Assembly (NCBI GenBank): GCA_043812155.1
Contig: JBDRMK010000017.1
Location: 146,509 to 210,508 of the forward strand
Direction of reading: 5' to 3'
DNA length: 64,000 bases
Source of the DNA: Patescibacteria group bacterium
GTDB taxonomy: Bacteria; Patescibacteriota; Patescibacteriia; JAXHNJ01
Within the stretch, counting starts at the first letter, position 1; each line of letters begins with the position of its first letter. Below are positions 1 to 64,000 of the stretch, piece after piece. Both the position numbers and the translations under genes were made by a program. The notes under the pieces were generated by a model. It made no database searches and was not told the DNA's origin. It worked only from the letters and a program-made list of their open reading frames with translations.

Positions 1-676
1 CCCCGCCTCTTCCGACCCGGAGTTTTTAAAAGCGGTGATTGAAATCGTTAAAGAAGCCAAGCCTTCGGAAATAATATTGGGTGATTCCTGCACTTTGCTG
101 TTAAAAACGGAAAAAGTCATGTCCTGTTTGAATTTCTCCGCTTTAGAAAAAGATTACGGGGTAAAATCCTTAAATTTCGATCAAGGAAAATATATCAAAA
201 AGAAAATAAATGGAAAATATTTAAAGTCAATCAGTATTCCAGCCGTCTTGGAAGAGGTGGATAAGTTGATCCTTCTTCCCTGTCTGAAAGTCCACCGTTT
301 CGCCCGCTTTACCATGTCCTTGAAATTAGGGGTCGGAATAATGAAAAAGATCGAGCGAACATTCCTGCATATGAGCCATCTGGAAGAAAAGATCGCGGAA
401 TTAAACTTAGCTTATACTCCTGACTTAATCATAATGGACGGCCGAAAAGCGTTTATAACGCGCGGGCCGGAAGCCGGGGATTTAGTGGAACCGAATATTC
501 TAATGGCCGGGACCGACCGGATCGCCATGGATGTGGAAGGTTTGAAGATTTTAAAAAGTTATCCGGCGGAAAATAAACTGAATCTTAACCCTTGGGAATT
601 TCCCACGATCAAGCGGGCTGTGGAACTGAATTTAGGCGCGAAAAATGAAAAAGAATATCAAATAATTAATTTATAA
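1..676 (+). CDS. DUF362-family protein, 5'-truncated by window edge
   Basis: Reading frame is open from nt 2 in the same frame as ORF 35..676. C-terminal region (LIIMDGRKAFITRGPEAGDLV...IAMDVEGLKIL) resembles DUF362. Confidence 0.5.
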   Translation, partial: PASSDPEFLKAVIEIVKEAKPSEIILGDSCTLLLKTEKVMSCLNFSALEKDYGVKSLNFDQGKYIKKKINGKYLKSISIPAVLEEVDKLILLPCLKVHRFARFTMSLKLGVGIMKKIERTFLHMSHLEEKIAELNLAYTPDLIIMDGRKAFITRGPEAGDLVEPNILMAGTDRIAMDVEGLKILKSYPAENKLNLNPWEFPTIKRAVELNLGAKNEKEYQIINL

Positions 677-690
677 TTAATAATAAAACT

Positions 691-927
691 ATGATCGGCA
701 GAAATTATCTCAAAACCATGACGCAATTGGCCACTACCGCTTTCGGCCTGGTCGCCGCTCTGGCCTGGAACAACGCCATTATCACTCTTTTTAAAAAGAT
801 CTTCGGGGAAGCGAGCAGTATTGTCTCGCTTTTTGTCTACGCCATTTTAGTGACCCTTATAGTGGTCCTGATTACCGCCAAACTTGGGAAGCTGGCGGAA
901 AAAGCGGGTCTGAAAGACGAGGAATAA
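691..927 (+). CDS. small hydrophobic membrane protein (hypothetical)
   Basis: 78-aa ORF with two predicted TM helices, immediately downstream of the DUF362 gene. Confidence 0.4.
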   Translation: MIGRNYLKTMTQLATTAFGLVAALAWNNAIITLFKKIFGEASSIVSLFVYAILVTLIVVLITAKLGKLAEKAGLKDEE

Positions 928-1023
928 TTTTTATAATTTTTTCGCGCAAATAGATTTTTATTGTTAATAACAATAAATTGGTTTTTTGTTTTGATCGGCG
1001 GTATAATATTAAATGAATGCCAT

Positions 1024-3552
1024 ATGAACTATTCGTCTTATACCCTAAAAAACAAAGAGGAGATCGCCCGGGAATTTTCCACCTCCTTAGATAACGGCCT
1101 TTTTTCCTCGGAAAGCGAAATCCGGCTGAAAAAATTCGGGCCCAACGAATTAAAAGGCAAGGAGACCACCCCCTGGCTGATCTTGAAACGCCAGTTTTCC
1201 TCGCCTTTTATCTACCTGCTGATCGGCGCGGCCATTTTGGCTTTCGCCTTGAAAGAAATAATAGACGGCGGCATGATCATCGTCTTTGTCCTGATCAACG
1301 CCTTTTTGGGTTTTTACCAGGAATACCGGTCGGAACACGCCCTGAAAATGCTGAGCCGCTTTGTCAGTCCCCAGGCCCGCGTCCGAAGAAACGGAGCGGA
1401 AAAAATGATCCCGACCAAAGACCTGGTGCCGGGCGATTTAGTTATAGTTGAGCCAGGCGATATTCTGCCGGCCGATCTGAGATTCGTCAAGGAATATGAT
1501 CTGACAATTGACGAATCGGTCTTGACCGGCGAATCTATTTCCGTGAAGAAAATCGGCGAAAGCCTGAAAAAAGAGGCCAAAGAAATTTTTGAAAGCAAGA
1601 ACCTGGGTTTTTCCGGCACGACCGTGGTCTCGGGCAAAGGCGAAGGTATTATCCTTGCCACCGGTAAAAAAACAGAGATCGGCCGGATCGCGAAAATGAC
1701 GGCGGAAACCGAGCATACCGGCACTTTTGAAAAAAGCCTGGGAAAATTCAGCAAATTCATCTTGCGCCTCATTTCCCTGACCCTGATCTTTGTTTTTGCC
1801 GCTAATATCTTTATAAAAGGCTTCCAAAATAATATTATTGAACTAATAATTTTCACCATTGCTCTGGCTATCAGCGTCATCCCCGAAGCCCTGCCCGTGG
1901 TCGTCACTTTCTCCCTTTCCCGCGGCGCCTTGCGCCTCGCCAAAAACAAAGTCGTCGTAAAAAGATTGGCCGCCATTGAAGACCTGGGCAGCATTGAGGT
2001 TCTCTGCACCGATAAAACCGGCACCATTACCGAGAATGTCCTGACCGTCGCCGGCCAATTGGCTCTCGGAAAAGAACCCCTTATGAAATATGCCTGCCTG
2101 GCTTCGCCTTTTCTTAAAGAGAAAAAAATAGAAGCGAATAATTCCTTTGACCTGGCTTTATGCCGCCGTCTTTCAGACGAGGAAAAAAGGGAAATTTCCG
2201 CTTATAAAATCCAGTCGGAAATCCCCTTTGATCCGGAGCGCCGGCGCAACACAGTGGTCATAAAAAATGGCCGCGAGCCGCTGCTTATCAGCCGCGGCGC
2301 CACGGAAAATATTCTCGGTCTCTGCCCAAAAATTAATCCGGCCGAAAAGGAAAAAATCAGCCGCTGGCTGACCGAAGAAGGGGAAAAAGGCCGGCGGATC
2401 ATCGCCGTGGCTTATAAAAAAATAACGGGGAAAAAACCGGACATTGAAAAAGAAGAGAATAATTTACATCTGGTGGGCCTCATCTCTTTTACCGATCCTC
2501 TGAAAAAATCCTCAAAAGACGCGATCGAGCGGGCGGAAAAATTGGGGGTCAAGATAAAAATTTTGACCGGCGACTCAAAAGAAGTCTCTTTGGCCGTGGC
2601 CAAGGAAATCGGCCTGGCCGACGAGAAGCACGGGGTCATCACCGGCGAAGAATTTGAAAGTTTGTCTTTGGAAAAACAGGGGGAAGCGGCCCGGGAACAC
2701 GCGGTTTTTGCCCGGGTTTCGCCGGCCCAGAAATTCCTGATCATTGAAGTGCTTAAACAAAAATACGAAGTCGGTTTCTTAGGGGAAGGGATAAACGACG
2801 CCCCGGCCTTGAAGATCGCCAATGTCGGGCTGGCCGTGGACAAGGCTTCTGACATCGCACGCGAAACGGCCGACATTGTTCTCCTGAATAAAAGCCTTTC
2901 CGTGATTATTGACGGAATTGCCGAAGGCCGACAGGTCTTTGCTAATACCCTAAAATACATCAAAGCGACCCTGACCTCCAATTTCGGCAATTTTTTCGCC
3001 GTGGCCATCGCTTCCCTGCTCATTGACTACCTGCCGATGCTCCCTTTGCAGATCCTGCTTTTAAACCTCCTTTCGGATTTTCCCATGATCGCCATTGCCG
3101 CTGATAATGTAGACCTTGAAGAATTAAAAAGGCCAAAGCATTACCAGGTCAGGGATATCGCTTTGATGGCGATCACCTTAGGCGTGATCAGCACTATCTT
3201 TGATTTTATTTTCTTCGCCCTGTTTTACCGCATCTCCCCAGGCGTTCTGCAGACCAACTGGTTCATCGCCAGCGTTTTCACAGAACTGGTCCTGATCTTT
3301 TCCATCCGGACCAGAAAACCTTTCTGGCGGGCCAGAAAACCGGCCGCGATCCTGCTCTGGCTTTCGCTGGCCGCTATCGCCATAAATTTGATCATTCCTT
3401 TCACCGGTTTCGGCCGGGAGCTCTTCCAGTTCGTCAAACCCTCTCCGGGCCATTTGCTGACCATCGGCTTCGTCGTCCTGCTCTATTTCATCTGCACGGA
3501 ATCCGGCAAACTCCTCTATTACCGTTTTGTGAAAAATAACGAAGATAAATAG
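1024..3552 (+). CDS. P-type cation-transporting ATPase (E1-E2, P2/P3 type; Mg2+/Ca2+ class)
   Basis: DKTGTIT phosphorylation motif, TGDSKEV/GEGINDAPAL hinge motifs, about 10 TM helices. Start taken at the internal ATG at 1024 (MNYSSY...) rather than the ORF-track start. Confidence 0.9.
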   Translation: MNYSSYTLKNKEEIAREFSTSLDNGLFSSESEIRLKKFGPNELKGKETTPWLILKRQFSSPFIYLLIGAAILAFALKEIIDGGMIIVFVLINAFLGFYQEYRSEHALKMLSRFVSPQARVRRNGAEKMIPTKDLVPGDLVIVEPGDILPADLRFVKEYDLTIDESVLTGESISVKKIGESLKKEAKEIFESKNLGFSGTTVVSGKGEGIILATGKKTEIGRIAKMTAETEHTGTFEKSLGKFSKFILRLISLTLIFVFAANIFIKGFQNNIIELIIFTIALAISVIPEALPVVVTFSLSRGALRLAKNKVVVKRLAAIEDLGSIEVLCTDKTGTITENVLTVAGQLALGKEPLMKYACLASPFLKEKKIEANNSFDLALCRRLSDEEKREISAYKIQSEIPFDPERRRNTVVIKNGREPLLISRGATENILGLCPKINPAEKEKISRWLTEEGEKGRRIIAVAYKKITGKKPDIEKEENNLHLVGLISFTDPLKKSSKDAIERAEKLGVKIKILTGDSKEVSLAVAKEIGLADEKHGVITGEEFESLSLEKQGEAAREHAVFARVSPAQKFLIIEVLKQKYEVGFLGEGINDAPALKIANVGLAVDKASDIARETADIVLLNKSLSVIIDGIAEGRQVFANTLKYIKATLTSNFGNFFAVAIASLLIDYLPMLPLQILLLNLLSDFPMIAIAADNVDLEELKRPKHYQVRDIALMAITLGVISTIFDFIFFALFYRISPGVLQTNWFIASVFTELVLIFSIRTRKPFWRARKPAAILLWLSLAAIAINLIIPFTGFGRELFQFVKPSPGHLLTIGFVVLLYFICTESGKLLYYRFVKNNEDK

Positions 3553-3577
3553 TTTAATAAAAATTATATATAACAAA

Positions 3578-3610
3578 AACCCCTCTTTTTAAAGGAGGGA
3601 TCTTTGTTTT
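3578..3610. terminator. bidirectional hairpin terminator between convergent genes
   Basis: CCCTCTTT/AAAGGAGGG stem followed by a T-run. Sits between the ATPase stop and the minus-strand zinc-ribbon gene. Confidence 0.5.
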
Positions 3611-3656
3611 ATTTGGACTGTGATTTACGACGTATCTTTCAAAAAGATAAAATCTT

Positions 3657-3848
3657 TTAGAAATCTCGGCGTCTTCCACCACCGCCACCAGTACGGTTGT
3701 TCCGTCTCTGGCGATGGCAATCACGGCAGTAAACAGGGCGGGTGCCATCAGGTTCGAAGGGTAGTTCCGTGATTTGAGCGCCGCATCCAGCGCATGTCCA
3801 ATTGCCTTGGTACATTTTTCTCTGACCAAAGCCTTGGGAATCATCCAT
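3657..3848 (-). CDS. CxxC-x17-CxxC zinc-ribbon domain protein
   Basis: WTCAGCGAQITELPFEPDGTRPVYCRDCHRQRR matches the CxxC-x17-CxxC ribbon signature, followed by a Gly/Arg-rich tail. The stop leaves room for the 3578 hairpin; the overlapping alternative frame runs through that hairpin. Confidence 0.5.
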   Translation of the reverse strand: MDDSQGFGQRKMYQGNWTCAGCGAQITELPFEPDGTRPVYCRDCHRQRRNNRTGGGGGRRRDF

Positions 3849-3985
3849 TGTAATGACCTTTTGTATGCTGCTCGCCTTTATCCTTGCGGATTTAAACTAG
3901 CAGAATACCTTACTTATTAATGCTTGAAGTGTAGCATAACCAAAGATTATGTCAAGGCCTGTTCTACAAAGGCCATAATCAAGTT

Positions 3986-4026
3986 ATTTTATAAAAAATA
4001 GGGGCAAGACTCGAAAGTCTTGCCCC
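3986..4026 (-). terminator. rho-independent terminator of the LysM gene
   Basis: Perfect 11-bp stem GGGGCAAGACT/AGTCTTGCCCC with a U-tract on the minus strand, about 40 nt after the stop at 4068. Confidence 0.6.
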
Positions 4027-4067
4027 TGCGAAAGTTAAAATGTGCATCCAAACTAGGCGCTTGGATT

Positions 4068-5337
4068 CTAGCAGTCGCCGGGCTTCTCCTCGGCCGGTCC
4101 CTCGACGAGAATGCCGAACACGGTCTTCTTGTCTCCTGTCCGGAAAATGATCTGTACGTCGTCGACGCACAGATACACACCCGGAATGGGACGAACATCG
4201 ACGATCACGTCGTCCCCGCCGCCGAGCTTACGGAGAACTATTCGCCCTATATCCGTGATGGTCGCTCGGACGAACTTCGGAATGTCATCCGACTTCGCCG
4301 CGGGCTCGGTCACTGCCGATTCGGGCTTTGACGATTCCGGCGCGGGCGTCTCGGTGACGACCGGCCAGACCTGTCGGGGCGTCTCCGGCGTGAAGGACGG
4401 CGTGCCGTCCTGACGCGGCCGGATCTGTGTCTCCGGCAGAGGCGAGTAGCCCTCTCCCCGACGAACATCGTTACCGCAGAGCATCAGCGTGATGCGGAAC
4501 GTTCCGTCGGAAAGGAAGCATTGCCAGGCCGGTGTCCATTTGGGAAGATCCTTGAATGCCGGTTTGTCTTTGAACTCAACGCGCATCTTCCCGCGGACAT
4601 CCACGGGAACGATGCGTTCGATGGCCACGGCGGGAAGCTTCTCGCTCTCCCCAACGGTCATGCCACGACGTTCGTCCCGGTACTGCTCGGTGAAGTGCTT
4701 GACGGCCGACTCAATTGTCGGTAAACCCCCTTCCACTACCGCCGGACCGGAGTAGGGATTCTCACGTTCCCGTCGCTGTTCCGTCGCCTTGTGAACTTCG
4801 CGTTCGTTCTCGCGGCGTGAACGTTCCCTCTCGAGATCATCCTCAGCTCGCTTTTCTCCCCGCCGCACTATTGCCAGCATAATAATTAGGATAATCACGG
4901 CGGCAAGCAGGAAGACGATACCGAATATCCAACCCACTGGCAAGCCGGAAGATTTCTCTTTGCTCACCACAAAGGGTATCACGGGTACCGTCTTTACGGG
5001 CTGAGGGTCGCCGGTGCGGTCCACTTCCGCGATGATGCGGAATAACTTTACCAGCGAAGCGGGTACGTTGAGCTCATCGCCCGGTTTGATCACATCCGGA
5101 TCCGCTAACTGCGGATTGGCTGCGACCAGTTCGAGCCAGAGCTGCGGCGACCCAAAGGCCACCTGCCACTGACCCACGCGATCCTCGGTCGAAACGATGT
5201 AACCCGTAGGTGCTGTCGGCCCGCTGATAAAGCATCCCGAAAGGACGCTCGACCCACGGATCGGCCTGCACCGGGGCACCGCTGACCAGGAACAGCGTCG
5301 CCAGCAACAGCATGACACTGATGCACCGCTGTACCAT
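4068..5337 (-). CDS. signal-peptide + LysM + TM-anchored protein with an apparent +1 frameshift (or sequencing error) near 5235
   Basis: Signal peptide MVQRCISVMLLLATLFLVSGAPVQA in frame B (start 5337, RBS GAGGAGG). The LysM-like block (YIVSTEDRVGQWQVAFGSPQLWLELVAANPQLADPDVIKPGDELNVP), a TM helix and a charged region lie in frame A. Removing one G from a GGG run joins the frames. Local GC is about 58%, versus about 45% in neighbouring genes. Confidence 0.5.
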
Positions 5338-5593
5338 GTTGGTACCTCCTCGGTTAAAAACCTTTGGCCGCTGCGACACCATGCCGCAGCCGCCTGGAGG
5401 AAATTTTCCTTTTTCAAGGTACGTTCCTCCCCGGAAAGCTTATCTTATATAAGATCTCTAGGGAAGACTGAAAGCCAATGTTTCAGACCATCCAAATAAT
5501 GGAGTAGATACCTTGTCTTGTTAAAGTTACAAAGAACCTACCACCCTATCACAAATTTGAGAATTTGTCAATACCTGCTATAATCTATTCATT

Positions 5594-6574
5594 ATGAATA
5601 AAAAGATCGCCATTTTCGCCGCCATCGCCATTATGTTTGCCGCTTTCTTGTGGGCCTTTGACGGCGTGGTCCTGACCCCTTGGGTTTTGGACTTAGGGCT
5701 TTACGATGTCCCGGTCTTTGTTTTTATGCTGCACGCGGTGGGAGCGGTTTTTTTAGTTTATTTTCTTATTACCAGAAAACACGAGTTTAAAAATTTAAAC
5801 AAAAATGACTGGCTGGCTTTTTTGCTGGTCGGGATTTTCGGCGGAGCAATCGGAACCATGGCGATAATCGGCGCTATTTCCCGCGTCCATGCCAGCCATC
5901 TTAATATTTCCGTAGTTTTAATCCTGCAAAAACTCCAGCCGATCTTTGCTATCTTGCTCGCCTATGCCTGGCTGCGCGAAAGGCCGAAAAAAATCTTTTA
6001 TTTTTGGGCTTTGATGGCTTTAATCGGCAGCTATTTTCTGACTTTCGGTTTTACTAAAGCCAACTTGTCCGCCAATGGCATGTTAATCCCGGCTCTGCTG
6101 GCCCTGCTGGCCGCTTTTTCCTTCGGTTCGTCCACAGTTTTTTCCAAAAAAGCGGTGACGAAAATCAGCCATGGCTTGGGCACAGCTTTAAGATTCTATA
6201 TTACGACCGGCGTGATGCTGCTGATTATTTCCTTTGTTTCTATTCTTAACGCCGGCGGAGTTAATACCAGCTACGCCGGCTTTGCCGGTTTTTCTGTTAT
6301 AAACTGGCCGCTGATCGGCGCCTTTACCGTCATCGCCCTGACTACCGGCGCTACGGCCATTTTTATCTATTACTGGGGTTTGAAAAGAGTGCTCGCCTCC
6401 CGTTCCACTATCTATGAACTGATGTTTCCAATTTCTTCCATTATCCTGGAATATCTTATCCACAAAAAAATTCTGGACTTGGGCCAATGGTTCGGCGCCA
6501 TCATAATAACCGCGGCTATTATTTCCATTGTCCGGCTGAAAAGTAACGAGAATAAAATAGAAACAACGAATTAA
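5594..6574 (+). CDS. DMT/EamA-like 10-TM transporter
   Basis: 326-aa polytopic membrane protein with two-repeat DMT-like topology. Confidence 0.55.
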   Translation: MNKKIAIFAAIAIMFAAFLWAFDGVVLTPWVLDLGLYDVPVFVFMLHAVGAVFLVYFLITRKHEFKNLNKNDWLAFLLVGIFGGAIGTMAIIGAISRVHASHLNISVVLILQKLQPIFAILLAYAWLRERPKKIFYFWALMALIGSYFLTFGFTKANLSANGMLIPALLALLAAFSFGSSTVFSKKAVTKISHGLGTALRFYITTGVMLLIISFVSILNAGGVNTSYAGFAGFSVINWPLIGAFTVIALTTGATAIFIYYWGLKRVLASRSTIYELMFPISSIILEYLIHKKILDLGQWFGAIIITAAIISIVRLKSNENKIETTN

Positions 6575-6587
6575 TTCGGTATAAAAC

Positions 6588-6613
6588 AAAACGGGTCATG
6601 CCCGTTTTTTTAT
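6588..6613 (+). terminator. rho-independent terminator
   Basis: ACGGGTCATGCCCGT hairpin followed by T8. Confidence 0.6.
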
Positions 6614-6693
6614 TACTTGACAATAAATTAAATCGGAGTAAATTATAAATACCTTTGACAGTCCATTTGGCTTCTTTTTAAGGAGGGGAACCG

Positions 6694-7362
6694 ATGTACA
6701 AAACAAATTCCGGTCAGCTGCTGCGAGTAGTCGTCTTTTTTTCCGGCGGGGCTAGCTCACTAAAGTACCTGCTGGCGCGTGATCCAAATTTAGGCAAAAA
6801 GTATCAGATCGTCGGTGCCTTCACCAACAAAGAAAACACGGTGGGGGCAAAAATCACTTATCAATGGGGTATTCCTATAATCTGTCTGGGCTATCGCCAA
6901 TGGTGTCGCAAAGAAAACCGGAACCACAAGGATGAGGGGGCGAGAAAGGATTATTTCGCCGAAGTCTGCCGGCTGATCAAAAACTTTGAGACGGATATCA
7001 TCCTCCTTTCCGGCTTCATGATGATCATCACCGATCCGCTCCTCTCTGAGTATCGCAGTCGAATCCTGAACGTTCATCCCGCCAACACCACGATAAAAGG
7101 CGAAAACGGAAAGACCAAATATGCCGGCGACAACGCCGTGGAGGATGCCATCAAAGCCGGCGAGAAATCTACTTGCTCTACCGTGCACGTCATCACCGAG
7201 GAAGTGGATAATGGTCCCGTAGTCGCCCTTTCCGAAAGCTGGCCTGTCATCCCGGGAATTGACCCGGCCGCTCATCAGGGAGAGATGAAGTGGGTCTGCG
7301 ACGGACCGGCCTATGTCGCGGCTTTGGAGCGGATATCTTCCGGCGAATTTCCGCTGGACTGA
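6694..7362 (+). CDS. formyltransferase, PurN-like (GAR transformylase family)
   Basis: Motifs ILNVHPA and VHVITEEVDNGPVV match the PurN catalytic region. RBS AAGGAGG 7 nt upstream. Confidence 0.65.
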   Translation: MYKTNSGQLLRVVVFFSGGASSLKYLLARDPNLGKKYQIVGAFTNKENTVGAKITYQWGIPIICLGYRQWCRKENRNHKDEGARKDYFAEVCRLIKNFETDIILLSGFMMIITDPLLSEYRSRILNVHPANTTIKGENGKTKYAGDNAVEDAIKAGEKSTCSTVHVITEEVDNGPVVALSESWPVIPGIDPAAHQGEMKWVCDGPAYVAALERISSGEFPLD

Positions 7363-7391
7363 TCGATTACAGTTCATTAGAGACAATAAAA

Positions 7392-7427
7392 GCCGTTACT
7401 GCTACAACAGAGTGACGGCCTTTTTTA
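7392..7427. terminator. hairpin terminator (bidirectional)
   Basis: GCCGTTACTG...CAGAGTGACGGC stem followed by T6. Confidence 0.5.
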
Positions 7428-7436
7428 TGGTAAAAA

Positions 7437-7634
7437 TTATTTCTTCTTTTTCGTCTTTTCCTCTTTTAAACCCAGCGTTTCATCCTCATCTTGCTTTCCG
7501 CCAAAGGCGGATCCGCCTCGGGCGGACTTTTTGACGAAAAGCGTGGCCACGGCCGTGGCGATAGCGGTCAGAAAAGCCAGGATAAAGAACTTCTTGGCTT
7601 TGCCGCCTTTTTTTTCTTCATGTATTTCTTTCAT
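7437..7634 (-). CDS. small Lys-rich membrane protein (possibly leaderless)
   Basis: 65-aa ORF with one TM helix. TATAAT lies 7 nt upstream of the ATG on the minus strand. Confidence 0.3.
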   Translation of the reverse strand: MKEIHEEKKGGKAKKFFILAFLTAIATAVATLFVKKSARGGSAFGGKQDEDETLGLKEEKTKKKK

Positions 7635-7749
7635 ATTTTCATTATAGCCTAAAAATCAAATTGACAAAAGAGCGGAAAAAGACTATTTTTTAATTAGAAA
7701 TAATTGAAATCAAAGCGGCTCATTAACTACTAAATTCTAGGGGGTAATC

Positions 7750-8094
7750 GTGCTCAAAATCGCCATGGTCTGTGAAAAAAATCCAGAAGCCAGAAAGAGG
7801 CTGGCTCAACTCCTCGAAAAACATCACTACCTGATCCTTGAATGTCCTGATCACCAGACCGGCCTTTGCGGCCTGACCTTAGCCCCTGACCTTATCATCA
7901 TGCACCTTGAGCCGGAAGATCTCATTCCTTGCTCGCTCGTTGACCGCTTAAGGGAATTGCTCTGTGTTTTAGGAGAATCCCGGCGAATTTTTGCCAGTTT
8001 CCAGCCTGAAAGCTGCTGGCAAAAGATCCGCGCCCTGGCTCTACCCTGCGACGGGATGATTTGTCTTTCGGATATCATTGCCGAGGCCGCTTAA
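7750..8094 (+). CDS. receiver-like (CheY-fold) protein lacking canonical phospho-acceptor residues
   Basis: The alternating beta/alpha pattern resembles a REC domain, but the acidic pocket and Asp54 positions are substituted. Confidence 0.35.
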   Translation: MLKIAMVCEKNPEARKRLAQLLEKHHYLILECPDHQTGLCGLTLAPDLIIMHLEPEDLIPCSLVDRLRELLCVLGESRRIFASFQPESCWQKIRALALPCDGMICLSDIIAEAA

Positions 8095-8113
8095 GCCTCC
8101 CCTCCTTCCGTTC

Positions 8114-8153
8114 CTCCCCGCGCCAATTTGTCCGGCTCGGGGAGTTTTTTTTA
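8114..8153 (+). terminator. rho-independent terminator
   Basis: CTCCCCG...CGGGGAG stem followed by T8. Confidence 0.6.
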
Positions 8154-8176
8154 TTGTTAAAATATAACAGAACATC

Positions 8177-8340
8177 AGCGCGGGCCTGGCCTTCGGCCTC
8201 AAGCTCAGGCTCGAAGAGGGCCCGCGCTTCTCGAATAATTATGGGCCAATATAAATTGGAGAAGGGCGGGTCCCCAGACCCGCCCGTATAATTTAATTCT
8301 TCAACACGATTAGGGCGGATTCTGAATCCGCCCTTCTCGG
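8177..8340. repeat. cluster of three GC-rich hairpin (REP/MITE-like) elements
   Basis: Three elements at 8177-8233 (long form with GCTCAGGCTCGAAGAGGG core), 8259-8290 and 8311-8340 (GGGCGGATTCTGAATCCGCCC). Homologous to copies at 10851 and 58765-58929. Confidence 0.7.
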
Positions 8341-8443
8341 ATAATGCAAATAATACAAAAAAAATCCCCCGGCTGTACGGAAACCGGGGGTCTGAAATAA
8401 ATTTTCAATCGACACGACTTATGTCTTTAAAGAGCATCCGCCC

Positions 8444-8923
8444 TTAGACTATGATCGTGCCGCGAACGATCACCGCTTTGACCACAGAGGATTTCCCCCA
8501 AGGCAGATTTGCTTCTCCCGCGTCCGTGCTCGAACCGCTTCGCATTTCTTCGCGAATCAGGTTCCTGGCGTAGAGTGCCGGCGTGATGGAGGAATTGATA
8601 TTCTGAACGGCGACGTCATTTCCGATAATCACAGGGTTGCGCCCCCATATGGCTCCGACCACATTCACGACGGCGTGCTTCTCGGTATTCGTCGGCGAGA
8701 AGACGGAGGACGACGTCCTGATAGCGATGGTGTTTCCTTCGGCGATGGTGAGGTTGACCGGCATCTCGGCCGCGACGGCGATCTTACCTTCGCTGCCGTC
8801 ATTGACCGCGAGAATGCCGATCGTGGCGAAATTCGGCTCGGCGCATGACATTGCGTACGAGCACGAAGACATGAGCGCCATTGTAATGACAATGACGAAT
8901 AGGGGAAGTTTGAGTCGATTCAT
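8444..8923 (-). CDS. secreted lipoprotein (hypothetical)
   Basis: Signal peptide with lipobox LMSSC, RBS AAGGAGAG. Local GC is about 54%. Confidence 0.5.
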   Translation of the reverse strand: MNRLKLPLFVIVITMALMSSCSYAMSCAEPNFATIGILAVNDGSEGKIAVAAEMPVNLTIAEGNTIAIRTSSSVFSPTNTEKHAVVNVVGAIWGRNPVIIGNDVAVQNINSSITPALYARNLIREEMRSGSSTDAGEANLPWGKSSVVKAVIVRGTIIV

Positions 8924-9114
8924 AGAATGACTCTCCTTTCTCCTTTGCTAAAAGCCAAGAAGGCAAAACTCTTATGAGCTGCCGAGGCTAAAGATGTGAC
9001 CTATAACCACCAGAAAACCGGATTAACCTCCTTAAGGTATCAGTTTTCTGGACCTTTAATGAGCGAGAATTGCTAATATTATAGCAAAAATATATTTGAA
9101 TGGTCAAACAAGCA

Positions 9115-9200
9115 TGCATTTAAATCCCAAATCACAAATAACAAATCTCAAATAATATTCAAATTCCAATGACCAAAATTCTAAATTCAAAAACAGAACC
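9115..9200. repeat. AT-rich dispersed repeat (AAATTCCAATGMCCAAAAT family), copy 1
   Basis: About 85% identity to 45740-45790. Reverse-complement homology to 23670-23730. Confidence 0.6.
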
Positions 9201-9235
9201 AGTAAAAAATTAGCAATTACTCCAAGCTCTCAGTA

Positions 9236-9530
9236 TACGTGGGGGGTCTCCACCTTCGCTCTTCACTTTGTTCAGAGCTTCGGCGGACAGGCGGGGGCAA
9301 AATGCTTTGCTACTTTTGCCTGCCCGCCTCTGGCAGGGTTACAAAAGTAGAAACATATTGGCACAGACAAAAAATATAACGGGAGATAATCAAAAAAGAC
9401 TGTCTACCCTTCGAGACTCAGGCTTCGTCCTCGCACCTCAGGGTGACAGTTTTATTATTTTAGTTCTTGGAGCCTGCCCTGAGCGGCGTCGAAGGGCTGC
9501 CAGAAAGAACAAATATACAGAGTAATAATA
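9236..9530. other. structured GC-rich intergenic region (degenerate REP-like hairpins or ncRNA)
   Basis: Several strong hairpins (CAGGCGGGGGCAAAA...TTTTGCCTGCCCGCCT) and CGAAGGGC/CCTTCGAG motifs shared with the REP-like family. No conserved ncRNA motif recognised. Confidence 0.3.
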
Positions 9531-9601
9531 TAATAACTCACCCTTGCCAAGCCCCAAAAAATCCCCTAGAATAAGGAAGTTAATCAATAACAACTTACGA
9601 T

Positions 9602-10741
9602 ATGTTTAAAAAACTATTTTTAATAATCTCACTCATTTTTTTCCTCCTGCCTTTGACCGGCCAGGCCAAGGAAAAAGCGACTTTTTATTACGGCTATTCG
9701 TGCCCCCACTGCAAAAATGTGGAAGAATTCATAAAAGACAACAACGTGGAAAGCCGGCTGGACGTTAAAATTGATAAAAAAGAGATCTATCTCAACCGCG
9801 ACAATGCCAGCGCCTTCCAAGCCATCTGCAGTGATTTTAATATTCCCACCAACCAAAGAGGCGTGCCATTCTTGGTCTGGGGCGACCAATATTTTCTGGG
9901 CGACGCGCCGATCATCAGTTTTCTGGAAGATAAATTAAAGGAAACTGACGGCCTTCAAAATAATAATATCAACACTAGCCAAGAAAAAATCTACAACCTT
10001 CCCTTGATCGGCAAAGTGGATCTCGGGAAATTTTCCCTCCCGGTTCTTACTTTGGTCGTGGGAGCGGTTGACGGCTTCAACCCCTGCGCCATGTGGGTCC
10101 TGGTTTTTCTGATCGGCGCCCTTTTAGGTCTTTCAAACCGCAAGAACATGTGGCTTATCGGCCTGACTTTTATCGGCGCCTCCGCGGCTGTTTACTATCT
10201 ATTCCTGGCCGCCTGGCTTAATTTATTTTTGTTCATCGGATATATTAGAATCGTGCAAATCATCATTGGCGCTTTAGCTTTATTTGTCGGCGCTTATTAT
10301 TTAAGGGAATACTGGCAAAAAAGAGGGCAGACAGAGGCGGAGTGCAAAGTCGTCAAAGGCGAAAAAAGGACAAAAATTATCGGCCGTATCAACCAGATCG
10401 TGGAATCAAAAAAAATCTTCTACGCCCTGGTCGGCATCGTGGCTCTCGCTTTTGTCGTCAATCTTATAGAACTCGCCTGCTCCATTGGTTTACCGGCTAT
10501 CTATACCCAACTTTTAACCTTGAATGATCTGCCGAAATGGCAGTATTATCTTTACCTGTTTTTCTATATCATCATCTTCATGCTGGACGACATGATTATT
10601 TTTACGGCCGCCATGCTGGCCGCCAAAGCGACCGGATTAAGCGGCAAATACTCTAAATTCTCCGAGCTTGTCGGCGGCCTGCTAATTTTCCTGATCGGCG
10701 TCTTACTGATCTTAAGGCCGGAGTGGCTGATGTTCGGTTAA
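9602..10741 (+). CDS. thiol-disulfide oxidoreductase fusion: secreted thioredoxin-fold (CPHC) domain + DsbD/CcdA-like membrane domain
   Basis: Signal peptide, then YGYSCPHCKN redox motif. C-terminal polytopic domain has Cys in TM segments (GFNPCAMWVL, ACSIGLP). Confidence 0.55.
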   Translation: MFKKLFLIISLIFFLLPLTGQAKEKATFYYGYSCPHCKNVEEFIKDNNVESRLDVKIDKKEIYLNRDNASAFQAICSDFNIPTNQRGVPFLVWGDQYFLGDAPIISFLEDKLKETDGLQNNNINTSQEKIYNLPLIGKVDLGKFSLPVLTLVVGAVDGFNPCAMWVLVFLIGALLGLSNRKNMWLIGLTFIGASAAVYYLFLAAWLNLFLFIGYIRIVQIIIGALALFVGAYYLREYWQKRGQTEAECKVVKGEKRTKIIGRINQIVESKKIFYALVGIVALAFVVNLIELACSIGLPAIYTQLLTLNDLPKWQYYLYLFFYIIIFMLDDMIIFTAAMLAAKATGLSGKYSKFSELVGGLLIFLIGVLLILRPEWLMFG

Positions 10742-10774
10742 TATATTACATTATATTTGATTATTTTTGTGAGA

Positions 10775-10803
10775 AGAACAGACCCCCAGGTCTGTTCTTT
10801 GAA
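10775..10803 (+). terminator. rho-independent terminator
   Basis: AGAACAGACC/GGTCTGTTCT stem followed by a T-rich tract. Confidence 0.55.
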
Positions 10804-10850
10804 TATTAATTAACAGCTAAAACCTTGAAGTCTTAGCTTCTATTTAGGAA

Positions 10851-10878
10851 TAGAGCGGATTCTGAATCCGCTCTTCTC
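10851..10878. repeat. REP/MITE-like hairpin, short form
   Basis: AGAGCGGATTCTGAATCCGCTCT, same family as 8311-8340. Confidence 0.65.
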
Positions 10879-11129
10879 TGAAAAAAATGACAACTAACCT
10901 TGCCAACCCTAAAAATTTCTCTTAAAATATAAGTTACCAACGCCTCTATCTCTTGCGGAGTAGTAGGCAGGCCTAAATTCGCCACCCTGAAGCGTCCAAA
11001 TCGAGGGAAAAGAAAGGGTTTATCGGGTGATGCCATTATGAAAATGTTCTTCTTCGCGACGGAGGTCATCGCCACCTAGGACAAGACGAGTCCGTTAGAA
11101 GTGGTATGCGGAAATTCCGCAGACCTTCA

Positions 11130-11159
11130 GGGGGATCCTTCGGGATTCCCCCATTTTTT
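11130..11159 (+). terminator. strong hairpin terminator with UUCG loop
   Basis: GGGGGATCC-TTCG-GGATTCCCCC followed by T6 on the plus strand. Abuts the stop of the minus-strand GT39 gene. Confidence 0.5.
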
Positions 11160-12435
11160 ATTTAACAATAGAAAACCAACTCGGCAGCCAGGCTCTTAAA
11201 TTTAAGGTGTCTTGCGAGATTTCTTGTCCGGTCAAAACCGGCCAGAAAAAAATAAAGGAAAAAAACACTAGCAAAAGATATCCGGTGATAATGACTTTAT
11301 TCCTTTTATTTTTCTGCCAGTGATCATTCAGGAGATAAATAAATATCAGCCATAAAAAAGGCGCCGCCGGAAGAAAATGATAAAGGAAAAGAGAACGTTT
11401 GATAAAAATAAAAGGCAGAAAATGAGTAAGGAAAATCAATAGAAGAAGATTTATTTTTCTGTCCCTGAACAAATATTTTTTTATCGCGTAAAGGGCGCCG
11501 ACAAGACTCGGCCACCAAACTAATGGATTGCCTAGCTCAACTATCACTTTGATCTTATTCCCGGCTTTTTCAAAAAAATATGGGAAAGGCTGAATATCCA
11601 AAGGCCAGCTCCAAAAAGGAGAACCGTAAGTATGGACTTCCGTGATATTTTCGTGATAAGTGAGAATTTTATAATTTTCATACCAGGTGATGGCTTTGGT
11701 GGCGGTTAAACCGTAATGAATCTGCCAGACGAGAAAATATAAAGAAAAAGGAATGACAATGAAATAAAGAATGAAATAATACCCTGGTAGCCGAATATTC
11801 GGCAAAAAATTTATTATATTTTTTAACGCGGTATTCTGCCACCATTGAGTCTGATTAAGCCACAAAATTAAAATTGGCCCCAAACCGGCTAAGGCCAACC
11901 ACTTAGTGGAAATACTTAAGCCAAAAAATATCCCGGCCAATATTAGAAATAGATGCGCTTTTTTGAAAGTATTACTGCCCAGAAAACAAAAAAACAGGAG
12001 ATAAGCCAGTAAAATAAAGAAGGAGTAAATAACGTCCAGGCGCGCCATTCTAGACTGGACTAAAAACAAACCGTCAAAAAGAAAAAATAAGGAGAAAATC
12101 AGAGGGATAAAATAATTTTTAAAAATTTTCCTGGCCAGCAAATACGCGAGGGGAATCAATAAACTGCCGAATAAAGCGGTAAAAAAACGCCAGCCGAAAG
12201 GCGTGTCGCCAAAAATCTTCATTCCTGAAGCGATGAAGAACTTGCCTAAAGGCGGATGAACATCATGGTAAAAAGTATGGCTTAAATAATGGCGGCCGAA
12301 ATCCACAAAATAATGCTCGTCGGAAACGATTTTCGGAGGCGTGTCTAATTGGTAAAAACGGGTAAATAGCGCGACAAGCGTCAGCGCCAAGATCAATATT
12401 AGATCCCATTTATGATTTTTTAGGCTCATGAACAC
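11158..12435 (-). CDS. GT39 / PMT-family glycosyltransferase (phospholipid-carrier-dependent, ArnT/PMT-like)
   Basis: N-terminal DEHYF and HPPLGK motifs typical of protein O-mannosyltransferase-like enzymes, about 11 TM helices. Confidence 0.8.
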   Translation of the reverse strand: MFMSLKNHKWDLILILALTLVALFTRFYQLDTPPKIVSDEHYFVDFGRHYLSHTFYHDVHPPLGKFFIASGMKIFGDTPFGWRFFTALFGSLLIPLAYLLARKIFKNYFIPLIFSLFFLFDGLFLVQSRMARLDVIYSFFILLAYLLFFCFLGSNTFKKAHLFLILAGIFFGLSISTKWLALAGLGPILILWLNQTQWWQNTALKNIINFLPNIRLPGYYFILYFIVIPFSLYFLVWQIHYGLTATKAITWYENYKILTYHENITEVHTYGSPFWSWPLDIQPFPYFFEKAGNKIKVIVELGNPLVWWPSLVGALYAIKKYLFRDRKINLLLLIFLTHFLPFIFIKRSLFLYHFLPAAPFLWLIFIYLLNDHWQKNKRNKVIITGYLLLVFFSFIFFWPVLTGQEISQDTLNLRAWLPSWFSIVK

Positions 12436-12559
12436 ATTATATCTCTTTTACGCCAAGATAATAAACCCTTGCCAAAATTGAAAAAGTATGGTTAAATGAT
12501 AAACTTAACAGATAAGAAGACGGTTATACCCAAAACTTAGTATTTATTATTATGACGAA

Positions 12560-14245
12560 ATGAGCGAAGAAAAGAAAAATTTCAATCAATTTGCCGCGGA
12601 ATTCCAAGATAAATCCCGGCCGGCCCGGGCCTACGGCCGGAATTATAACGCCGAAAAACCCCTGCGGAATAATATAAAAGAGCTTATTGTCGCTTTGCGC
12701 AAGAACAGATATTCAGACTGGCAGGACCCCAAAATCCCGAAAATCCATGTTTCTTCCACGATTTCCCGCATGGCTTTTTTATACGAAAAAATCCGGGTGG
12801 CCATTGATTATAAAGACGAGCATCTCTTGCGGAAAAACGCCATTGAAAGGATCCTGAAACGCTGGCTTTTAGAAGGAAAGATCGAAACTTTTGATATCCG
12901 GACTTTGATCATGGAGCTGGTCCGGGGCGGCTATTTAAAAAACGACAGCGTGCCGGAAAATGTCGTTTTTGAAGTTAAGCAGATTTTGGAAAAATACTTG
13001 AATTTAATGAAACAAAGCTCGTTCCTGAAAAAAGGCGAAGAACGCTACGCCTTAAACGAATGGATCCTAAGCCTGCTTTCGGTGGAAATTGAAAATCATT
13101 TTTTTCCGGCTTATGAAGACCAGGCCTTGATCGAATACGCTTATTCTCTCCTGCACGATAAGGTGGCCGTTTCCGAGGAAGACACCGACGAAAAAACGAA
13201 GAACACCCAGCTGTATATCGCCATACAGCGGGCGGTCATGAAGTCAGACGACGCCTTGATCCGCTACGGTCTTTTTAAGCTGTATTATCCCGACTGGGAA
13301 ACCACTGATTATTCCCTCGTAACAGAGATAGCCGGCCATATCGATGCATTAAAAATAACCATTGAAAATCAAATAAATCATCCGATCGGCGGTCTTATTT
13401 ACCGGCAGGTGAAAAAATATATCATTCTTCTGCAAATCCTCAAAGACATCATCAAGGAAAATCCGAGCCGGGCCGAAGAAATATTAAGCAATCCGAATCT
13501 CTTGCAGGAAAAAATCGTCAAGGCCTGCGAGATACGGTATAAAAAAGCGCGGACAAAATTAAGCCGCAGTACTTTCCGCTCCGTTATTTATATTTTGCTA
13601 ACTAAGACCGTTCTCGCTTTTGTCTTGGAACTGCCTTATGATGTTTTGATCTACAATACGGTGCACCTGACCGCCTTGATCACCAATATCGTCTTTCACC
13701 CCTTGCTGCTTATTTTTATCGCCGCTAATATATATATTCCCGCCAAGAAAAACACGGAAAAAGTGGTCGAGGCCATCCGCGGCATGATCTATGCCGACGA
13801 AAAAGAATTCATCTTCGCCATTTTCAAAAAACCGATCAAAAGAAGAAAAGGCTGGAATTTCGTTTTCAATCTCCTTTATCTGTTTGTTTTCACTATTTCC
13901 TTCGGAGCGATCATTTATGTCCTGCGCCGGTTTGAATTCAACGCCGCCAGCATCTTCCTCTTTCTCCTTTTCCTGTGCGTGGTCAGTTTTTTCGGCATCA
14001 AGAACCGCGAAACCATGCGCGAACTGATAATCATCGACAAAAAAAGAGGCTTTATCGGCTCACTGCTTGATTTCTTCACTCTGCCGATCATCCGGATGGG
14101 CCGCTGGCTTTCGGTCAAAGCGCCGAAGATCAATGTTTTCACTTTTGTCCTTGATTTTATCGTAGAGGCGCCGTTTAAAATTTTCGTGGAAGTGCTGGAC
14201 GAATGGATGAACTTCATTAAAGAGAAAAAAGAGGAAATCTACTAA
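12560..14245 (+). CDS. hypothetical protein: soluble N-terminal domain + C-terminal multi-TM domain
   Basis: 561-aa ORF with no recognised motif. Divergent from the GT39 gene. Confidence 0.55.
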   Translation: MSEEKKNFNQFAAEFQDKSRPARAYGRNYNAEKPLRNNIKELIVALRKNRYSDWQDPKIPKIHVSSTISRMAFLYEKIRVAIDYKDEHLLRKNAIERILKRWLLEGKIETFDIRTLIMELVRGGYLKNDSVPENVVFEVKQILEKYLNLMKQSSFLKKGEERYALNEWILSLLSVEIENHFFPAYEDQALIEYAYSLLHDKVAVSEEDTDEKTKNTQLYIAIQRAVMKSDDALIRYGLFKLYYPDWETTDYSLVTEIAGHIDALKITIENQINHPIGGLIYRQVKKYIILLQILKDIIKENPSRAEEILSNPNLLQEKIVKACEIRYKKARTKLSRSTFRSVIYILLTKTVLAFVLELPYDVLIYNTVHLTALITNIVFHPLLLIFIAANIYIPAKKNTEKVVEAIRGMIYADEKEFIFAIFKKPIKRRKGWNFVFNLLYLFVFTISFGAIIYVLRRFEFNAASIFLFLLFLCVVSFFGIKNRETMRELIIIDKKRGFIGSLLDFFTLPIIRMGRWLSVKAPKINVFTFVLDFIVEAPFKIFVEVLDEWMNFIKEKKEEIY

Positions 14246-14394
14246 GTTATCGGTAATACACCGCAATTAAGGAAAAATCAGCGGTTTTTTGTTTACATAT
14301 TTTCCTGATGAGTTATAATAAAAAATAGGGTAATGCTAATATATGCGTCAAAAAACTCCTTTAAATAATTTTATTATTAAAAAGGAAAAAAATT

Positions 14395-15402
14395 ATGGGC
14401 AGAAAATTAATCAGTATTATCGCGACGGTTATTGTTTCCGTGCTGGTCGGCTCAGGAATAGTTTATGCGGCTTCGGTGCGTAACATTACCACGACTTTAG
14501 GCGGAGTGGCCGGCGACTATTTTAATCTGGACGGGATACTAACGGTCAGCACGCTGAAAGTCGGCAGCCAAGGAGTAGGCGGCGTCACTTTTTTCAACGG
14601 CTCGATCGTGAACAACACGACAACGGCAGGCTTAGACAATCCGGTTACTTTCGGCGACAACGTGAGAATTGACGGCCGTATTTACCGCGGAGCGACGGCC
14701 GGACCTGGCGACACAATGCCCTTTATTGTCAATGATGATATGGAAATCAAGGGCAATTTAACTCTCAGCACGGGAAAAACGCTCGACTTATCCGGCGTAA
14801 CTGTCAGCGGTTTAGATAATTTTGCCGATCTCGGCCAAGCGGAAACGATTACGGCCAACTGGGTCAATACTCAAAATCCCTGGTCTTCGGCTGAGATCGC
14901 TGATATTACTCGAAGAGTCGCTTTGCCCTTGGCCAGTTTCTATTCGGATGCAGACGGCACCCCTGCCGCCATCACCACGACCACCGTGCCGAATCTCGCC
15001 TATACCGCCAATCAAGGCTTGTCTCTGGTTTACTCGGCCACGGAAACCACGGATATCGGGACGCAATTTACCGTGCCATCCGATTACGTTTCGGGCGGCA
15101 TTTTCAAAGTGTTGGTTGATACCTCCGCTATCCTTGTCGCAGATTTAAATCTTGATTTTAAGGTAGCCATTTCCCAAACGACAGACACAACCGCCTGGGA
15201 TACGGACATGGATGATGAGGATCCGGTTGATATTACCGGCACGGCCGGCACGCCAAAAATCGTCACTCTTACTCCGACCGACCAAACTGACATATCCGCC
15301 GGCGACACGATTTTTTTAGACTTGTTTCCTGATACTTACGGAGCGGCCGAGCCGGATTTGGAAATCTACGCCGTGTGGTTTGAATATACCGCTGTGCAGT
15401 AA
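14395..15402 (+). CDS. Thr/Asn-rich secreted surface protein, paralog A
   Basis: N-terminal signal anchor, then a 130-aa domain shared with the next gene (GVTFFNGSIVNNTTTAGLDNPVTFGDNVRIDGRIYRG identical), divergent C-terminus. RBS present. Confidence 0.7.
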   Translation: MGRKLISIIATVIVSVLVGSGIVYAASVRNITTTLGGVAGDYFNLDGILTVSTLKVGSQGVGGVTFFNGSIVNNTTTAGLDNPVTFGDNVRIDGRIYRGATAGPGDTMPFIVNDDMEIKGNLTLSTGKTLDLSGVTVSGLDNFADLGQAETITANWVNTQNPWSSAEIADITRRVALPLASFYSDADGTPAAITTTTVPNLAYTANQGLSLVYSATETTDIGTQFTVPSDYVSGGIFKVLVDTSAILVADLNLDFKVAISQTTDTTAWDTDMDDEDPVDITGTAGTPKIVTLTPTDQTDISAGDTIFLDLFPDTYGAAEPDLEIYAVWFEYTAVQ

Positions 15403-15421
15403 AAAATTAGGTTTAAATAAG

Positions 15422-15460
15422 AACAATCTTTAGGTCTTCGGGCTTAAAGATTGTTTTTTT
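15422..15460 (+). terminator. rho-independent terminator between the paralogs
   Basis: 11-bp stem AACAATCTTTA/TAAAGATTGTT followed by T7. Confidence 0.7.
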
Positions 15461-15516
15461 ATCACGATTATTATACAATGTAATCAATATAAACTTATTA
15501 TTAAGGAGGAAATAAA

Positions 15517-16284
15517 ATGAAAAAAATTTTAAGTGTCATTATCACGATCTTTGTCTCAGTTCTTATCGCCTCGGGAGTAGTCTATGCCGCCACGCGCAAC
15601 ATTACGGCCACCTTAGGCGGCGCTTCCGGCGACACTTTCCAGCTTTCCGGCGTTATGACGGTTAATTCCTTAAAAGTCGGGGCCCAAGGCACGGGCGGAG
15701 TCACTTTTTTCAACGGCTCGATCGTGAACAACACGACAACGGCAGGCTTAGACAATCCGGTCACTTTCGGCGACAACGTGAGAATTGACGGCCGTATTTA
15801 CCGCGGAGCAATCGCGGGGACAAGCGATACTCTGCCGGTAATCATTAACGATAATCTGGAAGTGGCCGGCGCCATTTCTGCCAGCAGCTTAACTGTTAAC
15901 GGAGTTTCTGTCGGCACGAAAAAAACCTATGAAGGCACTATCGATCTTACGAGCAGCGGCGATGAAATCGTCAGTATAGATACAGGCAATACTTGTTCAC
16001 CGGACACCAATACCAAATATTACAAATATCATTATAAAAAAATAGCCATCCCGGAAATTTCGGTCAGCAACCTCCCTAACCTCCGCGCCTACTGCCACGC
16101 CCACGCCGACAGCGGAATGGCCACAATGCTTCCTAATAGCCGAGACGTTTGGGTCGGCTGCAGTTTATATTACGCCGAAGGTTATGGTTATTTACTCTAC
16201 AAATACGAAAGCGAAACCTGCGCCGGCAGCGTCTCCTCGACTTACTATTACCTCGACGGACAATATAAAATTATTATTTATTAA
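15517..16284 (+). CDS. Thr/Asn-rich secreted surface protein, paralog B
   Basis: Same N-terminal domain as 14395, different C-terminal half. RBS AAGGAGG. Confidence 0.7.
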   Translation: MKKILSVIITIFVSVLIASGVVYAATRNITATLGGASGDTFQLSGVMTVNSLKVGAQGTGGVTFFNGSIVNNTTTAGLDNPVTFGDNVRIDGRIYRGAIAGTSDTLPVIINDNLEVAGAISASSLTVNGVSVGTKKTYEGTIDLTSSGDEIVSIDTGNTCSPDTNTKYYKYHYKKIAIPEISVSNLPNLRAYCHAHADSGMATMLPNSRDVWVGCSLYYAEGYGYLLYKYESETCAGSVSSTYYYLDGQYKIIIY

Positions 16285-16314
16285 TAAAATATTCGTTTAG
16301 AAAAGGTCATTGCC

Positions 16315-16344
16315 TTGACAGCTGTTAAGAATTGCTGGTATAAT
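16315..16344 (+). promoter_or_regulatory. sigma70-like promoter for pilT (TTGACA-18-TATAAT)
   Basis: Consensus -35 and -10 hexamers read directly from the sequence. Confidence 0.5.
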
Positions 16345-16425
16345 ATATTTATGATTTTTAATTATTATAAATAATAATATTTGACGCTTGGTTTTTTTAA
16401 GCCAGGCGTTTTTAGGAGAAAAAAT

Positions 16426-17469
16426 ATGCTTAAAATTGACGATTTATTCAAAGAAGCGGTAAAAAGAGAGGCCTCCGACCTACATCTTATCGCCAATATG
16501 CCTCCGATATTAAGAATTGACGGGGAGCTGAAAAAACTTAATGAGTATCCGGTCCTAAGAACAAAAGACGTGGAGGATCTCTGCTACAGTATTATCTCCC
16601 CTAAACTCAAGGATACCCTGATCAATGACCGGGAATTGGATGTCTCTTACGAAATAAAAGATGTTTCCCGCTTCCGCGTTAACATGCTCTGGGAAAAAAA
16701 TTGTTTGAGTATGGTCGCCCGCGTCATTTCCACTAAAATCCCGACTATGGAAGAACTGAAGATGCCGAATATCGTTTATGAACTGATCCGGCTTAAACAG
16801 GGTTTGATCCTGGTCACCGGCCCCACCGGCTGCGGCAAATCCACTTCGCTGGCCGCCATGATCAACCTGATCAATAACGAAAGAACCTCCCATATCGTCA
16901 CCTTAGAAGACCCGATTGAATTTATTTTCTCGCCCATCAAGTGCATCATCCGGCAAAGGCAGCTCGGTTCGGACATGACGACTTTCGGCCAAGGCTTAAA
17001 GCATGTCTTGCGCCAGGACCCGAACGTGATCATGGTCGGCGAAATGCGCGACCTGGAAACCATCGCCTCCACTATCACTCTCGCCGAAACCGGACACTTG
17101 GTCCTGGCGACATTGCACACCTTAAACGCCGCCCAGACCATTGACCGTATCATTGACGTGTTCCCTCCTTACCAGCAATCCCAGGTGCGGCTGCAAATTT
17201 CTCTGTTCTTGAAAGGCATTATCTCCCAGACCCTTCTGCCGAAAGTGACCGGCGGCCGCATCGCCGCCCGCGAAGTCCTGATCAACACGCCGGCCATCTC
17301 CAATCTTATCCGCGAAAATAAGATCGCCCAGATAAAGACCGCCATCCAGACCAGCGCCGAGGAAGGAATGTTCACTATGGACCAGGATGTCAAAACCCTT
17401 TATGAGAAAAAATTGATCAGTGAGACCATCGCCTTAACGCACATGGTTAATCCGGAAATGCTAAAATAA
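16426..17469 (+). CDS. pilT: type IV pilus retraction ATPase PilT
   Basis: Walker A GPTGCGKST, Asp box, His box and the PilT-specific C-terminal region. Start at the internal ATG with RBS AGGAGA. Confidence 0.9.
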   Translation: MLKIDDLFKEAVKREASDLHLIANMPPILRIDGELKKLNEYPVLRTKDVEDLCYSIISPKLKDTLINDRELDVSYEIKDVSRFRVNMLWEKNCLSMVARVISTKIPTMEELKMPNIVYELIRLKQGLILVTGPTGCGKSTSLAAMINLINNERTSHIVTLEDPIEFIFSPIKCIIRQRQLGSDMTTFGQGLKHVLRQDPNVIMVGEMRDLETIASTITLAETGHLVLATLHTLNAAQTIDRIIDVFPPYQQSQVRLQISLFLKGIISQTLLPKVTGGRIAAREVLINTPAISNLIRENKIAQIKTAIQTSAEEGMFTMDQDVKTLYEKKLISETIALTHMVNPEMLK

Positions 17470-17475
17470 TTAATT

Positions 17476-18432
17476 ATGGTGGACGTTAAACTCATAAAAA
17501 ATATCCCTGTTTTTGCCGGCCTTTCCCCGGAAGAGCTTAATTCGCTTGCTTCCCTCTGTTTGCTTAAAAAAATGGCGGTCGGACAAAAACTTTTTAAGGC
17601 CGGCGAAGGCCGCAAGAATTTTTATGTTATCCTTTCCGGCAAATTAAAGATTTACCGCCTGCTTAAAGACGAACAAGAAGTTATTGCCTATATGGACAAA
17701 GATAATTTTGCCGTGGAAAGCGCCTTGGTCGACCCCGGATTAAAACACACTCATTTCGGCGAAGTCATGGAGAAAGGGGAGATCTTGGAAATGAAAGGCA
17801 GTGATTTTCTTAACTTGTCAAAGAATAACCTCCGCCTGGGAAATAAAATTTACGGCAATATCGTGAATAACCTGACGGAACGGCTGCACCACGCCAACAA
17901 CAAGCTCGTGACCGTATATTCCACCGGCAAGATCGCTTCTACTTACGCCAATATCTATAACTTATTGCCTCTGCTTTTGGAAACAATTCTTTCAGTCATT
18001 AAAGCAAAAAAAGCCTTTTTCGCCCTTTTTAAACCTTTTGAAAATAAAACCGTCATCCAGGAAGCGATCGGTTTCAGCAACAATCAAGCAATAAAAAATT
18101 TGAACTTGGGGCTGCGCGGCGAGCCTTTTTTGGGAAAAATTTTTGAAAACGGGGAAGATATCTTTGTTACCAGTGAGGAAGCGAAAAAAAACAAAGAATA
18201 TAAATTGCCCTATCTGGGCGAGAATGCTCTTGCCGTAAAGATCCAAACCGGACAAAAAATCCTTGGCGCGATTGTTCTGGTGGATAAAAAAGAGGAAGAC
18301 TTTAATTTCAACAATCAAATTCTTCTTAATATAATCTCCCGGCAGATCGCTACCGCTCTCCAGACCGCGGAAAAAACCGAAGACCAAAGCTCACATGAAG
18401 AGCTGAAAAGAGTATATATCAAGCCCTATTAA
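17476..18432 (+). CDS. cyclic-nucleotide-binding (Crp-like cNMP) + GAF domain protein
   Basis: N-terminal cNMP-binding beta-barrel pattern (FKAGEGRKNFYVILSGKLKIY), C-terminal GAF-like region. Starts 7 nt after the pilT stop. Confidence 0.6.
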   Translation: MVDVKLIKNIPVFAGLSPEELNSLASLCLLKKMAVGQKLFKAGEGRKNFYVILSGKLKIYRLLKDEQEVIAYMDKDNFAVESALVDPGLKHTHFGEVMEKGEILEMKGSDFLNLSKNNLRLGNKIYGNIVNNLTERLHHANNKLVTVYSTGKIASTYANIYNLLPLLLETILSVIKAKKAFFALFKPFENKTVIQEAIGFSNNQAIKNLNLGLRGEPFLGKIFENGEDIFVTSEEAKKNKEYKLPYLGENALAVKIQTGQKILGAIVLVDKKEEDFNFNNQILLNIISRQIATALQTAEKTEDQSSHEELKRVYIKPY

Positions 18433-18461
18433 ACTCAGATTAAATACTATACGCGAAGGTC

Positions 18462-18491
18462 GAAGACGGATTGATCCGTCTTGATTTTTTT
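18462..18491 (+). terminator. rho-independent terminator
   Basis: AAGACGGAT-TGA-TCCGTCTT stem followed by T8. Confidence 0.7.
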
Positions 18492-18521
18492 TATAATATT
18501 TGTTAGAATTTTAACACTTAA

Positions 18522-18593
18522 GCGCCTATAGCTTAATGGATAAAGCTCTGGTCTTCGGAACCAGCGATGAGGGTTCGATTCCCCCTGGGCGCA
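18522..18593 (+). tRNA. tRNA-Arg (anticodon TCG), no encoded CCA
   Basis: Manual cloverleaf: acceptor GCGCCTA/TGGGCGC, anticodon loop CTTCGGA, T-arm GGGTTCGATTCCC. Confidence 0.75.
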
Positions 18594-18619
18594 AATATAA
18601 ATAGTAAATACTAGTTTAG

Positions 18620-18697
18620 TTCGCCCTGAACCACTGAAGGGTTCAGGGCTGCCGTGAACTCTTTAGTAGTTCACGGCGAATCCCTCCGGGCGCACCA
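18620..18697 (+). other. tRNA-trailer element: two hairpins, then an imperfect copy of the tRNA-Arg T-arm/acceptor 3' strand ending in CCA
   Basis: Hairpins CCCTGAACC/GGTTCAGGG and CCGTGAACT/AGTTCACGG, then CGAATCCCTCCGGGCGCACCA. The tRNA 3' end is CGATTCCCCCTGGGCGCA. Confidence 0.5.
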
Positions 18698-18803
18698 TTG
18701 GCAAAAGTTATACGGGCGCATAGCTTCAGCCCGAGGCTGACCCGCCTTGGGCGGGCAGCTGGTCTCCCTGATCATAAAAATTAATATAATATAGATACAT
18801 TTC

Positions 18804-18877
18804 GGGCGCATAGCTCAGCTGGTTAGAGCACCTGCCTCTTAAGCAGGGTGTCGGGGGTTCGAATCCCTCTGCGCTCA
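18804..18877 (+). tRNA. tRNA-Lys (anticodon CTT), no encoded CCA
   Basis: Manual cloverleaf: acceptor GGGCGCA/TGCGCTC, anticodon loop CTCTTAA, T-arm GGGGGTTCGAATCCCTC. Confidence 0.8.
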
Positions 18878-18917
18878 CTTTTAAAAACAGAGCATAAGCA
18901 TTATTAAGAAAAAATTA

Positions 18918-18984
18918 GGGGGTTCGCTTGCCCGCCGTAGTCTCCCGAAGGGAGACGAAGGCGGAAATCCCTCTGCGCTCACCA
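18918..18984 (+). other. tRNA-trailer element: copy of the tRNA-Lys T-stem and acceptor 3' strand with a hairpin in the T-loop, ending in CCA
   Basis: GGGGGTTCG, then CCGCC-GTA-GTCTCCC-GAA-GGGAGAC-GAA-GGCGG, then AAATCCCTCTGCGCTCACCA. The last 16 nt before CCA are identical to the tRNA-Lys 3' end. Confidence 0.55.
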
Positions 18985-19085
18985 TTTTAATAATAAATTA
19001 ATATTTTCCCCGCCAAACTGGCATTTTTTTTAAAATTTTTTTTATAATATAATTATCTATTTTTAACAAAAAATAAAATAATATT

Positions 19086-21812
19086 ATGGCAAAAAAATGC
19101 GTTTATTTTTTCGGCGGCAAGAAAACTGACGGTAATGAAAGTATGAAAAATCTTCTGGGCGGCAAAGGCGCCAATCTGGCGGAAATGGGCGGGCACAAAG
19201 ACCTGAAATTGCCTGTTCCGCCCGGTTTCACCGTGACGACCGAGGTCTGCACTTATTTTTATAAAAACAAGGGGCGCTACCCTCAGGGATTAAAAAACGA
19301 AGTGGATAAATCTTTGGCTAAAGTGGAAAAATTAATGGGCAAGAAATTCGGCGACCCGGAAAATCCTTTGCTCGTCTCGGTCCGTTCCGGCGCCCGGAAA
19401 TCAATGCCCGGCATGATGGAAACGGTCTTAAATATCGGGTTAACCTTAAAAACCATTCCCGGCCTAATAAAACAAGCGGCAGGCGACCGCCGTTTTGTTT
19501 ATGACGCTTATCGCCGCTTGATCATGATGTACGCTGATGTGGTCATGGAAAAAGCCGCCGGCCGGGAAGTAAAAGAAGAGCAGGGCATCCGTCGGCAGCT
19601 TGAAAAAATCATGACAAAGATGAAAAAAGAGAAAGGTTATATTAATGACACTGATTTAACCGCCGAGGATCTGAAAAAATTAACTGAACTTTTTAAAAGA
19701 AGAATTAAAGAAGTCTTAGGCCGGGAATTTCCTGATGACCCGGAAAAACAGCTTTGGGGCGGTATCGCGGCGGTTTTTTCCTCTTGGAACGGTCAAAGAG
19801 CCGTTTCTTACCGACGCATTGAAAATATTCCTGACGAATGGGGCACGGCTGTCAATGTCCAAGCGATGGTCTTCGGCAATATGGGAGTGCATTCTGCCAC
19901 CGGCGTCGCTTTTTCCCGGCATCCAGGCAACGGCGAAAATATTTTCTACGGCGAATATCTTTTAAACGCTCAAGGCGAAGACGTCGTCGCCGGGCTAAGG
20001 ACGCCCGCTCCCATTAATCAGCCTTCCAAATCAGAGCACAATAAAGATCTGCTTACCTTAGAAAAAGCCATGCCAAAACTCTATAAAGAGCTGGCGGGAT
20101 ACCGCACTCGGCTGGAAAAACATTTTCGCGAAATGCAGGATATTGAATTCACGATTGAAAAAGGCCGGCTCTTCATGCTGCAGTGCCGCACCGGAAAAAG
20201 AAACGGCCCGGCCGCCGTCCGGATGGCCGTTGATATGTTCAAAGAAAAGTTAATAACCCCCGAAGAAGCGGTCAAAAGGGTCACCCCGGCTCAATTAGAA
20301 GAATTATTGCATCCGGTGATTGACCCAAAAACGGAAAAAGAAAATACGCCTCTCGCAGTCGGCTTGCCGGCCGGACCGGGGTCGGCGGCCGGCCAGATCG
20401 TCTTCAGCGCGTCGGCGGCGGTTTCCCAGAAAAAAGAAGGTAAGAAAATAATATTAGTGCGGGAAGAGACCAATCCGGAAGATGTGGACGGCATGCGCGC
20501 CGCCGAAGCCATCCTCACGGCCAGGGGCGGTATGACTTCGCACGCCGCTTTGGTCGCCCGCGGCTGGGGCAAATGCTGCATTGTCGGCTGTTCCAGCCTC
20601 CATATTGATTATCAAGCCAAAGAACTCCGGGTCGCGGGAAGAATATTAAAAGAAGGCGACTGGCTGACCTTAAATGGCACCAAAGGAAAAGTTTATGCGG
20701 GCGTCCTTCCCATGATGGATGCTTCAGAAGAAAATAAAATTCTTGATGAATTTTTAAGGATCTGCGGCCGAATAAAACAATTAGGTATCCGCACTAACGC
20801 GGAAACAGTTCAGGATATTAATAAAGCCAAGGGTTTCGGCGCGGAAGGAGTGGGCTTGTTCCGGACCGAACATATGTTCTATGGCCAGGGATCGGACGCG
20901 CCTCTATTTATCCTGCGCCAGATGATCGTGGCTGAAACCCAAGAAGAAAGAAAGAAAGCCGCTGATAAATTATTTCCTTATATAAAAAATGATATTAAAG
21001 CGGCGCTTGCCGCCATGTCAGGTTATCCGGTGGTTATCCGTTTGCTTGATCCGCCTTTGCACGAATTTATTCCCAGCGAACAGGTCAAATCAGACGCTCT
21101 GGCCCAAGAATTGAATATTTCAAAAGAAGAACTGGCCAAAAGGGCGAAAAAACTGCATGAATCAAATCCCATGATGGGCCACCGCGGTGTCCGTCTTGGA
21201 GTGACTTACCCGGAAATCAGCGGCATGCAGATAAAAGCGATTTTAGAAGCGACCGCTGAATTGACCAAAGAGGGCGAGAAACCTTATCCGGAAATAATGA
21301 TTCCCGTGGTTTCTGATCTTAACGAATTGGCTGACCAGCGTTTAATCGCAGAAAAGATATACAAAGACGTTCTAAAAAAATTCGGTTTGAAAAAAATTAG
21401 GCACGCTTTCGGCACGATGATTGAAATTCCCCGGGCCGCCATTTTGGCCAACGAATTGGCAAAATCAGCGGAATTTTTTTCTTTCGGCACCAACGATCTC
21501 ACCCAGATGACTTTTGGTTTTTCCCGCGATGATATCGGCGGTTTTCTTCCTATCTATCTAAAAAAAGGAATTTTTGCGGATGATCCTTTTCAAACGCTTG
21601 ACCAGAAAGGCGTCGGCGAACTGATAAAGATCGCCATCACTAGGGGCCGCCAGACCCGCAAAAATCTGGAAGTCGGCATCTGCGGCGAACACGGCGGTGA
21701 TCCGCGAACCGTCAGTTTTTGCCACAAGACAGGCATGGATTACGTCAGCTGCTCGCCTTTCCGCATTCCGATCGCCAAATTGGCCGCCGCCCAGGCGAAA
21801 TTGGAAAATTAA
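19086..21812 (+). CDS. ppdK: pyruvate, phosphate dikinase
   Basis: N-terminal ATP-grasp region, catalytic His motif GGMTSHAALVARGWGKCCIVGC, C-terminal PEP-utilising TIM barrel. Confidence 0.9.
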   Translation: MAKKCVYFFGGKKTDGNESMKNLLGGKGANLAEMGGHKDLKLPVPPGFTVTTEVCTYFYKNKGRYPQGLKNEVDKSLAKVEKLMGKKFGDPENPLLVSVRSGARKSMPGMMETVLNIGLTLKTIPGLIKQAAGDRRFVYDAYRRLIMMYADVVMEKAAGREVKEEQGIRRQLEKIMTKMKKEKGYINDTDLTAEDLKKLTELFKRRIKEVLGREFPDDPEKQLWGGIAAVFSSWNGQRAVSYRRIENIPDEWGTAVNVQAMVFGNMGVHSATGVAFSRHPGNGENIFYGEYLLNAQGEDVVAGLRTPAPINQPSKSEHNKDLLTLEKAMPKLYKELAGYRTRLEKHFREMQDIEFTIEKGRLFMLQCRTGKRNGPAAVRMAVDMFKEKLITPEEAVKRVTPAQLEELLHPVIDPKTEKENTPLAVGLPAGPGSAAGQIVFSASAAVSQKKEGKKIILVREETNPEDVDGMRAAEAILTARGGMTSHAALVARGWGKCCIVGCSSLHIDYQAKELRVAGRILKEGDWLTLNGTKGKVYAGVLPMMDASEENKILDEFLRICGRIKQLGIRTNAETVQDINKAKGFGAEGVGLFRTEHMFYGQGSDAPLFILRQMIVAETQEERKKAADKLFPYIKNDIKAALAAMSGYPVVIRLLDPPLHEFIPSEQVKSDALAQELNISKEELAKRAKKLHESNPMMGHRGVRLGVTYPEISGMQIKAILEATAELTKEGEKPYPEIMIPVVSDLNELADQRLIAEKIYKDVLKKFGLKKIRHAFGTMIEIPRAAILANELAKSAEFFSFGTNDLTQMTFGFSRDDIGGFLPIYLKKGIFADDPFQTLDQKGVGELIKIAITRGRQTRKNLEVGICGEHGGDPRTVSFCHKTGMDYVSCSPFRIPIAKLAAAQAKLEN

Positions 21813-21833
21813 AGAACTATATTAATATAATTC

Positions 21834-22421
21834 ATGAAAAATAATATAATCTCGGCGAAAAAATTACAGAAAGAAGAAATAATCCTTTTGCTTAAAAAAT
21901 ATAATATACCTTTTGAACAATGGGGTAAGGGGGAAAGTAAAATTATAGAATATTTGTTTCGGGAAATAGAAAGGGGTGAAACGGTATTAACTGAAGAAAA
22001 TGGCGAACTTTTAAGAAACGTTTGTGGCGTCGGAATAGATATTTATTTCAAAAATGAAAAAAATCGCTTTAAATTAATCGAAACCCGGCAGCAATTCTCA
22101 GACGGACGAACAAGAAAAAGACCTAAACTTGAAAATTCCGTGGCGGAAAAAATAAAAAATGGGGAAAAACCGTCTGAGACCGCGTTAAGAGCCCTAAAGG
22201 AAGAGCTAGGTTTAGAGGTAAAGCCTGAAGCGATAAAATTCGTCTGCACTGATAAAAATATTCGTGATCCTCAAAGTTTTCCCGGCCTAAAATCAAGATA
22301 TATTATCCATCATTTTACTATCAATATTACGCCGGATTTATTCCAACCTGAAGGTTATATTGAAAACCGCAAAGACTTAAAAAGTTATTGGCAGTGGATA
22401 AAACAAGCCGAAGAAAAATAA
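21834..22421 (+). CDS. hypothetical protein with a degenerate NUDIX-like box
   Basis: E-x7-RALKEELGL partially matches E-x7-REUxEExGU. The catalytic Glu is replaced, so function is uncertain. Confidence 0.4.
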   Translation: MKNNIISAKKLQKEEIILLLKKYNIPFEQWGKGESKIIEYLFREIERGETVLTEENGELLRNVCGVGIDIYFKNEKNRFKLIETRQQFSDGRTRKRPKLENSVAEKIKNGEKPSETALRALKEELGLEVKPEAIKFVCTDKNIRDPQSFPGLKSRYIIHHFTINITPDLFQPEGYIENRKDLKSYWQWIKQAEEK

Positions 22422-22439
22422 TTATTTTTTTCCAAACAC

Positions 22440-22472
22440 AAAATCCTCTTTTTAATAAGAGGATTTTGTTTT
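22440..22472. terminator. bidirectional hairpin terminator
   Basis: AAAATCCTCTT/AAGAGGATTTT stem with T-runs on both strands. Lies between convergent genes. Confidence 0.65.
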
Positions 22473-22488
22473 ATCTGAAATGAAAATT

Positions 22489-22767
22489 TTAGACCTTTAA
22501 GGAATCCTTCAGTTTCTTGCCCGCTTTGAATTTCGGCACGGTCACGGCCGGGATCTGGATCTTTTGCTCCGGGTGCTGGGGATTAACGCCCATTCTCGCT
22601 TCTCTTCTTTTGGCCGAAAAAGTGCCAAATCCGGTCAGGGTCACTTCGCCGCTGGCTTTTAACTGCTCCATGACGATGGCTTCAAAAGAATCCATCACGT
22701 CTTCGCATTGTTTTTTGTTTAAACCGACTTTTTCCGCGATCTTGTCGCAAAGTTCCGCTTTGTTCAT
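22489..22767 (-). CDS. hup: DNA-binding protein HU
   Basis: 92 aa with the HU/IHF-family signature (GFGTFSAKRREARMGVNPQ). Confidence 0.85.
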   Translation of the reverse strand: MNKAELCDKIAEKVGLNKKQCEDVMDSFEAIVMEQLKASGEVTLTGFGTFSAKRREARMGVNPQHPEQKIQIPAVTVPKFKAGKKLKDSLKV

Positions 22768-22823
22768 TTTTTTCTTCTCCTTATTAGATTTTTATTAATA
22801 TATAAATTTGTCGACCTTAAAAT

Positions 22824-23621
22824 TTATACGCTGACTGTTTCCCTTATTCTTTCAATTTTTTTTGATTTTTTCGTTTTGCAGTCAATTTCCAAATAGACGG
22901 CGTTGATCAGCACTTCGCCTTCTTCCGGAATTTCCATCCGGAAAGGTAGCTGGGTTAAAAAGGCTTTTATCACTTCTTCCTTCCGGTCGCCGATCACAGA
23001 GTCGGCCGCGCCAACCATACCCACGTCGGAAATATAAGCCGTTCCGGCCGGCAAGATCCGCTCGTCAGCCGTGGCCACGTGAGTATGAGTGCCTAAGACC
23101 GCCTGCGCCCGTCCGTCCAGATAATGGCCTAGGGCCATTTTTTCCGAAGTCGCTTCCGCGTGGAAATCAACAATGACCACCGCTTCTTCTTTTTTGTATT
23201 TTTGAAAAATCTCGTCGAACTTCCGGAAAGGGCAATCAAAGTCCTCGCCCATGAACACCCGACCCACTAAGTTTACCACAAGTACCTTTTTTAGGCCAAT
23301 TTCAAGCAATTTTTCCCCCCTACCGGCCACGCCTGGCGGATAATTCGCCGGCCGGATTACTTTAGGGTCGGGAGCTTCAAGCATCGCCCGGATATCTTCT
23401 TTTTTAAGAAAATGATTGCCCGTGGTAAAAAAATCCACGCCTGCGTCCATCATTTCATTGGCGGTTTTCTCCGTCAGGCCGATGCCGTGGGCCAAATTCT
23501 CGCCGTTTGCCAATACTAAATCCGGTTGGTATTTCTTTTTTAATTTCGGCATGATTTTTTTCAAACCTTCACGGCCGATCCGGCCGATTATGTCGCCGAA
23601 GAAGAGTACTTTGAGGGTCAC
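22824..23621 (-). CDS. ymdB: YmdB-family metallophosphoesterase (2',3'-cyclic-nucleotide phosphodiesterase)
   Basis: FGDIIGRIGR, GNHF and GHTHV metal-binding motifs of the TIGR00282 family. Confidence 0.8.
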   Translation of the reverse strand: MTLKVLFFGDIIGRIGREGLKKIMPKLKKKYQPDLVLANGENLAHGIGLTEKTANEMMDAGVDFFTTGNHFLKKEDIRAMLEAPDPKVIRPANYPPGVAGRGEKLLEIGLKKVLVVNLVGRVFMGEDFDCPFRKFDEIFQKYKKEEAVVIVDFHAEATSEKMALGHYLDGRAQAVLGTHTHVATADERILPAGTAYISDVGMVGAADSVIGDRKEEVIKAFLTQLPFRMEIPEEGEVLINAVYLEIDCKTKKSKKIERIRETVSV

Positions 23622-23664
23622 GCGTTTTTGGTTGATTAGTTAATTAAGAGAATTAAGTAATTGA

Positions 23665-23790
23665 GAAATTAAGAGTTTTTGAGCATTGGAATTTTGAAAT
23701 TGTTTGGGATTTGATGCTTGAAATTTGGAATTTATAACCATACCTATAACCTTACCAGCTGCCAAACCTTAATTCCAAAACCAAAACAAC
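23665..23790. repeat. AT-rich dispersed repeat (AAATTCCAATG family), copy in reverse orientation
   Basis: GAGCATTGGAATTTTGAAATTG... is the reverse complement of the 9115 and 45740 copies. Confidence 0.55.
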
Positions 23791-23793
23791 GAT

Positions 23794-25320
23794 CTAACGC
23801 GCGTACTCCGTCACTCTGGTCTCGCGGATGACATTTACTTTTATTTCACCGGGATAACGCAATTCTTCTTCAATTTTTTTGGCGATCGCCGCCGCCAGTT
23901 TCATCGCGGCCAGATCGTCGATCTGCTCCGGCATGACAAAAACCCGGATTTCCCGGCCGGCTTGCACGGCATAGGTTTTTTCCACGCCCGGAAATTGCTT
24001 GGCCACTGCTTCCAATTCTTCCAGTCTTTGGATGTAATTTTCATAAGTATCTTTTCTGGCCCCCGGTCGAGCGCCGGAAATAGCATCGGCTACTTTTACG
24101 ATAATGCCTTCCAAAGTTTTTGGCGCGTCCGAATGGTGAGATTTAGCCACATAAGCCACTTCTTCCGGCAGACCGAATTTTTTCATGATATCATAACCGA
24201 TCTCCGGATGGCCGCCCTGCACTTCATGGTCGATCGCCTTGCCGATATCGTGCAGAAGACCGCCCTTTTTGCAGACACTGACATTCGCCCCAAGCTCCTG
24301 GGCTAAAAGGGCGGAAAGTTCCGCCACTTCAATAGAATGCTGCAGAACATTCTGACCGTAAGAAGTCCGGTATTTTAAGCGGCCTAGGATCTGAATAAGT
24401 TTGGGGTCTAAACCGGCCACTCCTACTTTATACGCCGCTTCCTCGCCGGCTTTTTTAATATCCAAGGCTAATTCTTTTTTCGCTTTTTCGATCGTTTCTT
24501 CAATTCGGGCCGGATGAATGCGGCCGTCGGCGATCAATTTATCCAGGGTTCTTTTGGCCAAGTGCCTTCTGATCGGGTTAAAACCGGAGATGACGATCGC
24601 CTCCGGCGTGTCGTCCACTATAATTTCGACTCCGGTCAGCTGTTCGATCGTTTTGATATTGCGGCCTTCGCGTCCGATGATCCGGCCTTTCATTTCGTCC
24701 GAAGGCAAATTTACCACTGTGGTCGTTGTTTCCGTGGCGTGCGAGGAGGCGATCCGCTGGATGACGGAGGAAAGAATATTTTTTGATTCTTTTTCCAGCT
24801 CTTCCTGGCTTTCCGCCTGGAGCTTGCGGATGCGGGCCAAAAGCTCTTCTTTCATCCGGGTCTCCGTATTTTCCAAGAGAACTTTCTTTGCCTCTTCCAT
24901 GGTAAGCTGAGCGATCTTCTCCAATTTTTTTATCTGCTCCTCTTTAACGCCGGAAATCTCTTCTTTCATCTTTTCGATCCGCTGGACTTTATCAAGCAAA
25001 CCTTGTTGCCGTTCCTCAAAATCCAAAATTTTCTGGTCAAACAAACTTTCTCTTTTTTCCAGACGGCCCTGGATACGGTTTAACTCCCGTAGCCGTTCCT
25101 CTCCCTCTTTTTTGGCATCTTCAATAACCGAAAGCGCCTTATCTTTGGCCTGGATAAGGATCTCTTTTTGCTTTTCTTTGGCCTGGTCGATTAAACTTTT
25201 CGATTTTGCTTCAACCGAAGCTGACTCCCTGATCGCCCAAAACTTGCGGGCAAAGTAACCGGCTAAAATGCCGCCCGGCAAGCCTATGGCCAGGAGTATG
25301 ATCCAAATTGATGTGTTCAT
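23794..25320 (-). CDS. rny: ribonuclease Y
   Basis: N-terminal TM helix, coiled coil, KH domain and HD domain (LLHDIGKA). Confidence 0.9.
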   Translation of the reverse strand: MNTSIWIILLAIGLPGGILAGYFARKFWAIRESASVEAKSKSLIDQAKEKQKEILIQAKDKALSVIEDAKKEGEERLRELNRIQGRLEKRESLFDQKILDFEERQQGLLDKVQRIEKMKEEISGVKEEQIKKLEKIAQLTMEEAKKVLLENTETRMKEELLARIRKLQAESQEELEKESKNILSSVIQRIASSHATETTTTVVNLPSDEMKGRIIGREGRNIKTIEQLTGVEIIVDDTPEAIVISGFNPIRRHLAKRTLDKLIADGRIHPARIEETIEKAKKELALDIKKAGEEAAYKVGVAGLDPKLIQILGRLKYRTSYGQNVLQHSIEVAELSALLAQELGANVSVCKKGGLLHDIGKAIDHEVQGGHPEIGYDIMKKFGLPEEVAYVAKSHHSDAPKTLEGIIVKVADAISGARPGARKDTYENYIQRLEELEAVAKQFPGVEKTYAVQAGREIRVFVMPEQIDDLAAMKLAAAIAKKIEEELRYPGEIKVNVIRETRVTEYAR

Positions 25321-25499
25321 AAAATTGTTTTCCTAATCCATAAAACCGCAAGACAACCGCCAAACACGATATATTTGGCCTTTCTTTCTTGGCTTGTTTG
25401 ATTATTTTATGGATTATCATATTCATTATTAATTAGATACTTTAACCATATTAACACAAAAAAGAAAATCCGGCAAGGACTAGCTATATTCTTTCGTTT

Positions 25500-26075
25500 T
25501 TACGGCCGATTGGTGATGATTTTATCGATCAGGCCGTATTTTTTCGCTTCTTCCGCAGACATGAAAAAATCGCGGTCAGTGTCTTTTTCGATCTTAGCCA
25601 AAGACTGGCCGGTATGTTCGGAAAGGATCTTATTTATCTTATCGCGGATCTTTAAGATATGCTCGGCCCGAATCTTGACATCCACCGCCTGGCCGCCCGC
25701 CTCGCCCATCACCTGGTGCAATAAGATCTCGGAATTGGGCAGGGTAAACCTTTTTCCCCGTGTACCGGCGGAAAGCAAAACCGCCCCCATGGAAGCGGCC
25801 ATCCCGACGCAGATCGTGGCGACCTCTGGGGTAATATATTGCATCGTATCGTAAATCGCCATCCCGGCCGTGACCGAACCGCCCGGCGTGTTAATGTATA
25901 TTTTTATTTCTTTATTTTTATCTTCGCTGGCCAAGAATAACAGCTGGGCGATGATGGTATTGGCCAAAGCATCAGAGATCACGTCGCCTAAGAAAATTAT
26001 CCTTTCCTTTAAAAGGCGGGAATAAATATCATATGCACGCTCGCCCAATGAGGTTTTTTCCACCACCATAGGCAC
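25500..26075 (-). CDS. clpP: ATP-dependent Clp protease proteolytic subunit
   Basis: Ser-His-Asp catalytic context ([11 protein letters not shown]...) and overall ClpP pattern. Confidence 0.9.
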
Positions 26076-26162
26076 TCAAACCTGATTTTTTACTGCTGCC
26101 AGATATTTTATATTTAATGATTATCGCTTATTGATTATAAATTAAAAGAAAAATTTTATCAA

Positions 26163-27143
26163 TCATTCGATCCGCCAGCCATCGGCGGTTTTAACCAACT
26201 TGCCTTTAACGGAAAAACCGGCCGCTTTTTTATGGCCGCCGCCGCCGTATTCGGCGGCGATCTTGGCCACGTCCACTTCTTCGCGGGTGGTCCTTAAACT
26301 GCCTTTGACTGTTCCGCTCTTTTCTTCTTTATAAAGAAGGGTGTATTTGGCGTCCGAAAGAAAATTCAAGAAATTGCTTATCCCTTCCGTTGACTCCTCT
26401 TCCGCTCCGCATTCTTCCAGATCTTTTAGGGTGATGGCCGAAGTGACCACGCCGGTTTTTTCATTTTTTTCCAGCCGGGACAAGACCCGGCCCCAAAGCT
26501 TCAAAGAAACCACGTTTTTATTTTTCTGAGTATGATCGCAGATTTTTTTAATATTGGTCCCCTTATTCATCAGGTCGGCCGCCATGGAAAAAGAGGAGAC
26601 GGTCGTGCCGAGATTGGAAAAACAGCCCGTGTCGGTCAAAACGCCGGTGAGAAGATTAGTGGCTTTTTCCTTGTTCAGATGAATTTTTAAAAAATCAAAA
26701 AAATTATAGATGATCTCGGACGTGGACGAGACTTCCAGGCTGACTATATTCAGGTCAAAAAAATGGTCTTCATCCAAACTGGAAGTAAGATGATGATCGA
26801 TGTTGATGACCTTAGTTTTATTTTTATCGATCTGAAAAAGAAAATCCTTTAAACCGGTCCTTTTCACGTCGCCCGCGTCCAAAAATATGACCAGATCAAA
26901 ATCCGCCACCTTCTCCAATTGGTGGCTTATCTTTTCAATACCGGGCAGAAAAAAATAGGCGTCAATCACTTTTTCCCGGGCATAGCAAAGGTGTTTTTTC
27001 CCCAAATCTTCCAAATAATAGGACAAAGCGATCATGGCGCCTAAAGCGTCGCCATCAGGCCGTTCATGGGTGGACAGCAGGATATTATTCGCTTTTGAGA
27101 TCAGTTCCTGAAGTTTTAGAAAAGATGAATTAAATTCTTCCAT
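26163..27143 (-). CDS. nrnA: DHH-DHHA1 phosphoesterase (NrnA-like oligoribonuclease/pAp phosphatase)
   Basis: DHH motif region HERPDGDALGA and DHHA1 GGGH motif. Confidence 0.8.
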   Translation of the reverse strand: MEEFNSSFLKLQELISKANNILLSTHERPDGDALGAMIALSYYLEDLGKKHLCYAREKVIDAYFFLPGIEKISHQLEKVADFDLVIFLDAGDVKRTGLKDFLFQIDKNKTKVINIDHHLTSSLDEDHFFDLNIVSLEVSSTSEIIYNFFDFLKIHLNKEKATNLLTGVLTDTGCFSNLGTTVSSFSMAADLMNKGTNIKKICDHTQKNKNVVSLKLWGRVLSRLEKNEKTGVVTSAITLKDLEECGAEEESTEGISNFLNFLSDAKYTLLYKEEKSGTVKGSLRTTREEVDVAKIAAEYGGGGHKKAAGFSVKGKLVKTADGWRIE

Positions 27144-27176
27144 AAAAATAGTTAAAACAGGCTTTAACCGCCTATT

Positions 27177-27521
27177 TTATGACTCTTCCGAGATTTTGTC
27201 AATAAGCGCTTCCACCCGCGCCGCCTCTTCTTCGGTGCTGTCCACGGTAAATATGATCTTCGGCACGATCCGCCGGAACATCCGCCGGTTCAGGCATTGC
27301 TGAAGATGATAGACGTTCTTGGCCAATATCTTCAGAACGGTGCCGGTCTGAGAAACGGGTAAAACCGAAATATAAACCTTGGCGTGGGCGATATCAGCCG
27401 AGGTTTTCACTTTTATGACCGTTACTAAACAGCCGAGCGGAAACTCCACTTCTTTCAAGAGAAGCTCCGCCACTTCCTTTAAAATCAGCTGGTTAACCTG
27501 ATTTAAGCGTTTTTCCGACAT
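27177..27521 (-). CDS. rbfA: ribosome-binding factor A
   Basis: Size, position immediately downstream of infB, and RbfA-like KH fold sequence. Confidence 0.75.
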   Translation of the reverse strand: MSEKRLNQVNQLILKEVAELLLKEVEFPLGCLVTVIKVKTSADIAHAKVYISVLPVSQTGTVLKILAKNVYHLQQCLNRRMFRRIVPKIIFTVDSTEEEAARVEALIDKISEES

Positions 27522-29374
27522 TATTTTATTTGAATCTTTTTGAAGATTTTTTGCTCTTCATAGGCTTCTATAACGTCATTGACCGCGATAACAGGCTCGC
27601 CTTCAAATTTAACGCCTGCTTCCTGGCCCTTGCCGACTTCCGGCACCGCTTTTTTATCTTGCTGAGTCTGGGAGATAGTGCCGCGGCCAATCTCCACCTT
27701 ATCTCTTAAGACTTTTACTTTTGCTTTAGGCCGGAATTTTCCTTCCGTCACTTTGCCGCCGACGATCATCGATTTTTTCTCGGTCCTAAAAATTGCCAGC
27801 ACTTTCATCCGTCCGGTCTTTTCCTCGAAAATATCCGGGCTGAGCATCCCCTCTAATTTGCTTTTTATCTCATCAAATAATTCGTAGATGATCTTATAGC
27901 TTTTAAAAACTACCTTTTTTTCCCGGGCCAGATCTTCCGCCGAAGAGGTCAAAGAAACGTTAAATCCCCGCAGGAGAGCGTCGGTGGCTTCCGCTTTTGA
28001 GATATCGCTGTCCATGATATTGCCCAGACCGCTGTAGACGATCTCAAGCTTAACTTCCGGGTGCTGAAACTTTTTCAGGCTCTCGGAAATCGCTTCCAAC
28101 GAGCCCAAATTATCCGCCTTTAATATTATTTTCAGCTCTTTAACCTTCCTTTCCCCCTTTCCTTCCTTCATTCTTTCCTCTTTTTCTTTTTTGGTCTCTA
28201 TCCGGCTTTCCGTCGGCTTAATAAGATGCTTGTCCAGGCGATACTGCTTGGCTTGCTTTTTATACTGGCTTAAATCCTTGACCACCGTTAAGATATCGCC
28301 GACGACCGGCGAACCTTTAAGGCCGTAAATCTTTACGGGTGTTGAAGGCGAGGCTTCCCTGACCGCTTCACCCAAGAAATTTTTCATCGCTTTTATTTTT
28401 CCGTAGACGTCCCCGATGGCGACTAATTCGCTGATTTTCAAGGTACCGGTATGGATAATGACCGTGGCCGTGGCTCCCTCCTGCGGATCAATATGCGATT
28501 CCACCACGGAAGCGATAACGCTTCCGTTTGGATTGGCCAGAATTTTTTGTTTTTCCATTTCATAGACCAATAAAATCATTTCTAAAAGCTCATCAATCCC
28601 TTTTTTCTCTTTGGCGGAAACTTTGGCCACAATGGTTTTGCCTCCCCATTCTTCCGACAACAGATCCAGATCCGCCAATTCTCTCATTACCCGGTCAATG
28701 TCGCTTTCCGGCTTGTCAATTTTATTGATGGCGACGATCAAGGGCAAACCGGCGGTTTTTATGATATTCAAGGCTTCTTTGGTCTGGGGTTTAATGCCGT
28801 CATCAGCCGCCACCACTAAAATGGCGATGTCCGCCACCTTGGCCCCGCGCGAACGCATGGCGGTAAACGCCTCATGCCCAGGAGTATCAATAAAAGTGAT
28901 ATATTGGTTCTTATGCTTGACTTGATAAGCGCCGATGCGCTGGGTGATGCCGCCGTATTCTGAATCTACCACTTTGGTCTGGCGGATGGCGTCCAAGAGC
29001 AAGGTTTTGCCGTGGTCAACATGGCCCAAGACCACCACGATCGGCGGCCGGGATTTCAAATTTTTCTTCTCTTCATGGCCGATAATTTCTTTATAATCCT
29101 GGCCCTCCGCCACTTCCTTCTCTTCTTTAAGCGTCGCCTCAAAACCCAGGTCATCAGCGATAATGGCGGCCGTGTCAAAATCCACGTTCTCATTCTGGCT
29201 GGCCAGCACTCCGTTTTTCATCAAACTGGCGATCACTTCCGTCACCGGCAAAACCAAAAGGCCGGCCAGATCCTTGACGGAAATTCTCGGCGGCACTTTT
29301 ATTACTTTTTTCTCCGGCGCTATTTCCGCGACCGGCGGAGTATTGTCAGACTTTATTTGATTTTCTTCAGCCAT
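27521..29374 (-). CDS. infB: translation initiation factor IF-2
   Basis: G-domain motifs GHVDHGKT, DTPGH and NKID, plus C-terminal beta-barrel domains. Confidence 0.9.
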   Translation of the reverse strand: MAEENQIKSDNTPPVAEIAPEKKVIKVPPRISVKDLAGLLVLPVTEVIASLMKNGVLASQNENVDFDTAAIIADDLGFEATLKEEKEVAEGQDYKEIIGHEEKKNLKSRPPIVVVLGHVDHGKTLLLDAIRQTKVVDSEYGGITQRIGAYQVKHKNQYITFIDTPGHEAFTAMRSRGAKVADIAILVVAADDGIKPQTKEALNIIKTAGLPLIVAINKIDKPESDIDRVMRELADLDLLSEEWGGKTIVAKVSAKEKKGIDELLEMILLVYEMEKQKILANPNGSVIASVVESHIDPQEGATATVIIHTGTLKISELVAIGDVYGKIKAMKNFLGEAVREASPSTPVKIYGLKGSPVVGDILTVVKDLSQYKKQAKQYRLDKHLIKPTESRIETKKEKEERMKEGKGERKVKELKIILKADNLGSLEAISESLKKFQHPEVKLEIVYSGLGNIMDSDISKAEATDALLRGFNVSLTSSAEDLAREKKVVFKSYKIIYELFDEIKSKLEGMLSPDIFEEKTGRMKVLAIFRTEKKSMIVGGKVTEGKFRPKAKVKVLRDKVEIGRGTISQTQQDKKAVPEVGKGQEAGVKFEGEPVIAVNDVIEAYEEQKIFKKIQIK

Positions 29375-29460
29375 AAAATATATTAATTTAGATACTTTAT
29401 TCTATTAAAAATTAGCCAAAAAGTCAAATAATCCCGTTAAAGATTATACTTTAAGAGGGA

Positions 29461-29492
29461 TAAAAAAAGTCCGCTCGACGGTGAGCGGACTT
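29461..29492 (-). terminator. rho-independent terminator after the REC gene
   Basis: AGTCCGCTC/GAGCGGACT stem with a U-tract on the minus strand. Confidence 0.55.
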
Positions 29493-29499
29493 ACTAGCA

Positions 29500-29880
29500 T
29501 CAACGAACGGAAACCGTCATCTCTTCAATTTTTCCCAGAAGGGACGACGGATTGAAGGGTATGGCCAGATAAAACCAGTACGGATGCTTCGGCCCCCTTC
29601 TTATCTCCTCCGGATTGGATTTTTCCTCCTCCTTCATAAGAAAGATGATGGGGATTTTCGAAGAAATCCTCTGTCCGTGCTTCTTCTGCAGGAATTCCGA
29701 CAGGCCGGCTTGCGGATAAGAGCAGATGATGAGGTCGGGCATTTTTTCCCCGGCCAAAAGCTTTGTCCAGGCGATGCCCGGGTCCGCTGATTCAACCAAT
29801 TCATAATGGTTGCTCATCAAAACGGCCTTCAGAATATGCTGTCTCTCGGAATCCTCTTCAATAACCAGTATCTTCAACAT
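29500..29880 (-). CDS. single-domain response-regulator receiver protein (CheY-like)
   Basis: MLKILVIEEDSE...DLIICSY fits the REC fold. Start at the internal Met. Confidence 0.55.
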   Translation of the reverse strand: MLKILVIEEDSERQHILKAVLMSNHYELVESADPGIAWTKLLAGEKMPDLIICSYPQAGLSEFLQKKHGQRISSKIPIIFLMKEEEKSNPEEIRRGPKHPYWFYLAIPFNPSSLLGKIEEMTVSVR

Positions 29881-30177
29881 GGCGCTCACTCCCATTTGCA
29901 CGCGGGAGTTTTATGAAATGAACAAAATAAAAGCCTCACGCTTTGTGAGACTTTTTTACTTCAACATAACCAAACATCACCCCTTTTGTGCCGGTTTCGC
30001 TCTATAACGCCCCCGATAACGGGATTTCCTCTCCAATCCACTTAGCGACCGCATAGGACTAAAGAGTTTCTTTGGCGTCTCACAAAGGTTTACTAACCTA
30101 CTGTTGTGAATTAACAAAGCCTATATTTTAGGCTGGAGCTATCTTAGCTTATTTTCGCTTTTCTGTCAAGAGGCTTA

Positions 30178-30706
30178 TTAGATATTAAGCGATTAAGCGA
30201 TCAAGATATTGAGATTTTTTTGAGAGATTATAAATAAGACTGTTAATGCCTTTTATCAGGCCATTGTAACTCTCGTCAAGAATTTTAAAATTTCTTTCAG
30301 TCATGTAATGCTGACTTAAAGCAATCCTTAAATGGCTTTGAATTTCGTAAATTTCTCCCCGGCTGATATAGAGAATGCGGAATTTATCCTTATAATGGAA
30401 CCGGCCCTGGCTTTCCGCGATATTAGCCGCCACGGAAACGGCGGCTCGTCTCATCTGCGTGGTTAAACCAAAAATCTCGTCTTTGGGAAAAACGCGGGTT
30501 ACCTTGTAAATTTGTTCCGCCAAGCTTTGAGCTTTTTGCCAAATCTTTAAATCAAAAAAAGCGCGAGCCATATTTATTCCTTTCGCGCCACCATTTGTCT
30601 ATTTATATTTTAACTGAAGTCTTTAATAAGTCAAGTCCATTTATTCGCTCAGCATCTTAATCGCTTAATCGCTCACTCGCTCAATATCTCAATCACTTAA
30701 TATCTA
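30178..30706. mobile_element. TIR-flanked cassette carrying the four-helix-bundle gene
   Basis: Outer 12-mers TTAGATATTAAG (30178-30189) and CTTAATATCTAG (30695-30706) are inverted. Inner shared blocks CGATTAAGCGAT and ATCGCTTAATCG and a CAATATCT motif complete the imperfect TIRs. The outer ends supply the stop codons of both flanking ORFs. Confidence 0.5.
30185..30571 (-). CDS. four-helix-bundle protein (TIGR02436; '23S rRNA intervening-sequence protein' family)
   Basis: 128 aa with the characteristic pattern (IWQKAxxLA...AAxSVAANIAES...ISRGEIYEIQSHL). Confidence 0.8.
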   Translation of the reverse strand: MARAFFDLKIWQKAQSLAEQIYKVTRVFPKDEIFGLTTQMRRAAVSVAANIAESQGRFHYKDKFRILYISRGEIYEIQSHLRIALSQHYMTERNFKILDESYNGLIKGINSLIYNLSKKSQYLDRLIA

Positions 30707-31327
30707 GACATCTTTTTCCATAATCACCACTTCCGCCTGCACCGCTTGTTTCAAATTTATCGCGTCTTCGGCTGACCCGGCCGCTTCCCCGTAATGCATC
30801 GGAATAACTGTTTTCGGCGCAATGGCTTGGACGGCTTCGGCCGCTTCCTGCCAGTTCATGGTATAAGTGCCGCCGACCGGCAACATGGCGATACTGATAT
30901 TTTTCAGTTCTTTCATTTCAGGGATAAAATCCGTGTCCCCGGCGTGATATATCCGCTGGCCGTCAATTTCCAAAATAAAGCCCAGGCCGCCGCTTTCTTT
31001 CGGATGAAATTCTTTATTAATATTATAGGCCGGCACGACTTCAATTTTTAGGCCTTCAACCGTCAATGTGTCGCCGGGCTTAAGCGTCCTCACCTTTCCG
31101 CCGATCTTCGGAGCCACTTCAGCCTGACAAAAGATCAGGGTCTTTTCGCCCCGGATCTTGGCGATGCTTTCCGGCGAAAAATGGTCAAAATGGCTGTGAG
31201 TGATAAAAATAAAATCGGCCATCGGCGCCGTGCCTGGAATTTTATAGGGATCAAGATAAATTGTTTTTCCTTGCTTGGTGATTATTTTGAAACCCGATTG
31301 GCCCAGCCATTTTATATTTTCCCGCAT
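30704..31327 (-). CDS. MBL-fold metallo-hydrolase
   Basis: HSHFDH metal-binding motif and MBL beta-sandwich pattern. Confidence 0.75.
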   Translation of the reverse strand: MRENIKWLGQSGFKIITKQGKTIYLDPYKIPGTAPMADFIFITHSHFDHFSPESIAKIRGEKTLIFCQAEVAPKIGGKVRTLKPGDTLTVEGLKIEVVPAYNINKEFHPKESGGLGFILEIDGQRIYHAGDTDFIPEMKELKNISIAMLPVGGTYTMNWQEAAEAVQAIAPKTVIPMHYGEAAGSAEDAINLKQAVQAEVVIMEKDV

Positions 31328-31340
31328 ATATTGTTGGCGG

Positions 31341-32093
31341 TTAAATCTTTCTTTCTTTGCCGACGATAATGTTCAGCCGTTTCGGGACAATTTCCACGCT
31401 CGCCGGGGTTTTGACCACGGTCTGACCGTCAAGCAAAAGCGGGACGCATTCGGTATCGCATTTTATTTTCGCTTTTTTTATGGTAAAAACGCTGTCTTTT
31501 TTATAGCTTTTTTTAAAGATATTCCAACCCGAATTTTGATTAACGACCACCGCTTCCAATAGTCCGTCGCCGGGGTTAAAAAAGGCGCCTTCTTCCAGCC
31601 GCCCTAAATTGCAGATCCGCAAAAGAGAAGACGGGGTAACGGTCTTAAAATTATAATGATCGTCACATTCAATCACCACGTTATTTTTCGTCACCTCCAA
31701 AGAAAAAAGGAAGTATTTTTCATTGGCTTTCCCTAAATCAAATTTCTTGATCATTCTTTTGGATAGAACGTCGCAAGCCGCCACCCCGTTGGGAATGCCT
31801 AAAAGCCGGGCAATCGACTGTTTTTGCCCCAAAGGAATATAGCCCAAGATTATCTTGCGGAAAGGGGCCACGTAGCTTATTACCTTGCCTAAGGTCATGT
31901 CATCACCCATTACTACGAGCGTTTCCGCTCCTTTTTTTATGCCGTCTTCCACGATCTCCTTAAGATTCTTCAAAATAGTCAGTTTATCCACCCGGCCGTT
32001 TATTCCTAACGCTAAAATTCTCGCTTCAATCTGCGAAATTTCATTTTCGTATCTTTTATCCGATAAAAAAGAATCGTAAATGTAGTGGTACAT
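31341..32093 (-). CDS. DAGK_cat-family lipid kinase (YegS/DgkA-like)
   Basis: VVMGDDMTLGKV resembles the GGDGT nucleotide-binding loop of diacylglycerol-kinase catalytic domains. Confidence 0.5.
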   Translation of the reverse strand: MYHYIYDSFLSDKRYENEISQIEARILALGINGRVDKLTILKNLKEIVEDGIKKGAETLVVMGDDMTLGKVISYVAPFRKIILGYIPLGQKQSIARLLGIPNGVAACDVLSKRMIKKFDLGKANEKYFLFSLEVTKNNVVIECDDHYNFKTVTPSSLLRICNLGRLEEGAFFNPGDGLLEAVVVNQNSGWNIFKKSYKKDSVFTIKKAKIKCDTECVPLLLDGQTVVKTPASVEIVPKRLNIIVGKERKI

Positions 32094-32113
32094 GATCTAA
32101 AAAATTATCCGGG

Positions 32114-32533
32114 TTATTTTTTGTTTTTCTTCTTGTCGTCACTGACGAATAATTCATGATTCACTTCAATCACCGCCCCTTCCTTTTTCCCCATCTGGCA
32201 TTTGCCGTTTAGCATTCCGCCCTCTTCAACCGATAAGATATTGGTTTCCACGTTGCCGAAAATTTTGGCGGTGGATTTCAGCTGCAATTTCTCCGAAACC
32301 TTCACATTACCTCTAATTTCCCCTGCTTGAAAAATGCTGGCCGCTTCCACGTCCGCCTTGATCCGGGCTCCCTGTCCGATTCTCACATTTTTTGAAGTTT
32401 TCAGGGTCCCCGTCAGTTGACCCTCGATCACGACGTCGCCGTCACTGGAAAAATTCCCTTCCACTTTCACGGAAGGGCCGATCACGGTTTCGGCTTCTTT
32501 TTGATTTTCTTGGTCAGATCTAAACATGGCCAT
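32114..32533 (-). CDS. bactofilin (polymer-forming cytoskeletal protein)
   Basis: Beta-helical repeats (VIEGQLTGTL...VRIGQGARIKADVEA...EIRGNVKV) typical of DUF583. Confidence 0.75.
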   Translation of the reverse strand: MAMFRSDQENQKEAETVIGPSVKVEGNFSSDGDVVIEGQLTGTLKTSKNVRIGQGARIKADVEAASIFQAGEIRGNVKVSEKLQLKSTAKIFGNVETNILSVEEGGMLNGKCQMGKKEGAVIEVNHELFVSDDKKKNKK

Positions 32534-32694
32534 AAGATTAAATTTAATGATTATAAATACTCACTTATTGTAGAAGAATATGATGAAATTGTCAAAGGAA
32601 CGTCTTGACATTTTTTATTCTTAAAGTTAAGATATGAACACAAAATTAGTACAGCCAAAGGTATTTACCCTCATCAGAAACGGAGGCAAAAGTG

Positions 32695-33258
32695 ATGAGA
32701 AAAATACTCTTGCTCGCGATTCTCGCCCTTTTCATTCTTCCCCTTATGGTCTCCGCGCAGAGCCCCTGCCTGGAAACCTGGGTCAGCCGGCATCCCGGAG
32801 AAACTCCGCTCATGCAGTGGTCGCCCGCTCCGGCCTGGACCAATCAAGCTCCTCTGGAAATCGGCGCCACTACTTGCCAAGAAGGCGTCAGCCTCTTTGA
32901 CCAGGTTTGGCGCGGACCGGATTCGGCTTCTTGGATCATCAATGTCTATGTTTATCGCGCGGCTTTGAACAGCGGATCGTTTTACATCTATGTGACGGCT
33001 GATTCCAGCGCCGCCGGCGTTCTCGCCCTGGATCTGTCAAACGCTTTCGGATTTTCCGACCGCTGCAAATGGTCAAGCGGCCACTCCCTCAACCTGAAGA
33101 ACGTACCGGAATTTCAGTTCGATCCGGAACATCCTTACTATCTACGGGTAGTGATCGCCTCAAACAGCCACGCGGTCTGCGCCTTGCGCTTCTGCGCCGA
33201 CGAAACGATCGGCGTCGAGCCCACCAGCTGGGGAATAATCAAGGGGATTTACCGGTAA
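32695..33258 (+). CDS. secreted Cys-containing hypothetical protein
   Basis: Signal peptide MMRKILLLAILALFILPLMVSA, RBS GGAGG. Local GC is about 56%. Confidence 0.5.
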   Translation: MRKILLLAILALFILPLMVSAQSPCLETWVSRHPGETPLMQWSPAPAWTNQAPLEIGATTCQEGVSLFDQVWRGPDSASWIINVYVYRAALNSGSFYIYVTADSSAAGVLALDLSNAFGFSDRCKWSSGHSLNLKNVPEFQFDPEHPYYLRVVIASNSHAVCALRFCADETIGVEPTSWGIIKGIYR

Positions 33259-33281
33259 GCCGGAAATCTCGCGGATATTAA

Positions 33282-33327
33282 AGCGGGTCGACCATGTTAA
33301 ATGGTCAGCCCGCTTCTTTTTATTTTT
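33282..33327 (+). terminator. rho-independent terminator
   Basis: AGCGGGTCGACC...GGTCAGCCCGCT stem followed by a T-rich tract. Confidence 0.6.
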
Positions 33328-33349
33328 GGCAAGTTCTGCCCGAATATCT

Positions 33350-36300
33350 TTAAGGAATGGATAATTGCCAGCCGATTTGGATGACGCCGGGATTTGAGGA
33401 TAAAGTCGGATAAACGAATTTATTCGCCTCAATAATCTTAGTATAATCGCGTCCGTTCCCGTAGAATCTTTCCGCGAGCTTCCACAAGGAATCGCCGGCC
33501 GCCACCGTGTATTTTACTTTACCGATAAATTGAAATACTGTTTCAGAAAATACATCAGCCGCCGAAGTTTTGGTAAAATTTAAGGCATTGGAAATCCTAG
33601 AGGATTTGCCGTTCAAATCAAAGGCGCGGACGGTAATTTCGTAACTTCCCTGGCCCAAACCGGAAACCGGCAGAGAATAAGCGAAAGAAGGCGTTTCATT
33701 AAGAGCGTTATTTACTACGGCGAATTCGTCCACGTATTGGCCGTCAACATAAACCTTGATCAAAGAATCATTGCGCGCCACGCCGCGGATGATCACTTCG
33801 GGATTGGTTCCGTCCTTGAAAATCGGCTCAAAAAGCGTGGGCGTGATATAAGGCAAAGCCACGGTAAAATAAATTTTTGGCGATCGATCCGAATAAACTC
33901 CGTCCGCATTGCGGGCGATCGTATATACGCTATGCACCCCGTTGGATAAATTCCTTCTTATTTTATAGAAAAATGAGCCGGTATCGGAAGGATGATCAGT
34001 GGAAAGAACCGTTTTTTCCAGATCATTATCAATAAAAATAAAAATAGTGTTATTAGAACGGGCCAGGCCGGTGATCGTCGGGCTTGAGGTGTCGATCGTA
34101 CTGTCGGCCTCTGGAAAAACAATGGTCGGCGAAGCCAAATAGGCCGACTCAGCCGCCAAAATAAATGTTTTGTCCGTTTCAAAAGCCGCCGTGTTGCCCG
34201 TGCTGAAAACTTTATAATGATAAGTCGTGCTGGCGGTCAATCCAGTAATCGTTATTTCATGAAGAGTGGTCAGGGTCGCACTGCTTGCCTCGCTTCCGTA
34301 ATCCGTGGTCAAGCCGTAAAGAACCCGGGAATCCGCCGCGTGATTGGTCGTCCAGGAGATTTTTACTGAAGTCGAAGAAAGCTGAGTCGCCGCCACGTTG
34401 CTGATGACCGTCCGGTCGCTGGTCACGATCGCTTCGGTTGTTGAATATTCGCTTTCAACGCCGTCCCCGTTTTTCGCTTTTACTTGAAAACTATAGGTAG
34501 TTTCCGGAGACAAACCGGTAATCGTTATGCCGCTGCTTCCCCAGACTGCTTGCGTCTGCCAGACCGCGGCCGGACCCAAAGAACCATCGGCTTGAACGTA
34601 ATTTCCCGTGCCAGCTTCATAAATCGCAAAAGATGTCGCCGCCGGATTATCATTATTATTGATCGATAGAGTCACGGTCGTCGCCGTAGAAACCAGGGTC
34701 GGTGTCCCCGGCACGTTGGCCAAAGTGTAGACCGAAGCAGAGGTCCCGTAGGAACTGGTGTTGCCCTGACTGTCGGTAAACCTGACATCGTAAGTATATT
34801 GAGTGTTGGGATTTAAAGAAGAATCGGTCTTTGTGCTTGTGCTGTTTGAGACGGCGGTTAAAGCGGTTGTGCCGTCCCTTCTTACCTGCCAGGTAGAAAG
34901 ACCGGACCCGTTTTCCGTCACGCTTGAAGGTTTGTTTAAGACAATGGAACTTGAAGTAAGGGTGCCGAAAGTGGGAGCGCCGACGCTTGAGGGAGCTTTA
35001 TTATCCACTCCAAAAGCCGAGGAAGTAGCCCAGGCGCTGGCGTTATCCGTACCGTCATTAGGCCTCACTTGCAAGTAAACGCTTGAATCCTCGGTATCGG
35101 CTAAATCCGTGGCGCTATCCCAAGCAAAAACATGGTCTTCACCCGGACTGGCTGAAGCAGTTAAGCCGGTTAAACCATCTCCTCCGGCAGTCATGGTCGC
35201 GTCTGTCCAGGAAGAACCGTCAACGGAATATTCAAGGCCTGAAGAAGCACCCTGAGAAATATTTGAAGTATCGCTGTCATAATCAACCAGATTGTAATTG
35301 ACCGAAATATCTCCTGACTGCCAGGTGGAAAAATCATCGTCAAAAGTGGCCTCAGGGTAATTATTCAAAGTCAGGGAAAGATTATCCAAAGAGACTTCTT
35401 GAGTGCCGTCGGAATGGAAAAAGGCCCGAATCAGAAGTTGGCCAGAGCCGGCCGGAAAAGTCGAGACATTCGTATCGATGTCAGAAGCTGTATTGGCTTG
35501 GCTGTAAGTGCCGTCGGAAGCGATCCAACCACCGCTGTAATATGACCAGGTGGAACCGTCATTATTGCTTAAAATGTATTTGATCTCGCCTCCATTTTTG
35601 GTGGCCGTTTCGGAAAAAGCGGATAACGTATCAAATGTGACGGCCGTACTATTAGTGATGACGGGGTCGTCGGCAGGATAAATCGTTTCCTCACTACCGG
35701 CGCTAGCTGTCTCTCCTAAACTTTTCCAAGCTTTATAATCATCCCATTCTGCTTCAGCATCGTCCCAAGTGTGAACTGTGGGATAAGCCCTATTAGCACA
35801 ATTAGATAGACTTTCGGTTGCTTGCTGAATAGCCTGAGTGCCATCAAGATAGCCCGTAATTTGTAACCAGCCAGGATCATCGCCACAGGTTGGTCGCCAA
35901 GTAGATTGTACATCTAATAATTGTGTATAACGAGTATCAACATTTTGACTAACAGTAATTGTTTCTCCAGTCCATGGTCCTTCGCCCATACCTGAATATA
36001 AAGTTACAATATTGGTGCTAGGTTGAGAACCCCACCACCAAACACCAATATCATTATCACCTTCATTTACATTATCATATATTCCGACGCTCATTAAATC
36101 AGTAGTGGCACTAGTACGCTTGCCCATTACTTCTAAATAGTAGTCATGGGCAGAGATATCCATAGTAGCGGTTTGATCAGCAATTAAACAATTAATGTTT
36201 GTTGGCCCAACGCCGGTTTTTTTTAATTTTCCATCAGCGACTGAAATTCTACTGGCACAATCGGCTCCAATCACTGTCCAGCTTGGATCAGAAGAAAAAT

Positions 36301-36880
36301 CTTCGTAATATTCGTAAACATTAGAATAATTTTCTGGCGGACTGGTAGCACTATCGTTATCATAATACAAATAATAACCACTATCTGATTCGGTAGCGGA
36401 AATAGCTGCCTGGGCTTTAAAACGCACCGTATTTAAACTCGGAGTAACGGCTAAATCTTGCGCCAGATAATCCCGGTCAATCTCGGTATTGGCTGACCCG
36501 TTCCAATAGACGATTCTTAAGTCATACTGATTCGCCTGCATTTTTAAGGCCGCCACCAAAGAAGCGATATCGGCATTAAGCGTCAGGGTGTCATCCGTCG
36601 TAATGGCCGTCGAACCGGCCGTTACCGTGATTTTTTTCCGATAGGCGTAGTCCGTATCCCACCAGGCCGGAGAACGCCCCAAGACCGCCTGGCCGCCGGT
36701 CACCTGAATTTTTGTGTCGTCATAAGTATAATTGCCGGCCGTGGTAAAGGGGATATTCTGAGTGGCGGCCAAAACTTTAGACGGTAAAGGGATATAATTG
36801 AAATTCAGAACAAAAACAAGAGCAAAGATTAATAATGCCTGTAAAACTTTTTGCCATTTTTTTGTTTTCTTGGTCGCCAT
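33350..36880 (-). CDS. giant cell-surface protein: signal peptide, FN3/Ig-like domains, conserved Big-like C-terminal module, C-terminal LysM
   Basis: 1176 aa. FN3-like segment (SVKISWTTNHAADSRVLYGLTTDYG...TYHYKVFSTGN). The last 50 aa are LysM-like (VAAGDSLWKLAERFYGNGRDYTKIIEANKFVYP...GWQLSIP). Confidence 0.75.
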   Translation of the reverse strand: MATKKTKKWQKVLQALLIFALVFVLNFNYIPLPSKVLAATQNIPFTTAGNYTYDDTKIQVTGGQAVLGRSPAWWDTDYAYRKKITVTAGSTAITTDDTLTLNADIASLVAALKMQANQYDLRIVYWNGSANTEIDRDYLAQDLAVTPSLNTVRFKAQAAISATESDSGYYLYYDNDSATSPPENYSNVYEYYEDFSSDPSWTVIGADCASRISVADGKLKKTGVGPTNINCLIADQTATMDISAHDYYLEVMGKRTSATTDLMSVGIYDNVNEGDNDIGVWWWGSQPSTNIVTLYSGMGEGPWTGETITVSQNVDTRYTQLLDVQSTWRPTCGDDPGWLQITGYLDGTQAIQQATESLSNCANRAYPTVHTWDDAEAEWDDYKAWKSLGETASAGSEETIYPADDPVITNSTAVTFDTLSAFSETATKNGGEIKYILSNNDGSTWSYYSGGWIASDGTYSQANTASDIDTNVSTFPAGSGQLLIRAFFHSDGTQEVSLDNLSLTLNNYPEATFDDDFSTWQSGDISVNYNLVDYDSDTSNISQGASSGLEYSVDGSSWTDATMTAGGDGLTGLTASASPGEDHVFAWDSATDLADTEDSSVYLQVRPNDGTDNASAWATSSAFGVDNKAPSSVGAPTFGTLTSSSIVLNKPSSVTENGSGLSTWQVRRDGTTALTAVSNSTSTKTDSSLNPNTQYTYDVRFTDSQGNTSSYGTSASVYTLANVPGTPTLVSTATTVTLSINNNDNPAATSFAIYEAGTGNYVQADGSLGPAAVWQTQAVWGSSGITITGLSPETTYSFQVKAKNGDGVESEYSTTEAIVTSDRTVISNVAATQLSSTSVKISWTTNHAADSRVLYGLTTDYGSEASSATLTTLHEITITGLTASTTYHYKVFSTGNTAAFETDKTFILAAESAYLASPTIVFPEADSTIDTSSPTITGLARSNNTIFIFIDNDLEKTVLSTDHPSDTGSFFYKIRRNLSNGVHSVYTIARNADGVYSDRSPKIYFTVALPYITPTLFEPIFKDGTNPEVIIRGVARNDSLIKVYVDGQYVDEFAVVNNALNETPSFAYSLPVSGLGQGSYEITVRAFDLNGKSSRISNALNFTKTSAADVFSETVFQFIGKVKYTVAAGDSLWKLAERFYGNGRDYTKIIEANKFVYPTLSSNPGVIQIGWQLSIP

Positions 36881-36897
36881 TATTTTTGTATCTCTGA

Positions 36898-39126
36898 TTA
36901 GAATATTTTGACGTAATAACCTGTTTTGTAAAATTGAAAAGAATTAGAAATAAGAGAAGCCTTGCCGGAAAAATCAAAAGCTTGAGCCCGTACCTGATGC
37001 TGACCGGTACTTAAATTATTTAAGGGAATTTTATAGGAAAAATAGACCGTGTCGAGATTTTTATCGATTACCGGAAACTGAATGTAGGTCTTGCCGTCTA
37101 AATATATTTTTATCAATGAATTATTGTGGCAGACCCCCCTAATAATTAAACCGGGGCTTCCCCGATAATCAGCGACTGGCGGAAAAAGTGTCGGGCCGAT
37201 ATACGGTAATTCCACGGTAAAATATATTTTCGGCGAACGTTCGGAAAAAACTCCGTCGGCATTGCGGGCGATCGTGTAAACACTGTGCTGACCGGGCGAT
37301 AAATTCCGCCTTAATTTATAGAAAAAGGAGCCGGTGCCGGAAGAATGATTAGTGGAAAGAACCGCGTTTTCCAAATCGCTGTCAATAAAAATAAAAATTG
37401 TGTTATTGGAGCGGGCCAAGCCGATGATCGTCGGTTTTGTCACGTTCATAGTTATTTCATTTTGCGGATAAAGAACCGTTGGCGAGGCTAAATAGGGCAA
37501 ATCTTCTATTTCTTCTATTGTTTCTGCTGGCAGGGAACAAGAGCGGGATATCGCGGGTCTGTCAGCCGTTGTTCCGCAATTATTAGCATCCGTGCAAACG
37601 CGGGTCTCAAGACTACTGGCACAAGTTGACCAATCGGCACAGGACCAACTTTCAACACAGGGGCAAACACCTCCTTCGTCAATACTACCATCACAATCAT
37701 TATCTATACTGTCGCATATCTCGGTGGCTCCGGGATGAACAGCGCTGTTCGAATCATCACAATCAACTCCGGTATGGGCGCAGGTGCCTAAACTTGAAGC
37801 GCCATAGCCGTCGCTGTCCGCATCCGTGCAAGCGGAACACCAGTAGCTTTCGTCCGCTTCGCCGGAACAATTATTATCCAGGCCGTCGGCGCAGACTTCC
37901 GCCGCCCCAGGATTGATACTTGAGCTTTCAACGCGGCAGGATAAATCGCTTAATTTTGAAAGGGTAAAAGTGCCGTCTTCCTGCCAATTTACTCTTTTCA
38001 CCCGTAAAGCCCGCAAGTGGTCCGTGGCGTCCCCGGAATATTCATTGGAAATACTTTCTGTCATGAACCAAGTATCATCGTATGGCTTTACTACCTCAAT
38101 AGCGTTAACCCCAGCGTCAGGGATAGACCCTTGATAAACCCAATTAGCGCTGCCGCTGTCATCGGCCGTCAAATTTTCCGAGGTAGCGTATTGCACCATG
38201 GCCGGCGGCTCGGTATCCGACCAGTCGGTAAAAGTCAGATAATAATTACCATTATATTCCATGGCAAACGGATTTTCCGCCTGACCGCCCTTAGTGGCAT
38301 TAATATATCCTGCGCCGGTCCAATCAACTAAATTATCCGAATATGCCACATCAACAACGGCTTGGCCTCCCGGTTTGTATTTCGCGGTAGCGAACATCAC
38401 CCAACGGCTGTTTGTTTCATCTCTGATAACCATCGGGTCCCGGCATTGCTCATCAAAACTTGTGCCATCACCCCAGGTCGTCCAAGCGTTATCGCATTCG
38501 TAGATGCAGCCGTCTTGGACTACGCCGGAACATTTGCCGGTGGTCGGGTAAAGAGTCCAAGTATTGAGATCCGTGGAAGTGGCCAGGCCGATGCGTTCCG
38601 TCCAGGGATTGGTTCCCGACTGAACGCCGGTAAAAAACATATAATACGTGCTGCCGCTTTTGACAATATGCGGCGCCCAGATCGATGCGTAATAAGTGCC
38701 GGCCTGTCGGGCCAAAGCCGTACCGACATAAGCAAGGTTCTTAAAATCAGTCGTGGTAAAATGAGCGATATCGCTATATATCGAAGATCTGTTCCACATG
38801 TGGAAAAATAGGTGCCAGACGCCGCTGTCATCCTGGATCCAGGCATGATCCGCGATATCGTTTGTGCCGTCCGGATCGCCGTACGAGGCCAGAAAAGCCG
38901 GCGCCGCCGTCTCATCGCAACTTTCATTATTCTTATAGGCGGAATAAAGAGTGTCCATACAGTCATTTCCGCCTGATCCTTCGCTGGCGTAGCCGTCGCT
39001 ATCCAGATCTGTTGAACCGTAAACTCTCGCCCACCAAAAAAATCCCGTGGCCAAAATCAGACACAGAGAAATAATAAGAAATTGTTTATGTTTTATTTTT
39101 GTTTTTAACAAACTTTTTATCCTCAA
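36898..39126 (-). CDS. surface protein: five-bladed beta-propeller glycoside-hydrolase-like domain (GH43/GH32-like) + Cys/Asp-rich metal-binding repeats + conserved Big-like C-terminal module
   Basis: WHLFFHMW, SIWAPHIV...YYMFFTG and DPMVIRDE motifs. DCDDSNSAVHPGATEICDSIDNDCDG repeats. C-terminal module about 75% identical to the neighbours. No LysM. Confidence 0.65.
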   Translation of the reverse strand: MRIKSLLKTKIKHKQFLIISLCLILATGFFWWARVYGSTDLDSDGYASEGSGGNDCMDTLYSAYKNNESCDETAAPAFLASYGDPDGTNDIADHAWIQDDSGVWHLFFHMWNRSSIYSDIAHFTTTDFKNLAYVGTALARQAGTYYASIWAPHIVKSGSTYYMFFTGVQSGTNPWTERIGLATSTDLNTWTLYPTTGKCSGVVQDGCIYECDNAWTTWGDGTSFDEQCRDPMVIRDETNSRWVMFATAKYKPGGQAVVDVAYSDNLVDWTGAGYINATKGGQAENPFAMEYNGNYYLTFTDWSDTEPPAMVQYATSENLTADDSGSANWVYQGSIPDAGVNAIEVVKPYDDTWFMTESISNEYSGDATDHLRALRVKRVNWQEDGTFTLSKLSDLSCRVESSSINPGAAEVCADGLDNNCSGEADESYWCSACTDADSDGYGASSLGTCAHTGVDCDDSNSAVHPGATEICDSIDNDCDGSIDEGGVCPCVESWSCADWSTCASSLETRVCTDANNCGTTADRPAISRSCSLPAETIEEIEDLPYLASPTVLYPQNEITMNVTKPTIIGLARSNNTIFIFIDSDLENAVLSTNHSSGTGSFFYKLRRNLSPGQHSVYTIARNADGVFSERSPKIYFTVELPYIGPTLFPPVADYRGSPGLIIRGVCHNNSLIKIYLDGKTYIQFPVIDKNLDTVYFSYKIPLNNLSTGQHQVRAQAFDFSGKASLISNSFQFYKTGYYVKIF

Positions 39127-39128
39127 AC

Positions 39129-42100
39129 TTAAGGAATAATCAATTGCCAGCCGATTTGAATAACGCCAGGATTAGTGGACAAAGTCGGATAAACGGATTT
39201 ATTCGCTTCAATAATCTTGGTGTAATCGCTTCCCTTGCCGTAGAATCTTTCGGCAATCTTCCATAATGAATCGCCGGCGACCGCTTGGTATCTGACGCCC
39301 GAAGCAAACTGATAAACAGTCGGCAAAGACTCGACCGCTGATTTTTCCTGGATGAAATCCACGGCGTTGGAAATTCTTGAGGCCTCGCCCGATGAACTGA
39401 AAGCCTGGGTCGTAACGCTGTGGCTGCCTTCCTGCAAATCGGAAAGCGGCAAAGTGTAGGCAAAAGAAGCGGTATTGTTACTGACGCTGTTGGTGACATT
39501 AAACTCGCCGACATATTCACCGTCCACGTAAACCTTGATCAAAGAATCATTGTAAGCGACACCGCGAATGATGACTGTCGGGTTATCACCATCAGTGAAA
39601 ATGGGTTTTAAAAGCGTCGGGGTGATGTAAGGTAAGTCCACGGTGAAGGTGATTTTCGGCGAACGCTCGGAATAAACGCCGGCCGTGTTTCTGGCAATGG
39701 TATAAACGGTATGAGTCCCCTTGTTTAAATTACTCTTTAACTTATAAGCGAAAGAGCCAGTGCCGGAAGTATGGTTAGTGCTTAAAACCGTTCCGATCAT
39801 ATCGCTGTCAATAAAAATAAAGATGGTATTATTTGAGCGAGCCAAGCCGGTGATCGTCGGTAAAACCGTATCAACCGTTGAATTATCCGTAGGATAAATC
39901 AAAGTCGGTGAAGCCAGATAAACTTCCTCCTCCGATTCTTCAGCTGCTTCCTCGTTGGTTGCGAAAGTCGCGTCCGCGTCAAAAGTGGTGGTGTTGCCCG
40001 TGCTTAAAACTTCATAATGATAAGTGCTGCCGGCGGTCAATCCAGTGATAGTGATGGAGTGGCTGACGGTTAAATTACTGTCGTATATTTCACTACCGTA
40101 AGCGGTGGTCAAACCGTATCTGACTTTGGAATCGGCGGCGTGATTGGTTGTCCAGGTCACCTTGACCGAAGTCGTGCTTAGGGCTTCTGACTGGACGTTG
40201 GTAATAACTGTGGGCTCTAAAGTTGAAGTGGCAAAACTCTGGCTGGAATAAACGGATTCGTTGTTTGCCCGGTCTTTGGCCACTGGCTTGACATAATAAG
40301 TCTGGCCGGCGGAAAGGCCGGTTAAAGTCGCGGAATGCGTCGTGGTTAAATTGGAATCTTCGGTCGTGGTATTGCCCAGACTGTCAGTCAGGCCCCAGGC
40401 AACCTGCGTTTTTGTCGCTTCATCTGTTTGCCAAGTCACCACGGCGGTAAAAGTGGTGGTATCAATATCAAAATTAGAAACCGTGGCCGGAATCGTATCC
40501 TTTAAAACATAGAAACCGTCATTCAAAACTTCCCTGTAATTGCCGGCTGTGTCATAAACCCGGAAAGAAACATAATTTGTCCCTTGCTGTAAACCGCTAA
40601 AATTCACGGCCCAGGGCGTGGTATAAGAAGTTGCGTCATCCGTATAAATATTGGTCCAGCTAAGAATATCGCTTCCGCCCTGACTGGTGCCGATGGCATA
40701 CTGGGCGTAATCCAAAGGCGCGCCGCCGTTGGAAAGGAAAGATACCGGATAAGTCGTGCCGGCTGTATTGCGCCAGGTATCATCTCCGGTCTGATTATTT
40801 ACGACTTCCGGTGAAGTCACGTCTACTTTATAGGGCCCTAGATCCAAAGTCGCGCCGGCATCAGCGGCAACATCATCGCCGTTATAGGCCTTAACATGCA
40901 AATACCAACTCCCCTCGCTGGTCGCGGTTAATTCTTTGGTGTCTGAAGACCATTGGGTTTCTGTGTCGTTAAAGACGTATGTTTCATTTTGGTTCCAGAC
41001 ATAACGATAGTATTGGACTCCGCCGGCCCCAAAGCCGGCTTCATTGGTGAATGTAAAATTTAAATCATTTGTCCAAGCACTTTCTGTCCCATCTGAAGTA
41101 ACATCAGCGGCAGCCGCTAAAGTATATTTAGCTTCGCCGGCAATGGCGCCGTTTTCTTCACTATCGCCATTTCTGGTTTTGGCGTCAAAAGTATATTCGG
41201 TGTTGGCGACTAATCCGCTTTTCTCCCAGGTATTGGTCTGCAGCCAGCCGGAGTTGGTGGCCGTGGCGCTTTCAGTAAAATATATCCCAGAAGTACCGGA
41301 AGCTAGATTGGAAATTAACCCTTTACTAGAAACAGTAATAGCATTTTTGCCTACTGAATCAAATGATAAACCAGTTGGAGATTCAATGGAAGTATAAACA
41401 CTCCGATTATCAGTATTATCCGTGTTACAGGAATTTTGCGCCTGAAGATACCGGGTATATTGTGTGTTAGCGGATAAAGAATTTTCCTGCCAAGAAACAG
41501 TGTTAGCCGCCAAATCGCCGGATTTATTATTATTACCCGTATCCATTACCCGATAGTTAGCTTCATCAGAAATATCTTCCCAACTCCAGGTGATTGAACT
41601 TTCAGTCTGGCTAGAATGTCCAAGATAACTTCCTTCAGGTGACACTGGCATACTAACTAAAGGATTAACCGTAATAGTTTTTGTTAAAGAATCATAATAA
41701 TCTTCCGAAGGAAAAGGGACAACAACTCTGAATTTGATGGTTTGAGTACCGGCTGAGTTCCCATACACCGTCTTACTCCAAGTTGCTGTTTCAGGACTAG
41801 ATGAGCCATAATACGTGCCTGATGAAACCTTAATAGGCGTTGAAGTTGTCATCGCACTGCCGTTTACTAAACCAAGATACTCGGTTGAAGTAGTACAAGT
41901 CGTTCCCGGTGCACTGTCTCTAAAATATCCGGAAAAAGTAAATGAGGCACCTTTGCAAATCGTCTGATCTGAAGCCGGTGCCGTGACAGTAACGGTATAT
42001 GGTTCCGTACAAGTAATTGCCGCTTGCACAGTCGATATTTTAAAGTTAAATATAAAAAATGATGTAGCCAAGCCAATGAAAGTCAAAAACACCGTGAAAA

Positions 42101-42362
42101 AGCTCAAGGCGTATTTTTTGTAGGTTAAATACCGGGAATAAGAAACAATAAATTCGCCTTTTTCATCCCGGCCGGCTAAACTGGAAAAACTGTCATAAGG
42201 GAGATTTTTCAGGAAATGGGGCAAATAAGCCAGACTGAATAGGATTTCCTGAAAAATGACTGGCAAACACTTAAGACAGCGCTTTATCCCTTTTGGTGTT
42301 TCATTAAAGCACTTTAACCGCTTTTTATGGGCATTGTAAGTTTTTATTAGCAAATTATCCAT
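39129..42362 (-). CDS. giant cell-surface protein: N-terminal TM anchor, multiple FN3/Ig-like domains, conserved Big-like module, C-terminal LysM
   Basis: 1077 aa. FN3 segment and the C-terminal 250 aa are paralogous to 33350..36880. The LysM tails are about 85% identical at nucleotide level. Confidence 0.75.
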   Translation of the reverse strand: MDNLLIKTYNAHKKRLKCFNETPKGIKRCLKCLPVIFQEILFSLAYLPHFLKNLPYDSFSSLAGRDEKGEFIVSYSRYLTYKKYALSFFTVFLTFIGLATSFFIFNFKISTVQAAITCTEPYTVTVTAPASDQTICKGASFTFSGYFRDSAPGTTCTTSTEYLGLVNGSAMTTSTPIKVSSGTYYGSSSPETATWSKTVYGNSAGTQTIKFRVVVPFPSEDYYDSLTKTITVNPLVSMPVSPEGSYLGHSSQTESSITWSWEDISDEANYRVMDTGNNNKSGDLAANTVSWQENSLSANTQYTRYLQAQNSCNTDNTDNRSVYTSIESPTGLSFDSVGKNAITVSSKGLISNLASGTSGIYFTESATATNSGWLQTNTWEKSGLVANTEYTFDAKTRNGDSEENGAIAGEAKYTLAAAADVTSDGTESAWTNDLNFTFTNEAGFGAGGVQYYRYVWNQNETYVFNDTETQWSSDTKELTATSEGSWYLHVKAYNGDDVAADAGATLDLGPYKVDVTSPEVVNNQTGDDTWRNTAGTTYPVSFLSNGGAPLDYAQYAIGTSQGGSDILSWTNIYTDDATSYTTPWAVNFSGLQQGTNYVSFRVYDTAGNYREVLNDGFYVLKDTIPATVSNFDIDTTTFTAVVTWQTDEATKTQVAWGLTDSLGNTTTEDSNLTTTHSATLTGLSAGQTYYVKPVAKDRANNESVYSSQSFATSTLEPTVITNVQSEALSTTSVKVTWTTNHAADSKVRYGLTTAYGSEIYDSNLTVSHSITITGLTAGSTYHYEVLSTGNTTTFDADATFATNEEAAEESEEEVYLASPTLIYPTDNSTVDTVLPTITGLARSNNTIFIFIDSDMIGTVLSTNHTSGTGSFAYKLKSNLNKGTHTVYTIARNTAGVYSERSPKITFTVDLPYITPTLLKPIFTDGDNPTVIIRGVAYNDSLIKVYVDGEYVGEFNVTNSVSNNTASFAYTLPLSDLQEGSHSVTTQAFSSSGEASRISNAVDFIQEKSAVESLPTVYQFASGVRYQAVAGDSLWKIAERFYGKGSDYTKIIEANKSVYPTLSTNPGVIQIGWQLIIP

Positions 42363-42507
42363 CCTTAATAATTACCACTAAATATAGCTAGCTAAAATTG
42401 GGCAATTAATACGCCCTTATATATATTATACGCTAAAATTAGCCATTTGTCAAGAGCAAATAAGCTAAAACTTGATATTTATTCATATTTAATTTATCCT
42501 TTTAAAT

Positions 42508-42762
42508 ATGAGCAAGGATAAAAAAAGAAAATTTCAAGCTATTATTAACCAAAATCAGTTTGTTAACCTTCAGAATTCTAAAAATACTGAATCTTCAAAA
42601 ATAAAAGAAACAACAGATAGATTTTTAAGAAGTGATCTGCTAAAGGTATTCGGTCTCGCTATTAGTATTATTGCCATTTATATTGTTCTATTTTTTTATG
42701 ATTCAAACACAGGAAAAATTACTGTTTTTGCGGAAAAAATTTCTAATGTACTTATAAAATAA
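42508..42762 (+). CDS. small membrane protein (hypothetical)
   Basis: 84-aa ORF with one TM helix in a 28% GC segment. Weak support. Confidence 0.3.
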   Translation: MSKDKKRKFQAIINQNQFVNLQNSKNTESSKIKETTDRFLRSDLLKVFGLAISIIAIYIVLFFYDSNTGKITVFAEKISNVLIK

Positions 42763-42890
42763 TTTTGCGACACATTATTTTGTCTAATAATAGCGAAATA
42801 TAGTAATTTATATCATCTATTTTCGGAAATATTGTTAATTTTACATGGATTTTTAATGAAAATTCATCTAATATTAGCCTCAAAATGACC

Positions 42891-42912
42891 AAATGTTCCA
42901 CGTGGAACATTT
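42891..42912. promoter_or_regulatory. perfect 22-bp palindrome AAATGTTCCACGTGGAACATTT upstream of tRNA-Arg
   Basis: Read directly from the sequence. Lies 14 nt upstream of the tRNA start. Candidate operator or protein-binding site. Confidence 0.4.
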
Positions 42913-42925
42913 TTAAAACCTAATA

Positions 42926-42997
42926 CGCCCCCATAGTTCAACGGATAGAACAATCCCGTCCTAAGGGATGGATCTGGGTTCAATTCCTGGTGGGGGC
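42926..42997 (+). tRNA. tRNA-Arg (anticodon CCT), no encoded CCA
   Basis: Acceptor GCCCCCA/TGGGGGC, anticodon loop GTCCTAA, T-loop TTCAATT. Confidence 0.75.
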
Positions 42998-43039
42998 ATA
43001 ATAATCATCGATTCTCGTAGTGAACACCGCTATTCGCGA

Positions 43040-43150
43040 ATGGCGGGGTGAACGAAGATCCCGCAACCCAAAGTGGTGCGGGACTGGTGGGGGCATATCC
43101 CCTGCCCTAAATTATTATTAATCAGCAGGGGATTAAACAAATAATACGGG
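43040..43150 (+). other. tRNA-trailer element with a copy of the tRNA-Arg(CCT) acceptor 3' strand (ACTGGTGGGGGCAT), then a 9-bp hairpin
   Basis: Hairpins CCGC...GCGG and CCCGCA...TGCGGG, then CTGGTGGGGGCA (43084-43095) matching the tRNA 3' end, then ATCCCCTGC...GCAGGGGAT. Confidence 0.45.
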
Positions 43151-43152
43151 GA

Positions 43153-43200
43153 TATAGTACAGTGGCAGTACGCGGCATTCGCACCCGCCTCCCGGAGTAC
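43153..43200 (+). other. partial tRNA-like 5' fragment (acceptor + D-arm + anticodon-arm-like) with no T-arm
   Basis: GGGGATATAGTACAGTGGCAGTAC-GCGGCATTCGCACCCGC shares GCATTCGCA with the adjacent tRNA-Ala anticodon arm. Confidence 0.35.
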
Positions 43201-43273
43201 GGGCCGTTAGCTCAGTTGGTAGAGCGTCGCATTCGCATTGCGAAGGTCGGGAGTTCGAATCTCCCACGGTCCA
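43201..43273 (+). tRNA. tRNA-Ala (anticodon CGC), no encoded CCA
   Basis: G3:U70 identity pair, anticodon loop TTCGCAT, T-arm GGGAGTTCGAATCTCCC. Confidence 0.8.
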
Positions 43274-43365
43274 TTGCCCGTACGGCGGTCAGGTTGCCGA
43301 GACTCAGGGAAGACTCCCGGTATCTCCACCAAATATTAGCAGTTAGGCTCATTGTGTGAAAATTT

Positions 43366-43443
43366 GGGGTTTCCCGCCACAAAAAACAAGAAAAGGGGCA
43401 GGACCCCGCCAGCTGGCGGTGGCGAGTCCCCTCGGGTCCACCA
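43366..43443 (+). repeat. 78-nt structured repeat ending in ...GGGTCCACCA (tRNA-Ala acceptor 3' strand + CCA), copy 1
   Basis: About 90% identical to 44125-44202. Outer stem GGGGTTTCCCGCCAC/GTGGCGAGTCCCC, inner hairpins GGGGCAGGACCCC and palindrome CGCCAGCTGGCG. Confidence 0.6.
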
Positions 43444-43468
43444 AGTATATATTTTACATTAATAGATC

Positions 43469-43741
43469 ATGAAATTTGACGCATTTCTACTTGTATATTA
43501 TTTTGCCGGTGTTATTCAAGATTTTTTGCTAACACTAAATTGGCGCTATGTCGCAAAAGAAAAGGCGTTGTTAGCTTCTGTATTTTTATTTTCTACGATG
43601 TTCGTAACAATGGTTGTTTTATATAATATCTTTACTCGGTTAGATAACGAAAGAAGTATATTAGCTATAATAGTCTATTCACTAGGTGTTTGCACCGGCA
43701 CATTTTTAGGAGTAAAAATGAAAATTGGCCATAAATTGTAA
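43469..43741 (+). CDS. small 3-TM membrane protein (hypothetical)
   Basis: 90-aa ORF in an AT-rich segment between tRNA-associated repeats. Confidence 0.35.
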   Translation: MKFDAFLLVYYFAGVIQDFLLTLNWRYVAKEKALLASVFLFSTMFVTMVVLYNIFTRLDNERSILAIIVYSLGVCTGTFLGVKMKIGHKL

Positions 43742-43785
43742 ATTTGTATTAATTACTCTATAATGTGCTTACATTATCAATAATT

Positions 43786-44032
43786 CTGGGCCTCTAGCTC
43801 ATTTGGTATCCCTGGCCCTATGGTCCGGCCCCTGGCAGAGCCGGGATCCCGGTTAAAAAACCAGGGAGACCCCGGCGCAAAGCGCCAGGGGGAGCGCTGT
43901 AAATTAAACAATTTATTAATATAATTTTGGGCCTCTAGCTCATTTTCCGCCAAAGGCGGATCCGCGCTCCGTCGCCCAAGCTATGGAGCGTCGGCGACCT
44001 CTGGCGGAGGATAGAGCGCCCCGCACTTTTTT
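43786..44032 (+). other. two truncated tRNA 5' fragments (GGGCCTCTAGCTCATTT...) within a GC-rich structured spacer
   Basis: At 43789 and 43930 the first about 20 nt resemble a tRNA acceptor/D-arm. The full tRNA-Ala at 44033 begins GGGCCTGTGGCGC. Confidence 0.4.
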
Positions 44033-44105
44033 GGGCCTGTGGCGCAACTGGTAGCGCGCCTCCATGGCATGGAGGAGGTTGTGGGTTCGAGACCCATCAG
44101 GTCCA
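44033..44105 (+). tRNA. tRNA-Ala (anticodon GGC), no encoded CCA
   Basis: G3:U70, anticodon loop ATGGCAT, T-arm GTGGGTTCGAGACCCAT. Confidence 0.8.
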
Positions 44106-44124
44106 GAAAAGTGCGGGGAGATGA

Positions 44125-44202
44125 GGGGTTTCCCGCCACAAAAAATTAAAAAAGAGGCGGGACCCCGCCAACTGGCGGTGGCGATCCCCCTGAGGTCCAC
44201 CA
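44125..44202 (+). repeat. 78-nt structured repeat ending in ...GAGGTCCACCA, copy 2
   Basis: See copy 1. Lies immediately downstream of tRNA-Ala(GGC). Confidence 0.6.
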
Positions 44203-44204
44203 AT

Positions 44205-44240
44205 AAAAAAACAGCTTTTTCCGTTAATAGCTGTTTTTTT
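44205..44240. terminator. bidirectional hairpin terminator
   Basis: AACAGCT/AGCTGTT stem flanked by A7 and T7. Confidence 0.6.
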
Positions 44241-44242
44241 GT

Positions 44243-44857
44243 TTATTTATGCGCGTACAAAGTAGGATGCATTATATAACCGATTTCCGTCAAAAAACCA
44301 ATTTGACAAAGCATCGGTTTCAATATTTCCCCGGTTTTTTGGCCCATACGCTCATGATAACAGGCGATAGCAAAATTTTTAGTAATTTCCAGCATTTTTC
44401 GCATACCTTCAAAAGCTTCCAATTCAGAGCCTTCGATATCCATTTTTACAAAATCTATTGTAATTAACCCAATTTTAGTAATTTCATTATCAAGGGTAGT
44501 TGTTTGAATTTTTATCCCTGCTGACTGATTATTTACAATCGATTTTGAATTATTTGGAAAAAAATTTGTTTGGCCTATTTTATTTAAAATTGCTTTATTT
44601 ATAAGAATAATATTACTAAAGTTTGAATTTTGTACATTTTTTTGCAAAATATTAAAATTTTGCGGATCCGGTTCAAAGGCAATCACTTTTCCTTTTTTAC
44701 CCACTTTTTTTGCCGCCATAAGAGTAAAGCCGCCTAAGTATGCCCCAGCGTCAATAATAATATCCCCTTCCTTTATCTTATATTTTCTTAGAAAACCATA
44801 ACTTGTAACCGCGGTGCCGAAATAATCCAGGCTTTTTTTAATAAAGACACTAATCAT
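44243..44857 (-). CDS. FkbM-family SAM-dependent methyltransferase
   Basis: IIDAGAYLGGFTL SAM motif and FkbM-domain pattern. About 33% GC, lower than surrounding genes. Confidence 0.7.
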   Translation of the reverse strand: MISVFIKKSLDYFGTAVTSYGFLRKYKIKEGDIIIDAGAYLGGFTLMAAKKVGKKGKVIAFEPDPQNFNILQKNVQNSNFSNIILINKAILNKIGQTNFFPNNSKSIVNNQSAGIKIQTTTLDNEITKIGLITIDFVKMDIEGSELEAFEGMRKMLEITKNFAIACYHERMGQKTGEILKPMLCQIGFLTEIGYIMHPTLYAHK

Positions 44858-44995
44858 AATTATAAGTATACTCCTTGTTTGAACTTATAAAAATGGTTTA
44901 GTAACACCCCCCCCTCGAAAAAGATATCTTTGCTAAAAACTCTTGACTTCATGTTCTAATCTGCTCCCCCCTCGCGTTTTTTATTATTTGAATAT

Positions 44996-45024
44996 TTGAC
45001 TTAACAGTAATATACGCATATAAT
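44996..45024 (+). promoter_or_regulatory. consensus sigma70 promoter TTGACT-17-TATAAT for the csoR-trxA operon
   Basis: Exact hexamers with 17-nt spacing, about 70 nt upstream of the CsoR start. Confidence 0.6.
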
Positions 45025-45092
45025 ATAGATACTCCCCCCCAGTATACCCCCCCTACACTAATTAAGCTAAATACAGCCAAAAAATAAAAAAT

Positions 45093-45347
45093 ATGAAACA
45101 ATCGCCTGTTAAATCACGCCTCCACCGTTTAGTTGGACAAATTCAAGGCGTGGAAAAGATGATGGAAAGCAACCGCGACTGCCAGGAAATTATCCAGCAG
45201 CTCATGGCGGCCCGGGCTTCTTTGGAAAAAATCTGCTTGGCTATTCTTCACGACGAAACTTCCAGCTGTTTTATCGGCCAAAAAAACTCCAAGGAAAAAT
45301 TAAAAGATCTGGAATATATCACCCATAATTTATTTAAAATTAAATAA
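45093..45347 (+). CDS. CsoR/RcnR/FrmR-family metal-sensing transcriptional repressor
   Basis: 84 aa with LVGQIQGVEKMMESNRDCQEIIQQLMAARASLEKI matching the DUF156 helix pattern, including the Cys in helix 2. Confidence 0.7.
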   Translation: MKQSPVKSRLHRLVGQIQGVEKMMESNRDCQEIIQQLMAARASLEKICLAILHDETSSCFIGQKNSKEKLKDLEYITHNLFKIK

Positions 45348-45358
45348 AGGAAAATTTT

Positions 45359-45682
45359 ATGTCCGAAATCACTTTAACCGACCAAAACTTTGAAGCCGAA
45401 GTATTAAAAGAAGAAAATATGCCCATTTTGGTTGATTTTTGGGCCACCTGGTGCGGACCTTGCCAGATGCAGGGCCCGATTATCGAAAAACTGGCGGAAG
45501 AAATGACAGGCAAAGCAAAAGTGGGAAAAATTGATGTGGATCAAAGTCCGAATATGGCGGAAAAATTCGGGGTGAAAAGTATACCCACTCTGATGATTTT
45601 CAAAAAAGGGGAAATAGTTTGGCAATCAACGGGCTTACAGACCCAAGATAAGCTCATGGTGGAATTGAATAAACATATTTAG
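45359..45682 (+). CDS. trxA: thioredoxin
   Basis: WATWCGPCQM active site, 107 aa. Confidence 0.9.
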   Translation: MSEITLTDQNFEAEVLKEENMPILVDFWATWCGPCQMQGPIIEKLAEEMTGKAKVGKIDVDQSPNMAEKFGVKSIPTLMIFKKGEIVWQSTGLQTQDKLMVELNKHI

Positions 45683-45714
45683 CACATTAGACTTATAATT
45701 AAAAACACTGGATA

Positions 45715-45860
45715 AATTACAAATTTCAATACCCAAATTACAAATAAATTCCAATGCCCAAAATCTCAAAATCCAAAACGACGCAACGGTTTCGGTCATT
45801 AGGTAATTGGAATTTCGATTTTATTTGAATTTTGTTTTTTGTAATTTGGAATTTTTAATT
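45715..45860. repeat. AT-rich palindromic repeat (AAATTCCAATG family), copy with internal inverted duplication
   Basis: Left arm ...AAATTCCAATGCCCAAAAT..., right arm ...AATTGGAATTTCGATTTT.... Homologous to 9115-9200 and 23665-23790. Confidence 0.6.
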
Positions 45861-45901
45861 GAATAAATAGGATTAGCTTAACAAAAAAAACTAACATAAC
45901 T

Positions 45902-46846
45902 ATGAAATATGACGTCATAATCGTTGGCGCCGGGGCGGCCGGTCTATCCGCCGCCCTTTATACCAGCCGCCGAAATTTAAAAACCTTAGTTATATCAGAA
46001 GATATCGGCGGCCAAGGAGCAATGGCGGGCACGATCGAAAATTATCCCGGGCTGGAAGAGACGACCGGGCCGAAACTGATGACGGAATTTTACAGCCAGG
46101 CCCAAAAATTCGGGGCGGAAATAAAGACCGAAGAGGTTTTAAGCATTCAAAAAAAAGAGGATAAATTCCTGGTCAAAACCAATACCAAAGAATCAACCGC
46201 TTCAGCCGTAATTCTTGCTTTCGGACTTTCTCACCGTCATCTGAACGTGCTGGGCGAGGAAAAATTCATCGGCAAAGGCGTGGCCTACTGCGCCACTTGC
46301 GACGCTCCGCTTTACAAAGGGAAAACCGCGGCCGTGGTCGGCGGAGGAAATTCGGCCCTGGACGCCGCCTTGCTTTTGGCCAAAAATTCGCCGAAAGTAT
46401 ATTTAATTTATCGGGGCGATAAATTATCAGGCGAAGATATATTGATCAAGCAAATACTAAGCCAGCCGAATATTGAAGTGTTGTTCAAAACTCAAATAAC
46501 GGAAATCAAAGGCGAAGCGAGCGTCAATAAAATCGTGATTTCCCAGAATAATCAGGAAAAAGAACTGGAAACCGCCGGCGTTTTCGTGGAAATCGGCTAT
46601 GAAGTAAAGTCTGATTTTATAAAAGGCCTGGTCAGTCAAGATGAAAAAAAACAAATAATCATTGACTTGGATGGAAAAACTTCCGAGGAAGGAATTTTCG
46701 CCGCTGGCGATGTCACCAACATCTCTTTTAAACAGGTGATTATTTCCGCGGGCGAAGGAGCGAAAGCGGCTCTTTCCTGCCATAAATACCTGCAGTCCCA
46801 AGGATTGACCAAGGGAGTCTTTATTGATTGGGGTAAGAAAAAATAA
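45902..46846 (+). CDS. trxB: thioredoxin-disulfide reductase
   Basis: FAD motif GAGAAG, redox-active CATC, NADPH motif GGGNSA. Confidence 0.9.
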   Translation: MKYDVIIVGAGAAGLSAALYTSRRNLKTLVISEDIGGQGAMAGTIENYPGLEETTGPKLMTEFYSQAQKFGAEIKTEEVLSIQKKEDKFLVKTNTKESTASAVILAFGLSHRHLNVLGEEKFIGKGVAYCATCDAPLYKGKTAAVVGGGNSALDAALLLAKNSPKVYLIYRGDKLSGEDILIKQILSQPNIEVLFKTQITEIKGEASVNKIVISQNNQEKELETAGVFVEIGYEVKSDFIKGLVSQDEKKQIIIDLDGKTSEEGIFAAGDVTNISFKQVIISAGEGAKAALSCHKYLQSQGLTKGVFIDWGKKK

Positions 46847-46856
46847 ATAAATAAAT

Positions 46857-48053
46857 ATGCGAATTTCAAAAAGAGCCTTGCAAACCCAAGCTTCGCCGAT
46901 CCGGAAGCTTCAGCCGCTGGCTCTAGCCGCGGAAAAAAAGGGGATTGAAGTGATAAAACTGAATATCGGCCAGCCGGATCTGAATATCCCGGATTCAATT
47001 TTTGAAGAAATCAAAAAATACCGGCAAAAGAAAATTCCTTACGCCCCTTCCCAGGGCTTTGCTAACGTTATCCAGGCCTGGCAAAAATATTTCCGGGATT
47101 TTAAACTTAATTTTGAGGAAAATGAAATTATCGTCACGACCGGGGCTTCCGAAGCGATAATTTTCGCCCTGGCCGCCATCACCGACCCCCGAGATGAGAT
47201 CCTGGTCTTTGAGCCTTTTTACACCAATTACAACGGCTTCGCCGCCATTAACTCAATCAAGCTCGTGCCGGTTCCTACTAAAATTGAAACGGGTTTTCAT
47301 CTGCCTTCCGCCAAAATAATCGAGAAAAAAATCACCAAAAAAACCCGCGGAATAATTATCTGCAATCCGAACAACCCCACCGGCGCCGTCTATACGCGTC
47401 AAGAGCTTAAAAATATCGTTCGGCTGGTAAAAAAATACGACTTATTTGTCATTAACGACGAGGTTTACCGGGAATTCGTTTTCGGCAAGAATAAATTTTA
47501 CAGCCTATTTAATTTTAAGGAAATTGAAGAAAAAATCATTCTGGTAGACAGTGTTTCCAAAAGATTCAATCTCTGCGGCGCCCGGATCGGCTGCCTGGCC
47601 GCCAAAAACTCCCAGGTGATGGAAAACGTCCTGAAATTCGCCCAGGCCAGGCTTTCTTCCCCCACTCTGGAGCAATCCATCCTTATTCCTCTGCTGAAAA
47701 ATTCAAAAAAATACACCGACGGCTTGATAAGGGAATATCAAAAACGAAGGAAAACCGTGGAAAGCGAATTGAAAAAAATTCCGGGCATTGTTTATCATTT
47801 TCCGGAAGGGGCTTTTTACATTATCATCAAACTTCCCATCAAAGATTCGGAGCATTTCTGCCGCTGGCTCCTGGAAAAATTTTCGCATAAAAAAACCACG
47901 GTCATGCTGGCCCCGGCCTCGGGTTTTTACGCCACGCCCGGATTGGGGAAAAATGAGGTGCGCCTGGCCTTTGTTTATCGGCAGGAAATTCTGAAAAAAG
48001 GCCTAGAAATCCTGAGAATAGCTCTCGAAAAATATAATAAGCTTAATAAATAG
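46857..48053 (+). CDS. pyridoxal-phosphate-dependent aminotransferase, class I/II
   Basis: SVSKRFNLCGARIG PLP-lysine region and overall AAT-like fold. Confidence 0.8.
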   Translation: MRISKRALQTQASPIRKLQPLALAAEKKGIEVIKLNIGQPDLNIPDSIFEEIKKYRQKKIPYAPSQGFANVIQAWQKYFRDFKLNFEENEIIVTTGASEAIIFALAAITDPRDEILVFEPFYTNYNGFAAINSIKLVPVPTKIETGFHLPSAKIIEKKITKKTRGIIICNPNNPTGAVYTRQELKNIVRLVKKYDLFVINDEVYREFVFGKNKFYSLFNFKEIEEKIILVDSVSKRFNLCGARIGCLAAKNSQVMENVLKFAQARLSSPTLEQSILIPLLKNSKKYTDGLIREYQKRRKTVESELKKIPGIVYHFPEGAFYIIIKLPIKDSEHFCRWLLEKFSHKKTTVMLAPASGFYATPGLGKNEVRLAFVYRQEILKKGLEILRIALEKYNKLNK

Positions 48054-48059
48054 AACTTC

Positions 48060-49328
48060 ATGGAAAAAAACCATCTTTTCGCCGAAAGTTTATGGCAATT
48101 AAAGAAAGCGGCTGATTTAAGCCACCAAGCCGCGATTTTTAACCTTCTCAAGAAACCGCAGAAAATCATCAAACAAAACTTGGTTGTTAAATTAGATAAC
48201 GGCCAGTCAAAAAATTTTTTGGGCATACGTGTCCAAAATAATAACGCTCTTGGCCCGTATAAAGGCGGCTTGCGTTTTCATCCGAATATCAGCCTTGATG
48301 AAATGAAAAGCCTTTCTTTGTTTATGACCTTGAAAAGCGCCGTTATCGGGATTCCTTTCGGCGGCGGCAAAGGCGGGATCAAGGTTGACCCGAAACAACT
48401 GTCATTAAAAGAGTTGGAAAGGCTGACGCGCCGCTTGGCTCGGGCCTTAGCCCCTTATATCGGGCCGCGAAAAGATATTCCGGCGCCGGATGTCAATACC
48501 AACGCCGTGATTATGGCCTGGTTTGCGGATGAATACGGAAAAATCATAAATAATAAAAAGAAAGCCTTGGCTGTGGTTACCGGAAAACCTATCGGAAAAG
48601 GAGGCAGTGAAGGTCGGGAAGAAGCAACCGCTTACGGCGGTTTCTACGTTCTTAAAGAATTGTTGAAAAAAATAGGGCGAAAAAACCGTCATCTGAAAGT
48701 GATTGTTCAGGGCTTCGGCAATGTGGGCGCTCACCTGGCTTTTCTGCTTTTTGCCGACGGCTTCAAAATAATCGGCCTCTCGGATTCAAAAAACGAGATA
48801 ATGGATGAAAAAGGCTTTGACCCCAACCATATCATGAAAATCAAAAAAGCCAAGGGCCTGATCGACGGTTTTTACTGCCGCGGTTCGGTCTGCGATCATC
48901 AGGAAAAAAAGCACCATCATTTCTCAAATAACGAGATATTAACCCGACCTTGCGACATTTTAATCCCGGCCGCTTTGGAAAACGCCATCACAGAAAAAAA
49001 CGCCAAAAAAATAAAAGCAAAAATAGTCCTGGAAATGGCCAACGGCGCTATTACTCCCAAAGCCTTGGGAATCCTGCATAATAGAAAGATCATTGTCGTG
49101 CCGGATATTCTGGCCAACGCCGGCGGGGTGACCGTTTCCTATTTTGAATGGAAGCAGAACTTAGCCGATAAATACTGGACAAAAGCCAAAGTCTTGGATG
49201 AACTAGGAATCCTTATGCGCCGGGCCTTTGCCCAAGTCTGGCAAACCGCCAATAAATATAAAACTGACCTGAAAACGGCCGCCTATATCCTGGCTTTGGA
49301 AAAAATAAATAAAGCTTTGAAGAAATAA
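48060..49328 (+). CDS. gdhA: Glu/Leu/Phe/Val-family dehydrogenase (glutamate dehydrogenase-like)
   Basis: KGGLRFHP, GGGKGG and the Rossmann motif GFGNVG. Confidence 0.85.
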   Translation: MEKNHLFAESLWQLKKAADLSHQAAIFNLLKKPQKIIKQNLVVKLDNGQSKNFLGIRVQNNNALGPYKGGLRFHPNISLDEMKSLSLFMTLKSAVIGIPFGGGKGGIKVDPKQLSLKELERLTRRLARALAPYIGPRKDIPAPDVNTNAVIMAWFADEYGKIINNKKKALAVVTGKPIGKGGSEGREEATAYGGFYVLKELLKKIGRKNRHLKVIVQGFGNVGAHLAFLLFADGFKIIGLSDSKNEIMDEKGFDPNHIMKIKKAKGLIDGFYCRGSVCDHQEKKHHHFSNNEILTRPCDILIPAALENAITEKNAKKIKAKIVLEMANGAITPKALGILHNRKIIVVPDILANAGGVTVSYFEWKQNLADKYWTKAKVLDELGILMRRAFAQVWQTANKYKTDLKTAAYILALEKINKALKK

Positions 49329-49342
49329 CCATCTAATAAACA

Positions 49343-49372
49343 AAAGGAATAGACGGATAATCTATTCTTTTT
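49343..49372 (+). terminator. rho-independent terminator
   Basis: GGAATAGAC/ATCTATTC stem followed by T5. Confidence 0.5.
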
Positions 49373-49532
49373 GTTTACTCTATATAGTTAATAATCGGGG
49401 GTGAACTATAGGGATTGACAAATTTTAAAATCTGTGCTATTCTTTTACGTTGCCACTGAAATAATAATTGGCAAACTCGGCTACGAGAGAATCGTAGCAA
49501 TAGTTCTTCACAACAAGCGAAAGGAGTTTTAG

Positions 49533-50087
49533 ATGAGCGGAAAGATGATTTCGATTGCCGGTTTGGACAAGGCGGCGGTTTTGGCCGCCCTTTACAATTC
49601 CTCCAAACCGCAGGGTATGGGATTCATGCATTACGATCCCACGCCCATGACACCCGAAGACGCTCTCTGTATCATCTATTTTCGGGGTGACGACAAGACG
49701 ATGATGTTCTCCGGAGATACGCCTTTTGTGGAACCGCCTGGACCCGACAACCTGAATTTCGACTATCTCAATGGCCGGGTCATGAAAGTTGACCTTTCCG
49801 GCGATGAATTCGATCCCTGGGGTTATGACCGCGACAACGGCGATGGCGAGGCTGAGCGCGTGATCAACGAGCTGCGGCAGGGCCAGGTCAATTCGGCCAA
49901 CAGCCAGGCCAGCCATCACATCAACACGCTGGAAGCGGCCGAAAAGGCGAAGGAAGGGATGGAGACGGATGAAAGCCGTTTCGAAACCGGGGGTGATATA
50001 GACACCCTCCATCTCGGCCTGAAGGATAGGGCCGACGTACTCGGTCCGGCTGTGGACGACGCCGTACGCAAGCTTCGGAAAAAGTAA
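49533..50087 (+). CDS. acidic hypothetical protein (GC-rich island)
   Basis: RBS AAAGGAG 6 nt upstream. About 55% GC, higher than flanking genes. No recognised motif. Confidence 0.45.
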   Translation: MSGKMISIAGLDKAAVLAALYNSSKPQGMGFMHYDPTPMTPEDALCIIYFRGDDKTMMFSGDTPFVEPPGPDNLNFDYLNGRVMKVDLSGDEFDPWGYDRDNGDGEAERVINELRQGQVNSANSQASHHINTLEAAEKAKEGMETDESRFETGGDIDTLHLGLKDRADVLGPAVDDAVRKLRKK

Positions 50088-50172
50088 ACATCTACAACTC
50101 TACCGTTCTGGGACGCATAATAACCAAAAGCGTCCCATTTTTTTTATTTTAAAAAACACTTATAATGAGTTC

Positions 50173-50778
50173 ATGAAATTCCCCACTTTGGAAGAAGAAA
50201 AAAAACTTTGGCGGGCAGGCTATAAGTACGTCGCCGGACTGGACGAAGCCGGCCGGGGGGCTTTAGCCGGCCCGATTTTTGCCGCCGCGGTTATATTTAA
50301 TAAAGGAGTGAAAATAAGCGGCGTCAATGATTCAAAAAAACTGACCCCGGAAAAACGGGAAGAACTCTATAAAATTATCACAAAAAATGCGCTTTTTTGG
50401 TCAATCGCTTCTTTAAGCCACCAAAAAATCGATAAAATTGGGATCGGCCGGGCCAATTTAGAAGTGATGGAAAAAGCGATAAAATATTTAAAACATAAAC
50501 CCGATTTCTTGCTGATTGACGCCCATAAATTAGAAACGAAAATTCCTTCATTTTCCATAATTAAGGGTGATGAAAAAGTCTTTTCCATTGCCGCCGCCTC
50601 CATTTTGGCGAAAGTCTCGCGGGACCGCTTCATGATTAGGCAAGGCAATAAATACTCAGCCTTTCAATTTGAAATTAACAAAGGTTACGGCACCGGCCGG
50701 CATCTGGCCGCCATCCGAAAACACGGACCCTGTTTGATCCACCGCCGGTCATTCAAGCCTTTAAAAAAAATCATATAG
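50173..50778 (+). CDS. rnhB: ribonuclease HII
   Basis: GLDEAGRGALAGP active-site motif. Confidence 0.9.
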   Translation: MKFPTLEEEKKLWRAGYKYVAGLDEAGRGALAGPIFAAAVIFNKGVKISGVNDSKKLTPEKREELYKIITKNALFWSIASLSHQKIDKIGIGRANLEVMEKAIKYLKHKPDFLLIDAHKLETKIPSFSIIKGDEKVFSIAAASILAKVSRDRFMIRQGNKYSAFQFEINKGYGTGRHLAAIRKHGPCLIHRRSFKPLKKII

Positions 50779-50807
50779 ATGATATAGTTGAAGGGTAAGA
50801 TAATCTT

Positions 50808-51371
50808 ATGATCAAGCTTCCTTCAGGGAAAACCTATCTGGATCCGGCTTATCTGCTGGAAAAACTGGAGATCGGGCCGAACATGCGGGTCGGGTCTTTT
50901 GGCTGCGGCGGGGAGGGATTTCTTACTTTGCAGGCCGCGGAACTGGTCAAACCCCATGGCCGGGTCTTTGCCGTGGACATTTTAAAACCGAACCTTTCCG
51001 CGATCTGGTCTAAGGCAAAACTCTCCGGTCTGGATCATATCATCCGCTGTGTCTGGTCGGATCTGGAAATTCACGGGGCGGCGAAAAAAATCAAAGATGA
51101 ATCCCTGGACCGCGGAATCTTAGCGAACGTATTGCACCAGTCAAAAAAACAAAAAAATATTCTCAGGGAATGCGGCCGGACCTTGAAAGAAGAAGGGAGG
51201 CTTTTAATCGTAGAGTGGAAAACCGCCGGCCTGGTCTTTGGCCCGCAGGAAAAATTTTTGGTTGAAAAAGACCGAGCTATCCAGCTGGCAGCTGCCTGCG
51301 GCCTGGCCCTGATGGACGAATTTAAAGCGGGGGCTTATCATTACGGCTTGGTTTTTACTAAAATTTCTTAA
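50808..51371 (+). CDS. class I SAM-dependent methyltransferase
   Basis: VGSFGCGGEGF motif I and Rossmann-like pattern. Confidence 0.6.
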   Translation: MIKLPSGKTYLDPAYLLEKLEIGPNMRVGSFGCGGEGFLTLQAAELVKPHGRVFAVDILKPNLSAIWSKAKLSGLDHIIRCVWSDLEIHGAAKKIKDESLDRGILANVLHQSKKQKNILRECGRTLKEEGRLLIVEWKTAGLVFGPQEKFLVEKDRAIQLAAACGLALMDEFKAGAYHYGLVFTKIS

Positions 51372-51419
51372 TTTTTTAGGATAATAACGGTGGCTTAAAA
51401 GAATTACCGTTTTTTTATT

Positions 51420-51779
51420 ATGAAAAATTACCGCCAAAAACTAGGGGCTACCGGAGAGAGAATCGCGGCCGAATACTTAAAAGAAAAAGGCTATCTTATT
51501 AAAGACAGAAATTTTCGGGTGCGTGAGGGAGAGATCGACCTGATCGCTGAAAAAAATTATGAATATATTTTTATCGAGGTTAAAACCCGGACTTCGCCGA
51601 AATTCGGTCCTCCCGAAGAATCGGTCAATCTTAAAAAACAGGAAAAATACGCCGCCGTCATTGAAAAATACCTGGAAAAAAACCGGCTAAAAAATGCGCT
51701 CTGGCATTGCGAGATTATTTCCCTAATGATTGATAAAAAACAAAACACCATCTGCCTGCGTCATTTTAAAAAAATATAA
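51420..51779 (+). CDS. yraN: YraN-family (UPF0102) endonuclease
   Basis: GEIDLIA...FIEVKTR motif typical of the family. Confidence 0.7.
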   Translation: MKNYRQKLGATGERIAAEYLKEKGYLIKDRNFRVREGEIDLIAEKNYEYIFIEVKTRTSPKFGPPEESVNLKKQEKYAAVIEKYLEKNRLKNALWHCEIISLMIDKKQNTICLRHFKKI

Positions 51780-51823
51780 AACTCCCTGACAAACATACCT
51801 TGATTTCGGCCGCCGGACATAAC

Positions 51824-51852
51824 TTGCCTTCTTTTCTGGCTTGTTCTATAAT
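51824..51852 (+). promoter_or_regulatory. sigma70-like promoter TTGCCT-17-TATAAT upstream of nusA
   Basis: Hexamers and spacing read from the sequence. Confidence 0.45.
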
Positions 51853-51861
51853 GTTGACATA

Positions 51862-51890
51862 AGACTAGTTTCAAACTAGTCAATTTTTTT
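51862..51890 (+). promoter_or_regulatory. terminator-like hairpin in the nusA 5' leader (candidate attenuator)
   Basis: GACTAGTTT-C-AAACTAGTC stem followed by T7. Lies between the promoter and the nusA ATG. Confidence 0.4.
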
Positions 51891-51921
51891 AAGTAAACCT
51901 AATTCCATAACCTTTAAAAAA

Positions 51922-53313
51922 ATGGGTCAAAATGAGATAAACCAAGCGATTAAGCAGATTTGCGAGGAAAAGAACATTTCCTTTGAATCGGTAATTGAGA
52001 CCATCGCCGCCGCCCTGGCCGTGGCTTATCGCAAGGATTTCGGGGAAAAAAACCAGAATATTAAAGTTGAATTTAATCCGGAAAACTCCAGTTCCCGGGT
52101 TTTTGACGTAAAAACAGTGGTCGCCGATGAAATTGCGGAAAAAACCCTAAAATTGAAAGAAAAGAAAGAAAAAGGCGAAGAAGTAAAACCCGAAGAGGAG
52201 GATTTTGAAAAATTTGATCCTAAAAAACACCTGACTCTGACGGAAAGCCTGAAATTAAAAAAAGGCGTCAAACTGGCAGACGAGATAAAAACAGAGCTTT
52301 TTCCGCCGGCCGCCTACGGCCGCATGGCCGCCCAAACCGCCAAACAAGTGATTATCCAGCGCCTGCGGGAAGCGGAAAGAGAAAATCTCTTTAAGGATTT
52401 CAAGGGCCGAGAAGGAGAGATCATTACCGGCATTATTCAAAGGCAGGAAAGAAGATTTTATCTGGTAGACCTGGGGCAAACGACCGGCATTATGCCGCCG
52501 AACGAGCAGATCATGAGCGAAAGATACCTGCCCGGTTCAAGAATAAAAGTTTACGTCGTCTCGGTCAACCAAACGACCAAGGGGCCGGAAATCATCGTTT
52601 CGCGCGCCCATCCGGACATGGTGAAAAGGCTATTTACTTTGGAAGTTCCGGAAATAAGCGCCGGCACTGTGGAAATAAAAGCGGTCTCAAGGGAAGCCGG
52701 CTCCCGCACCAAAATTGCCGTTAAATCCAACCAAAAGAATATCGATCCGGTCGGCTCCTGCGTCGGCCAGCGCGGCTCGCGGGTCCAAACCATAATTTCT
52801 GAAATCGGCGGAGAAAAAATTGACATTATCCAATATTCTGATGATCCGGTAGAATTTATAACTAATGCCCTTTCCCCGGCGAAAATATTAAGCATCAAGC
52901 TCAATGAAAAAGAAAAGACCGCCACCGCCGAAGTGAAAGAAGACCAGCTTTCCTTGGCCATCGGCAAAGCGGGACAGAATGTCCGGCTGGCCGCCAAATT
53001 AACCGGCTGGCGCATAGACATTATTTCCGGCGAAAAAAATGAGGAAAAAGAAAAAGCGAAAAACGAAGAAAAGGAAGAATCGGAAAAAATTAAGGACGGA
53101 GAAAAACCAGCTGAGGCGAAAAAGGAGGATAAGACCTCGGAAACGGGAAAAAATGAGAAAATAATCACAGAAGATAAGTCCAAGGAGGAAGAAAAGGAAG
53201 TAAAAAGGGAAAAAACAGTCTCTAAAAAAGAAAGAAAAAAAGATAATAAAAATAAAGCGGAAGAAAAAAAGGAAGAACCCGAGGGAAAAGAAAAACCCGA
53301 AGAGACAAAATAA
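51922..53313 (+). CDS. nusA: transcription termination/antitermination factor NusA with a Lys/Glu-rich C-terminal tail
   Basis: N-terminal domain, S1 domain (GEIITGIIQRQERRFYLVDLG) and two KH domains. Confidence 0.9.
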   Translation: MGQNEINQAIKQICEEKNISFESVIETIAAALAVAYRKDFGEKNQNIKVEFNPENSSSRVFDVKTVVADEIAEKTLKLKEKKEKGEEVKPEEEDFEKFDPKKHLTLTESLKLKKGVKLADEIKTELFPPAAYGRMAAQTAKQVIIQRLREAERENLFKDFKGREGEIITGIIQRQERRFYLVDLGQTTGIMPPNEQIMSERYLPGSRIKVYVVSVNQTTKGPEIIVSRAHPDMVKRLFTLEVPEISAGTVEIKAVSREAGSRTKIAVKSNQKNIDPVGSCVGQRGSRVQTIISEIGGEKIDIIQYSDDPVEFITNALSPAKILSIKLNEKEKTATAEVKEDQLSLAIGKAGQNVRLAAKLTGWRIDIISGEKNEEKEKAKNEEKEESEKIKDGEKPAEAKKEDKTSETGKNEKIITEDKSKEEEKEVKREKTVSKKERKKDNKNKAEEKKEEPEGKEKPEETK

Positions 53314-53372
53314 TGAAAAAGAAGAAAAAAATAACTTATTGACTAGTTAATTAACTAACTAAAAACAAAATT

Positions 53373-55346
53373 ATGAATGTGGGCATTTATTCCCTTATCC
53401 TAGGCTTAGTCGGCTTTATCACGGCGATTCTCATCTATTTTTCCTTGAAAAAAAATCCAGTGGGCACGGATCTGATGAAAGAAATCGCAGATAAAATACA
53501 TCACGGAGCCATGGTTTTTTTAAAAAAAGAATACGCCATAATTTCCATTTTTGTCTTGGTTGTTTTCGCCTTGCTCGCCTGGAAAATAAACATCTGGACC
53601 GGTGTCGCCTATATCTCAGGAGGTTTATTCTCGATGTTAGCCGGTTTTTTCGGCATGTCCGGCGCGACTCTGGCTAATGTGCGGACGGCTAACGCCGCTC
53701 ATACGTCAGGGCAAGCCAAGGCTTTGAATATTTCTTTTTTAGGCGGCTCTGTTATGGGTTTATCCGTGGCTTCCTTGGGTCTGATCGGCCTGGGCATTTT
53801 TTATTATTTTTTCCGCGAAGTTGATCCCGCCGTTCTTTCCGGTTTCGCCATGGGCGCTTCTTCTATCGCGCTCTTCGCCCGGGTCGGCGGCGGTATTTAC
53901 ACAAAATCGGCGGATGTCGGCGCGGATCTGGTCGGCAAAGTGGAGGCGGGCATTCCGGAAGACGATCCGAGAAACCCGGCTGTCATCGCGGATAATGTCG
54001 GAGATAATGTCGGCGACGTGGCCGGCATGGGCGCTGATCTTTTTGAATCATACGTCGGATCGGTCATCGCCGCCTTGGCCATCGCCGCGACCGGAACAGC
54101 CTACGCCGCTCATAAAATCGCCTACATGTCCCTGCCTTTATGGATCATCACGGCCGGCTTGATCGCCTCAATTTTAGGCGTTTTTTCCGTAAAAATATTC
54201 TCAAAATTAAATCCGCAAGCGGTCCTGCGTTACGTCACTTACGTCGCGGCCGGTTTGCTTTTAATCGCCACTTATTTTATTGTCAAAAAACTTGAGCTGC
54301 CTTTAGGAGTTTTTTGGACCGTGGTGCTCGGAACTTTTGTCGGCATTCTTATCGGTTTGCTGACGGAATATTATACTTCCTCTAAGCCCGTCATTAAAAT
54401 CGCTAAATCCGCTCAAACCGGCGCCGCCACCAATATTATTACCGGGCTGGCGGTGGCCATGGAAAGCACGGCTCTGCCTGTTTTGATCATCGCGATCGCT
54501 ATTCTCTTTTCCTATAAACTGGCCGGGCTTTACGGCATTGCCATCTCCGCCGTCGGCATGCTGTCTACCATCGGCGTCACTATGTCCGTGGACGCCTACG
54601 GTCCGATTGCCGACAACGCCGGCGGAATTTCAGAAATGTCGGGCTTAGGCAAGGAAACCCGGGAAATCACCGATCGCCTTGATTCGCTCGGCAACACCAC
54701 GGCCGCCATCGGCAAGGGATTTGCCATCGGCTCAGCCGCCTTGACCGCCCTGGCTTTGTTCGCCGCTTATACCACGGCCGTAAAATTGAACAGCATTGAT
54801 CTGACCAAGGCCGAAGTAGTGACCGGTCTTTTGATCGGCGGCATCCTGCCTTTTTTAATTGCTTCTTTTACCATGACGGCTGTCGGCCGCACCGCTATGA
54901 AAATGGTCAATGAGGTCAGAAGGCAATTCAAAGAGATCGCCGGACTGATGGAAGGCAAGGCCAAATCTGATTCCAATAAATGCATCGCGATCGCCGTCCA
55001 TGGATCGATCAGAGAAATGATCATCCCCGGGCTATTGGCTATTATCGCGCCTATTATAGTCGGCCTGATTTTAGGCAAAGAAGCCTTGGGCGGACTATTG
55101 GCCGGCGCCACTTTGGTCGGAGTTTTCCTGGCCCTGATGATGTCTAACGGCGGCGGCGCCTGGGATAACGCCAAAAAATACATTGAAAAGGGTAATTTAG
55201 GCGGCAAGGGTTCTGATACCCACAAAGCGGCCGTGGTCGGTGATACCGTCGGCGATCCGTTTAAAGACACGGCCGGACCGTCGATGAATATTCTGATCAA
55301 ACTGATGGCCGTGGTTTCTTTAGTCCTCGCCCCCCTCTTCCTGTAA
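53373..55346 (+). CDS. hppA: membrane-bound proton/sodium-translocating pyrophosphatase
   Basis: [28 protein letters not shown] and 16-TM topology. An Ala in the GNTTAA motif suggests the K+-dependent subclass. Confidence 0.9.
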
Positions 55347-55385
55347 AAAATTTATTCTCTAAAAAACTAAAGGAAAAAAGAGAAT

Positions 55386-56009
55386 TTGGCCTACACTTTC
55401 TTTAAATTCAATATCATCCCTCTATTCCGCCTCAAAATCAAACGGATAGAAGGTTTAGAGAATATCCCCCGGCAGGGTAACTACATTCTAGCCGCCAATC
55501 ATAACGCTTGGATTGATTCACCTTATATTTGGGCAGTTTTGACAAAAGTGATCAACGAAAAAATATACGCGGTGGCGGCCACGAAAAAGTTCAGATGGAT
55601 GGGCGCCATTCCTATCGATCCTAAGAACAAAGCGAAAACTGTTGATCTATTCGTCGATTTGCTGAAAAAAGGGAAGATTGTCGCCATTTTTCCGGAAGGA
55701 AATTCCAATCCAAACAAAATTCTGCGCGAACCGAAAACCGGGGTGGCCCGGCTCGCTTTGCGTTCAAAGCTTCCCGTCATTCCCATAGGCATAAAAGGTA
55801 CAAAAGGAAGAACTTTTATTCCCGGCCTTTTGCGCTTTTTTTTCACCCCCGCCAGGCCAACGATTACAGTCGGCCGGCCGATGACTTTTCCTGAATTCTA
55901 CGGTCAAACGGAAAATGAATACCTTCTACATAAAGTTTCACGCTTAATCATGCAAGAAATCTCCAAACTTTGCGGGAAAAAAATGCCCCCGGAGGATATA
56001 AGTCTATGA
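55386..56009 (+). CDS. plsC: 1-acyl-sn-glycerol-3-phosphate acyltransferase-like (LPLAT/PlsC family), paralog 1
   Basis: HxxxxD (NHNAWID) and FPEGN motifs. Confidence 0.7.
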   Translation: MAYTFFKFNIIPLFRLKIKRIEGLENIPRQGNYILAANHNAWIDSPYIWAVLTKVINEKIYAVAATKKFRWMGAIPIDPKNKAKTVDLFVDLLKKGKIVAIFPEGNSNPNKILREPKTGVARLALRSKLPVIPIGIKGTKGRTFIPGLLRFFFTPARPTITVGRPMTFPEFYGQTENEYLLHKVSRLIMQEISKLCGKKMPPEDISL

Positions 56010-56641
56010 ACTATCCCTGGTTTATAAAACTCGCTATTTGGTTTTTAAAAAGAAACTTAGAAAAAGTGGCAGGCCTGGAAAATCTTCCTGCAAACAGCAA
56101 TTTTATCTTAGCGGCGAACCACGGCAGTTATCTGGACGCAGTTTTTCTTTGGGTCGGCCTGGTGCCGGTGACGAAAAAAATAATCTATTCCCTGGCCAAA
56201 GAGCAGTTAAAAAGCAAATTTGGCTCTTTCGGCTCAAAATATCTCGGCATGATCTATATCGACACGAAGGATAAGGCCAAATGCCTGGAAGTGGCCGCCG
56301 AATACTTGAAAAGAAATGAAATTATCTGCGTTCTACCGGAAGGCCGCCGGAATTACGATCCGATCAATCTATTGCCGGGCAAAACCGGCGCCGCCCGACT
56401 GGCCTTAAAAGCGAAAGTGCCGGTCATCCCGGTCGGCATAATAAGCCCGAAAGGGCAAGGTGTCTTTCAGGCGATAAAAAACGCTTTTTGGCCGAAAAAC
56501 AAAGCGAAAATAATCATTGGTCGGCCTCTCAATTTTGAAAAATATTTTTACCAGGAGATGACTAAAGAATCATTGGAAAAAATAACCCGCGAAACCATGC
56601 TGAAAATCGGCGAACTCTGCGGGAAAAAATATACTTATTAA
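56006..56641 (+). CDS. LPLAT/PlsC-family acyltransferase, paralog 2
   Basis: NHGSYLD and LPEGRR motifs. ATGA start/stop overlap with paralog 1. Confidence 0.7.
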   Translation: MNYPWFIKLAIWFLKRNLEKVAGLENLPANSNFILAANHGSYLDAVFLWVGLVPVTKKIIYSLAKEQLKSKFGSFGSKYLGMIYIDTKDKAKCLEVAAEYLKRNEIICVLPEGRRNYDPINLLPGKTGAARLALKAKVPVIPVGIISPKGQGVFQAIKNAFWPKNKAKIIIGRPLNFEKYFYQEMTKESLEKITRETMLKIGELCGKKYTY

Positions 56642-56644
56642 ATT

Positions 56645-57256
56645 ATGCGCTATTCTACCACCAAAATAATTCTCAAGCCTCTTTTTCGCCCTAAATTCAA
56701 GGAGATCAACGGCCTTTCCAACCTGCCCCAAAACGGCTCGTTTATATTGGCCGCCAACCATATTGATTATTTGGACGGCTATTTCATTTCCTTTGGCCTA
56801 GAGATCAGGAAAAAACTGGATATATATTTCCTTTCAAAAACCAAAAATTACTGGTGGGCCGGCTCCACCTTGCCGATTGACCCTCAAGACCGGGAAAAAA
56901 GCCTCCGCCAGGCGGTCAATTATCTGCAGCAAGGGAAAATCATCTGCAATTTCATTGAAGGAAAGAGAAATCCGGAAAAATACCTGCTTGAAGGCAGGAC
57001 CGGCACGGCCAGAATGGCTTTAAAGGCCCGGGTTCCCGTTATTCCGGTCGGCATTACTTGCCCGATCAACCGGACTTTTCCTGGAGCCTTAGCCAGTTTG
57101 CTTACCCATAACCATCAGGCTATAATAAACATCGGTCAGCCGATCAGCTTTGAAAAATATTACGGCCAAGATATAACAAAACCGCTGCTTATTGAATTAA
57201 CCCGGGAAGTGATGAAAAAAATCTCGCCTCTTTGCGGCAAAGCCTATTCATTTTAA
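56645..57256 (+). CDS. LPLAT/PlsC-family acyltransferase, paralog 3
   Basis: NHIDYLD and FIEGKRN motifs. Confidence 0.7.
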   Translation: MRYSTTKIILKPLFRPKFKEINGLSNLPQNGSFILAANHIDYLDGYFISFGLEIRKKLDIYFLSKTKNYWWAGSTLPIDPQDREKSLRQAVNYLQQGKIICNFIEGKRNPEKYLLEGRTGTARMALKARVPVIPVGITCPINRTFPGALASLLTHNHQAIINIGQPISFEKYYGQDITKPLLIELTREVMKKISPLCGKAYSF

Positions 57257-57278
57257 ATAATTAACCATAATAAACCAT

Positions 57279-58742
57279 ATGAAACTTTACGAATCATGGG
57301 AAAAAATTTCCCGGTTGTCAAAAGAAGAAATAAAAAAAATGCAGGACAAAAAAGTGGCCTATTTTGTCCAGCATCAGCTGCCTTTTTCGCCCTATTACCG
57401 TGAGCTTTTCGCCAAAAACAACCTTAAATTTTCGGACATCAAATCAACTGATGACCTGCAAAAAATCCCCTTGTCCTCAAAAGAAGATCTGGCTCCGACC
57501 AAAGAAGACCCGGGCAAGCCCCGCACTTTTATGCTGCAGCCGGACGAGCATCTGATAAAAAAATACGCGGGCAAAGGAGAACTTCTGAAGATCCTTATGA
57601 AAAAAGTAAAAGGCCAGGACGTAAAAAGAGAGCTGGAATGGCAGTATAAGCCGATCCACCTTCATTTTACCACCGGCCGTTCCGCCGCTCCCACGCCTTT
57701 CGGTTATTCCGCCCGGGACCTGGAAATATTGAAAGAAACCGGAGAAAGAATGCTCTCCGTCATTAAAGTCTCCCGAGATGAAGTCGCCATTAACGCTTTT
57801 CCTTTTTCGCCACATTTGGCTTTTTGGCTGGCTTACTACGCTTTAACCAAGCTCGGCATGACCACTTTGCACACCGGCGGCGGCAAAGTGATGGGCACCC
57901 AGAAAATCATTGATGCCATTGAAAAAATGAAAGCCTCTCTGATCGTCTATATCCCCGGCTACGGCTACCATATGTTAAGGCAGGCGGCCGAGCAAAAAAG
58001 AAATTTATCCAATGTTAAATACATCATTACCGGCGGGGAAAGGATCGGCCAGGGCTTGCGCGATAAGACCCGGGAGATCCTGGAGCAGATGGGCGCCAAA
58101 ATGCCGCAGATCTACGCCACCTACGCCATGACGGAAAGCAAGACCGCCTGGATCCAATGCGCCGAATCCACCGGCTATCACACTTACCCGGATCTGGAAT
58201 TTTTTGAAGTGGTAGATAAAGAAGGCAACCGGGTCAAAGAAGGCGAATCGGGTGAGATTGCCATTACCCTGCTTGGCTGGCGCGGTTCAATCGTCTGCCG
58301 CTATAGAACAGGAGATATGGTTAAGGGGATAAATTACGATCCCTGCCCGCATTGCGGCCTGACCGTTCCCCAGATCTTCCCCGACATTCAGCGCTCCTCG
58401 GACATGAAAGAATTTCATTTAACCAAAGTGAAGGGCGAATTAATCAATCTGAATAATATTTATCCTCTGCTTTCCGGACTTAAAGAAATTGAGGAATGGC
58501 AGGTGGAGATCCGGAAAAAAGACAACGACCCGTTTGAAGTGGATGAGATGGTTTTGTATGTCGCCCCGAAAAAAGAGATTGACTGGCCGGTTTTTGAGAA
58601 AAAACTCAAATCAAAATTTGCTTACGAGGTGGGCGTAACCCCGCAGGTTTCAAAAGAACCGGTCTCAAAAATCCTTCACCGCGTCGGCATGGACACTGAG
58701 CTCAAAGAAAAAAGGATCGTAGACATACGGCCGAAAGATTAA
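57279..58742 (+). CDS. adenylate-forming enzyme, phenylacetate-CoA ligase / coenzyme F390 synthetase family (PaaK-like)
   Basis: N-terminal region typical of PaaK-like ligases (...SPYYRELF...LQKIPLSSKEDL), AMP-binding core (TGGEKIGQ, YATYAMTE). Confidence 0.65.
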   Translation: MKLYESWEKISRLSKEEIKKMQDKKVAYFVQHQLPFSPYYRELFAKNNLKFSDIKSTDDLQKIPLSSKEDLAPTKEDPGKPRTFMLQPDEHLIKKYAGKGELLKILMKKVKGQDVKRELEWQYKPIHLHFTTGRSAAPTPFGYSARDLEILKETGERMLSVIKVSRDEVAINAFPFSPHLAFWLAYYALTKLGMTTLHTGGGKVMGTQKIIDAIEKMKASLIVYIPGYGYHMLRQAAEQKRNLSNVKYIITGGERIGQGLRDKTREILEQMGAKMPQIYATYAMTESKTAWIQCAESTGYHTYPDLEFFEVVDKEGNRVKEGESGEIAITLLGWRGSIVCRYRTGDMVKGINYDPCPHCGLTVPQIFPDIQRSSDMKEFHLTKVKGELINLNNIYPLLSGLKEIEEWQVEIRKKDNDPFEVDEMVLYVAPKKEIDWPVFEKKLKSKFAYEVGVTPQVSKEPVSKILHRVGMDTELKEKRIVDIRPKD

Positions 58743-58764
58743 ATTATTTAATTATTTCTCATAT

Positions 58765-58929
58765 AGAGCGGGTCCCTCTTCGAGCCTGAGCCTCAGAGCC
58801 GAAGGCCAGACCCGCTCTTGTTTTTCAACAAAAAACGTGCCTGGCTTCAAACAAAGATTTAATTTAATTACGAGAAGGGCGGATTCTCCTAGAGCCTGAG
58901 CAGAGTCGAAGGCAGAATCCGCCCTATTC
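58765..58929. repeat. two long-form REP/MITE-like hairpin elements
   Basis: 58765-58816 and 58868-58929, with TIRs AGAGCGGGTC/GACCCGCTCT and AGGGCGGATTC/GAATCCGCCCT around a GAGCCTGAGC...GTCGAAGG core. 58765-58816 is inverse-homologous to 8177-8233. Confidence 0.7.
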
Positions 58930-58998
58930 AAATAAAAAAAACAGGGAAGCGCGTGAAACGCTCCCCTTTTTGATTAGCGCACGGTGTACCCGCGCTTA

Positions 58999-59238
58999 TT
59001 ATAATGAACCGCCTTCGATCTTCAAACCGCCCTCGCGCTTGATAATCATAACCGAAGTGCCATCCGCGGCGCACATGACAACCGAATTATCTTCCAGGCC
59101 TTTCTTAAACTTAAGGCCGCTTCCAAAAAGGGCGACAACCAGCTTCTGCCGCCGCTTCTCATCATCCCGGCTTTCATCCGGCTCTTCCAGGTCAAGTATT
59201 TCCAGAATATCCTTAAGGCCGATAAATTTACCTGTCAT
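58999..59238 (-). CDS. small hypothetical protein (79 aa), GC-rich cassette gene 2
   Basis: Strong RBS AGGAGG 5 nt upstream of the ATG. About 52% GC. Confidence 0.45.
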   Translation of the reverse strand: MTGKFIGLKDILEILDLEEPDESRDDEKRRQKLVVALFGSGLKFKKGLEDNSVVMCAADGTSVMIIKREGGLKIEGGSL

Positions 59239-59267
59239 GATGAACCTCCTTATCTTTTCTACTGGAC

Positions 59268-59453
59268 TTATTCTTCGGAACATTCCTCCTGAAGAGCTAT
59301 CAAAGCATCCCTGCGCAGAGCTTGCCACAAATCATCTTCGGTCAGACCGTGTTCCTTCAACCCCCTTCTGAGCTCTGCGATAGACATCCTCTTGTCCTTT
59401 TTTCTTTTGGCTCTGTAACTTGACCTGCCAAATTTCCCGTCTTTCTTTTTCAT
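59268..59453 (-). CDS. small basic helical protein (61 aa), GC-rich cassette gene 1
   Basis: RBS AGGAGG. Lys/Arg-rich N-terminus, then an amphipathic helix. The overlapping 73-aa alternative frame is not supported. Confidence 0.4.
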   Translation of the reverse strand: MKKKDGKFGRSSYRAKRKKDKRMSIAELRRGLKEHGLTEDDLWQALRRDALIALQEECSEE

Positions 59454-59742
59454 AAATCAAACCTCCTCTTGGTTTGAGTAAATTTTTCGCAAAACGGCTG
59501 GTATGAACAATGTTATAATAGCCTATCTTACCAAACTCCCAGAGGGTTGTCAAAATGGGAAATGTAAGCTAAAATAAGACCATTATTTGATTCGAAGGGC
59601 ATAAGACGCGAAGATAATAAACCTGCAGAATATTATTGAGAAAAAATGCGGATTACTTTACTCTTTGTGTCCTCGTGTCTAAATGTCAAATGTCTACTGT
59701 CTAATACCAAAAGCCAAAATAATAAATAATATAAAAACATCC

Positions 59743-61023
59743 ATGAAAGTCGAAGTAAAAAAATTACCTAAATCACAAGCCGAAATGACGATCGAAGTCT
59801 CGGTTTTTGAGCTGCAGCCATTTTTGACCAACACGGCCGGCCAAATGTCCAAAGAAATGAATTTTCCCGGATTCAGGCCGGGCAAAGCCCCTTATGACAT
59901 GGTCAAAGAAAAAGTGGGGGAAGCGGCCATTTACCAGGAAGCGGCGGAGGATGTCATCCGGAAAACTTATCCTAAGGCGGTCATTGAACAAAATCTTCCG
60001 GCCGTGGGCCAGCCGAATATCACCCTGGAAAAACTGGCGCCAGGCAACCCGATGGTCTATAAAGCACAAGTCAGTTTGTTGCCGAATATCGAGCTGGGCG
60101 ATTATAAAAAACCAAAAGCCAAAAGAAAAGCGATAAAAGTGGAGCAAAAAGAAATTGACAAAGCCATCAAGGATCTCCAAAAAATGTACGGCAAAGAGAT
60201 CCGGGTGGAAAGAAACGCGGCCAAAGGCGATAAAGTGGAAATTGATTTTGACGTCTTTTTGGACAACGTTCCTCTGGAAGGCGGGGCTTCAAAAAATCAC
60301 CCTTTGGTGATCGGCGAAGGCAATTTTATCCCGGGCTTTGAAGAGAATCTGGTCGGGATGGCCAAAGAACAAGTCAAAGAATTCAAAATAAGATTCCCCA
60401 AGGACTATCATAAAAATGACCTGGCCAACCGCCTGGCGGAATTCAAGGTGAAAATGCTGGCGGTCTACAAAATCGAACTGCCTGGGCTTAACGATGAATG
60501 GGCGAAAATGGCGGGAAAATTCGAGAATTTCGCCGAGCTGCAGAAACATTTTTCGCAAGATTTAGAAAAAAAGAAAGAGGGCCAGGCGGATCAAATATTT
60601 GAAATGGAAATTCTGGACGATATTATCAGCAAATCAAAATTTGAGGAAATCCCCGAACTGTTAATGGATTCCGAACTGGATAAGATGATCAAGGAATTGG
60701 AGCACGATATTATGAGCCAGGGGATGAAATTTGAGGATTATTTAAAAGCGGTGAAAAAAACCCCGGAAGACTTGAAAAAAGAATTTACTCCGACGGCGGA
60801 AAAAAGGATAAAGACCGCTCTTATCATCCGCCATATCGCCAAAGAGGAAAAGATCCAAGTTACGCCTCAGGAAATCGAGGCCGAGATCAAAAAGACCAAA
60901 GAAACCTACAAAAGCCAGCCGGAGATAGCAAAACAGCTTGATTCTCCCGAATACAAAATGTATCTTTCCAATGTCCTGGCTTCAAAAAAAGTGATGGAAT
61001 TTCTTAAAAATCTGGTTGCATAA
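59743..61023 (+). CDS. tig: trigger factor
   Basis: N-terminal ribosome-binding motif GFRPGKAP, central PPIase-like domain and C-terminal arm. Start at the internal ATG. Confidence 0.85.
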   Translation: MKVEVKKLPKSQAEMTIEVSVFELQPFLTNTAGQMSKEMNFPGFRPGKAPYDMVKEKVGEAAIYQEAAEDVIRKTYPKAVIEQNLPAVGQPNITLEKLAPGNPMVYKAQVSLLPNIELGDYKKPKAKRKAIKVEQKEIDKAIKDLQKMYGKEIRVERNAAKGDKVEIDFDVFLDNVPLEGGASKNHPLVIGEGNFIPGFEENLVGMAKEQVKEFKIRFPKDYHKNDLANRLAEFKVKMLAVYKIELPGLNDEWAKMAGKFENFAELQKHFSQDLEKKKEGQADQIFEMEILDDIISKSKFEEIPELLMDSELDKMIKELEHDIMSQGMKFEDYLKAVKKTPEDLKKEFTPTAEKRIKTALIIRHIAKEEKIQVTPQEIEAEIKKTKETYKSQPEIAKQLDSPEYKMYLSNVLASKKVMEFLKNLVA

Positions 61024-61026
61024 AAT

Positions 61027-61653
61027 ATGGCGAAAAAATGGCAGAAATCCTTATTTGTTTTTTTGAGCTTAATTTTTGTCTTGGTTTTAGCCGTTGAAAT
61101 CACGCCGCTGAATGACTTATTGACTCTGCCCCTCATCCAGAAAGACCCTTTGGAAAAAAGAGGGGTCATTATTATTTTAGGCGGCGGCATAAAAAAAGAC
61201 GGCCGCCTGGCCAAGCAAACCGCGGAAAGGACCCAGGAAGGCCTGGCGCTTTCCCAGGAAGGTTACGCCGGCGAAATTTTACTGGCCGGCGGCCAGGCGA
61301 AAAACAGAAGTTGGCCGGAAAGCGATAAAATGAAAGAATATGCCCTTTCCTTAGGCAATAGTGGAGAAAATATCATCAAAGAATCCGCCTCTAAAAACAC
61401 CTATGAAAACGCGGTCAATTCCCTGGCCATCATGTCCGACCACGGCTTCAAAGACGCGCTCGTCGTCACTTCCCCTTACCACACCAGAAGGGCCTGTTTA
61501 ATTTTCAAAAAATTGGGTACAGAAATCACCTGCCAGCCGGTCAGAAATGAATTTATCAGCCCGCTTAATTTTTGGGAAAAATTACATTATTTTAAAGGCC
61601 TGATCCGGGAATACGGCGCGATTGTTTATTTCAAAATTAAAGGGTATATTTAA
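61027..61653 (+). CDS. YdcF/ElyC/SanA-family (DUF218) protein
   Basis: N-terminal TM helix, then IIILGGG...EILLAGG pattern. Confidence 0.65.
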   Translation: MAKKWQKSLFVFLSLIFVLVLAVEITPLNDLLTLPLIQKDPLEKRGVIIILGGGIKKDGRLAKQTAERTQEGLALSQEGYAGEILLAGGQAKNRSWPESDKMKEYALSLGNSGENIIKESASKNTYENAVNSLAIMSDHGFKDALVVTSPYHTRRACLIFKKLGTEITCQPVRNEFISPLNFWEKLHYFKGLIREYGAIVYFKIKGYI

Positions 61654-61656
61654 GAT

Positions 61657-62235
61657 ATGAAACTCGCCAAGTCACAGCTTAAAAAAATTGAAAGGTCAGT
61701 GCAAAAAATTTACCAAAAAAATAATGATCCCTATCATCATTTTAACCACGCTTTTAGAACGGCAAAATTAGCCGCCTATATTGCCAAAAAGGAGAAAGCC
61801 AACCAAACAGTCTGTTATGTCGCTGGACTAGTTCACGACATCTCCCCGAAAACCCGAGGGGAAACTCATGGCCTGGCCTCAAGCCGAATGGCCGAAAAAC
61901 TCCTGAGGAAACAGGTTCTCGACCGATATTTTATCCGCCAGGTCTGCCAAGCGATTAAATACCACGATACTGCCGCCCGACGAAAAATCAAAACTTCCGA
62001 AGGCAAAATTGTATTTGACGCTGACAAACTCCAATGCCTGGGGCCGGTCGGCGCGATCCGTGAATACGGCGACTACCTTAAACTCAGCTATGGCCATACT
62101 AAAGTCATAAAAATAACCCTGGATTATTTAAAAAATAATAATCCGCCGCTGTTCACAAAGACAGGCCGCTCATTAAAAATACCCTTAAAAAAATTCAATT
62201 TAGAATTTGTTAGACTCTATAATGAATATAAATAA
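61657..62235 (+). CDS. HD-domain phosphohydrolase
   Basis: H...HD motif (HHFNHAF...GLVHDI). Confidence 0.6.
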   Translation: MKLAKSQLKKIERSVQKIYQKNNDPYHHFNHAFRTAKLAAYIAKKEKANQTVCYVAGLVHDISPKTRGETHGLASSRMAEKLLRKQVLDRYFIRQVCQAIKYHDTAARRKIKTSEGKIVFDADKLQCLGPVGAIREYGDYLKLSYGHTKVIKITLDYLKNNNPPLFTKTGRSLKIPLKKFNLEFVRLYNEYK

Positions 62236-63007
62236 AATAAAACTTACTATTTTAGGCTCCGGCTCATACCAGCCGGAATTGAACCGACATTCCGCCAGCC
62301 ATTTGATTCAAATTCGTAATCAAAATCTTGTTTTTGATTTTGGCCGCGGAACTTTAGACCAATTAATGAAACTTGGTATTAACTATTATAATATTGATGC
62401 TATTTTTATTTCCCACACTCACCCGGATCATTTTTCCGAATTGGCTTCTTTCTTGCATATTGCTCTGGCTGAACCCGGGATTGGCGAAAGAAGAAAAAAA
62501 GACATTACTATATACGGCCCAAAAGGATTTAGAGGAAAAATGGCATTATTTTATCGGTCCTTAAATATTGAAAAATTCCGGCCGAAATATAAAATAAATA
62601 TTGAGGAAATCCCTTCGGGAAAAATTATCAAAGGAAAAAATTGGCAAATTCAGGGATTTAATACCACTCATTCAAGCAGTCTAAATTGTCTCTGTTATCG
62701 TCTAAAACACAAAAATACCATCTTTGCCTATTCCGGCGACAGCTCAATATCTTTAGGTCTAAAAAAGGCCATAAATAATGTCGATTTAGCCTTAATAGAA
62801 GCCAGCTGGCCGGAAGAAACAGCACCTAAAACGCATTTAACCGCCGAGCAGGCGGGAAAAATCTGCCAAGAGTCAGGCGTGAAAAAAATGGTTTTAACGC
62901 ATGCCTCGCCCATGTATTTCAAAAAATATAATCTTAAAAAATTAGCCCGTAAATATTTTAAAGGCCTGATTATATTAGCGCGAGATTTAATGAAAATTAA
63001 TATTTAA
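62222..63007 (+). CDS. MBL-fold metallo-hydrolase (RNase Z/BN-like)
   Basis: ISHTHPDHF motif. Start at the internal Met overlapping the previous gene end. Confidence 0.65.
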   Translation: MNINKIKLTILGSGSYQPELNRHSASHLIQIRNQNLVFDFGRGTLDQLMKLGINYYNIDAIFISHTHPDHFSELASFLHIALAEPGIGERRKKDITIYGPKGFRGKMALFYRSLNIEKFRPKYKINIEEIPSGKIIKGKNWQIQGFNTTHSSSLNCLCYRLKHKNTIFAYSGDSSISLGLKKAINNVDLALIEASWPEETAPKTHLTAEQAGKICQESGVKKMVLTHASPMYFKKYNLKKLARKYFKGLIILARDLMKINI

Positions 63008-63011
63008 CTTT

Positions 63012-63452
63012 ATGAAAATTCGCCTCGCCAAAAAGAAGGATTTTAACGAAATCATGCGTCTTTATGAGCAGCTCTGGAGCCCCGGGAAAATCATTCCGAA
63101 AAACATGAAAAAACTCAAAAAAGCCTGGCACAACCTTATTAAAGCGAAGTACGCTTACGATTTGGTTATTGAAGAAAAGAAAAGGTTAATCGGACATATC
63201 ACGGTAAGAATAATTCCTGAATTTTGGCTCTACGGAAAAACAGGCTTTATTGACGATGTCGTTATTGACAAGCCATACCGGGGAAAAGGCTTGGCGAAAA
63301 AACTGATGAAGGAAACGGAAAAAATGGCGAAAAAGAATAAGATTAAAATCATGGGCCTCTACTCCGAAGATTACCGGCCGGAAGCCATCAAGCTTTACGA
63401 AGGGCTCGGCTACAAAAAATACGACAAAATTTTTATGAGAAAGGAATTTTAA
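63012..63452 (+). CDS. GNAT-family N-acetyltransferase
   Basis: Acetyl-CoA-binding motif region (VVIDKPYRGKGLAKKLM). Confidence 0.7.
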   Translation: MKIRLAKKKDFNEIMRLYEQLWSPGKIIPKNMKKLKKAWHNLIKAKYAYDLVIEEKKRLIGHITVRIIPEFWLYGKTGFIDDVVIDKPYRGKGLAKKLMKETEKMAKKNKIKIMGLYSEDYRPEAIKLYEGLGYKKYDKIFMRKEF

Positions 63453-63454
63453 CC

Positions 63455-63949
63455 ATGAAAACCGCCGTTTTATCCGATTTGCACGACAATTACGCCGGCT
63501 GGCAATTGATTAATAAGATATTGAAAAAAGAAGGGGTTCAAACTATCTTTTTTTGCGGCGATTTGGCCGCACCTTCCATGCTTAAGAAAATGATCGGGGA
63601 ATTTGAAGGCCATATCCATATTGTCTTCGGCAATGTGGCTGACCGGGAAACGGAAAAAAAATTCGCCGATGAATCAGAAAAAGTGACTCATTATAGTGAT
63701 CTGGCGGAATTTGAATTGGAGGGAAAAAAAATCTGCCTTACCCATTTCCCAGAAAAGGCTAGGGAATTAGCCGCCGCCGGCAGCTTTGATTTAATCTGCT
63801 TTGGCCATAACCATATGAAAACCTTTGAAAAAATCGGAAATACATACCTGCTTAACCCGGGCACGGCCGGAGGGATGTTCCAATACCCTTCGTTCGCCAT
63901 ATTTGATCTTCCTAAAATGACTAATGAATTCAAGGAAATAACTTTATGA
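63455..63949 (+). CDS. YfcE-like metallophosphoesterase
   Basis: DLHDN, GDL, GNxD and GHNH metal-binding motifs. Confidence 0.7.
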   Translation: MKTAVLSDLHDNYAGWQLINKILKKEGVQTIFFCGDLAAPSMLKKMIGEFEGHIHIVFGNVADRETEKKFADESEKVTHYSDLAEFELEGKKICLTHFPEKARELAAAGSFDLICFGHNHMKTFEKIGNTYLLNPGTAGGMFQYPSFAIFDLPKMTNEFKEITL

Positions 63950-64000
63950 TAAAAACCGCCGTCCTGGCCGCTAAAAAGGCGGGGGAATTTACGTTAAAAA
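63948..64000 (+). CDS. 3'-truncated ORF (possibly inositol-monophosphatase-family start)
   Basis: MIKTAVLAAKKAGEF... resembles IMPase N-termini. Only 17 codons fall in the window. Confidence 0.25.

Follow-up and report, generated by a model that had tools for sequence, protein, structure and literature searches.

Integrative elements that target tRNA genes were reportedly sorted by Williams (Nucleic Acids Res, 2002) according to their sublocation within the gene, namely, the anticodon loop, the T-loop, and the 3' end. Rickettsia palindromic elements insert in-frame into genes and RNA genes. REP and BIME are GTAG-tagged palindromes (PMC3733652), and a MITE review is available for small palindromic repeats (PMC10969869). 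SegB of phage T4 is a free-standing GIY-YIG homing endonuclease in a tRNA gene cluster (PMC2330249), and genes that are split by a homing endonuclease gene are termed fractured genes (PMC2677866). Fragments of tRNA genes have been described in prokaryotic genomes (PMC9897764). For Patescibacteria, serial overwriting of tRNA genes was not found in the searchable literature, and the searched literature yielded no description of nested tRNA genes, of hairpin-interrupted pieces, or of GIY-YIG genes inside tRNA genes of this group.

The window, meaning the whole 64-kb stretch of patescibacterial DNA analyzed here, was compared with loci from other genomes and contigs (L-numbers), of which relatives such as L010, L012, and L015 share its gene order. 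Three predicted CCA-less tRNA genes (Arg-CCT, Ala-CGC, and Ala-GGC) each lie in or beside the wreck of an older gene with the same anticodon, as established by comparison with relatives. The fragments are probably the remains of overwritten tRNA genes, with decayed homing-type cassettes as the driver that we infer; to the overwriting reading as a whole we assign a probability of about 0.72. Rfam searches, run at gathering thresholds for the window and at E <= 10 for the locus, returned five tRNAs only and neither a group I intron, a tmRNA, nor any other family. Matches to PreQ1, Qrr, and ctRNA were weak and far under threshold.

The tRNA-Arg(CCT) site starts with a complete, CCA-less gene (42927-42998, +; ARAGORN; Rfam 57 bits), which is predicted to be the present-day functional copy. 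It differs in sequence from the Arg(CCT) genes of all relatives compared (L012, L013, and L015) and, going by this comparison, is a replacement gene. Downstream follows the degenerate body (..CTCGTAGTGAAC..) of an older tRNA-Arg gene with two GC-rich hairpins (42999-43083, +), recognized from palindrome I1 and by sequence reading; a resembling element is found at 3480-3575 of L010. The ancestral tRNA-Arg(CCT) 3' end, CTGGTGGGGGCA plus TA, comes next (43084-43097, +; repeat family D9). CTGGTGGGGGCA constitutes the last 12 nt of tRNA-Arg(CCT), repeated at 43084-43095, and the exact repeat measures 14 nt when TA is counted. The initial annotation of this DNA had reported this second acceptor 3' strand and the missing CCA behind it, and both are confirmed. 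The copy carries no CCA because the ancestral gene encoded none; the Arg-CCT gene is without CCA in all relatives (L012, L013, and L015). The old 3' end abuts the conserved spacer TATCCCCTGCCC, as in relatives, and in L012, L013, and L015 tRNA-Arg(CCT) is directly followed by tatcccctgccc.

After anticodon-loop position 37, the old Ala-CGC gene is interrupted by ~111 nt that include a complete and different tRNA-Ala(CGC). The 5' half of this ancestral, CCA-encoding gene (positions 1-37; 43148-43183, +), delimited by alignment with the intact genes of L012 and L015, contains the acceptor strand GGGGATA, an intact D-arm, the anticodon stem 5' strand, and the loop TTCGCA. The left insertion junction CCCGCCTCCCGGAGTAC (43184-43200, +; inverted repeat I8) forms the 5' strand of a bracket helix; L013 shares this junction, and L018 has a degenerate copy of it. 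The inner tRNA-Ala(CGC), complete, CCA-less, and inserted after old position 37 (43201-43273, +; ARAGORN; Rfam 71 bits), matches that of L013 at 73/73 positions. It is followed by the right junction TTGCCCGTACGGCGGTCAGGT, which is the 3' strand of the bracket helix (43274-43294, +; I8), and by the CCA-ending 3' half of the ancestral gene (..TATCTCCACCA; 43295-43331, +; alignment with intact genes), consisting of the anticodon stem 3' strand, the T-arm, the acceptor 3' strand TATCTCC with G3:U70 kept, A, and CCA. This half, overlooked earlier, is the true 3' partner of the fragment at 43148. The old T-arm carries five clustered substitutions that are common to the window and L013; with the insertion taken out, ARAGORN makes no tRNA call on the outer gene, the T-arm of which is destroyed. 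L012 and L015 possess an uninterrupted tRNA-Ala(CGC)+CCA in the same flanks, which differs from the halves in the window by the T-arm patch alone. The nest is present in the window and L013 and absent in L012 and L015. L018 contains a truncated relic of the same invader beside an intact old-type gene.

In the old Ala-GGC gene, the anticodon loop is replaced by a 12-bp helix capped with a complete and different tRNA-Ala(GGC), and GC-rich hairpin modules occupy the D-loop and the T-loop. The 5' side of the outer gene (43929-44030, +; RNA fold z = -4.8), aligned with the nested gene of L012 and the intact one of L015, begins with the acceptor 5' strand and the D-stem (43929-43945, +). A double-hairpin module enclosing one more, nested hairpin (43946-44008, +) separates these from the remaining D-loop and D-stem (44009-44018, +), after which the 5' strand of the anticodon stem leads into the bracket helix (44019-44030, +). 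At the old anticodon-loop site lies the complete, CCA-less inner tRNA-Ala(GGC) (44033-44105, +; ARAGORN; Rfam 60.6 bits), identical to that of L012 at 71/73 positions. The outer 3' side (44107-44202, +; inverted repeat I2 and alignments) opens with the 3' strands of the bracket helix and the anticodon stem (44107-44118, +; I2) and continues with the variable loop and a T-arm that contains a 50-nt hairpin module (44133-44182), this being copy 2 of the so-called 78-nt element. It ends in GAGGTCC, the acceptor 3' strand and pairing partner of GGGCCTC at 43929, followed by A and CCA. With the insertions removed, ARAGORN finds a cloverleaf in which every stem is kept and no anticodon is left. The uninterrupted tRNA-Ala(GGC)+CCA of L015 equals the outer gene of the window, and the nested gene of L012 has the same upstream leader hairpin as L015. 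This nest is present in the window and L012 and absent in L013 and L015. The inverted repeats I2 and I8, which bracket tRNA-Ala(GGC) and tRNA-Ala(CGC), had likewise been overlooked.

The initial annotation had placed a 78-nt element of about 90% identity after each tRNA-Ala. Both elements exist (43366-43443 and 44125-44202) and both indeed end in GGTCCACCA, but they agree at 68/78 positions (87%), and the first starts 92 nt past tRNA-Ala(CGC), not directly behind it. Its resemblance to the T-loop, T-stem, acceptor 3' strand, and CCA of a tRNA is borne out: by alignment, the element is the T-arm, acceptor 3' strand, and CCA of an old tRNA-Ala(GGC), interrupted between C56 and G57 by a 50-nt hairpin module. 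Copy 1 (43365-43443, +; repeat family D1; alignment) stems from an Ala(GGC)-type gene and is an orphan 3' piece, in which the T-stem 5' strand and TTTC are followed by the module (43374-43423), the remaining T-loop, the T-stem 3' strand, the acceptor 3' strand CGGGTCC, A, and CCA. A local duplication around a cargo ORF accounts for the two occurrences of the element. An orphan 5' piece of the ancestral tRNA-Ala(GGC) (positions 1-21, GGGCCTCTAGCTCATTTGGTA; 43788-43897, +; repeat families D2 and D3; intact L015 gene) is interrupted in the D-loop by a GC-rich insertion of 82 nt (43809-43890) and resumes with the D-stem 3' strand GGAGCGC. The tRNA 5' fragments recognized before are real, but they start at 43148, 43788, and 43929 instead of 43153, 43789, and 43930. 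Less survives of the nested-stem structure proposed for the 78-nt element. Its outer stem of 13 bp is in fact 6 bp (CGCCAC/GTGGCG) plus the 4-bp T-stem, the inner hairpin GGGGCAGGACCCC is found in one copy and missing from the other, and the palindrome CCGCCAGCTGGCGG, perfect in copy 1, reads CCGCCAACTGGCGG in copy 2. The minimum-energy structures from RNAfold differ between the copies (z = -0.7 and -2.3), so the nested fold is not robust.

Cluster 1 contains comparable pieces. The 3' piece of an ancestral CCA-encoding tRNA-Arg(TCG) (18618-18697, +; intact L010 gene; RNA fold z = -5.5) bears a 55-nt two-hairpin module (18623-18677) in the T-loop, and 18678-18697 equal the last 20 nt of the intact L010 tRNA-Arg(TCG)+CCA (20/20). 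At both Arg sites, a complete, different, CCA-less tRNA with the same anticodon lies directly upstream of the old gene. A tRNA-Lys(CTT) 5' piece (nt 1-12 and 13-20; 18714-18763, +), split by a 30-nt double hairpin (18726-18755), is missing from L010. The corresponding 3' piece (18918-18984, +) contains a 40-nt hairpin module in the T-loop and has a CCA end; its L010 orthologue carries a different module. The pattern is systematic and far beyond chance, as had been argued before; for each piece there is a matching orthologous tRNA gene, still intact, in a relative that shares the gene order.

All recorded insertions lie in a loop or at a loop-stem border (D-loop 12/13, 16/17, and 20/21; anticodon loop 37/38; T-loop 56/57), and none of them lies in the acceptor stem. 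The T-loop module of the window Arg-TCG piece is ~87% identical to the module of the L010 Lys piece, and the window Lys piece has another one. The D-arm of 5' pieces contains double hairpins of the form TCNNCC-N3-GGNNGA in the window, L012, L013, L015, L018, and L028. Dispersed copies of the TCCGCC-N3-GGCGGA type were recorded in the window (7497, 43946, and 18726) and in L012, L013, L015, L017, L018, and L028. The copy at 7497-7526 (TCCGCCAAAGGCGGA TCCGCCTCGGGCGGA) is identical to 43946-43966 at 20/21 positions and lies distant from any tRNA within a small minus-strand ORF, and in L017 a double hairpin is found inside the NusA tail. A metagenome pattern scan for the T-loop module gave five matches, of which L001-L004 are chance matches in coding regions and only L005 is informative; on this unrelated contig, a CCGCCAC..GTGGCG module sits within a tRNA-Glu 5' piece. 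The D-arm double-hairpin pattern had zero matches in a scan of viral contigs. Since the modules recur elsewhere in the genome and in relatives, they are mobile or exchangeable. In three aligned copies of the T-loop module, 17/17 substitutions fall outside its 22 stem nucleotides, and the three-copy alignment gives no covariation signal for the 78-nt element because all stems are invariant. With REP, BIME, and Rickettsia palindromic elements, the modules share short GC-rich hairpins that are often paired, conserved stems and variable loops, and dispersed copies, some within ORFs. They differ from these by their size (double hairpins of 2 x 15 nt), their TC..GA ends, and a strong tie to the D- and T-loops of wrecks; unlike for REP, no RAYT-type transposase ORF was noticed in the 64-kb window.

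The ORFs within ~3 kb encode a surface protein, an 84-aa product, a 90-aa membrane protein, and FkbM, CsoR-like, Trx, and TrxB proteins. The 90-aa ORF (43469-43741, +), which has a sub-threshold DUF5698 match, lies between a 3' piece and a 5' piece. A genome scan with it led to L006-L009, and tRNAs are nearby only in L006, where the homologue lies near a nested tRNA-Ala(TGC); exact-protein look-ups of this ORF and of TrxB found no record. A predicted bidirectional intrinsic terminator (44202-44243; inverted repeat I3) closes the tRNA transcription unit as well as the FkbM-like gene that converges on it. In the slot between tRNA-Ala(GGC) and the CsoR-like gene, each of five genomes has a different gene, and the same applies to the slot between the two Ala genes, in agreement with the earlier view of the locus as a hotspot. 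The presence and absence of the Ala-CGC and Ala-GGC nests across relatives are in conflict with each other. The identities of TrxB and the aminotransferase conflict as well, which points to recombination. Between the window and L012 or L013, identity amounts to 93-96% in the non-tRNA parts of the nests and to only 56-65% at TrxB third codon positions. The high identity of the nests, the substitution-free module stems, and the kept Ala-GGC stems are compatible with recent lateral spread as well as with purifying selection, so that the outer RNA may have a function.

Intact genes for GIY-YIG nucleases of 86-90 aa are flanked by the same junction architecture in other Patescibacteria. In L019 and L031, a tRNA-Ile is followed by a GIY-YIG ORF and then by an exact 35-38-nt copy of the tRNA 3' part; herein, the conserved C-terminus of the ORF is encoded by the displaced D-arm and a GC hairpin. 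L028 contains a second GIY-YIG ORF compared with L019, the left junction of which consists of a 5' piece, a double hairpin, and 5 nt of the D-loop. Presence/absence of an insertion at the same site between close relatives, with host function retained, is seen for this ORF as well as for the Ala-CGC and Ala-GGC nests. In L035, the ORF precedes two T-loop-interrupted 3' pieces, and in L006 it lies beside tRNA-Ile, inside outer acceptor strands. SegB-type systems resemble this arrangement in that a GIY-YIG gene resides in tRNA gene DNA, is present or absent between close relatives, and leaves function intact. SegB, however, is located between phage tRNA genes and has a DNA-binding domain, whereas the patescibacterial proteins are predicted to be bare catalytic domains, encoded inside a tRNA gene with a duplicated segment by an ORF that is partly tRNA-derived. 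The 86-aa domain has no obvious DNA-binding domain that could confer site specificity, and its nearest solved structures are uncharacterized UPF0213 proteins. With one viral-contig match, the family is not a phage family. Neither a GIY-YIG ORF nor a relic of one was detected in the 64-kb window or in L010 and L012-L018 by tblastn or HMM; in the window, where the HMM was run on six-frame translations, there were chance matches only, and a match at 18131 was rejected, being inside a gene for a cNMP/GAF-type protein. The window can therefore hold decayed relics only, and, since intact cassettes belong to other lineages and lie mostly at tRNA-Ile, the driver at Arg, Lys, and Ala genes is assigned by analogy.

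According to the mechanism proposed, a cassette with a minimal GIY-YIG nuclease gene would enter the loop-coding part of a tRNA gene and supply its own copy of the displaced segment, so that the tRNA would stay functional while the old segment would be left beside a GC hairpin. If two cassettes of opposite polarity entered the same loop, the inner tRNA would be wholly foreign and nested within old halves, and the bracket helices would result from a cassette entering the loop of a hairpin that an earlier insertion had left as a scar. Loss of the nuclease ORF would then leave exactly the pieces of the window. We give a little less than an even chance to the view that the wrecks arose by decay of inserted small homing-type cassettes resembling the intact ones in other Patescibacteria. 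More tentatively, and at odds somewhat below even, the cassettes may constitute an undescribed class of tRNA-overwriting mobile elements in Patescibacteria, defined by an ~86-aa, possibly structure-specific GIY-YIG nuclease, GC double-hairpin ends, loop-tip insertion, an own copy of the tRNA segment, and a C-terminus taken from the displaced tRNA.

Foreign or allelic tRNA genes could instead have arrived by natural transformation and homology-facilitated illegitimate recombination with tRNA segments as anchors, REP/RPE-like hairpins having colonized the dead copies later and no nuclease cassette being involved. The conflicting gene identities, which speak for frequent recombination, the pilus ATPase gene adjoining cluster 1, the double hairpins away from tRNAs (window 7497 and the NusA tail of L017), and the lack of a nuclease gene in the loci of this lineage all suit such a course. 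It would leave unexplained, however, the loop placement of every module, the same junction of piece and hairpin flanking intact GIY-YIG ORFs (L028, L019, L031, and L035), and the clustered five-substitution T-arm patch in the Ala-CGC gene of the window and L013, and we regard it as unlikely. Ordinary attL/attR direct repeats from integrase-driven islands or prophages that target tRNA genes come to mind because such islands are classically recognized by copies of a tRNA 3' end behind the gene; both Ala-adjacent slots contain different cargo in every relative, and GC content dips to 37-39% at 42-46 kb. As in att duplications of integrative elements, an incoming copy restores the tRNA, the old segment remains as a same-strand partial copy, loops serve as crossover sites, and neighboring slots carry variable cargo. 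Yet no integrase is found among the ORFs or in the Pfam tables of the window and six related loci (including L010, L012, L013, L015, and L018), the spacing from tRNA to copy is only 13-100 nt, the variable cargo lies outside the repeats and not between them, and the inserts measure tens of nt to ~330 nt, not kilobases. Furthermore, a GC hairpin module of 40-55 nt interrupts the repeats inside the duplicated block, and integrases that target 3' ends yield neither 5' pieces nor whole nested genes. The fallback of the initial annotation, att-remnant duplications, came closer to the truth than its main proposal but is incomplete in view of the missing integrase, the interrupting modules, and the 5' pieces and nested genes. 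Ordinary att repeats are very improbable.

That main proposal was a dedicated, stable CCA-ending RNA. In its present form, the outer insertion-laden tRNA-like RNAs would be kept as functional, either as scaffolds presenting the inner tRNA to RNase P/RNase Z or as CCA-ending minihelices. Conservation of 93-96% from the outer G1 to CCA against ~35-45% divergence at synonymous sites speaks for such a role, as do the outer acceptor strands, which co-vary (GGGCCTC/GAGGTCC versus inner GGGCCTG/CAGGTCC), the G3:U70 pair retained in both Ala outers, hairpin stems free of substitutions, and bracket helices that coaxially lengthen the inner acceptor stem (I2). The co-varying pair, however, is simply the acceptor stem that the ancestral gene already had, as seen in L015. 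In relatives, plain uninterrupted genes suffice; the pieces are orthologous to these ordinary tRNA genes and absent where the gene is intact, and CCA is found only where the ancestral gene encoded it. Orphaned pieces (78-nt copy 1 and the 43788 piece) and decayed ones (the L010 Lys piece and those of L018) are frequent, and the outer Ala-CGC T-arm is destroyed. In addition, Rfam finds no family beyond tRNA, compensatory changes are absent from the 78-nt element, and the isolated element folds no better than shuffles in 1/2 copies. A functional RNA is accordingly improbable. Introns, or split or permuted tRNA genes with spliced insertions (archaeal-type bulge-helix-bulge or group I), are suggested by insertions in loops including 37/38, the canonical intron site. 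The chance of this is close to nil, given that no group I or other intron family was detected, that the insertions are 30-110-nt hairpins and not ribozymes, that the helices lack bulge-helix-bulge geometry, that the outer Ala-GGC has no anticodon and the outer Ala-CGC, with its broken T-arm, is not recognized as a tRNA, and that a complete normal tRNA with the same anticodon is present each time. Loop-interrupted tRNA genes known in the same phylum are similarly missed by standard tRNA finders in the interrupted copy, but here there is no ribozyme or splicing motif, and the interrupted copy is non-functional beside an intact replacement. Three further mechanisms were rejected. For a transposon with terminal inverted repeats and target-site duplication, the bracket helices vary too much from element to element and a flanking duplication is missing. 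Snap-back repair synthesis would require hairpin arms copied from the flanks, which they are not, and integron-type attC recombination a G|TT site, which is not matched here.

Read as the remains of overwritten tRNA genes, the window can be annotated with three functional tRNAs, five wrecks of old genes distributed over the two clusters, and a number of hairpin modules; should the proposed element class exist, it would hold five decayed insertions of that class. Repeated invasions would then stack old pieces like tree rings, up to the replacement of a whole tRNA by a nested foreign one. This would explain odd tRNA "pseudogenes" and fragments in Patescibacteria assemblies, warn annotators that CCA-ending tRNA-like pieces are wrecks, and supply polymorphic markers for population studies at strain level. 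It would also reveal a very small system of nuclease and hairpins, with insertion directed to loops, that is open to biochemical testing. In these minimal genomes, tRNA genes would be recurrent targets of invasion and replacement, not static housekeeping loci, and a route for the horizontal replacement of tRNA isoacceptors would be given.

The window contains five tRNA genes detected by both ARAGORN and Rfam, none of which encodes CCA: tRNA-Arg(TCG) at 18522-18593, tRNA-Lys(CTT) at 18804-18878, tRNA-Arg(CCT) at 42927-42998, tRNA-Ala(CGC) at 43201-43273, and tRNA-Ala(GGC) at 44033-44105. The features that the initial annotation had listed are present in the sequence. The terminal 12-14 nt of tRNA-Arg(CCT) are found again at 43084-43097, 5' fragments of tRNAs begin at 43148, 43788, and 43929, and two 78-nt elements (43366-43443 and 44125-44202), 87% identical, both terminate in GGTCCACCA. 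An additional, previously unlisted CCA-ending piece spans 43295-43331, and the TATCTCC of its acceptor 3' strand base-pairs with GGGGATA at 43148, with G3:U70 being retained. Both Ala genes are bracketed by inverted repeats, I2 around GGC and I8 around CGC, which had likewise not been listed. The nested fold proposed for the 78-nt element lacks robustness: the minimum-energy structures differ between the two copies (z = -0.7 and -2.3).

Loci with the same gene order were compared from relatives, namely L010 and L015 on a single contig (82% identity to the window in PPDK and 65% in TrxB), L012 (TrxB 87%), L013 (TrxB 82%), and L018 (TrxB 67%). In all recovered relatives, Arg-CCT, Ala-CGC, and Ala-GGC lie upstream of CsoR-like/Trx/TrxB genes. 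The pieces in the window correspond to genes that are intact in L012, L015, and L010, and the proposal that they are functional RNAs is not supported. Ala-CGC is a single, uninterrupted, CCA-encoding gene in L012 and L015 (GGGGATATAGTA..TTCGCATTGCCGAGACCCGGGTTCGACTCCCGGTATCTCCACCA). In the window and L013, this old gene is interrupted after TTCGCA by 111-131 nt holding a complete, different tRNA-Ala(CGC), the inner gene, which is identical in sequence between the two. The old T-stem and T-loop carry a cluster of five substitutions common to the window and L013, and ARAGORN no longer recognizes the old gene as a tRNA once the insertion is removed. Ala-GGC is uninterrupted and CCA-encoding in L015 (GGGCCTCTAGCTCATTTGGTAGAGCGCTTCCATGGCATGGAAGAGGTGAGGGGTTCGAGCCCCCTGAGGTCCACCA); in L012, it carries the same three insertions as in the window, although its upstream leader hairpin is common with L015. 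These are D-loop hairpins, a 12-bp helix that replaces the anticodon loop and carries a different, complete tRNA-Ala(GGC) as its cap, and a 50-nt module in the T-loop between C56 and G57. It follows that the 78-nt element consists of the old Ala-GGC T-arm and acceptor 3' strand with CCA, harboring this module. With the D- and T-loop modules deleted and a dummy loop added, ARAGORN finds a cloverleaf in the outer Ala-GGC. L010 has an intact, CCA-encoding Arg-TCG whose 3'-terminal 20 nt equal window 18678-18697; the working Arg-TCG of the window differs from it in all stems. Arg-CCT lacks CCA in all relatives, which explains why its copy alone is without CCA, and is there directly followed by TATCCCCTGCCC. 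In the window, the order is a different Arg-CCT, the old gene body, degenerate and bearing two hairpins, and the old 3' end joined to the TATCCCCTGCCC spacer. A spacer hairpin between Arg-CCT and Ala-CGC (43096-43133, TCCCCTGCC..GCAGGGGA) is kept in L012, L013, and L015 with a divergent loop and may be a tRNA operon processing or terminator structure.

As judged from comparison of these loci, the nested tRNAs are mobile or undergo recombination. The Ala-CGC nest occurs in the window and L013 and is absent from L012; the Ala-GGC nest occurs in the window and L012 and is absent from L013. L018 contains an old Ala-CGC 5' half with a degenerate, truncated copy of the invader, adjoining an intact old-type Ala-CGC. 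The old Ala-CGC D-stem pair is of the L012 type in the window nest and of the L015 type in the L013 nest, despite the same insertion. Outside the tRNA sequences, the nests show 93-96% identity, compared with 56-65% at TrxB third codon positions, and the flanks outside G1 and CCA are unalignable. At window 45902-48053, neighboring genes disagree on relationships: by TrxB, the window is closest to L012 (87%, with L012-L013 at 81%), and by the aminotransferase, L012 is closer to L013 (85%, with window-L012 at 74%). This indicates that the window, L012, and L013 lineages have recombined within a few kb of the tRNA cluster. The earlier suggestions of a systematic mechanism and of a hotspot at the tRNA locus are both supported. 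Elsewhere in the window, the nearest homologues of PPDK (19086-21812), at ~75-79% identity, are all labeled Omnitrophota except one Patescibacteria relative (82%), which suggests lateral gene transfer or mislabeled bins.

The hairpin modules form families and are not products of random decay. The two-hairpin module of the window Arg-TCG piece is ~87% identical to the module of the Lys piece in L010; the orthologous Lys piece of the window has an unrelated module. Double hairpins measure 30 nt, as two 15-mers of the form TCNNCC-N3-GGNNGA; in 5' pieces from the window (18726, 43946), L012, L013, L015, L018, and L028, they occupy D-arm 12/13 or the D-loop. They also occur within a small ORF at window 7497-7526 and, repeated and in frame, in the long NusA tail of L017. 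All recorded insertions fall within loops or at the boundary between a loop and a stem. The 17 substitutions seen among three copies of the Ala T-loop module all spare its 22 stem nucleotides. A metagenome scan for the module gave about as many matches as expected by chance; in one match, L005, it interrupts the D-loop of a 5' piece of tRNA-Glu, next to an intact tRNA-Glu and to 3' pieces that lie in tandem and carry T-loop interruptions. There, at 6900-7240 (minus strand) downstream of tRNA-Glu(CTC), at least two tandem units each comprise a terminator, a ~85-nt GC-rich T-loop insertion, and a tRNA 3' end with CCA; the source organism appears unrelated.

Several further hairpins were noted. 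The small ORF at window 7440-7633 (minus strand) encodes a hydrophobic segment and holds the double hairpin in frame (..SARGGSAFGGK..), this module being identical at 20/21 positions to the old tRNA-Ala(GGC) D-loop module; this suggests a coding sequence colonized in frame, as by Rickettsia palindromic elements. The NusA gene of L017 (7207-8964) contains at least five hairpins of the TCCGCC-N3-GGCGGA type, some forming degenerate pairs (7525, 7684, 8563, 8701, 8872), in frame between lysine-rich stretches of an unusually long C-terminal tail. Intergenic window 8160-8345 contains several long perfect GC-rich hairpins (GCGCGGGCC..GGCCCGCGC, GGGCGGGTCCCCAGACCCGCCC, AGGGCGGATTCTGAATCCGCCCT) with a sibling at 10852 (AGAGCGGATTCTGAATCCGCTCT); the stretch has no Rfam match and could be an unannotated RNA or further palindromic elements. 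The T-loop modules at 44140-44169 and 43383-43410 look like intrinsic terminators on the minus strand, with a GC hairpin followed by a T-run, as does 43860-43876 in the module of the 5' piece at 43788. A weak PreQ1-riboswitch-like match at 43836-43870, within the insertion of this orphan 5' piece, is probably spurious (22.4 bits, E = 0.097, versus a gathering score of 39).

Integrative elements at tRNA genes restore the tRNA and leave the old segment behind. The window loci likewise show a restored tRNA and an abandoned old segment, but differ in having no integrase, tiny inserts, 5' pieces along with nested genes, and interrupted repeats. The hairpins are similar to REP sequences or to the palindromic elements of Rickettsia (PMC3733652, PMC10969869). 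Group I introns have recently been described in Patescibacteria tRNA genes (PMC13011429); they do not account for the window pieces, Rfam returning five plain tRNAs only. Endonuclease genes are known from comparable settings, such as the GIY-YIG gene SegB in the tRNA region of phage T4 (PMC2330249) and "fractured genes" split by homing endonuclease genes (PMC2677866). The literature searched contains no description of the combination of nested tRNAs, hairpin-interrupted pieces, and a GIY-YIG link. Selection on a possibly functional outer RNA could lie behind the high conservation of the nests, the intact outer Ala-GGC stems, and the stem-sparing substitutions; the outer halves may, for example, need to fold on themselves to avoid interfering with the inner tRNA. 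Recent spread would produce these features equally.

GIY-YIG cassettes were found in other Patescibacteria. L006, a Portnoybacteria MAG locus found via a homologue of the window's 90-aa ORF, contains a nested tRNA-Ala(TGC); in addition, outer acceptor strands enclose a tRNA-Ile and, after it, a GIY-YIG ORF (Pfam E = 2e-17). In Patescibacteria, homologues of 86-87 aa fall into 56 clusters. Two further species (L019, L031) have tRNA-Ile, the GIY-YIG ORF, and an exact 35-38-nt duplicate of the 3' part of the tRNA, in that order. The displaced D-arm (TGGYTAGAGC) and a GC hairpin supply the coding sequence for the C terminus conserved in the family, EWLERARRG(E/G); in the L019/L031 cassette, this hairpin stands in place of the old anticodon stem strand. 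L028, a second strain at the L019 locus, has one additional 90-aa GIY-YIG ORF; its left junction consists of the old 5' piece, a double hairpin, and GGTTA, and its 3' end continues into the restored tRNA. This junction has the architecture of the window Lys 5' piece, with the ORF still there. In L035, a viral-collection contig, a GIY-YIG ORF precedes two T-loop-interrupted 3' pieces. The Moranbacteria tRNA array of L031 shows scars at further tRNAs (800-920, 2130-2235), where a 3' piece of tRNA-Leu is interrupted in its T-loop and two 5' pieces with GC hairpins follow one another upstream of tRNA-Gly(GCC).

From these arrangements, the window pieces may be read as decayed cassettes of the GIY-YIG type, a tentative reading to which we assign a probability of roughly 0.45. 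Neither the window nor the closest-relative loci contain a GIY-YIG ORF or relic; the intact cassettes mostly target tRNA-Ile and belong to other lineages, and their protein is a bare catalytic domain with uncharacterized UPF0213 proteins as nearest structures. If the pieces are such cassettes, two of them at the same loop, one restoring the 3' part and the other the 5' part, would yield a wholly foreign inner tRNA, and the helices formed by I2 and I8 would result from insertion at the loop of a scar hairpin. The clustered patch in the T-arm may be an immunizing change.

Follow-up and report, generated by a model that had tools for sequence, protein, structure and literature searches.

The closest described counterpart of the locus reported here is Aas of Escherichia coli, which acts with LplT and likewise re-acylates lysophospholipids by means of an acyltransferase of LPLAT type and an adenylate-forming enzyme that activates fatty acids. 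In this closest functional analogue, acyl groups are channelled and acyl-CoA is not released. Chlamydia trachomatis has a likewise split version of Aas, made up of the lysophospholipid acyltransferase CT775 and the acyl-ACP synthetase AasC (CT776). The two are adjacent genes of an obligate host-dependent bacterium, through which host fatty acids enter membrane phospholipid (PMC5693948). CPR genomes are reported to encode PlsC and PlsY without PlsX or ACP, their membranes are rich in lysolipids, and no route of lipid uptake has been identified (10.1101/465690; PMC11665869). The same sources report that the phylum has no fatty-acid synthesis, a statement drawn from the literature rather than from the genome of our window. 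For the rebuilding of lipids from scavenged fatty acids or lysolipids, no enzyme had previously been named in Patescibacteria. Here we describe, from an ultra-small patescibacterium, a conserved gene block that most likely rebuilds membrane lipids from the fatty acids and lysolipids of other cells.

The block locates in a window of 64,000 nucleotides, the whole stretch of DNA that was analysed, and comprises the following features.

53373-55346, plus strand: membrane H+-translocating pyrophosphatase (H+-PPase; PF03030, 875 bits)
55386-56009, plus strand: acyltransferase copy 1 (AT1), 207 aa, with TTG as the sole possible start
56006-56641, plus strand: acyltransferase copy 2 (AT2), 211 aa, starting at an ATG inside a longer TTG open reading frame
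56645-57256, plus strand: acyltransferase copy 3 (AT3), 203 aa
57279-58742, plus strand: PaaK-fold adenylate-forming enzyme, 487 aa, a putative fatty acid:CoA ligase (the ligase)
58765-58818, plus strand: GC-rich hairpin followed by UUGUUUUUC, a probable intrinsic terminator (inverted repeat I4)

A sequence-only reading of this DNA had described three tandem acyltransferases followed by an adenylate-forming enzyme, and the open reading frames at 55386-58742 on the plus strand bear this out, with three PF01553 matches and one to PF00501. It had also proposed coupling through an ATGA overlap and 3-nt gaps. The stop of AT1 and the start of AT2 indeed share ATGA at 56006-56009, but only AT2 and AT3 are 3 nt apart; 22 nt separate AT3 from the ligase, and 39 nt separate the H+-PPase from AT1. 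The predicted RNA fold at 58740-58960, which covers the hairpin 3' of the ligase, has an energy of -70.9 kcal/mol (z = -4.8), and this hairpin with its UUGUUUUUC probably closes the operon. The overlap, the gaps of 3-22 nt and the presence of a terminator only 3' of the ligase indicate that the acyltransferases and the ligase are co-transcribed.

All three acyltransferases match PF01553 (AT1 81, AT2 86 and AT3 69 bits; cutoff 23) and are 37-41% identical in pairs. The catalytic HX4D motif, claimed earlier for every copy, is present in AT1 (HNAWID), AT2 (HGSYLD) and AT3 (HIDYLD). The PEG of block III, also claimed for every copy, is found in AT1 (FPEGNS) and AT2, whereas AT3 carries IEG (FIEGKR). 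This IEG is kept in the AT3 orthologues at three related loci (L005, L006 and L007), and the catalytically active PlsB of E. coli has VEG at the same position. Across 43 acyltransferase copies HX4D, E-G and VPVIP are conserved, and the motif loss that would mark inactive copies is not seen in AT1-AT3. In block II, AT1 (IPIDP) and AT3 (LPIDP) show the Aas-like P-[IL]-D-P. The block II arginine of PlsC and PlsB is absent from all three copies, so neither LPA nor G3P specificity can be confidently assigned to any of them. Candidate acyl acceptors are lysolipids on one side and lysophosphatidic acid or glycerol-3-phosphate on the other; the Aas-like block II of AT1 and AT3 favours lysolipids.

AT1 is strongly basic and has no predicted transmembrane segment, and no KD19 hydrophobicity window of the acyltransferases reaches 1.6. 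The best NCBIfam match of AT1 is the Aas-type PRK08633 (72.9 bits). AT2 is the most PlsC-like and most widely retained copy: it scores 76 bits with TIGR00530, against 53 and 50 for the others (cutoff 103), and its AF2 model (pLDDT 93.3) has Thermotoga maritima PlsC (5kym) as the top Foldseek match (E=1.3e-9). AT2 is identical to MFH1367061.1, which carries the annotation 'lysophospholipid acyltransferase family protein'. Judged by their sequences, AT1-AT3 are members of the LPLAT/AGPAT superfamily and not demonstrable PlsC orthologues, and the earlier PlsC label is to be read at superfamily level. A phylogeny of the copies, which had been suggested as a check, is shallowly resolved: the neighbour-joining tree recovers an AT3 clade including L003, L035 and L043 (bootstrap 68/100), but an AT1 clade reaches only 31/100.

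The ligase matches the AMP-binding family PF00501 with 47 bits (cutoff 29.9), and its main elements are listed here.

Within residues 73-125: conserved, lysine-rich helical insert of 37 residues (pLDDT >90)
Residues 130-140: P-loop, family signature FTTGR[TS]xLPT
Residues 174-183: pocket loop FPFSPHLAFW, family signature FP[YF][AS]PHLAFW
Residues 281-287: TYAMTES motif
Residues 342-346: YRTGD motif
Residues 372-376: RSSDM motif
Residue 476: invariant C-terminal catalytic lysine (K476)

The P-loop, TTGRSAAPT, departs from the ANL consensus SSGTTGKPT, a point against the fatty acid:CoA ligase assignment. The AF2 model of the ligase (pLDDT 91.4) finds BT_0428 and PaaK1 as top Foldseek matches, with TM 0.76/0.87 at 20-22% identity. 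Its NCBIfam scores are 180 bits for FlxY (cutoff 520), 116 for haloarchaeal PaaK, 86 for PaaK TIGR02155 (cutoff 646) and 64 for F390 synthetase. Since all of these lie far under the cutoffs, the ligase is PaaK-like at the level of fold and superfamily only; the earlier label of a PaaK-like or F390-type enzyme stands at that level and fails at family level. Long-chain-fatty-acid-CoA ligase models give 29-37 bits against cutoffs of 476-650. By its sequence, the ligase stands in a discrete family outside the true phenylacetate-CoA ligases; it does not cluster with PaaK, and no paa genes lie near it.

We compared the contexts of 59 further loci with full-length ligase orthologues (37-46% identity), many from Omnitrophota. 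At 40 of the 59 the ligase adjoins a thiolase and/or a FadB/FadJ-type fusion, most commonly in the order ligase, thiolase, FadB/FadJ. Among these beta-oxidation-type loci, a VLCAD-type acyl-CoA dehydrogenase is encoded at no fewer than 15 and an ADP-forming acetyl-CoA synthetase at four. In other relatives, at L077, L080 and L086, the ligase is accompanied by glycerol kinase and a lipase-like Hydrolase_4 alpha/beta hydrolase. The P-loop and pocket-loop signatures, K476 and the helical insert are common to acyltransferase-linked and beta-oxidation-linked ligases, and these features dissolve among more distant relatives. With only 37-46% identity, the specificity of our ligase could differ from that of the Omnitrophota orthologues. 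The evidence favours aliphatic (fatty) acids over aryl acids as its substrates, and we hold it moderately probable that the block pairs a putative fatty acid:CoA ligase with three peripheral acyltransferases that it feeds, as a split analogue of Aas.

An unlikely alternative is that lipids are acylated without CoA, the ligase being a fatty acyl-AMP ligase or an acyl-carrier loader. The acyltransferases would then receive the acyl group straight from it, or an unrecognised carrier protein would take it over, as ACP does with Aas. The channelling by Aas is in line with such a route, as are the unusual P-loop of the family and its lysine-rich insert, which could form a docking or membrane surface. 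Beta-oxidation, however, requires CoA thioesters, and orthologues with the same signatures sit in operons with thiolase, FadB and acyl-CoA dehydrogenase. The structurally known PaaK-fold relatives PaaK and HCL are true CoA ligases, and a search with E. coli AcpP found no ACP-like open reading frame in the window or in 111 related public loci (L001-L111). On the other hand, ACP-dependent enzymes are reportedly missing from CPR genomes, in which cofactor biosynthesis is patchy (10.1101/465690).

We also consider it improbable that the ligase activates a non-fatty acid (aryl, short or hydroxy, or amino acid) and that the acyltransferases decorate a glycolipid or lipoteichoic anchor, an aminolipid, or an aryl-polyene or flexirubin-like pigment lipid. 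The PlsC superfamily does include OlsA and pigment-lipid acyltransferases. The relatives with solved structures (PaaK, NatL2, AjiA1, ClxA and HCL) all take aryl or short branched acids as substrates, which counts against a fatty-acid substrate, and in relatives from soda lakes the gene follows that of a sodium:solute symporter, of a type usual for small carboxylates. FlxY of flexirubin clusters is the top NCBIfam match, but like PaaK it falls far short of its cutoff, and where PaaK has the pocket loop GYGLFTGG, the ligase has FPFSPHLAFW. Moreover, no ketosynthase, ACP, dehydratase, glycosyltransferase or paa gene is nearby at any locus, and the genes that recur as neighbours (VLCAD-type dehydrogenase, FadB/FadJ, thiolase, glycerol kinase, DAG-kinase-like and CarS/CdsA-like) all belong to glycerolipid or fatty-acid metabolism. 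The sequence-only reading had seen a dedicated module that activates scavenged acyl or aryl acids and re-acylates host-derived lysolipids; its core, the activation of scavenged acids joined to glycerolipid acylation, agrees with the lipid contexts and with the conserved adjacency described below, with fatty acids favoured over its aryl acids.

In Patescibacteria, the ligase reaches 600 bits or more against that of the window (identity of 56% or more) at 25 loci, and 24 of these have one to three acyltransferases directly upstream. The usual order is NusA, H+-PPase, acyltransferases, ligase and trigger factor, in a wider synteny that begins with RNase HII, a methyltransferase and UPF0102. The adjacency holds although the ligases are only 56-64% identical, and it survives broken flanking synteny at L032 (without H+-PPase), L047 (without NusA and H+-PPase within range) and L064, where the order is acyltransferase, ligase, acyltransferase and a DAGK_cat/YegS lipid kinase. 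At six loci a CarS-like/CTP_transf_1 (CDP-DAG-synthase-like) cytidylyltransferase gene abuts the block, which implies that phosphatidic acid is among the products. The arrangement is not due to chance, as it recurs in every examined patescibacterial relative with enough flanking sequence. That it reflects only inherited synteny in a streamlined genome, with ordinary PlsC-type acyltransferases using another acyl donor and a housekeeping or catabolic ligase unrelated to them, is hard to credit. In its favour, most genes of the syntenic stretch from RNase HII to trigger factor are functionally unrelated, and between the same genomes the ligase is about 60% identical and the acyltransferases about 37-43%, so that the two are under different constraints; but the pair is kept when its flanks change, the CarS-like and DAG-kinase-like genes join it, and the gene overlap, short gaps and single terminator argue for one unit.

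For the proposed fatty acid:CoA ligase, we suggest that it forms an acyl-adenylate with ATP, releasing pyrophosphate, and that CoA is most likely the acceptor of the acyl group in the second step. The three small basic acyltransferases, with the GPAT/LPLAT fold and HX4D dyad and no transmembrane segment, would act from the cytoplasmic side of the membrane, handing the activated acyl groups to glycerolipid acceptors. AT1 and AT3 most likely re-acylate lysophospholipids, given their Aas-like block II and short N-terminus, and AT2 may produce phosphatidic acid. The H+-PPase encoded immediately upstream probably clears pyrophosphate; this would drive the activation step and also energise the membrane. 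This proposed sink is an association: in most Patescibacteria-type loci the H+-PPase gene immediately precedes the acyltransferases, and at the beta-oxidation-type locus L055 a single gene stands between it and the ligase downstream. Its position may reflect inherited synteny instead of functional coupling. In this scheme the gene order, domain families, motifs, predicted folds, conservation and lipid-metabolic contexts are observed, and the fatty-acid substrate, the use of CoA, the nature of the lipid acceptors and the link to the H+-PPase are inferred.

Compared with Aas, AT1 and AT3 align from residue 1 and have the short N-terminus and P-[IL]-D-P in common. Aas is a fusion, whereas the block has separate genes and three acyltransferases; the Aas activator belongs to the FadD/AasS clade and the ligase to the PaaK-fold clade (BLAST against the Aas C-domain, E=8.4). 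The block far misses the NCBIfam Aas equivalog cutoff (73 vs 1221 bits), and searches of the window and the Patescibacteria loci gave neither an LplT-like transporter nor an Aas-C-like ligase. Chlamydia retains full FASII, and its AasC is of FadD/Aas type and loads ACP; the block, in contrast, has a PaaK-fold ligase and three acyltransferases in a lineage reported to be without ACP-dependent lipid synthesis.

The acyltransferases share their fold, HX4D, block III E-G and block IV VPVIP with PlsC of T. maritima (5kym) and E. coli. They lack its N-terminal hydrophobic two-helix anchor (query residue 20 aligns to 5kym residue 65) and its block II arginine, and do not reach the TIGR00530 cutoff. 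With PaaK (Burkholderia cenocepacia PaaK1/2; Bacteroides thetaiotaomicron BT_0428) the ligase shares the two-domain ANL fold, the PaaK-type N-terminal microdomain, YRTGD, the RSxD hinge, a C-x-x-C turn and the C-terminal catalytic lysine. It differs in its pocket loop, its P-loop (SSGTTGKPT in PaaK), its identity of only 20-22%, its helical insert and its lipid-metabolism contexts. By the model scores the ligase is no FadD homologue at family level. The proposed chemistry is nevertheless that of E. coli FadD with PlsB/PlsC, in which fatty acid, ATP and CoA give acyl-CoA, AMP and PPi, and then phospholipid, and in Omnitrophota the orthologue precedes fadI/fadJ-like genes, in the place of FadD.

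The four genes at 55386-58742 form a block of tightly spaced open reading frames (ORFs) on the + strand, and their junctions are legible in the sequence.

AT1 (acyltransferase copy 1), 55386-56009, +, ORF of 207 aa with a TTG start
AT2 (copy 2), 56006-56641, +, ORF of 211 aa, its ATG overlapping the AT1 stop as ATGA
AT3 (copy 3), 56645-57256, +, ORF of 203 aa, 3 nt past AT2
Ligase (PaaK-fold adenylate-forming enzyme), 57279-58742, +, ORF of 487 aa, 22 nt past AT3

The sequence-only reading had described three tandem acyltransferases and a following PaaK-like enzyme, joined by an ATGA overlap and several 3-nt gaps. The gene order and the overlap hold, and there is a single 3-nt gap, between AT2 and AT3. 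On the 5' side of the block lie RNase HII, a methyltransferase, UPF0102, NusA and an H+-pyrophosphatase (H+-PPase; PF03030, 875 bits), and on the 3' side trigger factor and a DUF218 protein. A strong hairpin with a U-tract stands just 3' of the ligase stop, and the region folds at -70.9 kcal/mol (z = -4.8). A consensus scan for sigma-70 promoters and terminators gave matches near shuffle expectation and no comparable terminator signal within the block, and the Rfam and tRNA scans returned no match in or near it.

The stretch beyond the ligase has features of its own. Past the ligase stop, and before any further gene, come two tandem GC-rich hairpins of ~50 nt each (58765-58818 and 58876-58925). 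They are related, with a common GAGCCTGAGC...CGAAGGC core and a start-to-start distance of ~107-110 nt, and the motif is absent elsewhere in the window. The first one looks like the terminator of the block operon, and together they may form a small repeated element. We also notice two small ORFs on the - strand (58999-59328 and 59268-59453) in the interval from the ligase to trigger factor, neither with a Pfam match. One is 61 aa long with a K/R-rich N-terminus, and the other is ~80-109 aa. In L005, a 96%-identical relative, genes of 76 and 92 aa are called at this position, and the two ORFs could be a two-gene cassette such as a toxin-antitoxin pair.

The ligase scores 47 bits with PF00501 (AMP-binding; cutoff 29.9), and carries the core motifs of the ANL superfamily (A3, A5, A7, A8 and the A10 lysine): TTGRSAAPT (an A3 variant), TYAMTES, YRTGD, an RSSDM hinge and the invariant C-terminal K476. 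Its scores against NCBIfam models, each given with the cutoff, are 180/520 for FlxY, 116/700 for haloarchaeal PaaK, 85.7/646.3 for PaaK (TIGR02155) and 64/459 for F390 synthetase. FadD-type models reach 29-37 bits against 476-650 (PRK06187, 36.7/476; staphylococcal FadD, 29.2/650). By sequence, the closest solved relative is BT_0428 (E=1e-22), with which the N-terminal ligase residues 7-72 align. The AlphaFold model, built from 39 sequences, has a pLDDT of 91.4 and superimposes on BT_0428, PaaK1/2 and 2-hydroxyisobutyryl-CoA ligase with Foldseek TM scores of 0.76/0.87 (structures 4rvo and 2y27) at 20-22% identity.

The ligase thus has the fold of PaaK, including the N-terminal microdomain, but differs from it at three places. 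It contains an extra 37-residue lysine-rich helical insert (residues 73-125, pLDDT >90). The P-loop reads TTGRSAAPT, whereas that of PaaK reads SSGTTGKPT. The glycine-rich loop GYGLFTGG, which follows the second core strand in PaaK, is replaced by FPFSPHLAFW, in which P175, P178, H179 and F182 are invariant in the ligase family. The P-loop and pocket-loop signatures are common to the Patescibacteria ligases and to relatives of 37-49% identity; in more distant matches they fade and the ordinary PaaK P-loop is back. Since, in addition, only 134 clusters (50% identity) fall below E=1e-30 among 1.8 billion representatives, the family is a compact one. Public annotations of the clade are generic, either 'AMP-binding protein', as for the identical MFH1367063.1, or 'phenylacetate-CoA ligase'.

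Firm placement of the ligase among true phenylacetate-CoA ligases in a paa context, which the sequence-only reading had named as evidence against itself, is not what we found. The NCBIfam score, the pocket loop and the gene context rule out such an enzyme, and none of the related loci retrieved contains paa genes. The FlxY match raised an aryl-polyene or flexirubin reading, which was likewise rejected; the score is far under the cutoff, and no locus contains ketosynthase, ACP or dehydratase genes.

The genomic context of more distant orthologues points to the substrate class. MAGs of Omnitrophota, MAGs with the label 'Planctomycetales' and a single Syntrophales MAG contain full-length orthologues of 37-46% identity. 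In these loci a thiolase (PF00108/PF02803) comes within ~20 nt after the ligase, and next to it a 730-aa FadB/FadJ-type fusion of enoyl-CoA hydratase and 3-hydroxyacyl-CoA dehydrogenase; a thiolase and/or a FadB/FadJ-type gene is present in 40 of the 59. In at least 15 of them, a 615-aa acyl-CoA dehydrogenase with an ACAD9/VLCAD C-terminal domain lies a few genes farther along, and four have an ADP-forming acetyl-CoA synthetase. By gene content, these loci are beta-oxidation operons with the ligase in the position of FadD, a context that calls for CoA thioesters of aliphatic acids. Glycerolipid functions are met elsewhere: the order in L064 is acyltransferase, ligase, acyltransferase and a DAGK_cat/YegS lipid kinase, and that in L077, L080 and L086 is ligase, glycerol kinase and a Hydrolase_4 alpha/beta hydrolase. 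In L055, an H+-PPase stands two genes 5' of the ligase-thiolase-FadB set, with one gene between.

A further set of loci, from soda-lake and other metagenomes (L059-L074 and L087, for example L067:1669-8018), with ligases 47-52% identical to that of the window, holds two tandem ligase paralogues, preceded by a sodium:solute symporter and in most cases followed by a histidine kinase/response regulator pair. This arrangement is a separate, transport-linked context of the family. Outside the soda-lake loci the recurring neighbours of the ligase are fatty-acid or glycerolipid genes, and aromatic-catabolic genes are absent from the recurring neighbours in the related loci. We infer fatty acid:CoA ligase activity from the operon context of the orthologues, and consider that the members of this PaaK-fold clade, which has no prior name, probably act on fatty acids.

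All three acyltransferase copies match PF01553 (81.1, 86.1 and 69.3 bits for copies 1, 2 and 3; cutoff 23), with a pairwise identity of 37-41%. The AF2 model of copy 2 (pLDDT 93.3) has the GPAT/PlsC alpha/beta fold; its top Foldseek match is Thermotoga maritima PlsC (5kym), followed by human GPAT1, squash GPAT, PatA and LpxM. The copies belong by sequence, and copy 2 also by its predicted fold, to the LPLAT/AGPAT superfamily. Copy 2 is identical to MFH1367061.1, annotated 'MAG: lysophospholipid acyltransferase family protein [Patescibacteria group bacterium]'.

The motif blocks of the family are largely kept. Block I (H-x4-D) reads HNAWID in copy 1, HGSYLD in copy 2 and HIDYLD in copy 3, and is kept in 41 of the 43 acyltransferase copies of related loci, the exceptions being one with E for D and one truncated at the N-terminus. 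Block III reads FPEGNS, LPEGRR and FIEGKR, respectively, with E-G invariant, and block IV is VPVIP in all copies. The HxxxxD motif reported for the three copies by the sequence-only reading is therefore present throughout, whereas PEG is confined to copies 1 and 2. We do not take the I-E-G of copy 3 as a sign of inactivation, because active E. coli PlsB has V-E-G at this place in our alignment and the orthologues of copy 3 in L005, L006 and L007 keep I-E-G. Motif loss, which had been proposed as a ground for doubting the module, was looked for in the 43 copies; H-x4-D, E-G and V-P-V-I-P are retained in essentially all of them, which argues against it.

The window copies were also aligned with aas, plsC and plsB as retrieved from E. 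coli. Against PlsC (TIGR00530) copies 1, 2 and 3 score 53.4, 76.0 and 49.6 bits, all below the cutoff of 102.95, and against PRK15018 they score 22-31 bits, with a cutoff of 501. The arginine of block II (F-x-x-R / L-I-D-R), the presumed binding residue for the phosphate of the acceptor, is missing in all three (IDPK, IDTK and IDPQ), whereas E. coli PlsC has IDRN (LIDR), E. coli PlsB IRRT (FIRR) and T. maritima PlsC LDRK. The N-terminal extensions of PlsC, a hydrophobic stretch of ~45 residues in E. coli and a two-helix anchor in T. maritima, are missing from the copies as well; only ~19 residues precede the acyltransferase core, and the copies first align at residue 65 in 5kym and at residue 45 in E. 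coli PlsC. No transmembrane segment is predicted in any of the three (highest KD19 values 1.0-1.5), and all are strongly basic proteins (29-34 K+R, 15-17 D+E).

Two homologues of copy 2 (P0302 and P0309, ~37% identity) are named from MAGs of Candidatus Woesearchaeota, which are DPANN archaea. Either these sequences are mis-binned, or a bacterial-type acyltransferase is present in another lineage of ultra-small symbionts.

The association of these genes is conserved. More than 2,800 database homologues of the ligase were found; the best 120 are 57-96% identical, and the source names given for them are all Patescibacteria, Parcubacteria or unclassified 'bacterium'. Our sample comprised 26 loci of species-representative genomes and 80 metagenome loci, scored by six-frame ORFs, phmmer and an acyltransferase HMM. 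One to three acyltransferases lie directly 5' of the ligase in 24 of the 25 loci whose ligase reaches 600 bits or more (identity of 56% or higher), and the sole exception, L044, is a 2.3-kb contig. Across the relatives sampled the ligase is ~60% identical, and their gene maps give the order NusA, H+-PPase, two or three acyltransferases, ligase and trigger factor. Three copies are present in the window, L003/L004, L005, L006, L032, L034, L035, L045, L046 and L047, two in L001/L002/L008/L037, L007, L036, L039, L040 and L043, and one in L033, L038, L042 and L051.

In six Patescibacteria loci (L032, L033, L036, L039, L047 and L051), a CarS-like/CTP_transf_1 cytidylyltransferase of 179-184 aa abuts the block (for example L036:9446-9985 and L033:6723-7265). 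By family, this protein is CDP-diacylglycerol-synthase-like (CDP-archaeol or CDP-diacylglycerol synthase), and no homologue of it was found within the window.

The phylogeny suggested by the sequence-only reading, run as a bootstrapped neighbor-joining tree, is partly resolved. The window copies do not form one clade (1/100). The core clade of copy 2 is recovered in 99/100 replicates and the copy 3 clade in 68/100, the latter reaching genomes with ~60% identical ligases, and the wide clade of copy 1 is weak (31/100). Since the clades span genomes and the window copies do not group, the paralogues appear to be old, not products of recent local amplification, and copies appear to have been lost repeatedly.

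Based on these observations, we propose a pathway that we regard as reasonably likely overall. The ligase would adenylate a free fatty acid with release of PPi and then form acyl-CoA, and the three acyltransferases, as peripheral proteins at the inner membrane face, would draw on this donor. Copies 1 and 3 probably re-acylate lysophospholipids, because they are Aas-like. Copy 2 may form phosphatidic acid, since it resembles PlsC more than the other two do and is retained most widely; such a role would fit the CDP-diacylglycerol-synthase-like neighbor in the six relatives. The upstream H+-PPase plausibly disposes of the PPi. Of this scheme, the protein families, motifs, folds, synteny and gene contexts come from the analysis itself, and all substrates, the thiol acceptor and the coupling to the H+-PPase are inferred.

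A far broader version, which we consider doubtful, would make the ligase the missing acyl-activating enzyme of Patescibacteria and, with the one to three anchor-less PlsC-like paralogues and in some genomes the CarS/CdsA-like protein, an ACP-independent replacement of PlsB/PlsX/PlsY. It would be the main route of membrane assembly from host fatty acids and lysolipids, with sn-1, sn-2 and lysolipid acylation split among the paralogues and the PPi converted into proton-motive force by the H+-pyrophosphatase. A CoA-independent hand-off, in which acyl-AMP or some unknown carrier passes the acyl group on, is an unlikely alternative. We give a small chance to a non-fatty substrate or a non-phospholipid acceptor, against which the gene contexts and the replaced pocket loop speak. 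Mere neighborhood through synteny is just as improbable, because the acyltransferase-ligase pair stays intact where the flanks have changed (L032, L047 and L064), and the genes overlap or are closely spaced with a single terminator.

Other enzymes encoded in the window may bear on this metabolism. A 250-aa protein with a diacylglycerol-kinase catalytic domain (31341-32093, -; PF00781, 39.5 bits) is a candidate for another lipid-salvage enzyme of the same genome; in L064, a DAGK_cat/YegS gene directly adjoins the acyltransferase-ligase block. E. coli DgkA as query gave no match in the Patescibacteria loci. Pyruvate phosphate dikinase (19086-21812, +) and the membrane H+-pyrophosphatase (53373-55346, +) both lie within the 64-kb window, which suggests a pyrophosphate-centered energy metabolism, and in the relative L001/L002 a second H+-PPase paralogue is encoded close by.

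Other features of the window concern its composition and the cell surface. At 4001-6000 the GC content rises to 54.5%, against ~45% for the window, overlapping a 449-aa ORF (4068-5417, -) whose product contains a single hydrophobic segment and, in its central part, a charged region of low complexity; the ORF may be horizontally acquired. Upstream of a PilT-like ATPase, two adjacent paralogues of 335 and 255 aa (14395-15402, + and 15517-16284, +) have nearly identical signal-anchor N-termini and a common start, 'TLGG..GD.F.L.G..TV..LKVG.QG.GGVTFFNGS', which suggests surface or pilin-like proteins in tandem. The stretch 33350-42362 (-) carries, one after another, three very large ORFs (1176, 742 and 1077 aa), which probably encode big surface or secreted proteins of the kind typical of episymbiotic Patescibacteria.

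Patescibacteria (CPR) make up a large share of bacterial diversity, and the block bears on how they acquire and assemble their membranes. In published surveys of CPR genomes (10.1101/465690), PlsC and PlsY are described as present and fatty-acid synthesis, PlsX and ACP-dependent enzymes as absent, the membranes as fatty-acid based and rich in lysolipids, and the source of activated acyl groups is left unexplained. This gene set and membrane composition imply a need for such an acylation pathway. With its strong conservation, its tie to the acyltransferases and its orthologues heading beta-oxidation operons, the ligase is a concrete, cloneable candidate for the missing step, and acyl activation in Patescibacteria membrane assembly becomes directly testable. 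A full-text literature search found no description of a ligase-acyltransferase module in Patescibacteria or of a fatty-acid role for the ligase clade. The individual domains are ordinary; it is their association that yields this candidate.

By analogy of function, the closest known systems are E. coli Aas, a 2-acylglycerophosphoethanolamine acyltransferase fused to an acyl-ACP synthetase, and its split Chlamydia counterpart CT775/CT776, which likewise pairs a lysophospholipid acyltransferase with a fatty-acid activator (PMC5693948). The window acyltransferases begin where Aas begins: residues 1-144 of copy 1 match positions 1-145 of PRK08043, and residues 2-152 of copy 3 match positions 2-151. 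In block II, IPIDP of copy 1 and LPIDP of copy 3 resemble VPLDP of Aas, whereas IYIDT of copy 2 does not. The ligase has no significant similarity to the C-terminal domain of Aas, which is of the FadD/AasS type (BLAST E=8.4), and belongs to a different ANL clade; a search of the window and the Patescibacteria loci gave no ORF resembling this domain. A search for LplT-like ORFs found none at E<1e-3 in the 64-kb window or related loci, and an approximate E. coli AcpP query gave, as a weak negative, no match at E<10 in the window or the 111 related loci (L001-L111). Compared with Aas and CT775/CT776, the block therefore has no LplT or ACP nearby and is linked to an H+-PPase, and, unlike in Aas, its activator is a separate gene that stands beside up to three anchor-less acyltransferase paralogues.
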